This document shows, in pieces, positions 1 through 64,000 of a DNA stretch of 64,000 bases. The translations under genes and the position numbers were made by a program. The DNA comes from Obrimoposthia wandeli (lineage: Eukaryota), in assembly GCA_977020255.1 (NCBI GenBank), contig CDROCS010002686.1:248001-312000 (forward strand), in the 5' to 3' direction. Each line of letters opens with the position of its first letter. Within the stretch, counting starts at the first letter, position 1. The notes below the pieces were generated by a model. That model searched no databases. It saw only the letters and a program-made list of their open reading frames with translations, and was not told the DNA's origin.

Positions 1-8
1 GAAATCAG

Positions 9-181
9 TTCTTATGTCGATGCCTTTTACAATATGCTACAGTGGAAGTGGCTACAATGAGCCGGATTATCCTATGTCGATGGCTTATACAATATGCTAC
101 AGTGGAAGTGGTTACAACGACCCGGATTATCCTGTCGATGCCTTTTACAATATGCTACAGTGGAAGTGACTACAACGAGCT
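9..181. repeat. Tandem repeat, ~3 copies of a 60-bp unit
   Basis: TATGTCGATG(C/G)CTT(T/A)TACAATATGCTACAGTGGAAGTG recurs at 13, 73 and ~133 (third copy has a 2-nt deletion). Confidence 0.9.
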
Positions 182-249
182 GAATCTCAATTTATGTGGT
201 GTTCATTACATAATATGTCTATACCTTTTAGTTATTTGATTAACTAATT

Positions 250-1110
250 TTGTTCAATGATAAAAATAAACAGGAGGTTTTCAAGAATCCCAATGTCAAC
301 GTGATATACCAGACCTAAAATCCCGAGGGAAGACCCGTGAACCTACTTCTCATCTAGGATAATGACGTCATTACCTACACGGCAGTTTAGAGAAAAATAT
401 CCTCCTCTGTCGTATGAATAAGAATCAGACCACCTTTTTCACGATGTCAAGCTTTCTTGTGATTGGTTTACATATTTCACAAAGACAATTTCTCATCCCT
501 TCGTCGTGTATGGTGACTTAGAAGCTGTTCTCCCATCTCACGGCATACATCACGAGATACATCTCCCGATTGCCACGGATATGTTGATGTCACCTGTTTT
601 TGCTACTGGATGCACGCAGGATTATTCACTTTTTACTGGTGAATCCTGTGTTGTGGATTTTCTCCAGAAACTGGAGATACTGATCAAGACTATAGTGTAG
701 CCATGGTACAAACGCTATGCGAGAGGTAATACAGCCACTTACACAAGAATCCAGTTACTCTACTGCTACAACTTCTTACTTGTATAATAAGCACTGCGTC
801 AACAAGGTTCGAGATCACGACTACATGACCGGCAAATACCTCAGGGCTGCACATTCTAAGTGCAATTTATCCAGACGATTGAAACGTGCTATCCCAGTGG
901 TGTTACATAACCTTAGGGGTATGATCTCCATCACATCTTGAAACTTGGGCTGAACAAGTTTACACATTACAATATTTCAGTGATCCCAGTCTACTGAAAA
1001 TTTCCAGGCGAAGTTCGTACACATAGATGGGGTGTGTATTCAATTTATCAATTCATTTCAGTTTCTGGATAGAAGCCTCGAAAAATTTGTAGGCAATTTC
1101 AATTAGAAAA
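250..1110 (+). pseudogene. Protein-primed DNA polymerase B fragment of a second, divergent Polinton family
   Basis: Broken frames give QEVFKNPNVNVIYQT..PVNLLLI, PFVVYGDLEAVL, KVRDHDYMTGKYLRAAHSKCNL, IPVVLHNLRG/YDLHHIL. These parallel the main element's EEIFKNPFVDVIY..QVNLILL, FRVYADFESIL, LVRDHDHVMGRYLGAACNLCNL, IPIVFHNLKGYDLHHIL. Multiple stops and frameshifts. Confidence 0.85.
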
Positions 1111-1129
1111 TACGTTGACAAAAGCAGTT

Positions 1130-1350
1130 AGTTCATGCTCATATAAAAGCTCTTCTAAATAAACTTCAGATTTGGGAAAGGTCACTTAGAGATGGTGATA
1201 CTTACCATTTTCCAACCTTAGCCAATCAAGAGATGTCTGGACACATTTGTTATGCCGAAGAGTTGGTAGATATTAAGACAGAATTTTAGTCTTAGATCTC
1301 AAGATTTCAAATCAAAAGAGACAGCTTTCGTGCCCTTCAAATCCCTTTAT
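1130..1350 (+). mobile_element. hAT (SPIN/GTF2IRD2-like) transposase fragment
   Basis: HIKALLNKLQIWERSLRDGDTYHFPTL...EELVDIKTEF..RFQ matches the remembered KxxAFxxKLxLW...HFPxL...EFxxRFxDF pattern; interrupted. Confidence 0.55.
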
Positions 1351-1871
1351 CTGGTTCCAAAGTAGCTGCAAGTAGAATTAATTGAATTAAAAAGCAATGA
1401 TCTGTTTTAACAAAAATTTTAAGATGTTTTTTTATTATAATTATGCACCTTTTTCCATTAGAATGCTTTCTCGAAAAGATTGTTAAAATAAATCCCTTTT
1501 GAAAGCCTGAACATCCACTCTTAAAAGTTATATAAAAAGAAAATTGAACCTAGAAGACCTCCGTGGTACTAAATATAATGAATATCAATAGTAGGTACCT
1601 TTTGTATACATGTTACATAGTTTTCAATTTTATCCCTACGATTCCAATATTTCTCATATATTTGATAATTAACATATTATTATTATTTAATGCGTTACTC
1701 GGTACCGACATTTTACACGTATAGCTGAAGTTCGCATAAAATTGTGAATAAAAGCATTTTTTAACGAAATTTAATGGTTTATCATTTATAAATTCTGTAC
1801 ACAATGGAAAATACAGATAGTATACACTTCAAAATGGAAACAATTAAAAATCATAATAAATTAAACATTAT

Positions 1872-2403
1872 CTATTTCAAAAGCCCAAAAGCCTTCTTTG
1901 GTTTTGGAAGTTCAGGTATATCTTTGTCTGCCAGAGTTTCCAAAGTATATTTGTTAACAAATCCTGGTAATTCTGATTTTGGCACTTTTTCCGCAGCCAT
2001 AGCGTATGTAATAGAAAATAAACCTTCGGGATCTAAAGGATCTTGTTGAATTTCTTTAGCAGACCACTGTACATATGGTTTCAAATCTGTAGTGCCCAAG
2101 TTTGTAGGAACAATAAATTCTGGAATCATTTCGGGTATTTGTTTAAAATAAGTATGTTCTTCTGCAATGGGAATATACACTCCTGTAGGATTTTCTCTAT
2201 TCAAATAATTAATATACAAATTAGAATTAATACCTTGGTACGAAAGGATGTTTTGCACGTTTTCTATGCTTCTCTACAATCATTTTCCATTCATATCTTT
2301 TTAAAAATGGTATCCTTTGCTTCCAATTATAAAATTGACTTGTGTGAAAATTACGACTTAAATTGGCACCTATGAATCTTCTAAATAATAAATTAGTAGA
2401 CAT
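1872..2403 (-). CDS. MRPL41: Mitochondrial ribosomal protein L41 (mL41), 2 exons: 2403-2234 and 2196-1872, 164 aa
   Basis: FKQIPEMIPEFIVPTNLGTTDLKPYVQWSAKEIQQDPLDPEGLFS resembles the mL41 core (human [27 protein letters not shown]...PLTAAQLFS). N-terminus MSTNLLFRRFIGANLSRNFHTS looks like a mitochondrial presequence. A 37-nt GT-AG intron (2233-2197, phase 2) joins two ORFs in frame. Confidence 0.85.
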
Positions 2404-4223
2404 TAATTTTTTTAATTGAAATTTTTCAGATTTAAATGCAAAGATATTATCAAGATATAGGTCAAACATAAAGTTTAAAATAATATTTCTATTTAAATAT
2501 AACATATATATTAATAATGTGAATGCTGCTTAATTAACATATTAGTTAGCCAGTTTATTATTTTTTTCACAAAATACAGTCAGAACTCGTTAATCAGTTT
2601 TTTAAAAACATTGTTTACTTTCAATTTTATAATTATTTTTTATCAAAATAAATTTACATTTTACAGTTAGAAACGATTTGATTTACTAACTAATAATTAA
2701 TTAAATGAATAATTTGCATAAGAGACAATTAATGAATTCATATTAATGATGACCATCATGAATAAAGTACCTGCAGAAAAATATACGCGTGCTCATATAT
2801 TGCAATTTTCAGTTATTGCATACTTTGTTATCAAATTAATTTATTTCGTAATGAAAAAAGTACGTTCTCTATCGTTAATACGAATTCGTATAATGCCTAT
2901 TGCGCACCATTTAGAAAAAAACATTTTAAAAGTAACATTAAATTTTCTGATAATATTGCATTTTATGTGCCCCTAAACTAATGTTGTGTTAAGTAGGACT
3001 GACTGCTAAGCCGGTTCAGCCTAAGATTTTGGAATTGTAAAAAAAGTCTGTCGATACCGAAACCGAAAAACTTGGCGGTTATTAAGCTGGTTCAAACTGT
3101 GTCGATCCCAACCTTTCCGATAGACAGTACAGTAAATGATCAATATAATTGAGATTTCAGCCTTCATAACAGTAATTTTATTCTCACTCAATTAATATAA
3201 TTGTAAAGGTTCAGTGAAACTCACTAAGGCAATCACTATATACAACTATTCATTTAGTGCAAACGATGATAAAAAGTAATATAAAGCAAACTATAATTTA
3301 ATCAGTTAATACAAACCATTTAAAACTACTCATGTCCATGAAATAGTAGATACAAAAGGTTACTGTAGTTTTCGATTATTAACAGTTACTAAAATGAAAT
3401 TACTGTTATTTAACTTTGTAAACAGATGCTTATTTTTTGAGTAATTATGAAAAAGATGACTGACAGATTGCTACGGTAACAATATGTGGTTCTGGTAGTT
3501 TGTGTAAAACCTTACTCTTACTATCACGCGGGTCATATGTTTATCTTGATTTTAGTTTATGCGGTTCGTGTATGCAGCAACTCGTCTGATCTGATTGCGT
3601 AGATCAGCTTTTGGTGTCGGTCTTCTCCTCATATGTTGTTATTTCATATTCCTGTGTTTGAACGGATGTCCTCAATCGATTATCAACCTTATTACCTTAA
3701 ATTTTGGTTCAGTCTCTTCTTCACTTCTTTGTGTCCTAAGTGGCTCAGTCTATTTTCTCGGTCGGTGGATTCCAATGATTTTTATGGCTGGTGCTGACCA
3801 ATCACTTTATAACTTGATCAGAGGTTCTCTAACATGTTTATTCTATGACTCCTTTTCTGAAATTCCATGCACTGAGCTTAAAATATAAATACGTTTTGTT
3901 GTTCAATAATCTTTACAAAGACATATTTTATTAACATATAAAATAAAGATTAAATTACTAGCATAAAATATTATTTTAAATTTTATAAATTATTAGTAGA
4001 AATTTAATTAGAACATTTCAGCTTATATAATTATATCAATATATAGTATAAAAATATTTTTGTATAACCTTGAACTTAGACATATCAAAGTAGCCAATCA
4101 AATTCGACACTTTTGATTATGGTGTGATTTTAGACATCATTGTGAATTGTAATGATAAAAACTTAAATTTCTGAAGCAAAATTTCATTTTCTCTTATATT
4201 ACAATTGAAGTAAAACTACTAAA

Positions 4224-4420
4224 ATGGAAAAATATGGCTTGCTACCCGATTTTACCGGTCCTGGTATGTTACCACCTGAACGTATGGCTCATTTCCGGGA
4301 CAATATACGTCCAAATATGCAATATTGTGGATTATTTCTCGCGAAACTGAATAAGTGGTGTGATTATATCCGACAATATGATGCAAAAATGAGAACACTT
4401 AATAAATCGGGAAATTTCAG
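4224..4420 (+). CDS. Possible first coding exon of an unidentified host gene
   Basis: AAAATGG start context, open MEKYGLLPDFTGPGMLPPERMAHFRDNIRPNMQYCGLFLAKLNKWCDYIRQYD, CAG|GTTTGT donor at 4420/4421. No family recognised and no downstream exon traced. Confidence 0.3.
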
Positions 4421-7400
4421 GTTTGTTCAGAAGTTTTTTAAATTTTGCTTTGGTTGAATATGTAATCTTATTTTAATAACCTTGGTATTATATATAATTA
4501 TTTTAATAAATGTATGTCAGAATAACCTTTTTTAACTGCATGCCTTTAACTGTCTTTAATAAGAAAATAAGCTATGAAATTATAAATTTGAGTGAAAATA
4601 AGTTATGAAAAATGCATGCAAACGTCTGAAGTAGTTAAAACTAACATCTACCTTTATCACAATTAGCAAATATTAAAATTTTGTTTAACATATTATGCGC
4701 GTCAAATATATTTAACTAATTTTATTTCTAAAATAATTGTTATAAATTATCTGAGGGTTTCAAATTTTATTAAAAAAATGAAATTAAATATAATCTAAAA
4801 ATATTTTTAATATTCTATAGTTAAATAATATTTTAATACAGAATTAAGTGTAAAATATAACCAAATTCATGCTTAAATTCTTTAAGAGAAGATTTCTTCT
4901 GAAATATGTACTATAATATCGGGTGAAAAGTCGCTAAATAGAATTGAACTGATAATCTATTTTAAATTTCAAAGGATCCAATAAGTAAAAATAAGTAGTA
5001 AGGCCCAACAAAGCAATCCAAAAACAAATTTCTGCCTTATCAATAAAATAAATTCTCATGAGTGTCGAATATCTATCTAACCGGATACGGATACTGGCTA
5101 CTGCTAGTACCACTTCAATTTCGGAAAGCGACCAAAGAAGTACAGAGGTCCTTGTACCTTTTGGCTCACGTCGGGGTTACCAATGTAGAAAATGACTGAA
5201 ATACGATGAAAAACCTTTTGAATATTCGATTGTGTAAAAAGAAGTTGGCACATAGTATGAGTACATGGAAGAAGGTAGTGAAAAGTCAACAGTTTTGACA
5301 ATGTCAGTGTATCGTCAGATCGTGTATATTACAAACTCGATACTGCATCCTGGTTGGGTTGTTACTACAACCATTCGGATCGCGGGCAGTCGGAGTCTAT
5401 CAACTATTGGATTGTGTCGTAGAGCTGGAACAGAGATAATTGACAGGTCGAGTCACTGTTTAACTGTTGAACTTGGAAACGAATGGACAGCTGCAAGTCG
5501 CATCGTTGTTCTTTATCAATAGTATCGTAGTCTGCAGGAGGGACTAGTCTCGGGCTTATCACTATGGAGTTGTATAGAAGGCAAGACACTTGTTCGATCA
5601 TAAGTGATTTAGAATTGAAAATTGCATTTTTTTTCGTTAAGGATTTTTGTTTTTAATTTCAAGAACACCACAGTTTCAACAGAGTTTTCAAACATTAATT
5701 TGCAACGTGTGGCCTTGGATTATTTTCCAGGAAAAACGAAATCCAAATAAAGGTTAAACAAAGTCGGAATTATTCCTCATAATGTTATGATATTTTTCTT
5801 CGTTAAGAGTATATATATATATATATTTAATATACAGATATTTATTCAAGCTATCATTCTGAAACGTCCCATCCTTCCAAGGTTTGTTATCTATAAAATA
5901 ACTCCAAGGAATCTCATGAAGCCGGTAACTTTGGAAATTGTCATGGCCATCTAGTGAAAGTGCTATTTATCCGATAATAGGAAAAACTCCTAAGGTAACC
6001 TCTTACTCATCTGATTTCAATGAAGTTACAAAACTAATATTTTTTAATCTTTCAATACTTTAACACAGAGGATTTGTTAAACAATCTTTTGAGTGTTCAT
6101 TGATATAAACATTTGGGGAGATGACAATTTAAAACACTTGATGATACATTGGTACTATATTCTTCATGCATTTTGACAGTTCTAACTGCAGTCTTTGTTC
6201 ACAATTGATATACATCCTATTTCAATAACTTTACATTATATATTATTGTCATTAATTTTTGAAATTGTAGATCTTGATATATCCGATTGTTTTGAAATGT
6301 GTAATGCCAGCTGATAATTTTCCATAAAGATCAATTCTCTCATATAGTCTGAAATTTCTTGAGAGTATCTTGGTATCATATAATTCTTCAATATGCTAAA
6401 TATAAGGGATTTTTTTTTATTAAAACTAATTAAAATTTATTAATCGAAACTTCTTAGATGTGAAAATTTTGTCCCAAGCCAATATGGTGGATTTTAAAAT
6501 CATTGTTATAAGACTTAAGTAGTGATTGAAAAATAAATACACCTGATCAAATAGTTTATTGTCGTTGTGAAAGCAGAGAAGAAATTTTATAACATGAGAA
6601 TTAGATATATAAACACTCATTAATAAAACTTACTAATAAAATCAACGTGTAAAATAAATCAATTATGTCATAAAAAACTGTTTAATAATCTAATATAGGA
6701 GGCACTCTCATGACAGAACAAACTCTCATCTTTTCTTGACTTTTGATATACATAAAATCTTTAATTCCGTTTAAAATACTGCAGACTATGCTTTTATTTG
6801 GGGTTTTTATTAAGACAGCGGCTTTAGACAGCTTTTAACTGCAATATTCATTTTGATTTTGTGTAGTGATTAGTGATAATTGAGAGATTTTATTGTCGCT
6901 TTCGTTACACTCTTTTCATATCTGAGCTGATTTTCCGAAATGTCTGTCACATATGCGAATAACCTTTGTACCACTAATGAATACATTTCATTTTAATGAC
7001 CCAGAAAAGCTGCACGTAATAAAACTGACATACACGTTTTTTATAACTGTAGTGTGAAGAAAAAATAACATTGCAACTTCAACTTAATATTTATTTTAAT
7101 TATGACTCTGATTCTAACTAACCATCATTCTAAATTTAGCTTTGTCTCTCATTTTGAATTACTCTTATTTTTGTCAATGAGCCTTTAACAGTAAAGGAAT
7201 TGTAAAATATTTACTATTTTTGGATGTTACAATTTTTATTACAGTCTTTAAAATAAGAAATATCACTAATTTAAGAAAGTAGAATTATATTATTATATGA
7301 ACAATTAAATACCATAATATATTAGTTTGATATGGATAATAATTAACAAAACATATAATTTTGTAGTTGAATCACATTATTTAATTATTGCACCATTTAT

Positions 7401-7920
7401 TTTTTGTAATGGTATACAATCGTTTAATAGTTCCAACATCTAAATTTAATAGTTGCTGCAAATGCTAAATATAAATTCAACACATAAAATTGTCATTTAA
7501 AAAATTATTTTGATGAATTTAAAATTACAGGTTTTAAAAAATACTTTCGCTGTCTATTACTATTTTGTTCGGTCAACATTTAATTTAATATATCATCGAC
7601 AGGGCCGTTATAATATATTTCTGAGCATGGCGCACCCAAAATGTATACATTTTTTCAAGAAAATGGATTCGATATTTTATTCTGTCTACAGTCATATCAC
7701 AGGCCAAACGATGTTATAAAGGAGATTATGGACTACGGTCGAAATTAGGAAGTCTGTCAAAATTCTTAAATTAAATATCAGGTACGAATCCAACATCATA
7801 TTCTAGAGGGACTAACCAACCATAGAGCTTTTGATTTTTCCTACTTGATAAATATATTTGTACCTGGGCTTTGAACTAATAAATTGAGTTGATTCAATTT
7901 ACCAAGAGCGTCGTGGCTCT

Positions 7921-7937
7921 CACTTTGAGAAACCCTG
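7921..7937 (-). mobile_element. hAT/Charlie-like terminal sequence
   Basis: Minus strand reads CAGGGTTTCTCAAAGTG, typical of hAT/MITE ends; partner end not found. Confidence 0.3.
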
Positions 7938-9175
7938 GCGTAGAAGTCCACAATGCTTTTAAAAACCACAGAAAATACCTAATAAAAATTAAATGTTGTA
8001 TATTCACAATAGGTGCTAGGAAATTTGCACATATGCACTAAATTTTAGTTGTGTTATAAATTTAATTCTGATAATTTTGTGCCGTTTAAAGTCTAAAATT
8101 GTCATTTAAAAAATTCTAAAGTAATTTTTTACACAAAATGACTAAAATATAATTTAATTTTAGAAGCTACGGTTCAAAAAAATTAAATCAATTTTATATT
8201 GAAAGTTAAAAATATTTATTTTTAATTTTAAATCAAAAATTATAACAATCGAATCATTTATCGCATGTATTTTAGAAGTATAGATGGTTAAAGAATTTAG
8301 ACACGGACTATATTATTGAAAGTAGAGTGAAAGTTTAGTTTACTTTTATCAATGCACGAGGAAATTTTTATACCATGTATTTACCATGGACTTATTTGGA
8401 TTTATTGAACTTTTATAAAATCACCATCACGCTTCATTGGATCGACAAATTAATGGTTTCAAATCATCTTTGAAATTGAATTAACTCTACCAATCCAGAT
8501 TTCAAAAGTGTGTATGTTTCCTAGCAGCTACTTCGATTGAAGTGATTGTGTCTTGACGACAGTACACAGTGTAGGCAGGGTGTCGTAATTAAATATTTAA
8601 ATTTCTTTACAATACTCATAATAATAGTACGCATTAACGGTTTCTAAAAGCTTCAATGTGGTTGACTCTTATTAGTGTCACAAAAAAGCTGCCTGTTAAG
8701 TTTTACGTTGCTTCATATAGAAACAATGGTTATCTTCGTTTTGCTTTTGTCTTCACACAAATATTTATATCAATTAATAGCTGTACATAACCCGATCAAG
8801 TTTTTATCACGTATGACATTATCGGTACTTTATTGCGGGGCTTACTCCGTGAAAAACAACCCTGGAAAGCTTTTTTACATAATCGATTCAATAATATATA
8901 ATTATGTTGTAAACTTTTATTAATTTATGTATTTATCACTCATAGAAAAAAGGGCATTTAATATTAGAATGTTAAATATTTTAAAATAATTGAGATTTAA
9001 TGTGGCGGATAACGCTAGAAAAACCGACAACATATTAGATGAATTAATGAAACCCAAGAATCATAAATAGGTGTATCCCGAAATAATTTGCACAGATAAA
9101 ATACACAGGAATTTTTATTAGTTCTGCAATGTTGTCGATGGTGAACTTTTTGATCAATTTGATTATTACCATTTA

Positions 9176-11381
9176 CAGTAAAACCTTGCTATACCTGTAT
9201 TTAAGTTAAAGCATACTTTTTTTCTTATATAAGGTCCTTGTTTATAACATAATAAAATAATGTAACAAAAAAATTATTTTTTTATTTAAAAATTTGTTTA
9301 TAAATTTTGAAATAGAAAAATACCTAATGCAGACAGGTAAACAAAAGGACAGAACACTGATTACCGTCAAAAATAAAATAAATAAAAATAGAAACAATAT
9401 GACAAGAAAATCTACACACACAAAACAACTGGCGGATCTCCACAAATACAAACCAGTGTACATTATCCAGGATTATTAAGAACAGACAAGACATTTTTTC
9501 AATGAAGGATATAACCCGTGATACAAAGCTGAATAAAGGGAAATAACCAAGTTTGTAAGAGGTTCTGTTTACATTTTTGCATCTAACAATCTAGCAGCGA
9601 AATCGAAAATCATAAAAGAACATGCTCTTTAATATGGAAAATAGATGGATTTTAAGGCGTTGAATGGATGTTTTGAGAGATTTCAGATAAGGAATAACAT
9701 TAAAAGTTTTAAGATATCAGGTACAGAATCATTATAGCAACTGTAAATGAATGGAAAGAACAGGTATTGCCTCAGTTTCTGGAAGAATACAATGCAGATC
9801 GCTTTGAACGCCAACGAGACAAGGTTATTTTACTAACTATACTTGTCAAAAAATACAGTTTAAAATGGTCTAATAATAAAGATTCAATGAGTAATAAAAA
9901 GATAAGAAAGTTAAAATTTGTTTTTTTGTAATCGTAAAATCACAAAATCCATATTGTTTTCGTATTGTTAAATCTCTTTCAACCGAATATACAAATAATA
10001 GTTCTTCGTGGATGACTATATCAATTTTAATGATTAACTTACTAGATTAAATCAAGAACAGAAAAATCTTTTTGTAAATTGACAATACTTCATGAATAAT
10101 GATTGAAAATTATATTTGGTAAAAGTAATTTTCTCCAATGGGGGCCGCCCCCTGTCCTTTAAAACCATGTATGTGTGTGGAGTGAAATTTCGTGCATGTG
10201 TGTGGAGTGAAATTTAATGTATGTCTCCATTCCACCCAAAGGGGGAAGGAAGGAGGTTACCCCTCACCACATTTTTAAAAAAATTTACTGCGAATCTCAA
10301 AAGTGGTTAGAGAAGACCACGGGAATCCATATTGGCCCCGGCGGCTTATCGCAGACGAGATTTCAAATAATATATTACTACTATTTTTAAGAAAGATTTT
10401 TGATTAATAAATTACTACATGTTAAATATCTATTTATAGGATAAAAAATCGGTCAGATCTATATAATTTAGAGGAGAAAAAAACAAAATACGAGACAAAA
10501 TTATTTTTCAAAATATTTATTAAACATAAAACAATATATTGGCTTCACTCAAAGTCCAAAGAAGCTTCAAAGAAAATTACAGAAGGCTGTTTTAGAACGT
10601 AATAAAAAAATGATGAATGAGGAGGTTGATATAAACGTTTTAGATGAGTTTAATATCAGAGTCGTGGGATACTGTGAGTGGTGTTACAATTAGAAACTGC
10701 ATTATAAAATCCTATAAAAATGATAGTATTTTGAAGTGGTTGAAGATGTTGACTAGAATTCCAGGAAATTCAATTAGGATTGGAAAATAATTCAGATAAA
10801 ATAATCAATCTGAAGACGAAGAGCGCTTTGAAAAGCTCGAGTTTAAAGAACTTTTACAAACCGAGAAAAAGAAAACAGACACAGAAATGCCGGACGATGC
10901 AAACTGATATTTTTGAATTGGAAAAAGTGAAGGTTTTTGAAGCAGAGAAAGCGATAGAAGTTTCAAAACTATTTTTTATCAACAACGAAAGATCAAAAAG
11001 AAAAACATTTGGAGGACTCAATTGAATTTTAAATGAAATGGAATAAAGAAAGGAAGAAATTCGAAGCAGTTTAGTTTGTTTGATTTAAAAAATGAATTAA
11101 TATATTAGTTTATTTTTATTTTTATTACAGTTTTAATATCATGGCATCCACTGATATATATATATATAAAGTTTCTTTAAAATGTGTTTTACTTGAAAAA
11201 TGACTTGGTGAAATTATTCTAATAAATACCAATAATTTATAATGCAATTGATTTAAAAATAAATAAGAATTGATTTAAATTATTTATTAAAGTTTATACT
11301 GAAAATTAAAAAAAAAAAACTTTTTCAGTTATAGCCTGCTTTTTTGTAATTCTAAATTTTACATAATGCGAGGGTTAACTG
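9176..11381 (+). mobile_element. Degenerate Tigger/pogo DNA transposon
   Basis: DFKALNGCFERFQIRNNIKSFKISG (CENP-B-type HTH), NANETRLFY, IDNTS, FKENYRR. TA-CAGTAAAACCTTGC at 9174 and GCGAGGGTTAACTG-TA ending 11383 resemble Tigger TIRs (imperfect pair, boundaries uncertain). Confidence 0.65.
10148..10565 (+). mobile_element. Orphan fragment of the Polinton left end
   Basis: Near-identical by eye to ~12246-12640 (CTGTCCTTTAAAACC..GTGTGGAGTGAAATTT..GAGAAGACCACGGG..GGCTTCACTCAAAGTCCAAAG); lacks the terminal AGTAGG ~35 nt. Confidence 0.9.
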
Positions 11382-11559
11382 TATTATAAGTCCAAATGTC
11401 AGGATTTCATTATTTACATCGGTTTACAATTTATTTGACTTATTTGTCATTTCTGGTGTTTAATTAAAAGATCAAATACTTTTGCGGGAATTATTCTTCT
11501 ATAGTGTTAGTTCAAACTGTTAGTGCCTATAAAGCAATCAAAAATTACATTTAACAAAG

Positions 11560-11960
11560 AGAATCTTTCTCGACACACACTTCTGAACCCGATAATACGT
11601 TGAAATGATACTGGAAGGATTGAGGATAAATATGGCCGAGGTTGCAAGCTTGTTAAAGAAGCAAAATTCCAAGAAGTGTTGGGAGAAGAAGCGCACGACA
11701 GATCGCTACTGAAACAGGGATTTCAAAGTCGTCTATTCAGGGTATATCAAGAAAAATCTAAAATTGAAACCCTACAAATTCCGATTCAAGCAAGTACCTC
11801 AAAGAATCGAATAAAATGACAACTTTTTGGCATCTGTGGTTTTAATTAAACTAAATGAAGTGGCTTCGAGTCATCAATTTCGAATTTGGTCAACCAACAA
11901 TCCCCATGTCTCATTGAGAAGCCCCAAAACTACCCCAAGTTAAAATCCCATACGTTTGTT
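11560..11960 (+). mobile_element. Mariner/Tc3-like transposase fragment
   Basis: DTGRIEDKYGRG, RRSARQIATETGISKSSIQ, KLKPYKF, RIWSTNNPHV..EKPQNYPKL; frameshifted. Confidence 0.6.
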
Positions 11961-12039
11961 AATACAATTATCGCTGTTGAAATATTTTTATCAAATTTTA
12001 TAATTGATAAAATTTGTGCTACTTATTGTTAGACACACA

Positions 12040-12208
12040 GTACAACTGTCGATTGACAAGAAAATGTTGTTCTGGACGACCTTGCAAAACCACTGCCAGA
12101 TATGATCGTCATATAATACGAAGTGTTGTTTGTAAGCATAAAATCGCATCTGAAGAAATTGGATCATTTGATTTTAAACGTAAAAAACAAAAATCTGAAA
12201 TGGTTGGG
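12040..12208 (+). mobile_element. Tc1 transposase fossil, 5' part (Polinton target)
   Basis: SGRPCKTTARYDRHIIRSV matches the Tc1 SGRPxKTTxRxDRxIxR motif; ends at the GTTGGG target duplication. Confidence 0.7.
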
Positions 12209-12290
12209 AGTAGGTGGATGTGTCCGGTTTAATCCACACCCCCTCCCCCCTCTGTCCTTTAAAACCGTGCATGTGTGTGGAGTGAAATTT
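12209..12290 (+). repeat. Left terminal inverted repeat
   Basis: Reverse complement of 27057-27159 with a few substitutions and indels. Confidence 0.9.
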
Positions 12291-12594
12291 TATGTATGTC
12301 TCCATTCCACCCAAAGGGGGAAGGAAGGAGGTTACCGCCCCACTACAATTTTTAAAAATTTTACTGCGAATCTCAAAAGTGGTTAGAGAAGACCACGGGT
12401 ATCCATATTGACCCCGGCGGCTTATTGCAGACGAGATTTCAAATAATATATTACTACTATTTTTAAGAAAGATTTTAGATTAATAAATTACTACATGTTA
12501 AATATCTATTTATAGGATAAAAAATCGGTCAAATCTATATAATTTAGAGGAGAAAAAACAAAATACGAGACAAAATTATTTTTCAAAATATTTA

Positions 12595-12999
12595 TTAAAC
12601 ATAAAACAACATATTGGCTTCACTCAAAGTCCAAAGAGGCTGCATTTTCCCGTCATCAGCAAAATATCCATTGAGACGTATTGAGATATTCCATAGTTCT
12701 TCATCTAGAATTGGAGCAATCAAATATCCTAGATCATCTTTAAAATTCAGACTGGGATCAGTTTCAAGCTGGAAACAATTTCCTTCATATACATAATCAG
12801 GAATGTAAAATCCCAAAATATTTTTCAATTGATCAATATCAGATGTTGTTAAAATTTCGATGAGATATTTATTCTCCACTTTTGATATTTTCACAGGATT
12901 CATAACTCGTATAATTTGATGCCTCTTTAATATATTACATAGTTTTCCTTTTGAAATTCTTTCTGGATAATAAAAATTTACTACACATCTCTTATCCAT
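12595..12999 (-). CDS. Polinton ORF-A, 134 aa, paralogue of ORF-B; possible OB-fold ssDNA-binding protein
   Basis: Open from ATG 12999 (MDKRCV); conserved in copy 2; aligns over ~110 aa with ORF-B. The function is inference. Confidence 0.75.
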   Translation of the reverse strand: MDKRCVVNFYYPERISKGKLCNILKRHQIIRVMNPVKISKVENKYLIEILTTSDIDQLKNILGFYIPDYVYEGNCFQLETDPSLNFKDDLGYLIAPILDEELWNISIRLNGYFADDGKMQPLWTLSEANMLFYV

Positions 13000-13146
13000 T
13001 CTAAAATAAGGAAACTGATTAAAAAAACAATGTTTATAAAAAAATACACATAAGATACATATAAGATACAAATATTTAAAAAATAAAACTGATTATTAAA
13101 TGAAAAAAACATAGTAAAACCGATTACAATTTATTACACGCAAAAG

Positions 13147-13600
13147 TTAAAACATAGAAATATGAGCACGTTCAATTTTCCACATAGGCAACTTTGTCCC
13201 CATTTCATCTTTCTTGTAACTATAAAGTCGAATTGTTACAGTCCATTGCTTCTTTTTCGGAAATGCACCAATATCAACATATCTTCCATAGTCATCTAGA
13301 AATGCTTCATCGGGTCCTCGGATATAAAATTCGTTCTTATTGAAAGTAAAATTCGGAACATGCATTTTCAACTTTCTGTTTAAGATATTGAAAATATGGT
13401 TTTTGAATATTTGATAGATAGTAGCTGAACTTTCTTCTTTCAATTGTCACAGGATTTACTAAAGCAATCAGTTGAGCCTTCTTCAAGAATCTGACTTTGT
13501 ATTTGAAATATTGTTTCACTTCTTCATACATATCCTTATCCGATTCTTCAAACATTTCTATATCTTCCTCATCGCTTAATACCCGTTGGCTATCATCCAT
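13147..13600 (-). pseudogene. Polinton ORF-B, consensus 150 aa, 1-nt insertion near 13360
   Basis: Track ORFs 13337-13630 and 13147-13443 are joined by removing one T (GCATGTT vs GCAGTT in copy 2). Confidence 0.8.
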
Positions 13601-13639
13601 CGTTGATAATTGTCTTTGATATGAATGCATTTACTGTGA

Positions 13640-13860
13640 TTTGTCCTCCAATAGCGCATTCTTTTATACTAATTTATAACAAAGACATGAATCTCATTGG
13701 TTAATACAACTAAAGAATTGAATTTGATTGGACTAAATCCATATTAAAAATCAAATTTGATTGGAAGAAATATATCATCCAATTATAATAGGTTTGCAAG
13801 ATAATTACAAGAAACGTGCAATAAAAAAGCAGGTTCAGACATATATAAAGAAGATTTTAT
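13640..13860. promoter_or_regulatory. Divergent Pol II-type promoter region (ORF-B leftward, TBP-like rightward)
   Basis: TATATAAAG at 13842-13850, 30 nt before ATG 13880; minus-strand TATAAAAG at 13661-13668; CCAAT/ATTGG at 13648, 13696, 13727, 13760, 13779. Confidence 0.55.
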
Positions 13861-13879
13861 AGAATACAATTTTAGTCTA

Positions 13880-14376
13880 ATGAAACTCGTAAATATAAAT
13901 TATAAAGGTAGAACAGAAGATGATGTTTCGTACTTACCATTCAATGAATGGAAGCCGAAATAATATGTGGAAAAGTTTGACAATTTCACAGTTGTTATTT
14001 TTCCTACAGGTTAGTTTTTTTATTTTCATATTGAATTCTTTTAGGAAATTGTCGTGTTATGGGATGCAAAATACCAATACTTGGGTTCAATTTACCATTT
14101 AGAATTCGAATCACTGCAATACAATCAATCACGATTTCGGCTAATCTTGGGAAACAGATAAATATTTTTAAAACTACAGAGAAAATGAAAGAAGAATGCA
14201 TGTTTGAACCAAAAATTTTTCCTGCTCTTAGTTATTTAAAGTTTAAACCGCTATGTGTAAATATATTTTCCAGTGGTAAAGTTATGATATTGGGATTGAA
14301 AAATTTTGATTATCCAGACATTGTTGATTTGATTTTAGAAAATATATCTTATTACATCTTGTTATCTTTTCTATAA
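13880..14376 (+). pseudogene. TATA-binding-protein-like gene, 2 exons (13880-14009, 14045-14376), one premature TAA in this copy
   Basis: Spliced product has two TBP repeats: LVNIN...VVIFPTGNCRVMGCK and IQSITISANL...FEPKIFPALSY...VNIFSSGKVMILGLK. 35-nt GTTAGT..TTTTAG intron. TAA at codon 28 is CAA in copy 2. Confidence 0.85.
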
Positions 14377-14404
14377 ACAAACCCGTTTAAACTTATTTTT
14401 TCAA

Positions 14405-14677
14405 ATGAATAATACTATAAATAGAGACAATGAAGTGAATCGTCTTGCCGACGAAATATTTTCGGGAAAAATTAGGGGTAAAGAAATTTTATCAGAATTA
14501 AAAAATAATGATATAACAAGAGATAACATTGAAATATTGGTTAGATCACACGTTATTCGAGAATTTAGAAATCGTACACAAATAAATAAAATTATAGCCA
14601 AATATTCATTAATTAATTTTTGTATTTCATCTACAATAGCTCTAACATTGTACATTTCAATAAGGAAACTTCTATGA
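14405..14677 (+). CDS. 90-aa protein with a C-terminal hydrophobic segment
   Basis: Intact in both copies; ends YSLINFCISSTIALTLYISIRKLL. Confidence 0.7.
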   Translation: MNNTINRDNEVNRLADEIFSGKIRGKEILSELKNNDITRDNIEILVRSHVIREFRNRTQINKIIAKYSLINFCISSTIALTLYISIRKLL

Positions 14678-14714
14678 TAATATAAACAATATTAAAAATG
14701 AAAGAGTATATGCA

Positions 14715-15362
14715 ATGGAGCTAAATAATAATGCTGTATTTCAAATAGTTGGCCCAAGTGGAAGTGGAAAGACACATTTCGTCTGTAAATTGTTGCAAAA
14801 TGAATCTCTTTTCAAATCTAGTTTCAAAAATATTTATTGGTATCATGGTGGAGGAGGGGAAAGCGGGTTAACCAAAACAGAAGTTTGCAAGTTGAAGGGT
14901 ATAAAATTTATTGAAGGATTTGATGCAAATTGGTGTGAAAGATTGAAAAAAGAAGATGTAATAATAATTGATGATTTGTATGAGGAGGCTAACAAGGAAT
15001 CGGACTTTAATAATTTATTTACAAAGATTGCAAGACATCGTGAAGTTACAGTTATATTTATCACTCAAAATCTGTTTCACCAAGGAGGTCACCATAGAAC
15101 AAGAAATCTTAATGTACATTACTTAGTTTTATTTAAAAATCCTAGAGATCAAACAGTTGTTGATTTTGTGGCCAGACAGGCATTTCCTCAAAATAAGAAC
15201 TTTCTAGTTGATTCATTCCACGATGCTGCTAAACAAGCACATGGGTATATATTTATTGACTTTACACAAGCTTGCCCAGATGATTTACGTGTTTTAACAG
15301 ACATATTTAATTCTAAGGGAGTAACTGTTTATAAACAAATAGAGAACAATTATAAAAAATAA
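14715..15362 (+). CDS. Packaging ATPase (A32/FtsK-like)
   Basis: Walker A GPSGSGKT, Walker B IIIDDL, ITQNLFHQG, RTRNLN, LFKNPRD. Confidence 0.95.
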   Translation: MELNNNAVFQIVGPSGSGKTHFVCKLLQNESLFKSSFKNIYWYHGGGGESGLTKTEVCKLKGIKFIEGFDANWCERLKKEDVIIIDDLYEEANKESDFNNLFTKIARHREVTVIFITQNLFHQGGHHRTRNLNVHYLVLFKNPRDQTVVDFVARQAFPQNKNFLVDSFHDAAKQAHGYIFIDFTQACPDDLRVLTDIFNSKGVTVYKQIENNYKK

Positions 15363-15369
15363 ATTTGCA

Positions 15370-15525
15370 ATGCCTTTTACAAAGTTGGTAGTAAAACTTA
15401 AAGTAAAATCTAAGAAATCAAAAAAAAGACTCATTAAGAAAAAAGAAGTGAAAAAATTAATCAAATCTGTAATTAGAAATAAAAAAAACTTAAATGGCTT
15501 CGAATATAAACAATATTTAAATTGA
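15370..15525 (+). CDS. Lysine-rich 51-aa protein (possible DNA-condensing core peptide)
   Basis: MPFTKLVVKLKVKSKKSKKRLIKKKEVKKLIKSVIRNKKNLNGFEYKQYLN; below the ORF-track cutoff; frameshifted in copy 2. Confidence 0.45.
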   Translation: MPFTKLVVKLKVKSKKSKKRLIKKKEVKKLIKSVIRNKKNLNGFEYKQYLN

Positions 15526-15540
15526 ACCTTTTTAATTAAA

Positions 15541-15869
15541 ATGAAGAAAATACAAAGAAGCATACCCTATATTAAAGCTTTAGTCAAAGCCTCTTCGCAT
15601 AAGAGAATGATTATTCTTAAAGCATTTCCATCTTTTGTTGTAGATGATTTATTGGTAATTTTGTATAATATAGTTTTGGGTTGAGTAAAAGTTGGAAATC
15701 GGACAAATATATTAAAGTAATATAGAAAAACTCTTCTAGATATTGCTAATGTAAAAAGTAAAAAAGGAAACGAAATATTATTCTTAAACAGAATTGTAGT
15801 TTCATAGGGGCTGTTATTCCAGTTGTTGCTTCAATTATCAGTAGTATTATAGCTGCGACACGTTCATAA
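15541..15869 (+). pseudogene. Conserved small Polinton virion protein (pX/'gasderminX'-like), consensus 109 codons
   Basis: KRMIILK..VVDDLL..LYNIVLG..YRKTLLDIA..KRNIILKQN(GG)FIGAVIPVVASII. TGA 15682, TAA 15718 and a 1-nt deletion; copy 2 keeps the QNGGF protease-site-like motif. Confidence 0.7.
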
Positions 15870-15897
15870 ACAATTATTTATAAAATCAGTTAAAGAT

Positions 15898-16116
15898 ATG
15901 GGTGCTAACCCTTCTTTACCTAAATTTAAATTGTCTTTCTATTCAAATTGTTGTAATGGAGAAGATATGGTTCAATCCAAAAGATCCAATTGGCTACACA
16001 GGAGTTTCAAAATTAGCAAAAAGAACAAAACAAAATTACAAGAAAACGCAGAAATGGCTAAGCGACCAGCTACCCTACAGTCTGAACAAGCCGATGAGAA
16101 GAAGGTTTCCAACTAG
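15898..16116 (+). CDS. 72-aa ORF overlapping the integrase start, with MGxxxS and CC motifs
   Basis: MGANPSLPKFKLSFYSNCCNG; open in copy 2 as far as visible (MGTNPS). Confidence 0.5.
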   Translation: MGANPSLPKFKLSFYSNCCNGEDMVQSKRSNWLHRSFKISKKNKTKLQENAEMAKRPATLQSEQADEKKVSN

Positions 16117-16983
16117 AGCTTACAAAACCAGCGGTCCTAATAATTTATGGCAAATGGATTTGATGGAGATGATCCCATATTCTTCCATTAATAAGGGATA
16201 CCGATATATTTTAACATGTATTAATGTATTTAGCAGGTTTGCTCGTACAATTCCAGTTAAAGCAAAGTCTTCAATAGCTATGCTTGAAGCCATTAAAGAA
16301 ATATTAAAAGAGGACATTTCACAAAATGTGCAAACTGATTTAGGAAAAAAAATTATAATAAGCAAGTTAAATCTTTATTTAAACAAAATAATATAAATCA
16401 CTACTCTGTGTTTTCACAGTATAAAGCAGCAGTAGTAGAAAGATTTCATCATACTTTAAGAGATCGAATAAAAAAGTATTTCACAAAAGAAGGAAATAAA
16501 AAATGGATCCAAGTTTTACCTAAAATAATACATGCATATAATCATTCGGAACATAGAGGTCTCAAGGGAATGAGACCTGTTGATGTTACTAATAAAAATT
16601 CTATGGATATTTGGATGAACAGGAATAAAAAAGAAAATATTAAAAAAGCTAAATATAAGAAAAACGAATATGTCCGAATTTCGAAAATTAGCTATACTCC
16701 ATTTATTAAAAACTTTGATCAGAATTGGAGCGATGAAATATTTTGTATAAGTAAAATTGATCAAAAGAGTAATCCAATAATGTATACTATTAAAGATGCT
16801 GACAATACTATCGTTCACGGTAAATTTTACGAGCAAGAACTACAAGTAATATCAAATAAACCTAGCGTTTTCCGTATTCAAAAAATATTAAAATCTAAGG
16901 GTTCCGGTAAACATAAACAATACTATGTTAAATGGCATGGTTATTCAGATCCAACTTGGATATCAGCATCTAATATAATATGA
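15956..16983 (+). pseudogene. Retroviral-type (rve) DDE integrase with C-terminal chromodomain; frameshift at ~16350
   Basis: WQMDL, QTDLG, KAAVVERF catalytic motifs; FRIQKILKSKG..QYYVKWHGY chromodomain. Confidence 0.95.
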
Positions 16984-17998
16984 AGTCTATGTATATGGTT
17001 TTATCTAGTAACGGATGTCCGAAGACTCAACCAGATAATTACGCTAGTAGCTTTATTATCGATTGGGAAAATCCTATAAATCTCCAAGGAGAATGGGAAG
17101 AGGATTTTACAGAATTTTCCCTTTATTATTCTCCAATTACTATCAGAAAAAACTAACATATTTCGTTTACAAAAGAAGTTGATCATGAAAAATCAATTGA
17201 AGTTGTGATTGGGTTTGATAGTAAAGGAAAATTCTATTACAATTGTATAGATAAAGAAGTGAAAGTAATATATGAAAAAGACAAATTATATTTGGATATG
17301 ATAGAGAAGCTCTTCAATTCGGTTTTGACAGTGGTCATGTACTAGGTATGAAAAGATCTGATATAGCCTCATCTAAATAGTTTAAAAATGTTCCCGATAG
17401 AGTAACAAAAGTGTTTTTAGTTGAAACGAGACCAAAGTATGTAGTGGAACTGAAAATGTTTTCAAAATATTATAAATTAGATAGTGAAGTGAATTTCTGT
17501 AAATTAATACAGAAGGAATGTAGTGAATATTTCGATAAATGTGTAACATTAAAAAATGGTAAAATAACGTTTACAGTAAAAAGCAATTTAATACGAGTTT
17601 TATTTGATGATAAACTCGCTAAAAACCTTGGTTTAAACAGAAATACCTTTGAAACCCATACAATAAAAACCATAAAAGCTAAAAATAAGACAAAACTTTT
17701 AAATATTGTTAATCATTTATATATTTATACTAATTTAATAGAACCAACGCTTGTAGGAGGACTGCGAGTTCCAAGTTTGAGAACAATATGGATATCTAAA
17801 AATGAAACTAGAGATGGGGACGCTGTCGGTATGTGTATAGATCAACCAATGTATCTTCCAGTTTCTCTCTTTTCTATAAACAATATTGAAGTAAATATTA
17901 GAGATTATTCCGGACAACTAATAGATTTCACGTACGGGGCCAAGACAAGTTTAACAATACATTTAAGAAAACAAAATGGCGAATCCAGCAATAATTGA
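16980..17998 (+). pseudogene. Minor capsid protein (penton)
   Basis: MVLSSNG..PDNYASSF..NPINLQGEWE at the N-terminus; LYIYTNLIEPTLVG..LRTI..MYLPV..IEVNIRDYSGQLIDF..LTIHLR at the C-terminus; internal stops; ATGA overlap with the integrase stop. Confidence 0.85.
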
Positions 17999-18353
17999 AG
18001 CTTATAGTCAAAGTCAACAAGGTGGAGAATTACCATATTTTGTTGGTAAACAATATAGATCTGGCTGGCTTAGAACATTAGGTAGATTTGCCTTTCCCCT
18101 TTTAAAGAGACTCGGGTGATTTATATCAAAATTAGGAAAGGACTACCTTTCATCTAAGGACAATAAACTAATACCAACTTTTAAGAAGCATGCGCTTGAT
18201 GAACTTGATAATGTTTTACCTGAAGTTGCTAATTTGATTAGAAAACGTAAATGAAATAAAAGCCAAGGATGTAGTGGATTTAAACGTAAATAGAAGCAAA
18301 AAATTAATATAAACAAACGTAATAAAGTTGAAGGAACAATATTTGCAAAATGA
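17976..18353 (+). pseudogene. pVII-like core protein
   Basis: YSQSQQGGELPYFVGKQY.SGWLRTLGRFAFPLLK pattern; three in-frame stops; stop overlaps the major capsid ATG. Confidence 0.75.
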
Positions 18354-19093
18354 GTTGCGCCAAAACTGAATTGTGTATTTTTGATAAACAACTTCCACAA
18401 GTAGTTGTAGATAATGCTTCCTTTGAAGAAATATTTCTAGTTAACTCAGTTTCAGGAACCACTTTAACCGATTTAGAATTTAATATTAATGGTTCCAATA
18501 GCGAGTATTTAGATTTGAATGATACTTTGCTTTATGTTCAAATAAAAGTATTAAATCGGGATGGTACTAATTTAGATGAAAATGCAGATGTAACACCTGT
18601 AAATTATCTCTTTAATTCTTTATTTAGTGATGCCATTGTTACTCTTAATAATGTCAAAATTGAAGGTGGAAATTCTTCCTATGCTCATAAAGCTTTGATT
18701 GAAAGTCTTTTAAATTATAGCACTGATACTTAAAATACCAATTTGGCAACCATTGGTTATGATTAAACTGTCGCAACTCGCAAAGAATGGATTGCGGGTT
18801 CTAAAGCTTACGAAATGTCTTTGAGATTGAATTTCTTTGAACAACTGAAATATTTAATTCCCGGTGTTAATGTACATCTTCGTTTGAAACGTAATAAATA
18901 TAATTTTTCTTTGATAAGCACAGACGTTCTAAAACCTAGACTTGATATTTTGGATGCAAAATTGTATGTCCGAAGAGTTAAAACCGAGCAATCAGTTTTA
19001 ATGGCACATAATATAGGAATGGAAAAAAACAATGCTTGTTATCCTATTAGAAAAACTAAACGATTAGTGTGTTATAAAAATAAATATTTTTAA
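18350..19093 (+). pseudogene. Major capsid protein (double jelly-roll), 3'-truncated
   Basis: CAKTELCIF, LEFNING..YLDLNDTLL, PVNYLFNSLFS, LLNYSTD, GVNVHLRLKR, AHN..NACYPIR; stops at 18731 and 18764; similarity ends after ~240 codons. Confidence 0.9.
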
Positions 19094-19333
19094 TGTTTTA
19101 TTTTGAATAATTTTTTTCAATCCCTAAAAATATAAGGATAATAAATAATAAAAGACATAAGACGATATTTTTTTTAATACATTTATTAAAAACAACATCA
19201 CAATGAGATCTGTCAGCAAAGATAAGGTCCATCCTAAAAAATGTTTCGAAATAACAAAAAGTTAGAGTCAAGGTGCCATAGGGATCTAAAATTTTAAAAA
19301 ACTAATCTAAAAAAATCAAAAAATGAAAACCGT

Positions 19334-21966
19334 TTAAATTCGGAAGTGTCCATAAGCCAGGCTAGTGTTATTTTCTACCCAAAAGCGCTTGTCGTCATAA
19401 CTACTCAAAGCGATTTTGGTTGATTTATGGGAATACAGTTGATGGGCTCTTGAAATAAATCTAGTTTGCTCAACGCTTTCAATACACCGAGTATCATAAA
19501 CTTTCCGGTAAGCCTCATGTGTAAGATTGTTTCTTCCCACACCCTTTGCTCTCATTGAACATGTATTATTAGATGCATGTAAACTGTAGCATTTAGGGCG
19601 TAGGAAAATACAATCATCATACGTAGCCTGTCCCTCGCTTTCATCCTTAAATTTCCCGATAATATCCTTTAAACTCATAGAGTGTAGAGGATGGTTAGCG
19701 GGATATTTATGGGTATCTAATAAGTTGTCCCTAAACATTGCCGGTAATAATTGATTATTTAAACTAACATTTTTACATTCTAAAAAGAAAGAGTCAGTGT
19801 CCCCAGCCGCGAGTTTGATCTCACAATTGAATTCTCGTCGATATTTCTCCAATTCTATGTATTGAAGCTCGTACATTCTGAGTTTAGAAATGTCTAAAAC
19901 CGTTTGACCTATATAACTCGGTCGATCGAGACAAATACTCTGTTTTCCTAATAACACTGCTACCAAGTCATCTGCAATTGTAAAACTACGCTTGAAGTTG
20001 TACTTGCTAGTATATGTTATTAGTTTACGCTCATCATTGCAAAACCGTAGACAAATACGTTTCCGCAAGTCCTCTACAGTTTTTCCAAAGAGGCTATTAC
20101 TTTTTAACTTGTAAAAATCCCGATCGAATTTGCTAGTGGCCAGATTACGTTTTCTAAAATTCTTCTCAATATAGTCTTTAAACACAAAGTTTTGACTGAA
20201 TCTTATAGCACGATGAATTCGAGTAACTTTCGCTCCCAACTTTAAGTAGAATTGAAGAAGCCGCCAATGCACAACATAATTCAATTTGTCTTCATGGGTT
20301 AACAATAATTTCTTAACCTTTGAATTAGGTGGGCATTGATGAACAGGCGCTACTGGAAGATCATCTTTATCATGCACATTGGAAGGGATTGTTAAGTCAA
20401 CCTCAACCAAATAGCCGATGTCTGATGAAACTGTATCGACAGTAGCCAAATCTGTCATCAACTTATTCAACTCTTCCTCATCATAAACCCACTTAAAGTT
20501 GGCATGAGGTAGAGGTTGAGTAAGCGCCCACCCATACAAATTATTAATATCGATGTACAGATGTTTGTTGACAAAAGTCATTCCACCACGTATACCATAA
20601 TCATACATTTGATACATTGCGGGTTCTTGCAGTAACTCGATATTAATTTTAAGAGTTTTTTTATTGCTGTTGCCCATGAAAGACCAGGTAAACTAAAGAA
20701 ATGCATGGGATCTAGCCCATCTTCTGCTAAAGACTTTACACGAAAGGACTCAAAAACATCAGCTAAAAGATAAATGTATAATTTCATATAATAAAGCATA
20801 TATTCTAAAAGATTTCGAAAATTATTCGCCCAAAATGTACGGGCCTCATTATAGTAGACTTACACTTTCAAATTCAGTTATGGGTGGGATTTCTGTGATA
20901 TTTTCTAAATCTGTAAAGGTTTTCGCAAATTTATACGGAAAAATCCCCTTATCATTAACCGAAGCTGGGAACACTGACTGTGTGATAGGCCATGCATTTA
21001 AAGATGCCGTTAAATTTTTTAAAGACCCCCTCAAAAACTGCAGAGAATCTATGAATCTTAAACTGCAGAATTCAGTATATGCAGTTAAAGATAAATATTT
21101 CTCTGAAGTTTGAGGTATACATGAAATTTCCCAAGAGCTTAATGTACCCAACGCATATTTAAGTATATGATGCAAATCATATCCTTTGAGGTTATGAAAC
21201 ACGATGGGAATTCGTGGTTTTTTAGGGAGACGACGGCCAAGGTTACAGAGGTTGCACGCTGCTCCCAAGTATCGCCCCATAACATGATCGTGATCTCTGA
21301 CTAACTTAGACTGGGTTCCACACAAATAACATAATCTACAAGAATTAAAATTAATCCAGTCTACGCCTGTCATGATCATTGCTTGATGAGCATTAAGATC
21401 ATACCACGGTTTGACAATTGTTGTTCCTAATTCTTCTAATTTTAACATAAAATCTAAAATACAATTTGGACCGGAAAATTTATGATACTGTGTAATATTG
21501 GGGCCTAAGAATAGTAGTCCTGCCGAAGCCGGTAGGTGAATACTCTCATACTGGTCGTGCAATGCTAAAATTGACTCAAAATCGGCATACACCCTGAATT
21601 CCACGGGTATGCATTTTGCCCAATCCCTGAATTTTAAATCCTTATCCTTAGGCATGCTATATAGCGTATTGTCATCAGGATTCAGTGAACATAATGTCAG
21701 ATGTTTGCTGTAAGAGAGCTCGGATCGGAATCCATGCAAACATCTATGTCACCACTTACACCTTGTCCTAACCGTAGGCTCCATTATCTAAATTTAGAAG
21801 ACGATCTAAACTGGGAATTGCAGCATATGGGTATATTTTATTCTGTTCAAGCAAAATTAAGTTGACCTGAGTCCCCTCATTTTTGCTCCTATAAATTACA
21901 TCTACAAAAGGATTTTTAAATATTTCTTCATCTGTTACATTAACTGGGATATCAGTATTATATTTA
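19334..21966 (-). pseudogene. Protein-primed DNA polymerase B, exonuclease and polymerase portion
   Basis: RVYADFES, RDHDH..GRYLG..CNL, HNLKGYD, FIDSLQF, KGIFPY, LLADVFE, YIDINNLYG, KLKSNSLFGKT, GDTDSF, FLRPKCYS; several stops, frameshifts and deletions. Confidence 0.95.
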
Positions 21967-22026
21967 TTTTTTTATTTATCAAACATTTATTAATGTGAAC
22001 GCAATCAATTTCTCAAAGGCCCCATT

Positions 22027-22557
22027 CTACTTTACGTGGGTCCATGTCTCAATATGCTGCTGGTCCTCGGTAGCAGTAACAGTAACTGCTTGGGGTCTCG
22101 GTTTCGTCATTGGAACTTTGAGTAGGTCCGCGTACGTTTTCAGTACTCTTACGTCATCGCCGGGTACAGTTTTGGGCCCCTCGGCAGTCTCGATTGTAGC
22201 GGGGCCACCTTTTCGGCCATTACCCGTAACCGACCGTAGGTCGGTTTTCGGTTACGATTTCTCCTCCTGTCCATGTCGAAGTTTCGAACTCTGACCACCA
22301 CTATTCAAATCTCCCAACAAATCTGTTCGATTGTTGATAAAAGGTCTCTTTTCGGCATACGAGTCTGCTGCTTCCTTTAGACTAATGTTGTTCTTTGCCA
22401 TTACAAATTTGTCGATAATACCAGACAGTATCTTTGCGCACTCCTCGTTGACATCATAGTTTCGCAGTAACCCAAAAATATCGTCTTGGGCCCCCTGCAG
22501 GAGGTTATAATTACTCCCGTTGTTTACCTGCGCTTCATTATTTCTCTTCCTGACCAT
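22027..22557 (-). pseudogene. Second ORF of the insert, 176 codons with one internal TAA at 22252-22254
   Basis: MVRKRNNEAQ...EEKS*PKTDLRS...DQQHIETWTHVK*; same frame on both sides of the stop. Confidence 0.5.
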
Positions 22558-22605
22558 GTCGAAGTTTTCAGCTCTTATTATTTTTATTCAGATATTAATA
22601 AACAA

Positions 22606-22808
22606 TTTTTTTTTTTTTTTTTTTTTTGAATCAAAAGGCTCATTTTCGGCACACGAATCTGCTGTTGTTTGTTGGTTGTTGGTTGTTGGTTGGTGTTTGG
22701 TGGTTGTGGGTTGGTGTTTGGTGGTTGGTGGTTGTTGGTTGTTTTTTGTTGGTTGTTGGTTGTTGTTGTTGGTTGTTGGTTTTTGTTGTTGTAGTTTTGT
22801 TTGTTTTT
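22606..22808. repeat. T22 tract plus (GTT/GGTT)n low-complexity repeat
   Basis: 22 consecutive T at 22606-22627; GTTGGTTGTT-type repeats at ~22665-22808. Confidence 0.9.
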
Positions 22809-23225
22809 TTATTTTACGTAGGTCCAGGTCTCAATCTTCTCCAGCTCCTCGGCTGACAACTTATCCAGGATCCCAGTTGTATGACTCGAGAATTTAGCCC
22901 ACGAGGCCGCTGTATGTTCGATGGTTTTCAGGGTTAGTCGGATCTTGATATCCTTGATCTCCTTTGCTTTAAAACCAGCATTTGCAAAGATCCGGTTATT
23001 GATTTCAGGCCAGAAGCCGAGAGTCCCGATCCTTAGCGCGTAGAGTTGCACGAGTTTTTCTGGGTGGCGGGTCTTTAGCATTTCAACGAGCTCCGCGTAT
23101 TTGGACATAGTTTCGGTGAGCCTCAGATCAAATGACATGTCAGAGTCAAACGGGATCTTGATCTCTATCAGCATCACCTTATAGTCAGTCTCGATCGTTA
23201 TGTCTGGTCGTGGTCTGCAGCTGTT
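22809..23225 (-). CDS. Restriction-like (PD-(D/E)xK) endonuclease domain of a non-LTR retrotransposon, in frame with the pPolB N-terminus
   Basis: CRPRPDITIETDYKVMLIEIKIPFDSD...KYAELVEMLK..VQLYALRIGTLGFW...; ends KIETWTYVK*. Confidence 0.8.
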   Translation of the reverse strand, partial: NSCRPRPDITIETDYKVMLIEIKIPFDSDMSFDLRLTETMSKYAELVEMLKTRHPEKLVQLYALRIGTLGFWPEINNRIFANAGFKAKEIKDIKIRLTLKTIEHTAASWAKFSSHTTGILDKLSAEELEKIETWTYVK

Positions 23226-24957
23226 TTTACTCAAGTTATTAAGATGTTCAAATCTTGATATCGCAGTTAATTTAACAGGAAAATCTATTCCATGATACTG
23301 CAATTCATTTAAAAAAGGGGTATATTTACTGACACGCTCTCTATGTTCAGTAATTACACCCCTTTTGAGGATGGCCAACACGCTATACAGAAAGCAAAGT
23401 TTATCACTGTTTTGTATGTTAACAATGGAACGTGAAAGTTGAAGAGATCTAGGTGAAGGAATGTATGAACTCCCTGAAAGATATATCATGTCAGTGAACT
23501 TTGTTAGGACAAAGCTAACATCATGAATTCTAACTAGAGTCCATCCACTACTTAACTCGCTATAATTAGCAATTTTTTCATCTAGGTTTCTTCCAATTTC
23601 AGTTACAAAATTATCATAGAAAACAGTTGCTTTATGTGAAATTACCCAAGTTTTAGTTTCCTCATTGACATTTTTAAACTGCACTGTTGCGCAAAATTGA
23701 ACCTTAGCCTGTCCTAATTTAGTCACTTCTGATTTTAAAAGATTTTCAATATTTGAATTTACACCTACGTTTAATAAAATTTCATTTCCTAATGGCACCT
23801 TAACTATAACATATTTATTATTTAGGTGATACTCTATAGTAGCACCGTTTTCTCTACGTTTTTTTGGTGGGACCTTATTAAGAAATTGGCCTCGCCTCTT
23901 TCTTCCTATAGTCGCTGACAAACCTCCCCCTAATTGAACGGGAAGACAACTAGTTATATTAATCGCAGCTGAGGTGGAATGTGCTGCTTTTGGTGATGCT
24001 GCCGATGTTGAGGCAATTGCAACTGAGGTGGAAGGTGCTGCTATTGGACATGCTGCCGATGTTGAGGCAATCGCAGCTGTAGTAGTAGATGCTGCTGTAA
24101 TAGATGCTGCTGTAGTAGATGCTGCTGTAGTAGATACTGCTGTAGTAGATGCTACCGCATATTACAGTAGATGCTGCATTTGAAGTAGGAGTAGCTGAGG
24201 TAGGAGCTGACCTTGCCGATGAAGAAGCGGCTGTTGTAAAGGTTGATGCTGCTGAAATTTTTTTTTTAAAATATTATTACCTCTAAGACGTGCTAAAATC
24301 GATGTAGGCACTCGTGATGGGGGAGGCATAGCTGTCGTAGCGGATTACGGCTGTATCACGGTATTTCCTGAATAAAAATTTTAAAAAATATATATATAAT
24401 TACAATTTATAAAAAGAATCTAAAAAATAATAATAAAAATACCTAATGAAGGCAACTGGAGCTGGAATGAAGTCCTCTTCATTTATGGAATCCATCCAGC
24501 TGTCGTCCGTTATCTCGACGAAATCGGATTCCTCGATGGTCTCCAACCAAGAGTTATCGCTCCACTGAGGCTGCTCCATCTCGAAATCTGACTGGGTGAT
24601 ATTTTCTATCCAGTCATTGTTTGAGAATTGGGTTGCTGGCGCCATCTCCTCAAAATCTGTTTGGGATATGTCATTCATCCACTCATTGTTAGTCATTTGA
24701 GTGGATGGTGCAGCAGAATCAGGATCCGGGAGAGAAGGACCAATGGCAGGACCGTAAACGGGTTGAATCACTGCAACTGGAATTGGAGCAGGTGCTGGAG
24801 CGTCCTGCGAATCGCGCACTAATTGCACAATATCCCTCTTCTTGTTGTTGGCCGTGAAACAGGATAGATGAGCTCGATGTTCCCTCTTTCTTAAGTCCCC
24901 TTTCTTCTAATTTATTCTGATCTTCGTTACCAAACTTTGCAATTTAATGAATTCCAT
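23226..24957 (-). pseudogene. pPolB 5' region: N-terminal extension (acidic repeats, Ser/Thr/Ala linker, QLGGG site) and terminal-protein-like region; putative introns 24442-24368 and 24280-24252
   Basis: ATG 24957 in frame with ORF 24828-24400; SGSSYIPSP..IVNIQNSDKLCFLYSVLA..ERVSKY..GIDFPV..FEHLN is the canonical pPolB N-terminal block; GT-AG short introns; stops and frameshifts. Confidence 0.7.
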
Positions 24958-25039
24958 TTTTTAATTATGAAGAGGTTAATAAATTTGAACCTATATATAT
25001 AAATTTAAGATATTTTTAATCCAATCACAGGCAATTACA

Positions 25040-26986
25040 TTATATGAAATTCATTTTCGGCTTCTTCGGTTGGTTTGTAGCAATTGTCCTTCCCTCAGGG
25101 TTTGGCAATATTTGCTGCAACGTTTTGGGAGGAGGTGCAGCCGATGTTGATGGCCCCGACATAGAAGCAGTAGCCTTCCTCTTCCGTGGAGCTTTCTTCT
25201 GTTTCTCCTCCTTCTCACGCTGAAGCTGGCGTGAGACGGCATCCTGTTGCCTAGCGAATCTGGAAGCATTGCCGGTGTATCCAGTTCCGCCAGGAATTCG
25301 TCCAATCCAGCTTCATCCCAGGTCCTCTTTAAGTTCTGGCTGGTTGTGGGACGAGGAGAAGCCGGTAATGTCTCCTGCAGGCGTCGTTGACTTGATAGCG
25401 GACTAATCTCGATCGGTGAGACTGGGATCCTCTCGTATAGAATTGTACCGTCGTCCACTGGAGATGGGGGAATCTCCTGCCGTTCAATCACCGCCTCAGA
25501 ATAATGGCCAATTGAGGTGCTACATTTTTTTGAGCGCCTCGTCTTCTTCACATCTGCTCGCTTCGTCCGTTTCTTGGGAAAAGGAGTAATTTCTCCCCAA
25601 GCCTCCTCAATTATCCAGACAGGTTCCTGCAAAGAAAACATTAATAAAATTTTTAATAAAATTCATTTATATAAAAAATATTTAAATATCTAAAATTTTA
25701 CCTCAATAATCTGATACGGAATTTTTTCCTGCCGCTCTATCGTTACTTCGGTCGATTTGAGCAGACAAGATTTCGCCTTTCTAAGACGCCTCGTCCTCCG
25801 TACAGCAGCCTGCCTCGTTCGCTTCTGCGGGAAAGGATAAATTTTGTCCCATTTCTCCTCAGTTAATTGTATTGGTCCCTGACCCAAAAAACATAAATAA
25901 AATTTAAAAATATAAATAATTTACCTCGATGACGGGCAGGTTAGCCTGTTTCGCCAACTTGGCCTTCTTCCGATGGACCGTGTGGGTTTTGACCCGATGG
26001 CGTCGAGGTTTCTTAACCGCCTCTTGTTTCCTATCGCCGGGTAGTCTGAGAGTTGCCTCCTCCCAAATTTCCTCCACCAATTCGGCTTCCTATGTGAATA
26101 ATTAAAATAATTAACTAATTTATAATAATATACCTCAAATTTAGCCGGAGTCGGTAGGTATCGCTGATCACTCCTGGGATCATCCTGGCTATATTGACTC
26201 GCCAAGTACTGCGGTTCAATCAGCCTCTCCACCGTAGTCACTGACGGTGCCAAATCCAGTTAAAGTTTCTAAAAATGAAAATAAAAAACATTTTAAATAA
26301 ATTAATAGACTAACCTCATTCGTCGCCTTTATTCTCCTAACAGGACGTATCGGAGATTGCGGTCTTTTGAACGAATCAGGCACCATATTGTCGGCTATCG
26401 GAGTTGGAGTTGTAGAGGGAGTGACACCATCCAAATCGTCGGTGAACAGGCGCCACTCGTCCTCGTCCAATTCTGCCACCATCGAATCGTTGGCTCCTGG
26501 GGCTCCGATACTTGGCTGTATCCATTCGTCGATGAATGGAGTCAAGTCCTCCTCACCATCCGACGGAACGTCATCGGTGAATAGCTCCTCGTCTGAGTCT
26601 GGTGCGAGTACTATCTCCGGCTGAGACAGCGGGATCAATTTCCAGGGGCATTTGATTGCTGCCTCAAAATTCTGGAAGAGATTGGATCTCCTTGCTGCTA
26701 CTGCTGAAGTTGCCGGACGATTGGGTTTTGTGTTTTGCCTGGGAGTATAGTCTTCCCAATTCTCAATCGAATCCTGACTAGTCAGATCGATATATTGGGA
26801 TCTCTGTATACCACCTGTCACGCTCATTGGTTCTTCTCTCGGAGTTGAGCTGGCCAATGGCGGTTCTTCTAGCAATTTTTTCGCGACCCTGTATATGTGT
26901 TGCTCGTCAAACCACCGCTGGCCCGGAGGGCACGCTTTGACCCACTAAACGGCCTCCCAGAACCTTCCTCACATTTTTGGGAGCAT
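25040..26986 (-). pseudogene. Five-exon Polinton gene (26986-26315, 26268-26134, 26089-25925, 25878-25702, 25626-25040) encoding a disordered protein with basic repeats
   Basis: Four GT-AG introns (46, 44, 46, 75 nt), all phase 0; exons 1-4 are 672, 135, 165 and 177 nt (multiples of 3); three premature stops and one frameshift. Confidence 0.8.
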
Positions 26987-27056
26987 TATGAGATTTTAAA
27001 TTTTAAAGGGTGTTATATGGGGTTAATTAGTTTTTGAGTGTTGGAAAGGGGGGTAG

Positions 27057-27159
27057 AAAATTTCACTCCACATACATGCACGAAATTTCACTCCACACAC
27101 ATACACGGTTTTAAAAGACAGAGGGGGTGTGTGGATTAGACTGGACACATCCACTTACT
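27057..27159 (-). repeat. Right terminal inverted repeat
   Basis: Reverse complement AGTAAGTGGATGTGTCCAGTCTAATCCACAC..CTCTGTCTTTTAAAACCGTG..GTGGAGTGAAATTT. Confidence 0.9.
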
Positions 27160-27165
27160 GTTGGG

Positions 27166-27400
27166 CTTTCACAAACTCAAAGGAACATTGACTAAGATGG
27201 TTCATGCAACATTGTTTAAGGAGAGAAGCTCAAAATGTCACGAATTGTCTGGTCAGATGAGACTAGTAGTCATTTGTCTCAAATAGACGGAGGAATCAAA
27301 TTTTGAGTAAGAAGTGGGGAAGAGGATATTAAATGAGCATCTGGGACTTTGGAAGATATAATTAAGACATAATCAATATGCACACAGTGTATTTATTTTT
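27166..27400 (+). mobile_element. Tc1 transposase fossil, 3' continuation
   Basis: The empty site reads KWLG|FHKLKG in frame, then IVWSDETSSHLSQIDGG..VRSGE, matching Tc1 VxWSDE..DG..RRxGE. Confidence 0.7.
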
Positions 27401-30400
27401 ATCCTACAATTGCACTCTCAAATCAGAAACATCACATTCCATTTATTCCATTTTTGTATTATTTGGCTAATGGATTGTTAATTATTTGCGGCAGTCATAG
27501 TTAAGTACTTGTATAGATAGGGAAATAATAAGGTCATTTGGTGCCATGTGCATCATAGACAATTTATGACTTCCTGTGATCATAAAAATAATATTCGGAT
27601 ATCCATATTGGTGAAATAATTGCGCATCCTGACGCCCGATAATGATTCCGAAACTATGATTGCAAAATGTAATTTACGGTTTCACATGATTTACTGGAAT
27701 TGAATATTATTTAAAATATTACTACATATCGAAGAGATTACCCCTAGAAACAGACATACCCTAAAATATTGTGTGTATGCATAATTTTCTGGCTTTTCGT
27801 AAGTTGTATATGTCATTGTAGGATTTTTTTTCATATTTAAAAAATTAATTATTCAATCTACAGTATTTTTAAAATGACTGGAAAATCATGTACGCCTAAA
27901 ACTCAATTAAAGATAATTAGTTTTTCTGAAAGTGGAAATAGCGTGTCAAGTAGAATTTTTCCAATTATGAAATAGGATTTATTATCGAAAATACCATGCG
28001 AAAAAAAGAGCTAGACGTCGTTGATCCCACTTTTGGCCAGATTTAGAATGTGATTTAAAAGCTGGATTATCGCTCAGACAGATGGAAAGTGGCTTTCTAT
28101 CGTATTGATTAAGACCGGAACTAAGGGTATGGCACATTTAATGTCCTTAACTGATTTTCAGTCTTCACATTGTTAGTGTTATAGGTGTAATAATGGTTTT
28201 AAGTTTAAATGTATAATCGATGTATTAAGGAGTAAAAATCTATATATCCGTGCTCTTAAACCAACCGGTCAGATTCTTTCATCAAATCTAGAAGAACAAT
28301 GACTTTTGACATGCAAGTAAGTTTCCTGTGGATCAATGGGGTATTCTGTATCACTGCTGATGGAGGCAAATTATCTCTCAAAAACATGCTTAGTGAAGAA
28401 TTTCCAAAATAAATGATCGTTTAAGTTTATTTAGGGTAAATTATCATCCAACGTTAGTTGTTATACTAGGAGGTTTAACAACAAATTGCAACATTCGAAT
28501 ATATCGGGGAATAAGTCATTTAAAAATAAAATAAATAATTGGATGATTTGTGAATTTCATGAGTATACAAAATCCGGTAAAAAATAAAACTGAGAAATTA
28601 GGAATTTGTATCAGTTATTAGTTGATTGTGTTCAAACTGGATTCAGGAAGGCAGGTATTATGGACAGTAAAATGTTAAAAACTCTTTGATTGATTGTTTA
28701 CAGAATGTAGAATTTTGATAGTTTATAAAATAAGTACATTTTTTATCTATCTCTTTAATTAGTATAATGCGCATGATCGTTTTATGAGGAAATTCACTTT
28801 TTTATATGATGCCATGTTATACACGAGTAGGGTAGCTTGTATTTGGAGCGTAGTTAACGTAGGATAACGGTTGAAAGTCATAGTCAATTTTTATAAAAAT
28901 AACGCAAAGAAAGGAAAAGATTTTACTGTGAATCACTTTGAGGTATTGGGAATGAATTGTGTGACATAACCAGTTTGTAACCTCACGACACCTCTCAAGA
29001 TTAAAAACCACAGTAAATGGCAAAACAAGAATATCACGACGACAAATAAATCATACAATGATAGTCTATCAATCAGCAATACATTGAAAAGGATTGCAAT
29101 GCGAAACAACTGAAACATCGGATGACGGCTTATGAATTTCTCATCGAACTTGAGAAAGTCGTTTCTTTTGTTTTTAATTTGAGCTTCTTTGAAAAGAGGG
29201 ATAAATTTTCTCTTTAAATAACTAAAGATTCAGTTGTTACGAATGATGAGTGTTACTTCGATTGTTTCGAACTTGTTTCCACTAACAATCCAAGCAGTGG
29301 TAAGAATAATTCCCTACTCGTGTGTTAATGTAGTGCACAATCAGCTGTCATGGTATCAGTGAGCCTTTCATACAGGAGAGTATTGTAGTTGATCGCCTCG
29401 TTCAAATGTAATCCGACACCTCGATCCAGTTTGGGCACTGCTAGCGGCTGCTTCACTGTTGGTCTCTATTTAATTATTTAAACTTCAAAAAAGAAGTAAT
29501 TCAACATTTACGTCTTTTCAAAACTTTTTTTCCCCAAATATTAAAACGCATTCTTAATTGAAGAATCCGATTCACACATTACTTGGTCACGACGCTTAAC
29601 ATATATAATTTTAAAACTACCCATAATTTTAATAACTTGATTAAAGTAAATTTAAGTGAGAAACAGAAGGACAATTTTTAAATGATAATTTATAATTAAT
29701 GATTATGAATTTATTCACAAAATATTATTTGAAAATGCCTTAAAACTTATATTTGAAATTGAAAGTAAATGTGAATGACTGAAGGTCATATACAAGAGAC
29801 ACCTTGCTGAAGAATATTGTCAGGGACCCTTTTCCCAACTGACAACAAAAATCCGGATTTGTACATATTTTACCTTAGCAGATCTTATTATGAACATTTA
29901 AACAGAGTTTTAGTTTGAAACAGCGGTTTCACAATTATCATGAAGTCAAAGTCAAATAGTACATATAAATGATGAATAATATAATAAATTTGACGTTGTT
30001 AACCAATTTAAGTCGGTACTTTAAAAGAAAAGTAGAATTCATATCACTTCCATTCATATGTCTTTCTCCTGGGAGAATTTGGAAAATGGTTTCTGGGCAT
30101 CAACAATGTGTTTAGGGAAATTCTGAAGCAATAAAAATTGAATTCAAAATAGTAAACAAAAGAGTTCATGTGATCATTCAAAATTTTTGATTGGTGCAAT
30201 ATTTTCTATGGACTCCTTATAATTCTAATTAAAAAAAACTATTTATATCAGCAGTGAATCTTGATAAAATGTAAATAGATTTTTTAAAAAATTATATTTT
30301 TATTCTATAACAATTTAGTTAGCAAAAAGCTATTTATATATTTGGTTTTTAAGTTAAAATTGGAATAAGTGTAACCCCATTTTACAATTTGAAATTAAAC

Positions 30401-30559
30401 TGAAAATGTTGCGCAGGCGGGGGTTGCTTGTTACATTTATAATTAAACATTCATCTTGTTTTTTACAATCAGATAATAGTGCAACACAAACTATTGATAC
30501 AATTTCTTTATTTTTAAAATTACGATAGTTTATGCTCTGTTTCAATGATTAAAAAACAA

Positions 30560-31830
30560 ATTGATAATGCTGATTTATTAGAAGAGTTCTATTAAAGTCT
30601 ATATGAAGACGGTGACCACCATGTATGTTCTATTAGGTTTGATTATTTTTATAATGTATCAGACGTTTTGTTAAAACTTTATAAATTTTGGCCATGGCTA
30701 ATTAAGTTTGACAAAAACTTTTCTTATGTATGGCTATTATAATTCTGACTTCCTTAAAAATGTAGAAACTAATGTTAATGCAGAAATTGTACTTATATGG
30801 CTGTTTCCAATAGTTTTGAATAGCTTTGTAAGTATGCTTATTCGCTTGACGGTTTTCTTCTGCTTATTTGTGTTTACATGATCTCCATTGGTAAGGACAA
30901 TTTCAATTTCTGTTTTTCTTTCCCCCTTTTTTACTTCGACGCCCACTTCTTTCATAGTCAAGAACACTTTCGGTGTTTTTAAAGGGGCTGACATTTTTAA
31001 TATTAGTGTTTTAGGACAGATTTCTATATTTCTGAACAAAAGACATTTACGAAAGGCCAATAGAAAATAAATACTTTTTGCTAAGATTAAATCTTGTATA
31101 AGAAATTTGTAACTGTTTCTTAATAAACGATCATTCTTGTAACAAATTGCTTTGTTAGGTATACTTTTTCTCATTTTCACCCGATTGAGTGTTTATGGCG
31201 TCTGCTGGTGGTTGACAAAACTTTAATGTGTTAGATATCCAAATTATATGCTTTCATTTTTTTTTAAAATTCGAACATGTTTACGTTTTGATAAAGTCAC
31301 AGTATCATTTGGATTATTTTGTTTTTTAAATTGGTCAAACAAATACCAATCTTTAAATTTCTTTTGAATTTTGATTCTTTAAATGCTTAAAAACAGAGGA
31401 CGGTTATAAAAGTTATTAAAATCTTCACCAGCAATATTAGCTGTATATATTTTTTTGCGAATTAATAAATACAGTGGGTAAATTTTTTTGTGGAACTTAT
31501 GAATTTAAGTTTATCGATAATGACAACTGTTCTACAATTTCTGATGCTTTACTTAAAAATTGATTTAGCGGATATCTTTCTGTGCATGTTTATTTATCTT
31601 TTATCACTCTATTTGTGGCTTTTTAACCGTTATTAATGCTTGGATTTTTACAACTTGTATTTTGAAATTGATGCATAAATAAATTAAATAATTTGAATAC
31701 TATTCTTTTAAATTTTTATAAATATTTATTTTTTTTTCTTATCAAATAAGTAATTTTCTTGTCAGATGATTCTTTTTTCTAAATCTTATCTATGTACATA
31801 TTTTTCGGATCGTTGCAATACAAGCCTAAT
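30560..31830 (-). mobile_element. Degenerate MULE-type transposase
   Basis: Long stop-riddled frame with PSINNG*KATNRVIKDK*TCTERYPLNQFL (PSTNNxLExxNxxIK pattern), a degenerate KHV SWIM-like segment and a KMRKSIPNKA tail. Confidence 0.5.
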
Positions 31831-31899
31831 AATAATAATAAAAATATTATATTTAATGTTGCGCTATTATCTAATACATCTATGATTTATTACTTAAAA

Positions 31900-32480
31900 A
31901 CACTTCTTGTTTTCCATTATTTTTTGTAATATTTTCTGAATATTAAAGTCTTCATGAATTTTTCAAAATTGTTGCAGTTTCTTATATTTATTAACAAATT
32001 GTTGTAAAGATTCAAGGCATGCATTTTAAATATTCCATTACTATGTTTGATATTTAAGAAATTCTTAACCAATCTGATGTCACCATCGTTCTTAAGATGC
32101 ATATGCATTCTCACTGCACCAGACTCGAGAAGATAATATAAATATTTGGGCCTTTGTTGAGAGAAATCTTTTTTTTATTTTATGTAGGATCTTGAATTCA
32201 ATTCTGGCATTGATCGATAGCTAATCGAGCTTCATTAAATATTCATATACTTTAATTTAAATATAATTCTGACTGTTTTGTTTTAAGTTTTTGCAAGCTA
32301 TTTGAATGATAAGTTGGAATATTAAATATTAAATATTTTGAAAATCAAGTTTTGATGTAAAATGGCATGCGTTAGAATTGTAGTTATTTCAGTGGCAAAG
32401 TATATTCTTATTAGATCAACCTTTTTGATATGATTGTTGCATGTTTTTATCACTTTAATAATTTGGTAGTTCATAGTAAT
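31900..32480 (-). mobile_element. L2/CR1-type LINE 3' fragment
   Basis: NKTVRIIF..LSINARIEFKI..YNNL..NIRNCNNFEKFMKTL; homologous to 38520-39099 and 57990-58180. Confidence 0.65.
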
Positions 32481-35199
32481 ATTTCATCGAGCACGCAACC
32501 AATATTTTAAAATTTTAATTTTTTTAACACGGTGAGGTAATAATAGTAATAATGTGATAATAAAACGATGTGGATCTGTGAATATGATGTGTGTATCTAT
32601 GCAATAATGTTAATTAACATTAATAATGCCTAATCAATGTTTATGGATTTTTTTATGAAATTATGTATTTGAAGTATTCTATCATGATTTGTTGTTGATC
32701 CTGAATTTAGTTAATGCAAATATATTTATGATCTTATGAGTTGGCGTTATTAATAAGTACAATAAGTACAGTTATACTCACAATTCAACACACGGTTTAG
32801 TTTGTTTTAAATTCATTCATCTTCAAATTTCTTGATTTCATCCATATAGTTATTTCATTAATAATATTGTCCATTTCAGTTATTAGAATCAAAATAAACA
32901 TAAAGTTGTCTATCATCGGTATACAGGTGGAAATGAATATTGTATTTCTTAATAATTGCTACGATTGAAGCATAAAACGAAAATAGGATTGGAGCAAGAA
33001 TCAAAGCCTGAGATCACCGCATATTAAGTATTAAGGATCATATACAGTGTCATAATATATAACAGATTGTTTTTTGCAAGTTAATAACTTTTCTTTGATA
33101 TTGCTTAATACAGTAAATCGATCCAGCAAAATGATTTTTAAAAAAAATTATTTAAAGGTTTCAAGGACCTTTGGATCACCCTGTACAATAAAGCTGGAAG
33201 AATAATAAATCGAGGTTGCTTAATATCAAATTATGAAATGAAAATTGGAGATATAGTTTTATAGTATTTTATGGCTTAGAACTTGCACTTTCGACAATGG
33301 ATTGAACAGAAAAGTCTCAAATTACTTTGTTCACAATGTCTGTAATAATAAAGCGACATTCATAAATATCAATTTTTTTGAGTCATCAATACAACAAGTG
33401 AGTGTAGATCTGGTTAAATAATTTGACAACTGAAACTTATTAAAATACGTTTTCTCATTTTCAACGAACTTATTCAACAGCCAATCGAATGTATTGATTC
33501 TAGATCTACTGCAGCCTGTATCATCGTCTGATACAGATTGTACTAGAATTTTTTACAAGCAATTAATCATAAGCGTTTGTTTTGCAGTGAATTACTTTAA
33601 CAATTTTCACACCTACATGTAATCGTAAACAGTGATTTTTAATTATATTTGGTCTTATATTTATTCAAGAATGAAAACCTTTCCACTAAAGATATTTTTA
33701 AACTTGATAACCCTGAGTTTCTACACAATCTACATACAGTAAACGTAATGATAATATCTGCTTGGAATACAATATTGTAATACCACTTAAGATACATAGT
33801 AGAAATAAGCATAATAGAACTTCCACGAATTCCTTAATACGAAACTTCATCCTCTTTTTAAATCTTTTTATTCTATCAAAAATTTGTACTCTATATAATT
33901 CTTCATATTACTTAACAACACTGAAACTCGTCACCATTATATAATCCAGACAAACACATACAGGCAGCTGTTTATAATCCAATACATAACACACAACATC
34001 GAGCCAGCAAAGCATTAATGTAAATTCATATAAAACTCGACCCTAATTCGCAGAAGAATCAATACAATATATTATTTTACCTTTAGAACACATGCTAAAA
34101 ATATGTTTTAATTAAATTTGATCGTTATTTTAGATAGTGTGATGTCATAGAAATACCAACTATTGCTATTTACATTTTTCTGTTGTGAATTTAATGGTTT
34201 TGACGATTAGAAATCCAACTCAGAGATGCAGTTGATGGCTCCAAATAAATAAAGAATCTCTAACTACTGTGTGACATATTTTAAACTAGCAAATATCAAG
34301 CAATCGTACCAGAACAGAAATATGAATTCTCTAAATTGTGACACAAACATATTTACATTTCTCTTCACTGGAACGTACAGATAGAAAAATAGGCATCACA
34401 AATCACGGTATATTTAAGGTTTTATTGTATAGAATTTTTCCTTATGTTATAAACTAAACTGACTTTGATATAAAATTGACATTATACTGAACATTTCCCC
34501 TTTTTTAGAACATTTATGAAACGTTTATTTACAGTATTTAAAATAAACTAAACAATGCTTACAAAACAATGATTTACTCGTTTATTTTTTAATATACCTA
34601 AGTTTTGACTCTTAAATAACAAAATTCTTATGGAAGATAATTTTTATTCATTTATAAATGTCAAAATACACGAATAGAGTGATTTTAAATTCATCTTACA
34701 CTGGAAAGTTTCCAAACTGGATGCTTGGAGTTGAATGAAATTTAGTATACAGTTAGATACTGGTAAAATATTAAATTCTCCAAAGACAAATGAAAAAACA
34801 GCGATAGAATCCGTAGATTACGAGTCAGTTTGTAAGAGATATACAGATTTTCTTAACGGGAACGAAATAAAAATCCTTTTATATAATGTAAATTTATTTT
34901 CATTACATTTGTACATAACGGATAATCGCAAGTAACTCATCAATTTGGCACCTTCTAGCGTGCTATTGCTTTTAATGAATAAATATGGAACAAAATACAA
35001 ATAAACTAAAATACATAAGTACTAAAAAATTATCTGGGATTTTGTACTGCCATTTGCTATTAGATAGATAAACTTATATTTTAAGCGCATACATCTAACA
35101 GCTGCATACTATTTTTACAAAAAACATGCCATCTTCATAACAGAATCTGCTGCTTCTGGTTCAGGAAAAAAACAGAGATTGCTGTAGCATTTGTGCTGG

Positions 35200-35750
35200 A
35201 TTAAATATATCTTTAGACTGTTCAAAAATCTTTAGTCCATATTTATTCAGCATGTAACACATTTCATTGTTAATCTTTAGAGAAAATGCTGACCACATTT
35301 TTTTTTTAGATTTGATTTTGAAAGTAATAGTTTCAATTTACTTTTTGTTCTGTTATTTCTTAAATTTATTGCAGTTTGAATATTATCTTCTGTTATTATC
35401 TCACATAGATTGACTATCTTTAATCAACAATTAATTGCTATTAATTTATAATTTATTCTTTCTCTAACATGTAATCAACCAAGCTCTTTTAAGTGATTAT
35501 TTATACTTTCACATGTCTTAATTTTAAAGACCAATCGTGTAATTCTGTTTTGAATCAATTGCCGGTTTTTAAGTAACATCCTTGAGTTTTGTGTAGGAAC
35601 GAATTTGGAAAATCTAGTTCAGATGATAAAATGCTTTGTTTGTTTTAAATAGGTTTTTAGTGAATTGTGTATTCGATTAAACATGGGCCTTTTCATTTTC
35701 TGTGTAACATCATTTACTATAAGAATTGTTGGTTTCTAAGTCATTTAAAA
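35200..35750 (-). mobile_element. L2/CR1-type LINE fragment
   Basis: LDFPNSFL...SINNHLKELG*LHVRERINYKLI matches the L2/CR1 C-terminal pattern. Confidence 0.55.
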
Positions 35751-36141
35751 TATGTAAGACCTAGAAATTTGGTTACGTATTCGAGTGACATCAAAAATAT
35801 TTATTGAACATTTAAAATGATTTCACCACACAAATAAAAATATATGTGTGGTAGTCTGTAAATTTCTGTTACTATCAATAACTTTTACTATTATATTCTT
35901 AAAAATAAATATTTTAAAGTAACTTTGAAGTAATTATTATACATTATGATATTTTTTTGGTAATTCGACTTCAAGAAAATTGCAAAAAGTTTACTTTCAT
36001 AAAATATTAAATTATCTAGCTTTGAAAGGGTAACCCCCATATGTAATCCATTAATTGTGATTCGGCCAATTGTCTAATTACACAAGGATTTATCAACGAA
36101 AATTTGTTTCTAGGTCATTTATGACAGATTCGTTGATGCAG

Positions 36142-39100
36142 TAGTCAGACCGGCAACAACTCTGGTGTAGGGACAGATCCCCGCAGTATCATTGCGGGCA
36201 TAAATGATGCCGGCTGCTACGATACCTATTATTGCGATGTGGATAGTCTAGCGGGAGCACAGCACAGCGTGATGGTGGCCCTTCTCATAGTTGCCTTGAT
36301 TGGACTGGCCAGCAACATATATTGTCTTGCCAAGATGTCCATTGGACACAACTGGCGCTTCTTCTTCCGAGCCAACCAATTTGGGCCGCACTTGGCTCTT
36401 CTCATTATCTGTGACTGTGGGCAGTTGTTGTTTGCACTTTTTCTCCAGGTAAGCTTTGTCACACGACTCACAGTCACTGTCACATGGTCAAACAAATATA
36501 TAATAACATGATCATACAGTCACATGGCCACAAAGTCATATGGTTACATTTTAGCATGGTCACACAGTCACATAGCCATACAGTAGCATGGCCATATAAT
36601 CACATGGGCACACAGTCACGTAGCCATACAGTAGCATGGCCATACAATCACATGGTCACAGTCACGTAGCCATACAGTAGCATGGCCATACAATCACATG
36701 GTCACACAGTCACAACCATACAGTAGCATGGCCACACAATCACATGGTCACACAGTCACAACCATACAGTAGCATGGCCATACAATCACATGGGCACACA
36801 GTCACGTAGCCATACAGTAGCATGGTCACTGATTCACATAGCCACCCAGTCCCATAACCATACAGTAGCATGGCCACCCATGGTAACAGTCACATGGCCA
36901 TACAGTTAAATGATCACACAATCACATAGCCACCCAGTCACATATAGCCATACAGTAGCATGGCCACCCATGGTAACAGTCACATGGCCATACAGTAAAA
37001 TGATCACACAATCACATAGCCACCCAGTCACATAGCCATACAGTAGCATGGCCACACGATCACATGGCCACACTGTCACATAACCATACTGTAGCATGGG
37101 CACACAATCACATGGTCACACTGTCACATGGTAACACTGTCACATGGCCATACAGGTACATGATCACACTGTCACATGGTCACACTGTCACATAACCATA
37201 CTGTAGCATGGGTACACAATCACATGGTCACACAGTCTCGTAGCCATACAGTAGATTGGCCACACGATCACATGGTAACATGGCCACATGATCACACAGT
37301 CACATGATCACACAGCCACACGGTAACACAATCACATGGTCACACAGTAGCATGGGCACACAATCACATGGTCACAGTCACATAACCATACAGTAGCATG
37401 GGCACACAGTCACATGGTCACACAGTCACATGATCACACAGTAACATGATCACACAGTCACATGGTCACACACGATCACATGGTCACACGATCACATATG
37501 GTAACACTGTCACATGGGCACACAATCACATGGTCACACAGTCACATAACCATACAGTAGCATGGGCACACAATCACATGGTAACACAATCACATGGTCA
37601 CACAGTCACGTAGCCTCTCTATTCAGGTTTTACCTCCGGTTGTGGCTGGCCATAGACACAAGGATCAGCTTGTCGTCTACCAACGTTACACCTTCCGCCT
37701 AGTACCGGTGTTGCTACCCTTGTTGGATCTATGCTGTCTTCTCGTCAGCTGGCTTCTAATAGCCATGCTCGTGCAAAGGAGCAACACCACACGACACTGG
37801 CTCCTTCTAGAAGTGAGTGGCATGTTCATTTAGTTTATATAATAATCGTATAAAACTCCATCATATTTACGTCATGTCCCCATTAGTTTGTTTGTCCATT
37901 CGTGTGAGTTCATTATCTGTATAGACGAAGATCCAATTTCAATAACTTCTTTTGAATATTACCATATATGAAAATATTCAATTAATTCAGACGTCCAACT
38001 AAAATTGTGTGTGATTTAATTATGAATTCATTGAATTTCCTTCTAAAGGAAATGTGCAAATTTTTGTCTCTAAATCTGTCTACAAATATGCAGTCAGTAA
38101 TGGTCACATGGCCGGACGTGGCGGTGTGCGTCTGTAATCCAACTACTAGGAGGCCGGGCGCATCAACTAAAATCAGTGAAATATGATTAAAGATGTGAAG
38201 TTCTATAATTTTGTTTTGTATAATAATTACATATATTTTTCAAAAAAATCATTCATTATAATTTGTAAAATAAAATTTTTAGTTTTTGTTAAATTGAAAA
38301 CTTCATTTAACACCAATAAAGTTAATCCACATTAAAGGTTTTAAAATGTAAAACAGATAACACAATTTCATAAGCTTGTAAAAATAATTAACACATTCAA
38401 AATGAAAGTAAGATAAAACTAACTGAAAACCTCTCATTAGTAGAAACAATAATTAGATGAATAATACTAAAGTGAAAGTAAATGCATGATTTCTTTTTAC
38501 GGAACATAATAACAATAATATAGTTAATATAGCGTCTATATATGATTTATTACTCATAAGCACTTCCTGTTTTCGATTATTTTTCGTCTTATTTTCTGAA
38601 TAGTAAAGTCTTCAAATGATTCTTGACATTTTCAACATTGTTACAGTTTCTTATATCCATCGGTTTATGGTCGTAAACATTTGGATAATAAATTTCAAAT
38701 ATGCCATAACTCTGTTTGTTATTTGATAATCTATTAATCAATTTGCATTCGTCATCGTTGCTCCTAAGATGCATATACACGCTCACTGCATCAGGCTCAA
38801 GAACATCATATATATATTTGGGCTTTTGTGAGAGAATACATCTTTTGTAATAAGCCGGATTTTGAATAATAATTTCGCCATAATAGTCCACAAATCCAAT
38901 CAAAATAAACCGGAATTAGAATTCCAAGATTTTCGCAAATTAGTCTAATACAACACATTAATAATACATTACTGACTGCATATTTGTAGACAGATTTATA
39001 GACAAAAATTAGCACATTTCTTTTAGAAGGAAATTCAATGAATTCGTAATTAAATCACACACACTTTTAGTTGGACGTCTGAATTAATTGAATATTTTCG

Positions 39101-42100
39101 TTTCGCCATTAGTTTAATTATCTTATTATATACGCATGTCAGAACACGTTCAGGCTCATACGATGTATTTTTTCTCAAATGCTACACTTGACTATGACAA
39201 ATTAGAGTTATTTTATTAAGCACATTTCGCAGCCCTCAAATTGTAACACTTTATTTTCGTTCTCAACCTTTTCAACAAAACATGTGGCTAATTCGTCGCA
39301 TTTTTTGATTATTCACAACCCTTTATAAAATTAGGGACAATTAACACAACAAAAAATGTTATTTGGTAAACAATTATTAATTCCATAAACGACAAGCCTC
39401 AGTCATAAAGTCTACAGTGAAGTTCAATGGGATGGGGACACCTGCTTGACCTTCATCAGTCTGCTACGTTGTGCTATGTTTTGAACAGTGCAACTCTCAT
39501 GTCATGTCTCACATCCAGTCTAGACCTCGACGATAACCTTGGGCTCATGGTGAGCACATGGGCTCATAACCTCATAATAAACTTGAGCTAATCGTGACCT
39601 TAAGCTGTGCTCATGTTTTCACGCGCAAAAGTTTTGAATTTTGAATTTGCGCGCATCAAAATTGATGTATTGAAACAAAAGATTTTTTTAAATAATAAGT
39701 CATGACCTTGACTTTTAAATCATATGCCATTTTAAAAATTTTAACCTTAATTGAGAATGAGCTCCAGAAATCGAGTGAAAACACCATAAATAAACCGAAA
39801 TTTGAATACGCGCCAATCAAAATTGGTGCATTATAAACAAAAAGTTGATGAAAATATACGTTTTATAGTACATAATGACCTTGATCTTAAAATATCATGG
39901 GTAGTCGGGAGAAATTTCACCTTGACCTACATCTGACATAAAAATTTCGCGCAAATTAAAAAAAAAAAAGAGTTTTCGTTTTGGGGGTGGCCGCTACTGC
40001 TCACATCCATATACTCCTGCAGCATTGTCTAATAATAAAAGCACGTGGAAATTAATATTTTGAGCACAACAATAGGCTTTTAATTCGAGAACAGCGCAAT
40101 TTTCTACCCAATCTTTAAAGAGGACTGCAGTCATCCACGCTTTTTAAATTGGCACGCAAATAAATCGAAAGAGTACTTTTTCACATTTTTAAAAGCTCTT
40201 GGATAGCTTTATGTTCAAGTTTAAATTTATTTGCAGTTGGAACATCTGCACTAGTTGATTCTCCTTTCAACGCAAATTATGCAAATTTTCTCGAGTTTTG
40301 AAACATTCAAACCAACCTTGACTGGCTTCAAATTCTTTTAAATTTTCACTGCTATATGATGGCGAATTCTTTCTAATATCATTAAAAATACTTACAGCTT
40401 TGTTTTAAATCACCATTAATAACAGTGGCATCCTTCACTAATTTCGGTTTTCTATCCAAATGCTAAGAATTGACTCCATTTTTATCACAAATGAACTTCT
40501 TATTTTAGTAATTTGTTTGGATTGTAATGGTGTAGCAGTTTTAGCAACCTGTCTTATTTGATCAGCATTTCGATTACAAATTGTCCTTACTGTAGTCGGA
40601 GCTAATTACTTTTACAGCAGTAATTACTTTTTTAAACAACTTTTTACATAAAAATTTAACTTTTACTAAATGGGAAATCCTCTTTATAAAAGGGAAATAA
40701 CCTCTAAACTCTAGCAATGTAAATAAAAATATTAATTGTTTAAAAAACATATCAACTTCGAACGCGACTAGACATTTTAACGACGCAACTTTGAAAACAC
40801 CAAAATTTATGAATGACGCAACTTCGAAAGCGACGCAAATTGTGGTTTTGGCGTAATTGCAATTTAATTTTCAATTCAATTCAATTCAATGCAAAATGTA
40901 AATCGATTAATTTAATCAATAAAATATTTTTGAAGGTTGAATGGAAAATCAAATGTTTTAATTCTTTTAATCACACTGAAAATACGTAGGAATAATAAGG
41001 AATACCAAACTGTACTTATTGATTATCATAAATTTTCTTGGATTTCAGTGCCTTATTTTAATTAATTTAGGGCTCGCTGATAAAAGACAAAATATCAATA
41101 AAACACCTAATGAATAATTTATTATTGAATAATTAAAATTTCAAGTTTGTGTTGTGAAATTTTTGAAGGCTTCATTGTCAAGCAGTCTCAACACTGTCGT
41201 CTCTATTGCAGGCGGACGGTGCCGAGTTCCGGCACAAGACAATACCCCACTCGACCCTAGTGCTATCTCCGTCGCCCAGCACACCTCCCAGTCGCCGTGC
41301 CGTCATCCGTCAGCTGGTCGGCATAATCTGTGCCCTGACACTCATCTGTGTGCCCAAGTTTGCCGAGTACACGCACAACTATGACATCCACAGCCACCAA
41401 GGCATCGTGGTTCCCCTGCTGCGTGTCATCAAACCATACCGCATGGTGGCCCTCAAGTTTCTCTACCCGTCTGTGGAGTGCGTCGTCCCGATTCTGCTCA
41501 TGCTCGCCTACATTGCCGTCATCAAGTACCACGAGACCATTCTGCTTCGTGTCCGGCCCATCTCCACAACGACGGATTCTTCTGTTGGACCCACCACCAC
41601 AGTTGCCACTGCCACTGTCATTGCTGTCGCTTCCACCAATGACGCCAGTAAGAGAATATTTTTGTCCTATCTCTTTTATTTCATAAGATTATCTTGAAAA
41701 TTGTACTTCTCATACTGATAATTTGGAAGTAGTAATTGTTCCTGTTTTACTCGAAACTTTGGGTTAGACAAATTTTTCAGAATGTATAAATTAAAAGTTT
41801 CTTTTATGCAGAAAACAGAAACAAATTGTTATAATAATTGCTTTTCGCTAATCGGAAAAATCGATTTTAATATGTTTATTTCTATGAAATCCTTTCAGTG
41901 AAAAGAACCGTATTTATAATTCTTCGACTTTTTTTGGCATATACGGGGAAATAATGATGACACTGCCTGACAAATATTAACTTTTCTTCCATTTAACAAA
42001 AAAGCGTATTTCTAGTCTAAATGTATTAGCTTATTATGAAAATGTTTTTAAAAATTCCATATTGTCAGGATTTTGAAACAACAACACAAAAAAACGGTTT

Positions 42101-44656
42101 TACATTTATGTGTTTTAGTTATTAATTAATTATTGGGTACGATCTGTTACGAAAAGTGCTTGTATTGGATTCTAATAGATTCCTCTGTGGCAAACGTGAG
42201 CCAAGCATTTCATTTTGCTGTTTAGAACGATTTAAATTAATATCATTACTGTTAAATCTCGGATCCTTTTCTTTTCTTTGCAATATATTTTTTACAGTTT
42301 AGATTTTTTAAAATAAACTTCTCGTCACATATTTATATTTGTTCAGTTAACAAAGTTATTTTTGTAAAATAGGATCGTGAAATGTTTTTTCTATAAAAAG
42401 CAACTGTTCAAAATACTTTTTATCTAAACCTGACTGACATTGGACTTTTTACAGGGTGAACCAGTATACTATAGAAAACTAATAAAAATATGTTTTTGAA
42501 AAACGGCTAACCGAGTTTGTAATACAAATATAATATCTATCTTTGTTTTAATAAACTAAGTTATATATTTATTTCCGCTTGAAAGTTTAAAATTCTTACG
42601 TAGTGTATTTTATGTGGTCGATTAATCTTTCGATGATTATTTTTCATTGCTCCACAATCGAAATATGGTTTTTAAAGCAACATATAAACAATGTTTATTA
42701 ATCATATACAAACTAATTATCTATAAAATATGCAAATTTCAAATAAAATCATTCTGAAATTGATTAAGTTTGTATTTTTTACTAAAGCCAAAACTCACTA
42801 ATATGCATACATAGCAATGGGCTAAATCCTGACACACTTAATTGTGTTGTATGAATATCAGTCACTGACAAAAAGTTGTTTATCAAGCTCTTATTGTAAT
42901 AGAACTTTCCGAAAAATAATGTGGGAATTTTTTTTCCCATAGCAATTGATGAATCACATTTTATAGTACAATAATTATTACATTACCACACAATCTAATA
43001 TCGGAATATAATGTCAATTTATATGTTGGTAGTGGGAAATTTTAATCTTAAATGGGGATTAATATCCAAATCTTACTATAATTTTCCAGATGTCTATCTG
43101 TCCAAGTCCATCTTTGGTAAGGAGTGGATATATTCTACTGTATTTCTGCAAATATTATCAAGAAAAAATGTGAATTTAAGTTAAGCTAACAAAGATTTTT
43201 TTAGCATTAACATAAAAAAAGTTGTTTGTATTTTCCATGTACAAACAAATAAAAAATGTCCGAGAGGGAATTTATAATCTAGGGGTTTGCTAATGAAGTA
43301 CAAAGAAAATTCACACATTAAAGAAATACCATATTTCTGATCCAAATTGATTCTTTAACTTTATTTGTATGCATTTAATTTTTTTACTCGTCTCTATTTG
43401 GATAATTTTTATTCGCTTCCTGTTCATTAATCAAAACTTTCAACTCCTGGTGTCTGAATTTTTTGTCACATTGAATTTATTTCTTCTTCATGCGCTACCT
43501 TGCACTCTCTTCTATTTTATTCTTCCGGTTTTGCTTTTCCCATTTATTATATTACAATTTTATAAAAATAGATTATAAACCTTACAAAAATGTTTATTTT
43601 TGATTTTAATTCTATCCCTAAAATGTAATTTAATTTTTAATGACCTTAATTAAATTATAAGTTATTTATTGTGGATATATGAAATACTCAATTTAGCCAT
43701 AATTACAATTTTGCATAAATCATTATATTTTTCGGAATATATTACCAACATGAAATTATAGATATTTTAAATGTATAAATTGTAAGCATTATGAAAAATA
43801 AGGTCCTAGACGAAAGTGTAAAAGATGAAATAACTTTTTATCTCATAAATATTGTCTCTGAAATTTATTGTTCATTCATTGTAATGTATTAAGTTTGGTC
43901 TATAAATCATTCTTGCCGATTAATTACGTTTTTTTATTTTTTTATTCTGTTTTGTTCTTCTGATTTATTCGGTATATTTGAGTTTTTTCACAAATTTAAA
44001 ATTTTTAAAATATGTCAACATTCTTTGATTACAATACATAGCATTTCTTCATTTATCCATTTTTGTATAACAAATTTTGTAATTTATGCAAAATATTGAA
44101 AAGTTAGAGTAAAGTATATTATTTATAAATCAAAGTAGTAGACTACATAATAAATATTTTAAAATGTAGATGTTTTTTTCTGGTGAGGTAATTTTGGTGT
44201 GACTGCAGTAATCTGAGCCATCTTTATGCAGACGCAAGTAACCTGGCGCCCTTCAGTGTGGCTGGTGTGAGTCGGCGCACCCAGCTAGTAATCTGGAGCA
44301 GTACTGTGTTGCTGCTGCAGCTGACGATGCGGCTCTCAGCGATGATCGTGGGCGTGGAGCGCACCCTAGAAGGCAGTCCCGAGGAGCAGTGGCCGCGTCT
44401 GCGACAAATCATCCGGTTGACTGCACAGGTGGTCGCGGTCGTCGTTGTGTCCTGCAAGCCACTCATCTATGTGCACTGCTGTCCGCGGCTGTTGCGCAAA
44501 GACCTCTCTACCGGCTTCGATGCATTTGCAGCTCACAGCAAGCACAACCATGGCAACAGCAACAATAATAACAGAAAGCAGTCAATGCAGATTGACAAGG
44601 AAGAGGTTGAGGATGAGGTCAATGAAATAGCTTCTTTTACCAAAAATCCCGCCTAG
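36142..44656 (+). CDS. Class A (rhodopsin-like) 7TM GPCR, peptide-receptor-like; exons ~36142-36448, 37627-37812, 41212-41647, 44232-44656; true 5' exon not located
   Basis: All three junctions are GT-AG and phase-consistent (0, 0, 1). TM1 IGLASN, TM2 LIICD, TM3 LVQRS (DRY variant), TM4 ICVPKFAEY, TM5 VVPILL, TM6, TM7 SCKPLIY (NPxxY variant); N-terminal NNS sequon. Confidence 0.85.
36455..37612. repeat. Complex minisatellite filling GPCR intron 1
   Basis: Built from CACAGTCACATGGT and CCATACAGTAGCATGG units; includes a 90-bp higher-order duplication at 36861 and 36951. Confidence 0.9.
37970..38102 (+). repeat. 133-bp inverted copy of 38967-39099
   Basis: GAAAATATTCAATTAATTCAGACGTCCAAC...TATGCAGTCAGTAATG is the reverse complement of 38967-39099 with few mismatches. 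Confidence 0.9.
38111..38158 (+). ncRNA. 7SL (SRP) RNA 5' Alu-domain-like fragment, probably a pseudogene
   Basis: GCCGGACGTGGCGGTGTGCGTCTGTAATCCAACTACTAGGAGGCCGGG aligns to the remembered 7SL 5' end GCCGGGCGCGGTGGCGCGTGCCTGTAGTCCCAGCTACTCGGGAGGCTGAG, mostly by transitions; no S domain follows. Confidence 0.7.
38520..39099 (-). mobile_element. L2/CR1-type LINE 3' fragment
   Basis: IRLI..LDLWTIMAKLLFKI..PKYIYD..YGIFEIYYPNVYD..MDIRNCNNVENVKNHLKTLLF. Confidence 0.65.
39540..39990. mobile_element. Non-autonomous repeat with recurrent TGACCTT(G) motifs (Helentron-associated/MITE-like)
   Basis: TGACCTT(G)-type motifs near 39595, 39703, 39876 and 39920, plus a repeated AATTTG..CGCGC..CAAAATTG unit; family not established. 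Confidence 0.4.
40010..40680 (-). mobile_element. Tigger (TIGD1-like) transposase fossil in GPCR intron 2
   Basis: TTVRTI, KMESILSIWIEN, FEASQGWFECFKTR, KGESTSADV, KAWMTAVLFKDW, VLLLLDNA. Confidence 0.75.
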
Positions 44657-45199
44657 AAATCCTTCATCTCCCAAATCTATCTCTATCTGTCTCAAATATC
44701 ATTATTTGTCTTTTTAGTTTAACATTATCCCCAACTTGTGCCGTCTTCTATCAATATCCTATATTTTGAGAGCATCTGTCTCTCTGCTTCCTCACCTTAC
44801 GGAATCGTGTTCGCTTTACCTCCTGAAACGGCAATCTCATTCCTGTGTTGAAATCAAAGGTGTTTTGTAAACCTTATTTGATATCTGTTTTTTCCAGTGA
44901 TATTGTGGTTTTGAGATTTAATACTTATGCTTTACAGTGAATTTATGGCTTTGTCTTTTTACAGTTTTGAATGATTTTTTTGTGTTATTTTTGAACCAGT
45001 CAAAAACCTCCAATATGCATGCTGTATCAGGTCAATTTCCTGTGTGCGAGACACTTATGAATAAAAACATAACTTATCTTTATAATGTCTTCAAATGAGC
45101 CCCGAAGGTAATTATAAAAAACATCAGTCGAAAATGTTGGAGAAAAATATTACAAAACAATGAATATTTGTTTGAATATGATAAAACTTCCAGCTATGA

Positions 45200-45420
45200 C
45201 AAATAATTATCAAATGCATCTATTCTCTTTAAATCCTCGGAATGTTCGTTCACTTTCTTCAAAAATTGAGTTTGGAATTGCTTTACAGGTGCCCGGTAGT
45301 CTTAACTATCATAATTTCTGTGAAGCAAGTTATATTATAAGAAATAAAATAGCCACTGATTTCACAAATTAAACCTAGACTTTATTGGTTACAAACATTT
45401 ACACAATGTCGATACCTTTT
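45200..45420 (+). mobile_element. Possible LINE APE endonuclease fragment
   Basis: FSLNPRNVRSLSSKIE resembles the NxRSLxxK start of APE domains; the rest is degenerate. Confidence 0.3.
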
Positions 45421-46199
45421 TTAGTCAGTCAGATGTTCGAGGTCGACCAACCCTTTCTGCATTTGCTAAACTTGTATCTTGAATGTAAAAATGCCTATAA
45501 ACGGAGTCTAGGGATGGTGGCTCATCTCCCCAAGAACTTTCTAGCCTAACATGAATATATGAGATTTATATTTATTTTCCTTAAATATATAAATAAAATT
45601 TGTATAACTTTTTTTTAAAATTCCATACTGTCTTCTGTCAAAACAAAGATTTTAAATATAAATAAACACAGTTATTTTTAAATTTGACATATTTCAGCGT
45701 GGTGACTGACCTAAGTAACTTTTAAATAACATTCAATTAATAGTTTCATGATATCTTTAACTGTTCTCAAACTTTAAATGGTACAATGTATGGCTTTCAT
45801 AATTGAAATCATATGATTTAATAGTGGGCTATTTTAATAGGAAAAACCGGCAATATGGGTTGTGTTACTGGTGATTAAAAATTGTATTCAATTATATTCG
45901 TTTTCGATTGAATCAAAAATCATGTATGTGTTAGATTAGGAAAGATGAATTAAATAAATAACATGGTTATTTATAGTGAAAAAATAACCTTAAAAAAGTG
46001 ATACCAAAAGAAAAATAAATGTTTTTTCAAACTCAAAAACATAATAATTTTGAGACCTTGAAGAGGTTATAGAAATGTGTTTATATCTAATGGATAAAAA
46101 TATAAAAAAAAGCCTCAGAAGAATTAGAGCCGAAAAGGGAAATCAAGAATATTTCAGAAAATTTGTGAAAAGTCACAGCGAGACGATACAACAGTATTA

Positions 46200-46860
46200 A
46201 GAATTTTCTGACAAATCATATCGCATAAGTGGCAACATCCGGTTTCGTCAGATACTCGGAAGAGTCATCAGTGTCCACACGGACAGGGGTCGCGCTGCAA
46301 TTAGTCGCATTCGGCATCGACCGACATCCGGACCGAGCGGTAAGATTGTGGAATTAGTGCCTAATTGGGAGTGAAGGTCGACAGTCGTGAGTCGCTGAAA
46401 GTCGCAAGCAATTCACAAAGTCAGCGAATTTCACACGAACGAGGCCGTGCAGTGACAGTCGGTCTCGCTTCATAATCGGAGGAGTTATCAGCCTCTGCAC
46501 TAACGGAAGCCGCACCACAACCAGTCGCATCTAGCATCGACCGACATTGGACCTAGGGATTTCATTAGCGAATCGAGTAAATATAAAATGTGATTGTTAT
46601 TCATTTTGTTGACGAAAGAATTACAGACATCAGCATAGTTACAATAATTGCAAGTTGAATTTGAATCGAAGCAGAGGATATTCGGTGAGTTTAAGCCAGC
46701 CAACCAAGTAGATAACCAGTAGATAACCAGTAGATAACCAGGAATCGAACAACAGAAGAGCAACCACCTATAGAACCATGAGTGATTTAAGCAACTCCAA
46801 CAACTAGATAGAACGTGCAAGCAAACCTAACGACAAACTATCCAGGAGAAATCGTTAGAC
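46200..46860 (+). mobile_element. GC-richer segment with internal direct repeats, probable retroelement leader
   Basis: AGTCGCAT..GCATCGACCGACAT..GGACC at 46303 and 46523; (AGTAGATAACC)3 at 46707-46739; no ORF. Confidence 0.35.
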
Positions 46861-46999
46861 ATTCACTCACATAATAAGTCATATTACAATGACACCAAAC
46901 TCTTCTCAATCACGGATGTCCGCCAAGCACTGGGAAAATCGAATAATTGTTTCAGGAACTTTTAAGTCATTCACAATTTAGTTATCAGATATAAGGCAA

Positions 47000-49900
47000 A
47001 ATATTACTTATTCAAACGATAACTACTTTGATTAAAAATTGTTAGTCCAGAAATTCAATAATTAATAGATTTTTGAAGAGCTTAAATTTAGTTTCCAACC
47101 CAACAAGAGATTTATTAAATTTATTATACTCATTATTGATATGGTTAACTTTTGAAGTTTTGTTGATATACTCTTACTTTCTCAAAATGGATTTGAATTT
47201 CAAAAATATGCGAATTTATTGGTATCTCATGACTTCAGTAAATATAATTATGCTTCTTAACCTCTTCATTTAAATAAAAATGGGCTTTATAACTGAACAG
47301 TATCTCTAGAAAACCTTTCTGTTTAATAAGCAATTCTAACATTTATTCTGCAATTGATAAACGACAAGAGATATCTCCAGGAAGTATTTGGACACATTCA
47401 GTGTGACATCTTTTATAAATTTCTCTTGAAATTCTATATAATGAAAATTGGTCAATATTAGTTTGTTTCTTCTGATTATCTCGTAGAAGTTGTTAGCTTA
47501 TCAATTAAAACCTGTAGTTGAACAGGACCTCTTATTTAGGAGCTTTAACGTAATTTATAGCAATTACATAAATTCGTAGAACAGTACGATTGTTTTTGTC
47601 TTTACTTGTCATAATCAATGTACCATCTTTAGTATTTAAAAATTCCTGTGTTTATCCCAAATCACATTTATTCATAATCACAACATTTAATTTATTCATA
47701 CCAAATCTGATAATTAAGATTCAACACATAATAAACACAACTGTACCACTGTGAATAACATTATTTAGCCAGCCATACAAACAACACACTTTAAAGTGCA
47801 TACATTCTTCTGGCCTCTAATTGGCCCAATTCAAACTTCATTTGAATTTTAACTCAATAATTGACTGATTGCTGATTAAGCAAAAGTGTCTTAATCAGCA
47901 ATTAGTCCTCAACATACTTTCTATGATCAGATCTAATCATCAACCAAAACAGCAACTTAAGATCAATTTCCCTAAATCAAGGACTTAATAGCTAATTTTC
48001 ATATTTTTTAAAATATTAAATCAATCCAATTTTCTTATTGTTTTCTTTCAGTGATTTCTACTGTCCCCGATCTTCGTGAATATATATCCACATGAGTTTT
48101 CTTCGTTGGAATCTACTTTAATTGATTTGTTTCTGTTTTCTCCGAAATGATCTCTACTTGATTTGCTACAATTGATTTATATATTTTTAATAAACTTTTA
48201 CTTGGTTATATATCCCTGACACATCACACATTACTCCAATTCTTCTCTCTCTGAATCCTACAAGTTTCCTATTTAAGTCAATTTGCAATTTTGGCTCACA
48301 ATAAATAATGTAATTCAATTTTTTTTCCATAGCTAATCGTAGCTTGGCCAATAACAATTAAACCATGGTTATGTTCTTGTTAATGTGGTAGATAGCAACG
48401 GGTACCCTGTAACTCCCTCCCGTTCAACAACTGAATACACTTTATTTAACCCACTCCGAGATTACATTGTCACACTTTGTTCTTTAGCTGCTCATCCTCA
48501 GTCAACCATCTTTGCATACTTTGCAATTCTCTCATAGAGTTTCTCCCACTTACCCTTCTCTTCCTGAGTTCCTGTCCACGGAATTTTGGTAGTAAATCGT
48601 TTTTTGATTTTTACCAACTCCAAACGTTTGGTATATCTCTATCTCGCTCATTCAATTCACAACCATCGTTAGTCACTTATTCGATTTATCAAAATTGTCC
48701 CAGCTGATGCTTGAACAGACCCTATCTGACTAAGATATTGTCTTCCACTCTCAACTGTCCAATTCATCTCCATTCCAGTGGAGTTTCCTAGACATTGCCT
48801 TGTTGCGTCTACCTCTCCTTTTCTCTATACAAGTATACATCTTCACCATATTTGTACCTATGAGCATCTCCATCAATTTCTTGCTAGTTTCTAACAGGAA
48901 ATTAAAATTCCTCAAATGCGGTTAATTGTTTAACTTCAAACCATTCTCTGACTCGTAGATTTTCAGTCACTTCTTTACTAGTGAACGCACTGACATTTCT
49001 TTCAAAAGACCGTTCCAGATTTTCAATTTCAAAATATATTTTCTTACATGTCACCTCCTTCATTATTCTTCCAATTACTCCGATTAAGAGTTTACTTTTA
49101 ATTCTGCCCCACCCTAAATAATCTGCCATAGTCTGACTATTATAACTGGTGGTGATGGCATCATCCAATAAAGGATGGATTTTAATTTCCTTTAATCTAT
49201 TTTTTATTATCACCTGAATTGTTCACAAGGTTACCCTCGTTTTCTGTTGAACTTGTAAATGCGTCTAGTCCATCAGATTAGTCTGTCTTCTTATACTACC
49301 TTGATCTGTCATTTACAGTTTAATATGTAAAAGCCAATGATGTCTTTTACTAAATCCATTTATATATCATAATTGTCCGCGGTTACAATTTTTTGCTCAA
49401 TTGTCATTTCTTTTAACATTTATTATACAGTCATTTTACTTTTACTATTTTCCATCGTTCTTTCATAACAAAAACATATACGCAATGCACTGGTCAGTAT
49501 AATGTTCTTGTATACAATTTTGACAATACTTTCTACTGATTTTTGTTTACTTTTTCTTATAATAAATTCGATTTTTGTCCATTACATTGGCTTGGCTCAC
49601 GTTTGTATGAAGCTTGTTTGGTTTATCTGTCCTCACATCTATCTGTCGTACTATTTTATCTGCGTTTCTCTAATCCTATGTGTTTTGCTGGGCCCATTTC
49701 AGCAATTTTTCAATCGAATCTTTCTGTACAAACTTGAAGGCTTAATTTCCGCCGATTCAAAACAATAGCTGTTAACTCTTCATCTTCAACCACGCTGACA
49801 GAAATCACAATAACGTGGGGAATCTCTTGGAGTGTATAAATTGTCTAGACATCCAATTCTGCCACTTCAAAACTATAGTCGTCAACGCTCCACTATCAAC

Positions 49901-50700
49901 ATATTCAGAATAGGGCGATTTTGTTAGTGAACTTACTTTAAAACTAGAATGAAAGTTTGAATGTTTTCTTCTTTTTTGAACATATGATGTGCGCATCTTT
50001 AACTTTGCATTTTTACCTGTGTCAGTATTGATAGAATCTTCATTCTGTCAATAACTTTAAGTTCGTTCAATTTTTTTTTTTTTTTTTTTTTACGATTTTT
50101 AATAGTAATTTTCATCTCTTTGCCAAATGTTTTCATAGCGTCCAAAATATAATCCACACCAGCTACTTCATCATTTCGCGATATAACCATACCAACGCCA
50201 CTGCTACCACTTTTCTCGCCTTTGCCTTTCTTAACCAAGGTATCATTTTTGTTTGCCCAAATCCCAACTATTCATAATCATGACATAATTTATACATACA
50301 CTCGTTGCAACTTACTAAATTGAATCTAGAAAGTTATTAGATAAATTCCGGCTTAATTGTACTTAAATTCCAAATTACAGTACAATAAGTCACCCGACAA
50401 TTGGTTCAAATTGCTATCTGAAACATGTAGTAGTTGCACTTACTAAGTTTCTTTATTCAACTTAGTAAGTTACACAGAGTGTACCACTCTGACCATTACG
50501 ATTCAACACACAATCAACACGATTATACCACTGTGGGAATTACATAAGGTTTGGCTATTATATTATATAGCCAGGCACCCCAACAACAAGTAATTTAAAG
50601 TACATAAATTATTCTGAGCTCTAATTGGTACTATTAAAATTTCATTTGTATTTTGACTGGACAATTGACTAATTGCTGATTAAGAAAAATACTTTTAAAA
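47000..50700 (-). mobile_element. Two tandem, related LTR-retrotransposon relics
   Basis: Diverged direct repeats 47718-47880 and 50500-50684, each containing ACA-GTGGTA (LTR end/PBS-like) on the minus strand; aspartic-protease-like YVDSGA near 49890 and INTG near 47610. Confidence 0.45.
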
Positions 50701-51879
50701 AAAAATAAACAACGATATTAAGAAATTTTCGTACCTTTTCATAAATATTCCTTAATTTTCTTTCGAACAATAATTGTTCTTCTGTAGCATTCAATCCCAA
50801 ATACGATTTATATTCAAATTATCAATTTTCAAATAATTTATAAGTGAAGCTTTTTATATTTGTAAAATTCAGCATAGTACACAACTTCAAAATCGCAAGA
50901 AATAAAATGTGCAGTAGTGTAAAGCAAGTAAACATGATAAAGGATTTCAGTTTAAAATATCGTCGCAAATTGATGATCATACTAACCTCCACTCATATTA
51001 TCAAGTTACACATTCAATTTAGCAATTTTTCTGTGAAATTAAAACCTAATGATTATGCAAAAGTTTTGAAATTCTAGCTAGATAAAGCCAGTCTACACAC
51101 TTCAAGGTCATCATACAATTGGTTTCAAATTAGTAGCTATACTCATTATTAGTCCTCAATTTTTTTTGGTTGAATTTAATTTTTTGATATTTGACCTTTC
51201 ATGTTCTATAGGGCTCTTAATAAATTTTTTGCACTAAATAAAATAAATCTTTTAATTTTCTTTATGAATGTTTTTTTAATTTCATAGTTTATTTTTTCTA
51301 CAGTAAGGAATAATTCCCATTGGTATTCTTTAATTTTTAATTATTTTAACTTTAAAGGTTAATACTATTAAATTGACGACGAGTTTATGATTAATATTTG
51401 CTAAGTATACATTTAAATTATTTAAAAAGTGGTTTTAAATAAGTTAAATACAATTTTGATTTTGCACATAAACAAACTATTTTAAAAGTCAAAATGTTTA
51501 TTAAATAGATAAATGTTTCAAAAATTATTTCGAACTTCAAAATAGTTCTAATGTATTAATAACAATAACTTTAGTTTATTTATATGAAAATATTAGAATA
51601 AATTATTTATATATAAAGTATAGAAACACCTAAAAATACAAAATTTAAGATTTATAATATAAATTATCATTGCATTTAATAAGTTTATTTATTTTCTTCA
51701 AATGTCAAAGTTTGACTAAGGTAATAAATTGTATGTATTTTATTTATTTTTTCAATTTAGCATATCTCTTATGAAACAGTATTGTAAATTTGAAAAGTTA
51801 AAGATTTAAATAACGTGTTTTAACTATATCGAGTTATTGGGATGACAATAATGGATCCAACATTACTGGTAGATTACCA

Positions 51880-52430
51880 ATAAATACAAAAAGGAACGAT
51901 TATTAGGTTAGACCACAAAGCCTACAAAAGAAGAGTATACTTATCCGATATCCACGGCAGTAAAAATACAGCATATAGACTGTTAAACAATGATTAAATA
52001 GTCTATCAAACCTCACAAAGTACCTTCCCTGTCTCAAAAACATCGAGATATACGAGTATTCTAGGAAAAACTTAACCGCAACATTGATTTCTCAAAAAAC
52101 ATGATTTATACAGATGAAAAGGTCCAGATGCTTGGATTCACAAAGAGTATTATCACTCCTAATGAGTTGGTGTGGTGCGGATGTGTCAGCATAAGTAGAA
52201 TCCATCATGTTCAACGAATAGTAAGGCTATTTGACTAGGGATTAAGCTAACGAAGCTAATTAAAACACATTAATTTTGATTAACTTAATTTCAAATGAAA
52301 CTTTGGATAAATGAGACAATAAATTTTTATTGTATGTGTTTTTTAGGATTATTCTGAATTTTCCCGGTGGACTCCAGCTGTGGATTAGCTGGCCCGTCTC
52401 AGATAAATTACATAATATACGAGACAACTG
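51880..52430 (+). mobile_element. Tc1/Tc3-like transposase fossil
   Basis: KVPSLSQKHRDIR, NMIYTDEK, ISWPVS. Confidence 0.55.
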
Positions 52431-54079
52431 ACAAATCTATCAGACACTTACCAGTGGGATAATTTTTAAATATGATTAAATGAAAGAAAAGTAATATTTA
52501 AAATTATTATTATATGAGTAATTTTATTCGTAATAGGGCATGTAATTGGCATGGGAACTATATAGGTTATAATAAACCAAATTTTAAGTGGGATCTTTTG
52601 CTGTTTAAATATGATCAAAAATATATTAAAAAATTATATTCCTATTCAATTTCATCTTCATCAAATTGTCTAATTTCTTAATTTATCTCAAAATAGAATC
52701 AAAAATAGCGCATTTTTTTTCTTATATGAGTCGATTACTGACTTGTTTAAGGTTTAATGAAAATTTTGTAATGCAGTCTGAATGTTAATTTTGACTGTTT
52801 TCATTCACACTTAAAAAATACTTTGATGAAAGTAACTGCAAATACGATGTATTTTGTACAGATCCAGAAAACCTTCATCAGGAACTAGATATTCGCTTAA
52901 AACATATTAAGTGTCTGAAAACAAGTCTTTGAGTTTAATATGAACGCATTAGATTCAGAAGAAGAAATATTGAAAGCATCTGAAAAACATATATGGAATT
53001 TTCTCAGTGAAAACAAGTACCATACTTTGAGATCAATAATTCTTTGTTTGTCAGATTTTTTGGAGCAACTTAATTCTGCGAGGCGAAAAATTCGGAAAAA
53101 GAAGATACAGAAACTGTTAAATAACTGTTTTCAGAAATTATAAACCGTCTCTTAGCCAATTATATCAAAATATATAGTGAACATATGATTCTCAATATCA
53201 AATCCAATAAAAAGTATTTATGGTAAATGTATTAAATTTAGTTTTCTATCTTTGTTTTAATTTATACCTTACCTAAATTTATGGTTTATTATGATAGTCA
53301 ATCACCAAATAATGTTAGGTCTCTAAGGTCGACCATCGAGTCAATAAGTCTAGTCACCAGTAATATTTGATAAAACGTTTAATCTAAGAAATATTTAATT
53401 ATTAATTTCTAAAGCATATAATCACATAAACATTTCTATTTTACTCGCTACTAATTATTTACTCAACCACTTTCAAAAATTTCTGCTTCTAAATATTTAC
53501 AATACCTCTCTGAAGCTCTCCTGAAAAATTAATCGAAATAGCTTATTTGCTTTTATACCCAGAATGTCATTATATATTTGACCTTTGTAAATCAAACCGA
53601 GAAAAAAACTAATATCAAACAGATGGAATTATTGGAGCTGGTCTCGACATTTGTCATATGGCTTTATTGAGCAGTCACATGTAACAAATCAATAATCAGT
53701 GGAATTTAAAGTAAAAAATGACCATCAGAATTAAAGTCATGTGTAAAGCGAAATTTGAAATATACATTATTGAAAGTGATCTTAGTGAGATTTTAGAAAT
53801 TGATTTTGGATTACTAATTAATTCTGATAAAGATTGAAATCATTACTCATATGTTTCTCTAGAGTCACCATATCACTGGCTTAATTACGTCATATTGTAG
53901 TTTGCTAAATATGGTTTTACAACTAGAAAATGCGACAAACTTTAATAATTTAAAAAATTATGCATAAAATACTTTTTCAAAATAATTATTTGTATGCTTG
54001 TTTATTGATTTGTTATTTAAATTTTTCATACAATTCATAGTGTTAAAGAAGTTACAGTACATTCTTTACGATGGAGCTT

Positions 54080-55020
54080 TTATCTATGTTAGATCGAGAC
54101 ACCATAATATTTGATTTATATTAGAAACATCAAGCACAAGACAAGTCTTTCACTGTTAATCGCTTTGTATCGATGTATTCAGAAAGGAGTCTGATATAGT
54201 TCTAAAAATAGAAGAGGTAAAGCTTATTTCACGAAAAGTAGGAACAGAATGAAAAGTCATCAAAATGCCTTCTAAGAAAGTCAAAATATTGGTTAAAAAC
54301 ATGAAGGAACGTATAAGTGTAAAACAGACAAAGATGGAGAGTAAGTTTGGAATCAGCCAAAAATACATTCAAAAGATTCTTAAGAAGTCAAATCTGAAAT
54401 ACTACTAAAGAATTCCTGTTCCCAAAAGGAATGAAACAATAAAGAAATATTTCAGTTAAATGGCGACGAATTTAGTGCTAATAGAGAATTTATACTGGCA
54501 ACAAACATTTATGCCTTCATAATATTCGCTTCAAGGAAAGATAGAAGTTTCCTCCTCCTGTTTTAGTGTGGTCAGCAATTACAGAAGATGATTTGGTAAG
54601 TCAACCTTTTTTCATGGATAGTGTATACATGACAGGTGACATCTATCTAAATGAATGCATTAAAAATGTACTGCTCTCTTATGTCAACTCTAAGCACTAG
54701 GAAACAATTGTTTGGCCTGATGGAGCAACAGCTCATTACAAGAAGTGTGCCCCTGATTTTTTGAAAGATAAAAATTCACTTTGTGGTTCAGAAAGACAAT
54801 TATCCAAAGGTTCCTGAACCTTGACCAATTGAGCACTTTTGGTCGCTTCTCAAGGTAAAGGTGTATGAAAATGGTTGGATAGCCAGACACAGTTAATTAG
54901 GATAAGAATGGAACTTAAAGATGTCGATATGGTAGTTAATCAACAAATGATGTCCAATGTTAAAACTAAAGTTAGTATTGTTGCTGATCATGGAATTGTT
55001 AGCATTTTAAATTATTAAAA
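54080..55020 (+). mobile_element. IS630-Tc1-mariner transposase fossil
   Basis: FPPPVLVWSAITE, YLNECIKNVLL, WPDGATAHY, PIEHFWSLLKVKVYENGW across frames. Confidence 0.75.
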
Positions 55021-55199
55021 TAATTAAATTAAATCTATATTTAGAAAATTAAATCGCAAATACGATAAATAGATTTCATTCAGAAAGTAATTTAGTACAC
55101 ACGTTACTACTCAACGTTTTAAGTAAATAAACTTATGCTAAAATTTAAATTTAAAATATTGTATTAGGACAAAAAGGCCATTGTTATCCAAACTTCAAC

Positions 55200-55510
55200 T
55201 GAGAGCACAGTTGTATTGTCTGAAGCCGAAGTCTTGGATGAAGAATGCTTGATCGCATTGCTGGTTCCTTCAACTGCAAGTCCTACACTCCCAGATTAGA
55301 TCCGGCGCTCCTTTTGGCTGTGTAAGGGTCTGAATATCAGATGCGCAGAGGAAGGTTGCAGCAAGACTTACAAGGCAATATAGCGAACGTACATGGAAAG
55401 GCACGAGTATAAGATACATGGGTCCGAACAGGATGGCTTATTTATCAGCTGTTACTACGTCGTCATTGTTAACGAACGGGGATTTTATCAACACAGTAGG
55501 TGTCATTAAT
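55200..55510 (+). pseudogene. C2H2 zinc-finger fragment, possibly the N-terminus of an R2/NeSL-type retrotransposon ORF
   Basis: IRCAEEGCSKTYKAI*RTYMERHEYKIHG followed by a degenerate second finger; in-frame stops. Confidence 0.4.
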
Positions 55511-55689
55511 ATTGCATAAACCTAAACATCATCGACACAAATATTCGAGTGTTCTATGAAGAAAATAATCTGCTAAAACTGCTTGCCCCAAAAAACGCAA
55601 GTTCAAAACATAGTATTTTACATAAAAACATAGAACGTAAAAATTATAGTAAGAATGAGACATTTAAATAAAGGAATATTTTGTACGGT

Positions 55690-56080
55690 TTATAATATAT
55701 ATTTAAAATGTTTCCCTTTATACTCCTCGTTAATTCAATTCTGTGTGGCAAATTAGCTAATGTAATACTAAATTGAACTATAAAAGCTTTCACACTCTTC
55801 GAGTACTCTTTGTTTCAGTTGAGGGATAGCTGTTGATGAGTTGTGATCAAATATTCGACCTCTAAGCGTAACTCAAAACCAATAGTCTACTGGCGTTAGG
55901 TAATGAGATTTAGCTGGCCCATTGATGTTACACACATGTGAATGATCTGATCAACATCATATGTTTTATCTAGATAAGCACGAACATTGTAGGAATAATG
56001 AATGCCCCATCTTACATAGAAACTGTGAAGGACAACTTTCTCATTCTCGTTAAGGTTGGTCTCACCTTATTTCAGTCCTT
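55690..56080 (-). mobile_element. Mariner/Tc3-like transposase 3' fragment
   Basis: DGA..HY..VRAYLD, DYWF*VTLRGRIF, LKQRVLEEC, NLPHRIEL..GKHF. Confidence 0.6.
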
Positions 56081-57989
56081 ATTATATTTGATAAGTTTTA
56101 ATGCAATAAAAACTATTAAAAAAATTAACAACTAATTTAAATTATTGGTTATTTAATTAGATTTAGAAAGAGAAGATATGGCTTTTATTTAGATACGCGC
56201 AGAAAATATTTAATGTCTCAAAATCAATCACAAATATGGTGGAAATGATAATGGGAAGGAAGCAGTTTTGAGGTGATTTACAGTAAATTGTCTCAAAATA
56301 ATATTTTTCAATTTAATTTTTAGTTTAAACTTTAACATAACGTTTCTTACTTAAAACGTTGAGTAGTAACGTGTATACTAAATTAGTTTTTGAATGAAAT
56401 CTATTTATGGTATTTGGTAACTTCAATGTCGACGAGAAATAATAAAATCTGTATTCACTCTTTATAACATAGGTGATGAAATTATAAAATACACTCAGTA
56501 AAATTGAATTCAATAGATATAAAGTTGAATTCCATAACCTATAGAAAAATGAAATTAACAATTAACACACACTAATAAAAACTTACCATTCAACATAAAT
56601 GAATAATATGGCGCACAATCAATTCCATAAATATCTGGACGCATACACACACTAACATGAATGGGTAGAAAACAAGTTGGTGGGGGATTTTAATACATAG
56701 GAAGATAAAACAAAATGAATACCATAACGGAATGTGAATACCATAAAAGAAAACGACCACAATTCAGTTTTTTATGTGTTATTTGACGTTTAGGACGAAT
56801 TTATGGGCATGAAAAGGTAATATAAGCAATATATTTTGAATTTTTAATCATAAATAGGGCTGAAAATGAATCAGAAAGTACAGTTAAAATATTCACATTT
56901 CGTGAAAAAATCAAAAAATGTTAGGTTTAGGATATGTTTTTGGTTAGTTCAACGATTTTAGGTACTCTTTAGAGGATAAACCAATACTAGTGGACGCCTA
57001 AATGAACCAGAAGAATGTTTTGCACGACAACTAAGAATAAATAAACGCTATGCAAGATTTATCGTATTCAGATTTATACAAACAAGATTGTTAGAGGTCC
57101 GCGAGACAGTTCAAAGCCCAAAATTACAGTGGCAGCATGAAACTTGCGAATGATTGAATGAGATAAATCTTCGAAATATGGTGAATTTTCTAGAGGCTCA
57201 GTCAATCCGGTGTACACCAATGACCTTGTCCAATTTTCTGCATGGAAAAATGGTTAGTTTCTGACTTAACAGGTACACAGAAAGAAAATAAACAGTTATG
57301 TTATACTTGAAGATCGAGTAAAAAATATGGCTAAGATTGTGGAGGAGGAGCTCAGGCTTGAAGATTACAAAGATATGCAAGCTTACTACAAGCATATAAA
57401 AATATGTTTGAAAAAAGTTATAAAGAAGAAGTGTTTACCATCCAATTAATAAATTACTCACTTTGTTATTTCTGTTTTTGATTTGATTCTAACAATCATA
57501 TAAATAGCAATATATCCAGCTTGTAGCCAACTTTTAGCCATCTTTATTGTCTTTGTTCTGCAGTTTTACATCCATTTTACACCCAGTCGTTGATACACCT
57601 ATTGTAGATTATTTAATATTTAACATATCTTCATTTTTTAATCTAATTTCCCGTATAGATAAGGAAAGGATCATAAAATGTTATGATGAAGGACATGATT
57701 ATGTCTCATTAGCTAATATGTTGGGCTACCAGTGCGAAATAAGTTTTAAACCACTTAAATCATTTTGTAATTACATTAGTAATAAAATGATCTAATCACG
57801 TTTAAATGATTCTAACTTAGTTATTGACTTATTATAACTTACTAAGTTACAATAGGTGTATTGAGATTTACAACTGAGTTACTCAATTTGATTGGGTGTA
57901 TCCAAATAATTACGAATAATACAAATAATTGTGTGAGAGTGTGTTAGTTTCTTGTGCTGATGCAGTAAGCATATATATATATATGCATA

Positions 57990-58180
57990 TTAAAATCACA
58001 ATGATGACTACAGATTGGTTAAGAAATTCCCAAAAATCAAACATAGTGATGGAATGTTTGAAATTTATTCTCCTTCTTTTTTCAACAATTTAAAGAGGAC
58101 AATAAGAAATGGCAACTATTTTGAAACATTCATTAGGCCTCTGAAGACTTTTCCATTCAGTAAATATTACAAATAATAGT
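57990..58180 (+). mobile_element. L2/CR1-type LINE 3' fragment
   Basis: NDDYRLVKKFPKIKHSDGMFEIYSPSFFNNLKRTIRNGNYFE; homologous to 31917-32114 and 38589-38800. Confidence 0.6.
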
Positions 58181-60544
58181 AGAAAATAGGAACAAGATTT
58201 ATTAGAAATTAGTGCTATATTAAATACATTATTGTGATTATATTGTTATGAAAATATGTATAGTTTAAACCGTGTACAAAAATATGGCACTGGTCATAAT
58301 ATGCATTGTGCTTGGAAATATGACTTACAAAATGAGAATTTATCCAATATGCTTATTTCCTGCTTGAATAAAATCATTTAGTGTTCAATTGATCTTTTAA
58401 GATAAATACATTGCGCATAATTTTTGGCTTTCAATTTACTCTTGAACAATTAATTCTATCATTGAGTCAGTTGAATACCTTTGACTAGTCATGGACCGAT
58501 TCAAGAAATACTGATAGAGTTTTTGATCAACTGATAAACAGTTACGCTTTATTTCGCCAACGCACAAATTTAATTTCATATTGCCAAACGCATAAAAGCA
58601 TCACCAAATCAGGCAACATACTATTTTCATGTTGAGTGTGACACACAAAGCTACTTTGAAATATACAATCTTTTATTTATCAAAGTACTATACGTGATGT
58701 ATATTGTGAGAATGTAGTCTAATATAAACATTTAAAACGTTTTACCTTTCAATATATCTCTCATTTTGCTCACACATTTCTTTAATCTTTCAACCATCTT
58801 TGAATTACAATTACTGAAAAAGATAGGTTTATTTTTGAAATAAATAACTAAAAATGTATAGTGGTGTTGATAGTCTGCAGCAAGACTATTTGGAAATTTG
58901 GTCCAATTCTGTAGAAACTGCGAGGTGAATTTCATAATTTGCTTCAAGAGCAAGGTAGGATTAATACTTAAATATCATTAACTTTGTAGATCTTATACGT
59001 TGATTTGTGTATATGATAAAACCCGTAGTTTTTAATTATAGAAAAGTCAGTTGAACACTTAAACATGATGTGTGCCCTGATTATACCAGAACTTTTGAAG
59101 TGATTTACTATTGTTACCCATTTGTGAATTTGAATGCAACTTTTGATTTTCTTGATATTATATGAATCTGGAGAATTATATAAAATATTCAATTTGACAA
59201 TTGCTTCTCTTTTTCCGATCGACATGTCAGCCCTAGAAACATTCTCACAAATATTCATTTCATACTTGAATTATTAATTTATCACTTTTCGGTTAATTGA
59301 ACTTTAAATTTTGATTATGATATATTTCCGGAAATTACTGTAATAATTCATTTTAATAATTGTCGATGAAAAAATGAAATAAATATAAAATCTTTTTGTT
59401 GCGTGTTAAACTTATTCAACTTTTTAATCGTGCTTAATTAGGCAGTTGAAATATCTGAGGAAAATTAGCAATGTAACAAAAATGTAAAAAGAATATAAAC
59501 AATCTACTAATTCTTTAAATAGAGGGCTATCGAAAGAGTAAATTATATAAGTTTTACACAATGTTAGCTTAATAAATAATTAAAAAAGGTCAAAGTTTGA
59601 AATCTAATGCTAATCGTACTATCAACTTAAAGAATGTTCAGGATCTGAGGTACTTTGTGATAGAAGATCTAAGGACTGTAAGCTGAAGAAAAATAAGGTG
59701 TAGATCATAAGGTACTTAATGAAAAGCGAAAAAGTACTAACTTCGTCAACATCCATTATTTTTGCATCAAAATTGAATGATAAATCCCAAATTTCATAAA
59801 AGAAAACGTAATAAAAGTTGCTACGGCATTTACTAACTGTAATTAGTGCAATAATCCTCAATAAAAGTCTTAGGCTGATTAAAATCTCGTGGATTGTGAC
59901 GATAAGCATAAGGTATATCAGCATGAATTTGTCAAAATGAGAAAAATTGTTCATACATTATCACTTTGTATAATACTCCACCCCAAAACTTTGATATGAC
60001 TTTTTCCATAATTTGGTGTTTACTGAAAAATTTCAGGAGATTGCAAATCAGAGCTAACACATTTTTCTTCAAATATTCAAAGTGATTTCCAATTTTCTTA
60101 CCTTGTTCTGCCAGTCAAATTATTGGGCCACAGTAGGTGGATGTGTCCGGTCTAATCCCCACCCTCCGGGGGGGGTCTACAACTGTCCTTTAAATCTGTG
60201 CATGTGTGTGGAGTGAAATTTCGTGCATGTGTGTCTCCATTTCACCCAAAAGGGGAAGGGTTGCTCCCCCCACATTTTTTAAAATTTTACTTAGAAATTT
60301 ACCACGAATCTCAAATGTGGTTAGAGAATACCATGGGAATCCATATTGGCCCGGCGGCTTATTGCAGACGAGATTTCCAATAATATGTGAATATATTACT
60401 ACTATTTTTAATAAAGATTTTAGATTACTACATGTTTTTGTTAAATATTTAAGTCAGATTTATAAGAGAAAAATTAGGCCAGATCTATATAATTTAGAGG
60501 AGAAAAAACAAATTACGAGTCAAAATTATTTTTTAAAACATTTA

Positions 60545-60937
60545 TTAAACATAAAACAACATATTGGCTTCACTCAAAGTCCAAAGAGGCTGCATTTTCC
60601 CGTCATCAGCAAAATATCCATTGAGACGTATTGAGATATTCCATAGTTCTTCATCTAGAATTGGAGCAATCAAATATCCTAGATCATCTTTAAAAGCCAG
60701 ACTGGGATCAGTTTCAAGCTGGAAACAATTTCCTTCATATACATAATCAGGAATGTAAAATCCCAAAATATTTTTCAATTGATCAATATCAGATGTTGTT
60801 AAATTTTCGATGAGATATATTTTCACAGGATTCATAACTCGTATAATTTGATGCCTCTTTAATATATTACATAGTTTTCCTTTTGAAATTCTTTCTGGAT
60901 AATAAAAATTTCATACACGTCTCAGAAGAGGATCCAT
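60545..60937 (-). pseudogene. ORF-A copy 2
   Basis: TGA at codon 9; in-frame 18-nt deletion (SKVENK) and a 6-nt gain near the start. Confidence 0.8.
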
Positions 60938-61084
60938 TCTAAAATAAGGAAACTGAATAAAAAACAATGTTTATAAAAAAATACACATAAGATACATATA
61001 AGATACAAATATTAAAAAAAATAAAACTGATTATTAAATGAAAGAAACATAGTAAAACCGATTACAATTTATTTCATGAAATAT

Positions 61085-61537
61085 TTAAAACATAAAAATA
61101 TGAGCACGTTCAATTTTCTACAAAGGCAACTTTGTTCCCATTTCATCTTTCTTGTAACCATAAAGTCGAATTGTTACAGTCCATTGCTTCTTTTTCGGAA
61201 ACACATCAACATCTATTTCTCTTCCATAGTCATCTAGAAATGCTGCATCGGCTCCTCGGATATAAAGTTCGTTCTTATTGAAAGTAAAATTCGGAACTGC
61301 CTTTTCAATTTTCTGTTTAAGATATTGAAAATCTGGTTTTTGAATATTTGATAGATAATAGCTGAACTTTCTTCTTTCAATTGTCACAGGATTTACTAAA
61401 GCAATCAGTTAAGCCTTCTTCAAGAATCTAACTTTGTATTTGAAATATTGTTTCACTTCTTCATACATATCTTTATCCGATTCTTCAAACATTTCTAAAT
61501 CTTCGTCACCGCTTAATATCCGTTGGCTATCGTCCAT
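61085..61537 (-). pseudogene. ORF-B copy 2 (150 codons, no frameshift, two nonsense changes)
   Basis: CAA>TAA at KKAQ and TGG>TAG at LPMW relative to copy 1. Confidence 0.8.
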
Positions 61538-61815
61538 CATTGATAATTGTCTTTGATATGAATGCATTTACTGTGATTTGTCCTGCAATGGCGCATTCTT
61601 TTATACTAATTTCTAACAAAGACATGAATCTCATTGGTTAATATAACTAAAGCATTGACTTTGATTATACTAAATCCATATTAAAAATCAAATTTTATTT
61701 GAAGAAATATATCATCCAATTATAATAGGTTTGCAAGATAATTACAAGAAACGTGCAATAAAAAGCAGGTTCTGACATATATAAAGAAGATTTTACAGAA
61801 TACAATTTTAGTCTA

Positions 61816-62316
61816 ATGAAACTCGCAAATATGAATTATAAAGGTAGAATAGAAGATGATGTTTTGTACTTACCATTCAATGAATGGAAGCCGAGACAAT
61901 ATGTGAAAAAGTTTGACAATTTCACAGTTGTTATTTTTCCTACAGGTTAGTTTTTTATTTTATTTTCACATTGAATTCTTTTAGGAAATTGTCGTGTTAT
62001 GGGATGCAAAATACCAATGCTTGAGTTCCAATTACCAATTGGATTTCGAATCACTGCAATACAATCAATCACAATTTCGGCTAATCTTGGGAAACAGATA
62101 AATCTTTTTAAAACTGCAGAGAAAATGAAAGAAGAATGCATGTTTGAACCAGAAATTTTTCCTGCTCTCAGTTATTTGAAGTTTAAACCGCTATGTCTAA
62201 ATATATTTTCCAGTGGTAAAGTTATGATATTGGGGTTGAAAAACTTTGATTATCCAGACATTGTTGATTTGATTTTAGAAAATATATCTTATTACATCTT
62301 GTTATCTTTTCTATAA
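61816..62316 (+). CDS. TBP-like protein, intact, 153 aa, exons 61816-61945 and 61985-62316
   Basis: No stop after splicing the 39-nt GTTAGT..TTTTAG intron; two TBP repeats. Confidence 0.85.
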
Positions 62317-62344
62317 ACAAACCCGTTTAAACTTATTTTTTCAA

Positions 62345-62617
62345 ATGAATAATACTATAAATAGAGACAATGAAGTGAATCGGCTTGCCGATGAAATATT
62401 TTCTGGAAAAATTAGGGGTAAACAAATTTTATCAGAATTTAAAAATAATGAGATAACAAGAGATAACATTGAAATATTGGTTAGATCACATGTTATTCGA
62501 GAATTTAGAAATCGTACACAAATAAATAAAATTATAGCCAAATATTCATTAATTAATTTTTGTATTTCATCTACAATAGCTCTAACATTGTACATTTCAA
62601 TAAGGAAACTTCTATGA
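62345..62617 (+). CDS. 90-aa C-terminally hydrophobic protein, copy 2
   Basis: Intact; three substitutions versus copy 1. Confidence 0.7.
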   Translation: MNNTINRDNEVNRLADEIFSGKIRGKQILSEFKNNEITRDNIEILVRSHVIREFRNRTQINKIIAKYSLINFCISSTIALTLYISIRKLL

Positions 62618-62654
62618 TAATATAAACAATATTAAAAATGAAAGAGTATATGCA

Positions 62655-63263
62655 ATGGAGCTAAATAATAATGCTGTATTTCAAATAGTTGGTCCCAGTG
62701 GAAGTGGAAAGACACATTTTGTATGTAAATTGTTGCAAAATGAATCTATTTTCAAATCTAGTTTCAAAAATATTTATTGGCATCATGGTGGAGGAGGGGA
62801 AAGCGGATTAACCAAAACAGAAGTTTGCAAGTTGAAGGGTATAAAATTTATTGAAGGATTTGATGCAAATTGGTGGGAAAGATTGAAAAAAGAAGATGTA
62901 ATAATAATTGATGATTTGTATGAGGAGGCTAACAAGGAATCTGACTTTAATAATTTATTTACAAAGAATGCAAGACATCGTGAAGTAACAGTTATATTTA
63001 TCACTCAAAATCTTTTTCACCAAGGAGGTCACCATAGAACAAGAAATCTTAATGTACATTACTTAGTTTTATTTAAAAATCCTAGAGAACAAACAGTTGT
63101 AGATTTCGAGGCCAGACAGGCATTTGCTCAAAATAAGAACTTTCTAGTTGATTCATTCCACGATGCTGCTAAACAAGCACATGGGTATATATTTATTGAC
63201 TTTACACAAGCTTGCTCAAATGATTTACGTGTTTTAACAGACATATTTAATTCTAATGAGTAA
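62655..63263 (+). CDS. Packaging ATPase, copy 2 (last ~13 aa lost by a 1-nt deletion)
   Basis: GPSGSGKT, IIIDDL, FKNPRE. Confidence 0.9.
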   Translation: MELNNNAVFQIVGPSGSGKTHFVCKLLQNESIFKSSFKNIYWHHGGGGESGLTKTEVCKLKGIKFIEGFDANWWERLKKEDVIIIDDLYEEANKESDFNNLFTKNARHREVTVIFITQNLFHQGGHHRTRNLNVHYLVLFKNPREQTVVDFEARQAFAQNKNFLVDSFHDAAKQAHGYIFIDFTQACSNDLRVLTDIFNSNE

Positions 63264-63479
63264 CTGTTTATAAACAAATAGTGAACAATTATAAAAAATA
63301 AATTTGCAATGCCATTTACGAAGTTGATAGTGAAACGTAAAGTAAAATCTAAGAAATCAAAAAAGAATCATTAAGAAAAAAGAAGCGAATAAATGAATCA
63401 AATCTGTAGTTAGAAATAAAATAAAACTTTAATGGCTACGAATATAAACAAAATTTAAATTTCAACCTTTTTTATTACA

Positions 63480-63809
63480 ATGAAGAAAATATAAAGAAGC
63501 ATACCATATTTTAAAGCTTTATTCAAAGCCTCTTCGCATAAGAGAATGATTATTCTTAAAGCATTTCCATCTTTTGTTGTAGATGATTTATTGAAAGTTT
63601 TGTATAATATAGTTTTGGGTCGAGTAAAAGTTGGAAATCGGAAAAATATATTAAAGTAATATAGAAAAACTCTTCTAGATATTGCTAATGTAAAAAGTAA
63701 AAAAAGGAAACGAAATATTATTCTTAAACAGAATGGTGGTTTCATAGGGGCTGTTATTCCAGTTGTTGCTTCAATTATCAGTAGTATTATAGCTGCGACA
63801 CGTTCATAA
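63480..63809 (+). pseudogene. pX/'gasderminX'-like gene, copy 2
   Basis: TAA at codon 5 and at 63657; KQNGGFIGAVIPVVASII retained. Confidence 0.7.
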
Positions 63810-63837
63810 ACAATTATTTATAAAATCAGTTAAAGAT

Positions 63838-64000
63838 ATGGGTACTAACCCTTCTTTACCTAAATTTAAATTGTCTTTCTATTCAAATTGTTGTAATGGA
63901 GAAGATATGGTTCAATCCAAAAGATCCAATTGGCTACACAGGAGTTTCAAAATTAGCAAAAAGAACAAAACAAAATTACAAGAAAACGCAGAAATGGCTA
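63838..64000 (+). CDS. MGxxxS/CC microprotein start (63838) overlapping the integrase start (63896), copy 2, partial
   Basis: MGTNPSLPKFKLSFYSNCCNG and MEKIWFNPKDPIG frames both open to the window end. Confidence 0.6.
   Translation, partial: MGTNPSLPKFKLSFYSNCCNGEDMVQSKRSNWLHRSFKISKKNKTKLQENAEMA

Follow-up and report, generated by a model that had tools for sequence, protein, structure and literature searches.

Does a Polinton in the genome of Obrimoposthia wandeli carry its own TATA-binding protein (TBP), is the gene spliced, and what would such a protein do for the element? A first-pass annotation of a 64,000-nt stretch of that genome (the window, taken at its full length) read one gene as a spliced, minimal TBP homologue and suggested that it acts as a promoter-recognition factor or as a TBP decoy.

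The TBP gene and its carrier element

The predicted spliced product matches TBP far above chance in both family and structure. With its stops written as X, the read-through translation of gene copy 2 matches Pfam PF00352 at E 1.5e-12, with a TBP domain score of 47.6 bits against a curated cut-off of 22.9, and a PDB sequence search with this copy returned 35 TBP-type matches (best E 3.7e-13). Its AlphaFold model (X at stops; pLDDT 93) is weakest in a loop made of the 13 intron-derived residues and matches human and yeast TBP from one end to the other (VIA Z 13.5, rmsd 2.5 and 149 residues against human TBP), the next unrelated fold standing at Z 6.7. For P0007, a homologue without the intron, the model has pLDDT 97 and reaches Z 13.5, and both models show a two-lobed saddle in a single chain. 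As modelled, the protein is a shortened two-lobed TBP. Hfq and FGF matches were at chance level and were discarded.

The residues picked out by the first-pass annotation are as it described them: repeat 2 keeps both Phe and has QS for QN, and repeat 1 keeps N and VIF. Helix H2 of repeat 1 does appear lost, with no helix between strands 57-64 and 77-90 of the copy 2 model, no helix of at least four residues in the H2 region of either the copy 2 or the P0007 model, and an inter-repeat linker of 18 residues against 31 in host TBP. On the DNA face, a profile alignment of 87 short-form members in yeast numbering shows these changes at presumed DNA-contact positions: V71N (97%), V122R (99%), T124M (100%), N159S (99%), I194R (95%), V203C (99%) and L205N (100%), while N69, F116, F190, P191 and F207 are retained at 92-100%. 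The four-Phe set of canonical TBP is incomplete, with an invariant Pro at the yeast F99 position in the profile alignment, and the DNA kink may therefore differ. Both Glu of the acidic TFIIB stirrup are present in 97-98% of the 87 members and are both retained in 82/84 motif matches among the genome copies. At one position a Ser in the window's family (84/84 motif matches) replaces the Arg found in 95% of the wider family. A longer subgroup (~165 residues; L156-L180, proteins such as P0046) keeps an H2-like stretch and has the same changed DNA face together with the YATAAACR motif described below; its elements carry a PLA2-like domain and C2H2 genes.

The gene lies within a Polinton (Table 1) that has protein-primed PolB, a retroviral-type integrase, an A32 ATPase, a double-jelly-roll (DJR) capsid gene and terminal inverted repeats, the last at 10148-10215 and 27058-27125 (94%) with a matching left end near 12250. 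The capsid ORF of a related locus, L104, has a DJR cluster as its Atlas neighbour (score 0.98; PF21738 on 65% of members), and the major capsid gave no PDB sequence match. For the adenovirus-type protease the host genome yielded no PF00770 match, the control being silent as well, and the gene is present in relatives L105 and L170. A second Polinton copy, with 93% likeness along 3.9 kb, begins near 60132. The window also holds a solo second left end at 10148-10569, 2 kb before the main left end, an additional PolB fragment at 467-1079, and exon-like frames at 36137-44653 that may belong to a membrane receptor of the host and enclose a 16-nt tandem array (36457-37615).

Table 1. Positions in the window of the Polinton genes, promoter words and YATAAACR sites
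Position	Strand	Feature	Basis or remark
12209..27150	.	Polinton copy 1, approximate extent (~15 kb)	Inverted-repeat arm 27058-27125 matches left ends
13031..13038	-	YATAAACR, 39 nt before minus-strand ORF at 12999	
13668	-	TATAAAAG of divergent minus-strand gene	Seen directly
13696..13783	.	Four CCAAT/ATTGG words; divergent promoter with minus-strand gene starting 13630	Seen directly
13842..13850	+	Canonical TATA box TATATAAAG, 38 nt before ATG; likely host-read TBP promoter	In 57/61 copies
13872..13877	+	Presumed initiator-like word TTAGTC; central A 32 nt past first T of TATA	TCAGTC in 42/53 copies
13880..14009	+	TBP gene copy 1, exon 1 (130 nt); premature TAA at codon 28 (13961-13963)	
14010..14044	+	Predicted phase-1 GT-AG intron, copy 1, 35 nt, in Gly codon of S4-S5 hairpin	Sequence comparison
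14045..14376	+	Exon 2 of TBP gene copy 1: last part of repeat 1, then repeat 2 in full	Pfam TBP E 1.1e-10
14372..14379	+	YATAAACR over TBP stop, before 90-aa ORF at 14405	58/61 copies
14681..14688	+	YATAAACR before packaging ATPase	
14715..15362	+	A32-like packaging ATPase	Pfam Pox_A32 E 1.4e-6
15330..15337	+	YATAAACR within last ATPase codons (YKQ)	
15505..15512	+	YATAAACR before next small ORF	
15865..15872	+	YATAAACR before integrase region	
15956..16983	+	Integrase with chromodomain, two frames	Pfam rve
16912..16919	+	YATAAACR within integrase end, before penton-like gene	
16980..17998	+	Penton-like gene, broken	Labelled by gene order and likeness to related locus L104; no library match
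17875..17882	+	YATAAACR within penton-like gene, ~100 nt before pVII-like ORF	
18308..18315	+	YATAAACR 42 nt before major capsid ATG, within upstream ORF	
18350..19093	+	DJR major capsid gene, broken and shortened	60% to L104 ORF
19334..23738	-	Protein-primed PolB in pieces, including endonuclease VII/HNH-like stretch	Pfam DNA_pol_B_2
61778-61786	+	TATA of TBP gene copy 2	
61816..62316	+	TBP gene copy 2: exon 1 61816-61945, intron 61946-61984, exon 2 61985-62316	Exons both open

A profile search for the TBP family gave 57 clusters at E<1e-30, and the metagenome set comprises 169 confirmed stretches, of which the best 80 were kept. Core Polinton genes occur in 41 of these best 80 loci, and in 27/36 of those of at least 3 kb. 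Whether the TBP gene always adjoins the ATPase had been raised at the outset; it often does (within 1.6 kb upstream in 25/28 loci holding both), though not always. In a tree of 200 rows and 148 columns, with few cellular rows and with 20 near-duplicates and short hits left out, 186 element TBPs make up a single clade (SH-aLRT 98) that excludes the TBPs of the host, of other eukaryotes and of archaea. On this comparison of sequences the TBP is a gene of a wide Polinton clade and not a one-off capture. Besides its canonical TBP, the host has one paralogue in head-to-head arrangement and others that are divergent (L181/L182, L183, L184, L185/L186), L184 lying near Polinton fragments. The divergent minus-strand partner gene of the window (13147-13630) consists of two overlapping frames with its own TATA and no Pfam match, and a relative of it often lies directly upstream of TBP in metagenome loci (13/80; best 80 of 169). 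Accessory genes in relatives include BIR-RING (IAP-like; L218:7191-8087), RING (L152:1710-2168), a ubiquitin-conjugating enzyme and KilA-N (L122:225-719, L159/L160).

The predicted intron

The intron coordinates, GT-AG ends and lengths (35 nt and 39 nt) of the first-pass annotation are correct, and the intron is in phase 1. Excising 61946-61984 (39 nt) from copy 2 gives an open frame of 153 codons with two TBP repeats, intact as claimed, and the 4-nt indel between the copies falls within the intron. Two alternative excisions (96-99 nt) also open a frame in copy 2 but delete conserved strands. The statement that both unspliced copies end at an in-frame TAG needs amending: the intron TAG is present, but in copy 1 it is preceded by the TAA at codon 28, and the copy 2 intron contains TGA besides TAG. 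Because of this TAA, no intron choice opens copy 1.

We surveyed 70 loci picked by their ATPase, of which 61 held the TBP gene and nine, with the gene partial or absent, were dropped. GT-AG ends are conserved in 59/61 copies and intron lengths range over 33-40 nt. No copy is open without splicing (0/61), and exon 1, the first 100 exon-2 codons and both splice sites are intact in 39/61. Indel events number four in exon 1 and 50 in exon 2, 36 of the latter being one shared 2-nt insertion near 14366, ~10 nt before the TBP stop (36/61 copies), which alters the last residues only. Splicing is strongly inferred, and well supported, because five intronless homologues show a gap of exactly 13 intron codons relative to copy 2, because the intron length is not a multiple of three in 56/61 copies, and because GT-AG inserts of unrelated sequence occur at the same codon in two other families of the host genome and in metagenome contig L152. 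With its GT-AG ends, frame-free length and conserved position, the insert is very likely a spliceosomal intron. The site is uninterrupted in 77/80 metagenome loci (best 80 of 169) and in host TBP. The best tree does not unite the four genes that have the intron, although a topology grouping them is not rejected (p-AU 0.24). The host genome contains at least four TBP-bearing Polinton families, three with the same-codon intron and one without it, and the intronless family has no Gly at the intron codon. We also considered as intron evidence 12 database proteins that start just past the intron site, and rejected them, as they are scattered in the tree with no clustering.

The exact exon-intron-exon border pattern has 5,878 matches in the genome (reversed control 0; the count may include haplotype duplicates). 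All belong to one family, which has expanded greatly, and the element makes up a large part of the host repeat load. In four read runs from one sample, element coverage is even and DNA-like, and the predicted junction is absent among the 15 joints listed (2,593 further joints exist).

That the insert is something other than an intron, and the gene a dead passenger in the window's family, is hardly credible, although selection on the gene within this family looks weak. Copies 1 and 2 differ by 5 synonymous and 17 non-synonymous changes in the TBP gene and by 10 and 9 in the ATPase (p 0.06), variants common to at least five genome copies are purifying-looking but few (4 against 2), and singleton variants are neutral (pN/pS 0.89; 61 genome copies). 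No precise intron loss was found among genome copies either, a short-gap pattern giving 4 matches that are all partial deletions. A dead passenger nevertheless fits poorly with splice-site ends kept in 59/61 copies, with both exons open in 39/61 if spliced and in none unspliced, with unrelated GT-AG inserts at the same codon in three other families, and with the exact 13-residue gap against five intronless homologues.

Two promoter classes and the probable role of the element TBP

These Polintons have two promoter classes, divided by gene type. The promoter of the TBP gene is likely of host type (TATA and initiator), where the TCAGTC/TTAGTC word, which lies at the distance expected, is initiator-like. 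Canonical TATA lies within 80 nt of 23/52 TBP genes among de-duplicated relatives (background 261/4157, 6%), the other 29/52 having none at that distance.

The second class is marked by YATAAACR. Among the best 80 of 169 loci, the 7-mers most enriched over a Markov-2 model are TATAAAC and ATAAACA, and both are biased toward the gene strand (179 vs 31 and 211 vs 54, respectively). In de-duplicated relatives, YATAAACR is present within 80 nt upstream of 11/12 ATPase, 10/11 major capsid and 5/9 penton-like genes, of 8/21 integrase and 2/7 pVII-like genes, and of 0/13 PolB genes. It precedes none of the TBP genes (0/52; random windows 225/4157). Its presence differs between TBP genes and ATPase plus capsid genes with p 1e-16, in a comparison where the motif was first spotted by eye in some of the loci later counted, many loci share studies and some ORF starts are uncertain. 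The distance from motif to next ATG peaks at 30-39 nt (62/208 sites), and the sequence downstream of YATAAACR showed no bias toward an initiator-like word. Where the motif falls within coding sequence, the codon choice that it fixes occurs in 19/21 against 35/89 cases and in 14/15 against 4/36. Nine sites lie in Polinton copy 1 of the window.

The motif could in principle be a poly(A)-type 3′ signal, given that 43/208 sites are followed by a stop codon within 10 nt, or a Forkhead site, to whose consensus ATAAACA conforms; the TBP would then do another job, for example terminus binding in replication or packaging. We regard this as very improbable. Sites before capsid and penton genes sit well inside the upstream reading frame, and AATAAA is symmetric (442 vs 426), which led us to reject the poly(A) signal. 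The Forkhead site was rejected on the strand counts of GTAAACA, which is unbiased (35 vs 33), and of the non-Forkhead ATAAACG, which is biased (60 vs 7).

We consider it probable, from the sequences and by analogy with herpesvirus vTBPs, that the element TBP is the Polinton's late-gene switch, made early and reading YATAAACR. Host TFIID would fire the canonical TATA promoter of the TBP gene, and the host would splice the resulting early transcript. Late expression of the packaging, integrase and capsid genes would follow once the small TBP had bound the variant signal, YATAAACR, and drawn in TFIIB and RNA polymerase II of the host. The earlier proposal of a promoter-recognition factor thus survives by inference with a different likely target, YATAAACR before packaging and capsid genes in place of the TATA at 13842-13850.

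TBP and TFIIB are a textbook pair that requires DNA. No TFIIB was found in 22 window frames or 65 neighbouring ORFs, where a very diverged one could be missed, and the whole genome gave 12 TFIIB matches against thousands of TBP copies. Taken with the retained stirrup, the lack of an element TFIIB points to use of the host's. Basic residues of H2 bind TFIIA, Mot1, Brf1/2 and TAF1 (PMC7221094), so loss of the helix would free the element TBP from these partners and may allow escape from Mot1/TAF1/Brf1/TFIIA control.

An alternative assigns the reading of YATAAACR to host TBP or a paralogue, alone or with another element protein, with the element TBP boosting all element promoters unspecifically. 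YATAAACR departs from the TATA consensus mainly at one position, and the host has several TBP paralogues. By our position mapping, the C of YATAAACR presumably equals the C(-25) of structure 1qn3. That structure, according to its title, holds wild-type plant TBP crystallised on a C(-25) TATA variant; host TBP may tolerate C. The tie between motif and TBP, moreover, appears as a co-occurrence scored in TBP-bearing Polintons only: every Polinton family sampled in the host genome has TBP, host-genome searches for other PolB/ATPase types led to TBP-bearing relatives wherever the locus reached the gene, and IMG/VR scans (TBP, ATPase and capsid queries) and phage records yielded no TBP-less relatives. 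We still think a host reader unlikely. The first base is C in 61/205 sites, a second departure from TATA, the polar changes on the DNA face are near-invariant, and the promoter classes split by gene type. Three of the changed residues, I194, V203 and L205, are the ones through which TBPm3 acquires its altered TATA specificity (PMC1636458). That TBPm3 generally disfavours a C among the last four bases (PMC1636458) also counts against a host reader.

A decoy or repressor, the other function suggested at first, would occupy TATA boxes or sequester host TFIIB through its acidic stirrup, damping host or early element transcription. Retention of the stirrup alongside loss of the co-activator surface H2 fits such a role, as does the missing intercalating Phe. 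Yet it leaves unexplained both a strand-specific motif placed 30-40 nt before capsid and packaging genes and never before TBP, and the new invariant polar residues on the DNA face, and we find it distinctly improbable.

Building on the late-gene switch, we hold in even balance the broader proposition that a Polinton lineage runs an early-to-late cascade through one 150-residue TBP of altered specificity, a private promoter and host TFIIB/RNA polymerase II, ignoring the regulators of TBP, and that the same-codon intron in at least four families makes this cascade splicing-dependent.

Comparison with known systems

The first-pass annotation knew of no TBP among Polinton genes. That claim is weakened by the abbreviation 'TBP' in the map legends of Starrett 2021 (PMC8502044 Fig. 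5; bioRxiv 10.1101/697771 Figs 5-6) for MELD/adintovirus-like elements. Those elements have adintovirus-like PolB, and the likeness to ours consists in the label, the available parts of that paper describing no family, intron, promoter or mechanism. The text of its supplement, slides and tables aside, contains neither TBP nor TATA. Elsewhere in the accessible Polinton and adintovirus literature, Repbase reports and subscription journals aside, our searches found no mention of TBP beyond these legends; the available portions of PMC10748475, PMC11161782, PMC11131425 and bioRxiv 10.64898/2026.10.13.758929 have no promoter term and no TBP, and TATA is absent in the three checked for it.

The proposed switch bears on the way capsid genes are activated in Polintons and on the need for a helper virus, and it is testable as one protein and one 8-base site. 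Should the broader proposition of a cascade be true, no smaller TBP-based late switch would be known, and these elements would be marked as helper-independent nuclear viruses. The proposed switch would also provide a natural TBP with changed specificity and without the Mot1/TAF1/Brf1 surface, useful for dissecting initiation.

With cellular and archaeal TBPs (PF00352; PDB 1cdw, 1ytb, 1mp9) the element TBP shares the two-lobed saddle, N69/F116/F190/P191/F207 and the acidic stirrup. It departs from them in size (~150 residues), in lacking the N-terminal tail and, within repeat 1, both H2 and most or all of H1, in the replaced F99 and seven changed DNA-face positions, in a structural identity of 22-28% and in forming a separate clade.

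Viral TBP-like proteins are known in giant viruses, poxviruses and herpesviruses (PMC7221094, PMC12529657). Those of giant viruses (Nucleocytoviricota) have also lost the N-lobe regulator surface, and Foldseek matches of the element TBP to them reach E 8e-9. As described in the available text of PMC7221094, however, they are mostly paired with a viral TFIIB and have a diverged stirrup, whereas the element TBP has a conserved stirrup and no element TFIIB was found in the frames and ORFs searched; identities are 10-20%.

The logic is likely shared with the herpesvirus vTBPs (KSHV ORF24, EBV BcRF1, HCMV UL87), in which a TBP mimic, a TATA-variant late promoter and host RNA polymerase II work together (PMC12529657). 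KSHV ORF24 uses extra Asn on its DNA face for TATT late promoters (PMC12529657). In structure searches the element TBP matches herpes proteins poorly, at E 1.5e-3 or worse, and the two differ in build. ORF24, a large protein of several domains that works in a complex of six members, is without the TFIIB-binding acids and reads TATTWAA (PMC12529657). The element TBP is not a vTBP but a bare 153-codon domain that keeps the TFIIB-binding acids and whose likely site is YATAAACR.

Follow-up and report, generated by a model that had tools for sequence, protein, structure and literature searches.

A predicted five-exon gene with duplicated modules beside the terminal repeat of a decayed Maverick/Polinton element in Obrimoposthia wandeli

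The window analysed, that is, the whole stretch of 64,000 nt taken from Obrimoposthia wandeli (GCA_977020255.1, contig CDROCS010002686.1, positions 248,001 to 312,000), harbours a Maverick/Polinton element, whose features are collected in Table 1 together with those of a predicted five-exon gene near its right end. The virus-like host element postulated by the original prediction was thereby identified, as terminal inverted repeats, a 6-bp target-site duplication and a polymerase were all found. In particular, the element has the AG...CT type of ends (AGTAG at 12209, TTACT at 27159), and its right terminal inverted repeat also matches positions 10148-10215 (94% over 68 nt). Its genes include those for a TBP-like protein, a packaging ATPase (PF04665, E 1e-6), a protein-primed polymerase and an rve integrase with a chromodomain (PF00385), whose PF00665 match (E 2e-6) did not reach the curated cut-off, and capsid-like ORFs are also present. 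The two capsid-like ORFs, which we take to encode the major and the minor capsid protein, had no Pfam match and were 35-60% identical to intact ORFs of two metagenomic relatives with the same gene order as the element (L002 and L005). Compared with the intact L002 and L005 proteins, the TBP-like, integrase and polymerase genes and the two capsid-like ones are broken by stops or frameshifts, the larger capsid-like ORF spanning only about residues 6-261 of 426, while the ATPase gene was intact. No adenain-like protease was found in the window, where the L002 ORF presumed to encode one had no match below E 0.44; the same loss that truncated the capsid gene of this copy probably removed it.

Table 1. 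Features of the window discussed in the text (exons and introns of the five-exon gene are predictions)
Feature	Position	Strand	Description
Maverick/Polinton element	12209-27159	.	14,951 bp, ends 5'-AGTAG...TTACT-3', decayed copy
Left target-site duplication	12203-12208	+	GTTGGG, 6 bp
Right target-site duplication	27160-27165	+	GTTGGG, 6 bp
Right terminal inverted repeat	27058-27159	-	85% over 91 nt to 12209-12299
Exon 1	26315-26986	-	224 codons, net charge -15, Pro- and Trp/Phe-rich, predicted mostly disordered
Intron 1	26269-26314	-	46 nt, GT-AG, 13% GC, phase 0
Exon 2	26134-26268	-	45 codons, no module copy
Intron 2	26090-26133	-	44 nt, GT-AG, 11% GC, phase 0
Exon 3	25925-26089	-	55 codons, putative module copy 1, diverged, with EExW ahead of an Arg/Lys tract
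Intron 3	25879-25924	-	46 nt, GT-AG, 15% GC, phase 0
Exon 4	25702-25878	-	59 codons, module copy 2
Intron 4	25627-25701	-	75 nt, GT-AG, 11% GC, phase 0; read-through gives two stops
Exon 5	25040-25626	-	First ~55 codons form module copy 3; a Ser/Pro-rich part, a brief acidic segment and a basic tail follow
Next gene or polymerase leader	24443-24957	-	Four tandem acidic Trp repeats (W-x3-I-x3-DF), one stop near start
Protein-primed family B DNA polymerase region	19334-24161	-	PF03175 (E 8e-15, 2e-8), PF02945; broken
TBP-like gene	13880-14376 and 61816-62316	+	PF00352, E 1e-10
TBP-like gene intron (internal control)	14010-14044	+	35 nt, AT-rich, GT-AG
Host mitochondrial ribosomal protein gene MRP-L27	1872-2380	-	PF09809, E 4e-8; AT-rich intron of 37 or 51 nt

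Regarding the polymerase, which is presumably of the Beta adintovirus or group 1 class, 468 relatives were found among 3,734 candidates, the best of them at 50-58%; by sequence, there was no match in the PDB, and scans of viral contigs and prokaryote genomes with the polymerase and the ATPase returned nothing. The sole viral contig with a terminal-repeat word (L081) carried no gene of the element. The polymerase gene was found to be interrupted by an insert of ~1.3 kb (~21950-23233, minus strand) in which one fragment presumably stems from a non-LTR retrotransposon, namely from its restriction-like endonuclease end; the insert also contains a poly(A) run, a tract rich in CAA and one more ORF of unknown kind (22252-22587). 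Moreover, a second member of the family starts at 60132 and runs off the window at 64000 (93% over 3.9 kb; over 3.8 kb, 190 substitutions and 20 gaps). The left end of the element recurs as a separate copy 2.1 kb upstream (10133-10569), and remains of a further polymerase gene of this kind, degraded and incomplete, appear at 467-1097 on the plus strand. Elsewhere in the window, a long tandem array with a 16-nt period was observed (36457-37635), beside which GC-rich exon-like ORFs at 36137, 41167 and 44192 may be part of one host membrane-protein gene.

The five-exon gene has the right terminal repeat on one side and the polymerase region on the other, shares the polymerase strand, and its first ATG lies 173 nt from the end of the element, next to the terminal repeat as had been predicted. 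The exons are separated by four AT-rich segments (11-15% GC vs. 46-55% in exons), all of which run from GT to AG in phase 0 with GAG directly before the donor, so that the introns originally described agree with the sequence in length, phase and donor context. When each segment was shuffled together with 6 nt of flank, GTR/YAG edges arose by chance with probabilities of 0.051, 0.071, 0.108 and 0.058, jointly ~2e-5 in this post hoc test. Moreover, a leave-one-out codon-position model, trained on the remaining segments, preferred the frame set by the junctions in all seven segments, with a positive score in six of them; the first 162 nt of exon 1 had a weak coding signal (-6.0), yet this frame was the best of the three. 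An automatic scan returned three of the four introns, together with two overlapping plus-strand GT-AG candidates. The four AT-rich segments are thus very probably spliced introns. The repeated GAG before the donors, which had been noted at the outset, is present at all four, but it is less striking than it appears, because AG|GT is the local rule at the six firm donors of the element (6/6) and introns 2-4, being located at matching module boundaries, are not independent. Furthermore, the lengths of exons 2, 3 and 4 are multiples of three, so the in-frame skipping proposed at the outset would be possible.

The gene had been described as built by tandem duplication, each of exons 3-5 starting one copy of a module, and the peptides quoted for these modules were correct. 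Between exon 4 and the beginning of exon 5, identity is 43% (E 2e-12), a score reached by none of 2,000 shuffles, and 24 of 55 residues are identical, 14 of them through different codons, with a dN of 0.48 and a dS of 1.83 over 55 codons (dN/dS ~0.26). As judged by these comparisons, exons 4 and 5 are old duplicates that would have been preserved under protein-level selection. The similarity of exon 3 to the modules was weak at the protein level (E 4e-4; 7 and 2 of 2,000 shuffles) and not significant at the DNA level (54 and 71 of 500 shuffles), while exon 2 scored as background (1,448-1,968 of 2,000 shuffles) and exon 1 gave no significant match to the module profile (E 0.1). The duplication therefore stood strongly for exon 4 against exon 5 and weakly for exon 3, and would account for three exons, not five, as neither exon 1 nor exon 2 is a module copy. 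Introns 2, 3 and 4 have their acceptors at the module starts, and IE is the end of exon 3 as well as of exon 4, which fits a repeated unit made of exon tail, intron and module; such a unit would bring the GAG donor along too. A duplication of exon plus intron that includes exon 3 is probable on these grounds. The introns themselves are mutually dissimilar (0/15 pairs significant after correction; best pair, 62 of 1,500 shuffles), which fits the age of the duplication, and a duplication of the introns themselves would be no more than putative in this gene. Lacking similar pairs, they do not derive from an introner family, an origin that was ruled out. No report of tandem exon-plus-intron duplication in Maverick genes was found in a literature search limited to openly available papers.

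An open spliced frame that could yield the modular protein originally proposed was not found in this copy. Three in-frame stops appear in the predicted spliced frame (26971 and 26947 in exon 1, and 26262 at the third codon of exon 2), and the coding frame shifts within exon 5 near 25270-25250 (tail log-likelihoods of -28.5, -13.8 and +16.3). Exon 5 has a stop at 25053 in one frame and at 25042-25040 in the tail frame, so position 25040, which had been given as the gene end, belongs to the stop of the other exon 5 frame. No fifth AT-rich intron was found at the frame change, where the local GC content is 40-66%. Alternative splice sites bypassing the exon 2 stop, sought by eye, gave other stops or weak sites and were rejected. 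In simulations of 2.5% random substitution, the exons gained 2.3 stops on average, and at least three in 39% of the runs; therefore, three stops fit ordinary neutral decay. Because of these stops and the frame change, this copy of the gene is a pseudogene and unable to make the five-exon protein, in line with the decay of the other genes of the element.

The exon 1 product had been characterized as acidic and Pro-rich with a Trp-rich N-terminus. Its acidity and its richness in Pro, Trp and Phe (7 Trp and 8 Phe) were confirmed, but the stops at 26971 and 26947 fall within that N-terminus, which includes the weakly coding first 162 nt. The modules carry basic tracts of +7 to +8 per 20 residues, and a bipartite NLS pattern was found in all three, in agreement with the NLS-like tracts predicted. 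In exon 5, six SP/TP sites occur in the first 126 codons and a basic tail follows, while the overall charge of the protein is near neutral. AlphaFold modelled the module (exon 4) as a lone long helix (residues 22-51, pLDDT ~66-80; overall pLDDT 66, pTM 0.32) and exon 1 mostly as coil (pLDDT 50), in a single-sequence model whose low confidence is not proof of disorder.

Searches with the parts of the gene retrieved no homologue, and a second copy of it was not seen. Exon 1 (210 aa) had no match among 1.84 billion representatives, and none in the ESM Atlas or in viral contigs; the first 126 codons of exon 5 had none among longer proteins (716 candidates), proteins of similar length (7) or the ESM Atlas. 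For the module, 351 pattern matches in metagenome contigs and 126 in viral contigs left none confirmed, and the PDB gave none. DUF2735 was the only Pfam result for the gene (E 0.05, below the cut-off), and 0/7 proteins matched in PHROGs, the database that, with local comparisons, made up the search for exon 2. Against the 80 related loci, a single antisense match was found, the closest loci ending within ~1.3 kb upstream of the polymerase, short of the position of the gene; this concerned the exon 5 tail (tblastn, E 0.003, within the polymerase of L010) and was dismissed as chance. Among sequencing runs, five were listed as containing the sequence, none of those listed being from RNA, and a marine metagenome share of 0.06 says nothing about habitat. 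The motifs LxCxE, CR1 and CxxC had no match in any of six segments, and a PIP motif was likewise not found in the gene segments. Since no search gave a homologue, function is read from composition. Nuclear regulators typically combine acidic-aromatic disordered regions with basic tracts, and an early gene could well lie on the polymerase strand beside the terminal repeat; a regulator role of the intact protein would be quite possible, if short of probable.

The next gene downstream, which may instead be a leader of the polymerase, is preceded by ATTGG and TATA-like motifs at ~25021-24995, starts with an ATG at 24957 and is followed by a 75-nt GT-AG intron (24442-24368); it had no family match in Pfam or PHROGs. 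A further intron of 29-32 nt possibly starts at 24280, also after GAG. Words of the ATTGG/CCAAT type were seen to cluster at 13648-13779, between the divergent left-end and TBP-like genes, and at 25021, and GATTGG occurs at like places in 3/5 relatives checked (L017, L022 and L026, upstream of the polymerase), which is a descriptive count.

Introns also appear elsewhere in the element and its relatives. The TBP-like gene, present in 10 of the 80 related loci, contains an intron that served as an internal control. In the second copy of the gene, this intron (from 61946) is 39 nt long, a difference of 4 nt, and its left flank is identical at 57 of 60 positions. It interrupts a motif that runs unbroken in L002 and L005, and was therefore gained or lost within the lineage. 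Moreover, the first 470 nt of L008 comprise three 66-nt exons and four GT-AG introns of 46-50 nt ahead of a polymerase frame of 1,139 codons. One exon pair matches in 53 of 70 columns and one intron pair out of six in 39 of 50, neither score being reached in 2,000 shuffles. Read from its sequence, L008 holds a recent exon-plus-intron tandem duplication in a predicted spliced polymerase leader, in frame with the polymerase, so that such duplication would occur in this lineage and in the same part of the element. Upstream of the polymerase, AT-rich GT-AG candidates of 40-50 nt were also noted in L005, L022 and L026. Left-end accessory ORFs were observed in L002 (12317 onward and 13477-13987) and at the distal end of L005, two of them with tandem peptide repeats, and one such ORF, at the end of L002, presumably encodes a ubiquitin-conjugating enzyme.

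The best overall explanation, which we hold to be moderately probable, is a spliced Maverick accessory gene with duplicated modules that encoded a disordered nuclear regulator or adaptor. In its position between right repeat and polymerase region, the gene would be transcribed inward from a putative promoter in or beside the terminal repeat, and the host spliceosome would remove its four short AT-rich introns. Two ancient rounds of tandem duplication of a unit of exon plus intron would have produced the three copies of a module of ~55 residues, which phase 0 introns would have kept in frame. The intact ancestor most likely encoded a disordered nuclear protein of ~580 residues, with an acidic-aromatic front part of the kind found in activation domains, three basic modules that may have imported the protein into the nucleus and/or bound nucleic acid or chromatin, and a basic C-terminal tail rich in Ser and Pro. 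Such a protein was most likely an early regulator or adaptor for the element, and the present copy, decayed since its insertion, is unable to make it.

The main rival, in itself unlikely, is that the gene is host cargo, namely a captured host gene or exons with their own introns in a GC-rich zone beside the terminal repeat. The composition of the exons (GC 46-55%, GC3 47-64%) is close to that of candidate host exons in the window (48-54%, GC3 54-64%) and differs more from that of the core genes of the element (GC 27-38%, GC3 17-35%). Moreover, the host MRP-L27 gene likewise has a short AT-rich intron, and the ORF at the end of L002 presumably encodes a ubiquitin-conjugating enzyme. Regions of this kind have been described by Widen et al. 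(10.1101/2022.07.12.499685). However, protein searches, outside which the host genome lay, gave no cellular homologue, and the same intron style is found in the next gene and in the polymerase leaders of relatives, while the TBP-like gene is taken to have gained one such intron, so the lineage of the element appears to make these introns itself.

An improbable alternative is that the protein condensed DNA as a core particle protein, its Arg/Lys helices coating the genome as adenovirus core proteins do. The three basic tracts, modelled as a long helix, and the capsid-like and packaging genes retained by the lineage agree with such a role; nevertheless, the near-neutral overall charge, the large acidic exon 1, the distance of the gene, on the polymerase strand, from the structural block and an apparent lack of the conservation expected of a core protein argue against it. 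Highly improbable is that the exons form the far upstream part of the polymerase transcript, as a long spliced leader and no separate gene. They share the strand of the polymerase, the leader of L008 is spliced, duplicated and in frame, and the downstream gene is also predicted to be spliced, but exon 5 stops in both frames (at 25053 and at 25042), AT-rich GT-AG segments begin only past the stop (two candidates, at 25038 and 25028), and the promoter-like motifs and new ATG of the next gene come after it. Finally, that the AT-rich segments are spacers or later insertions between unrelated short ORFs has a nearly negligible probability, for although AT-rich DNA is common in the window (22-47% GC) and the scan also returned the two plus-strand candidates, the edge test, the frame test and the register of the modules speak for introns, the module starts of exons 3-5 lack start codons, and the TBP-like gene supplies a control intron.

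Beyond the spliced accessory gene favoured here, a widespread TBP-carrying Maverick lineage might use host splicing as a tool, gaining tiny introns even in conserved genes and growing regulators and polymerase leaders by tandem duplication of symmetric exon-plus-intron units; this broader idea is speculative and rather unlikely. If it were true, exon skipping would set the number of basic modules, and hence the valency of a viral nuclear regulator, and evolution of the exon-shuffling type would operate in a virus-sized genome.

As for known systems, adenovirus E1A, baculovirus IE1 and herpesvirus VP16 are acidic viral transactivators, of which E1A is spliced and lies near the genome end. The five-exon protein resembles them in joining an acidic-aromatic part to a basic nuclear-targeting region, a likeness of composition only, but it has no sequence or structural match to them. 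Adintovirus Oncoid genes, presumed regulators on the basis of short motifs, are located upstream of PolB according to Starrett et al. (PMC8502044). The five-exon gene is also upstream of the polymerase gene; however, it has none of the defining LxCxE, CR1 or CxxC motifs and by motif would not be an Oncoid, and the main text of PMC8502044 never uses 'splic'. In the vertebrate Mavericks of PMC8097293, accessory regions with variable ORFs flank the core modules and 96% of copies are degraded, a picture similar to the present one, and the 6-bp length of the target-site duplication and the AGT type of the ends are shared as well. In contrast, no introns were reported there in the genes of intact vertebrate elements, while the present lineage differs in the predicted introns of an accessory gene, of the region upstream of the polymerase and of the TBP-like gene. 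With core genes reported there as intronless, ORF-based annotation would split or miss genes of this layout. Maverick-like elements can carry introners, as shown in PMC11957031, but the introns of the five-exon gene are unlike those, having no common repeat family, and the accessible text of a preprint on nematode Polintons (10.1101/2023.08.22.554363) leaves spliceosomal introns unmentioned.

The closest parallel concerns the nematode Mavericks, for which Widen et al. (10.1101/2022.07.12.499685) describe a GC-rich, poorly conserved and intron-bearing cargo region beside the terminal repeat. High GC content, introns and adjacency to the terminal repeat were all found in the five-exon gene, and in both cases the core genes are AT-rich. 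However, the nematode cargo genes wasp and krma are folded enzymes with many homologues placed between the repeat and the integrase, whereas the five-exon gene is an orphan, probably disordered, located between the repeat and the polymerase and with exons carrying tandem modules. The gene thus behaves as a spliced accessory or cargo gene of a fairly ordinary sort and represents no new system, because intron-bearing genes beside Maverick ends have already been described, the copy at hand is a pseudogene, and composition is the basis of its proposed function. Its interest lies in one Maverick lineage with short, predicted spliceosomal introns in several places and duplicated exon-plus-intron units, old here and recent in L008; such introns would imply transcription in the host nucleus and are relevant to the annotation of these elements.
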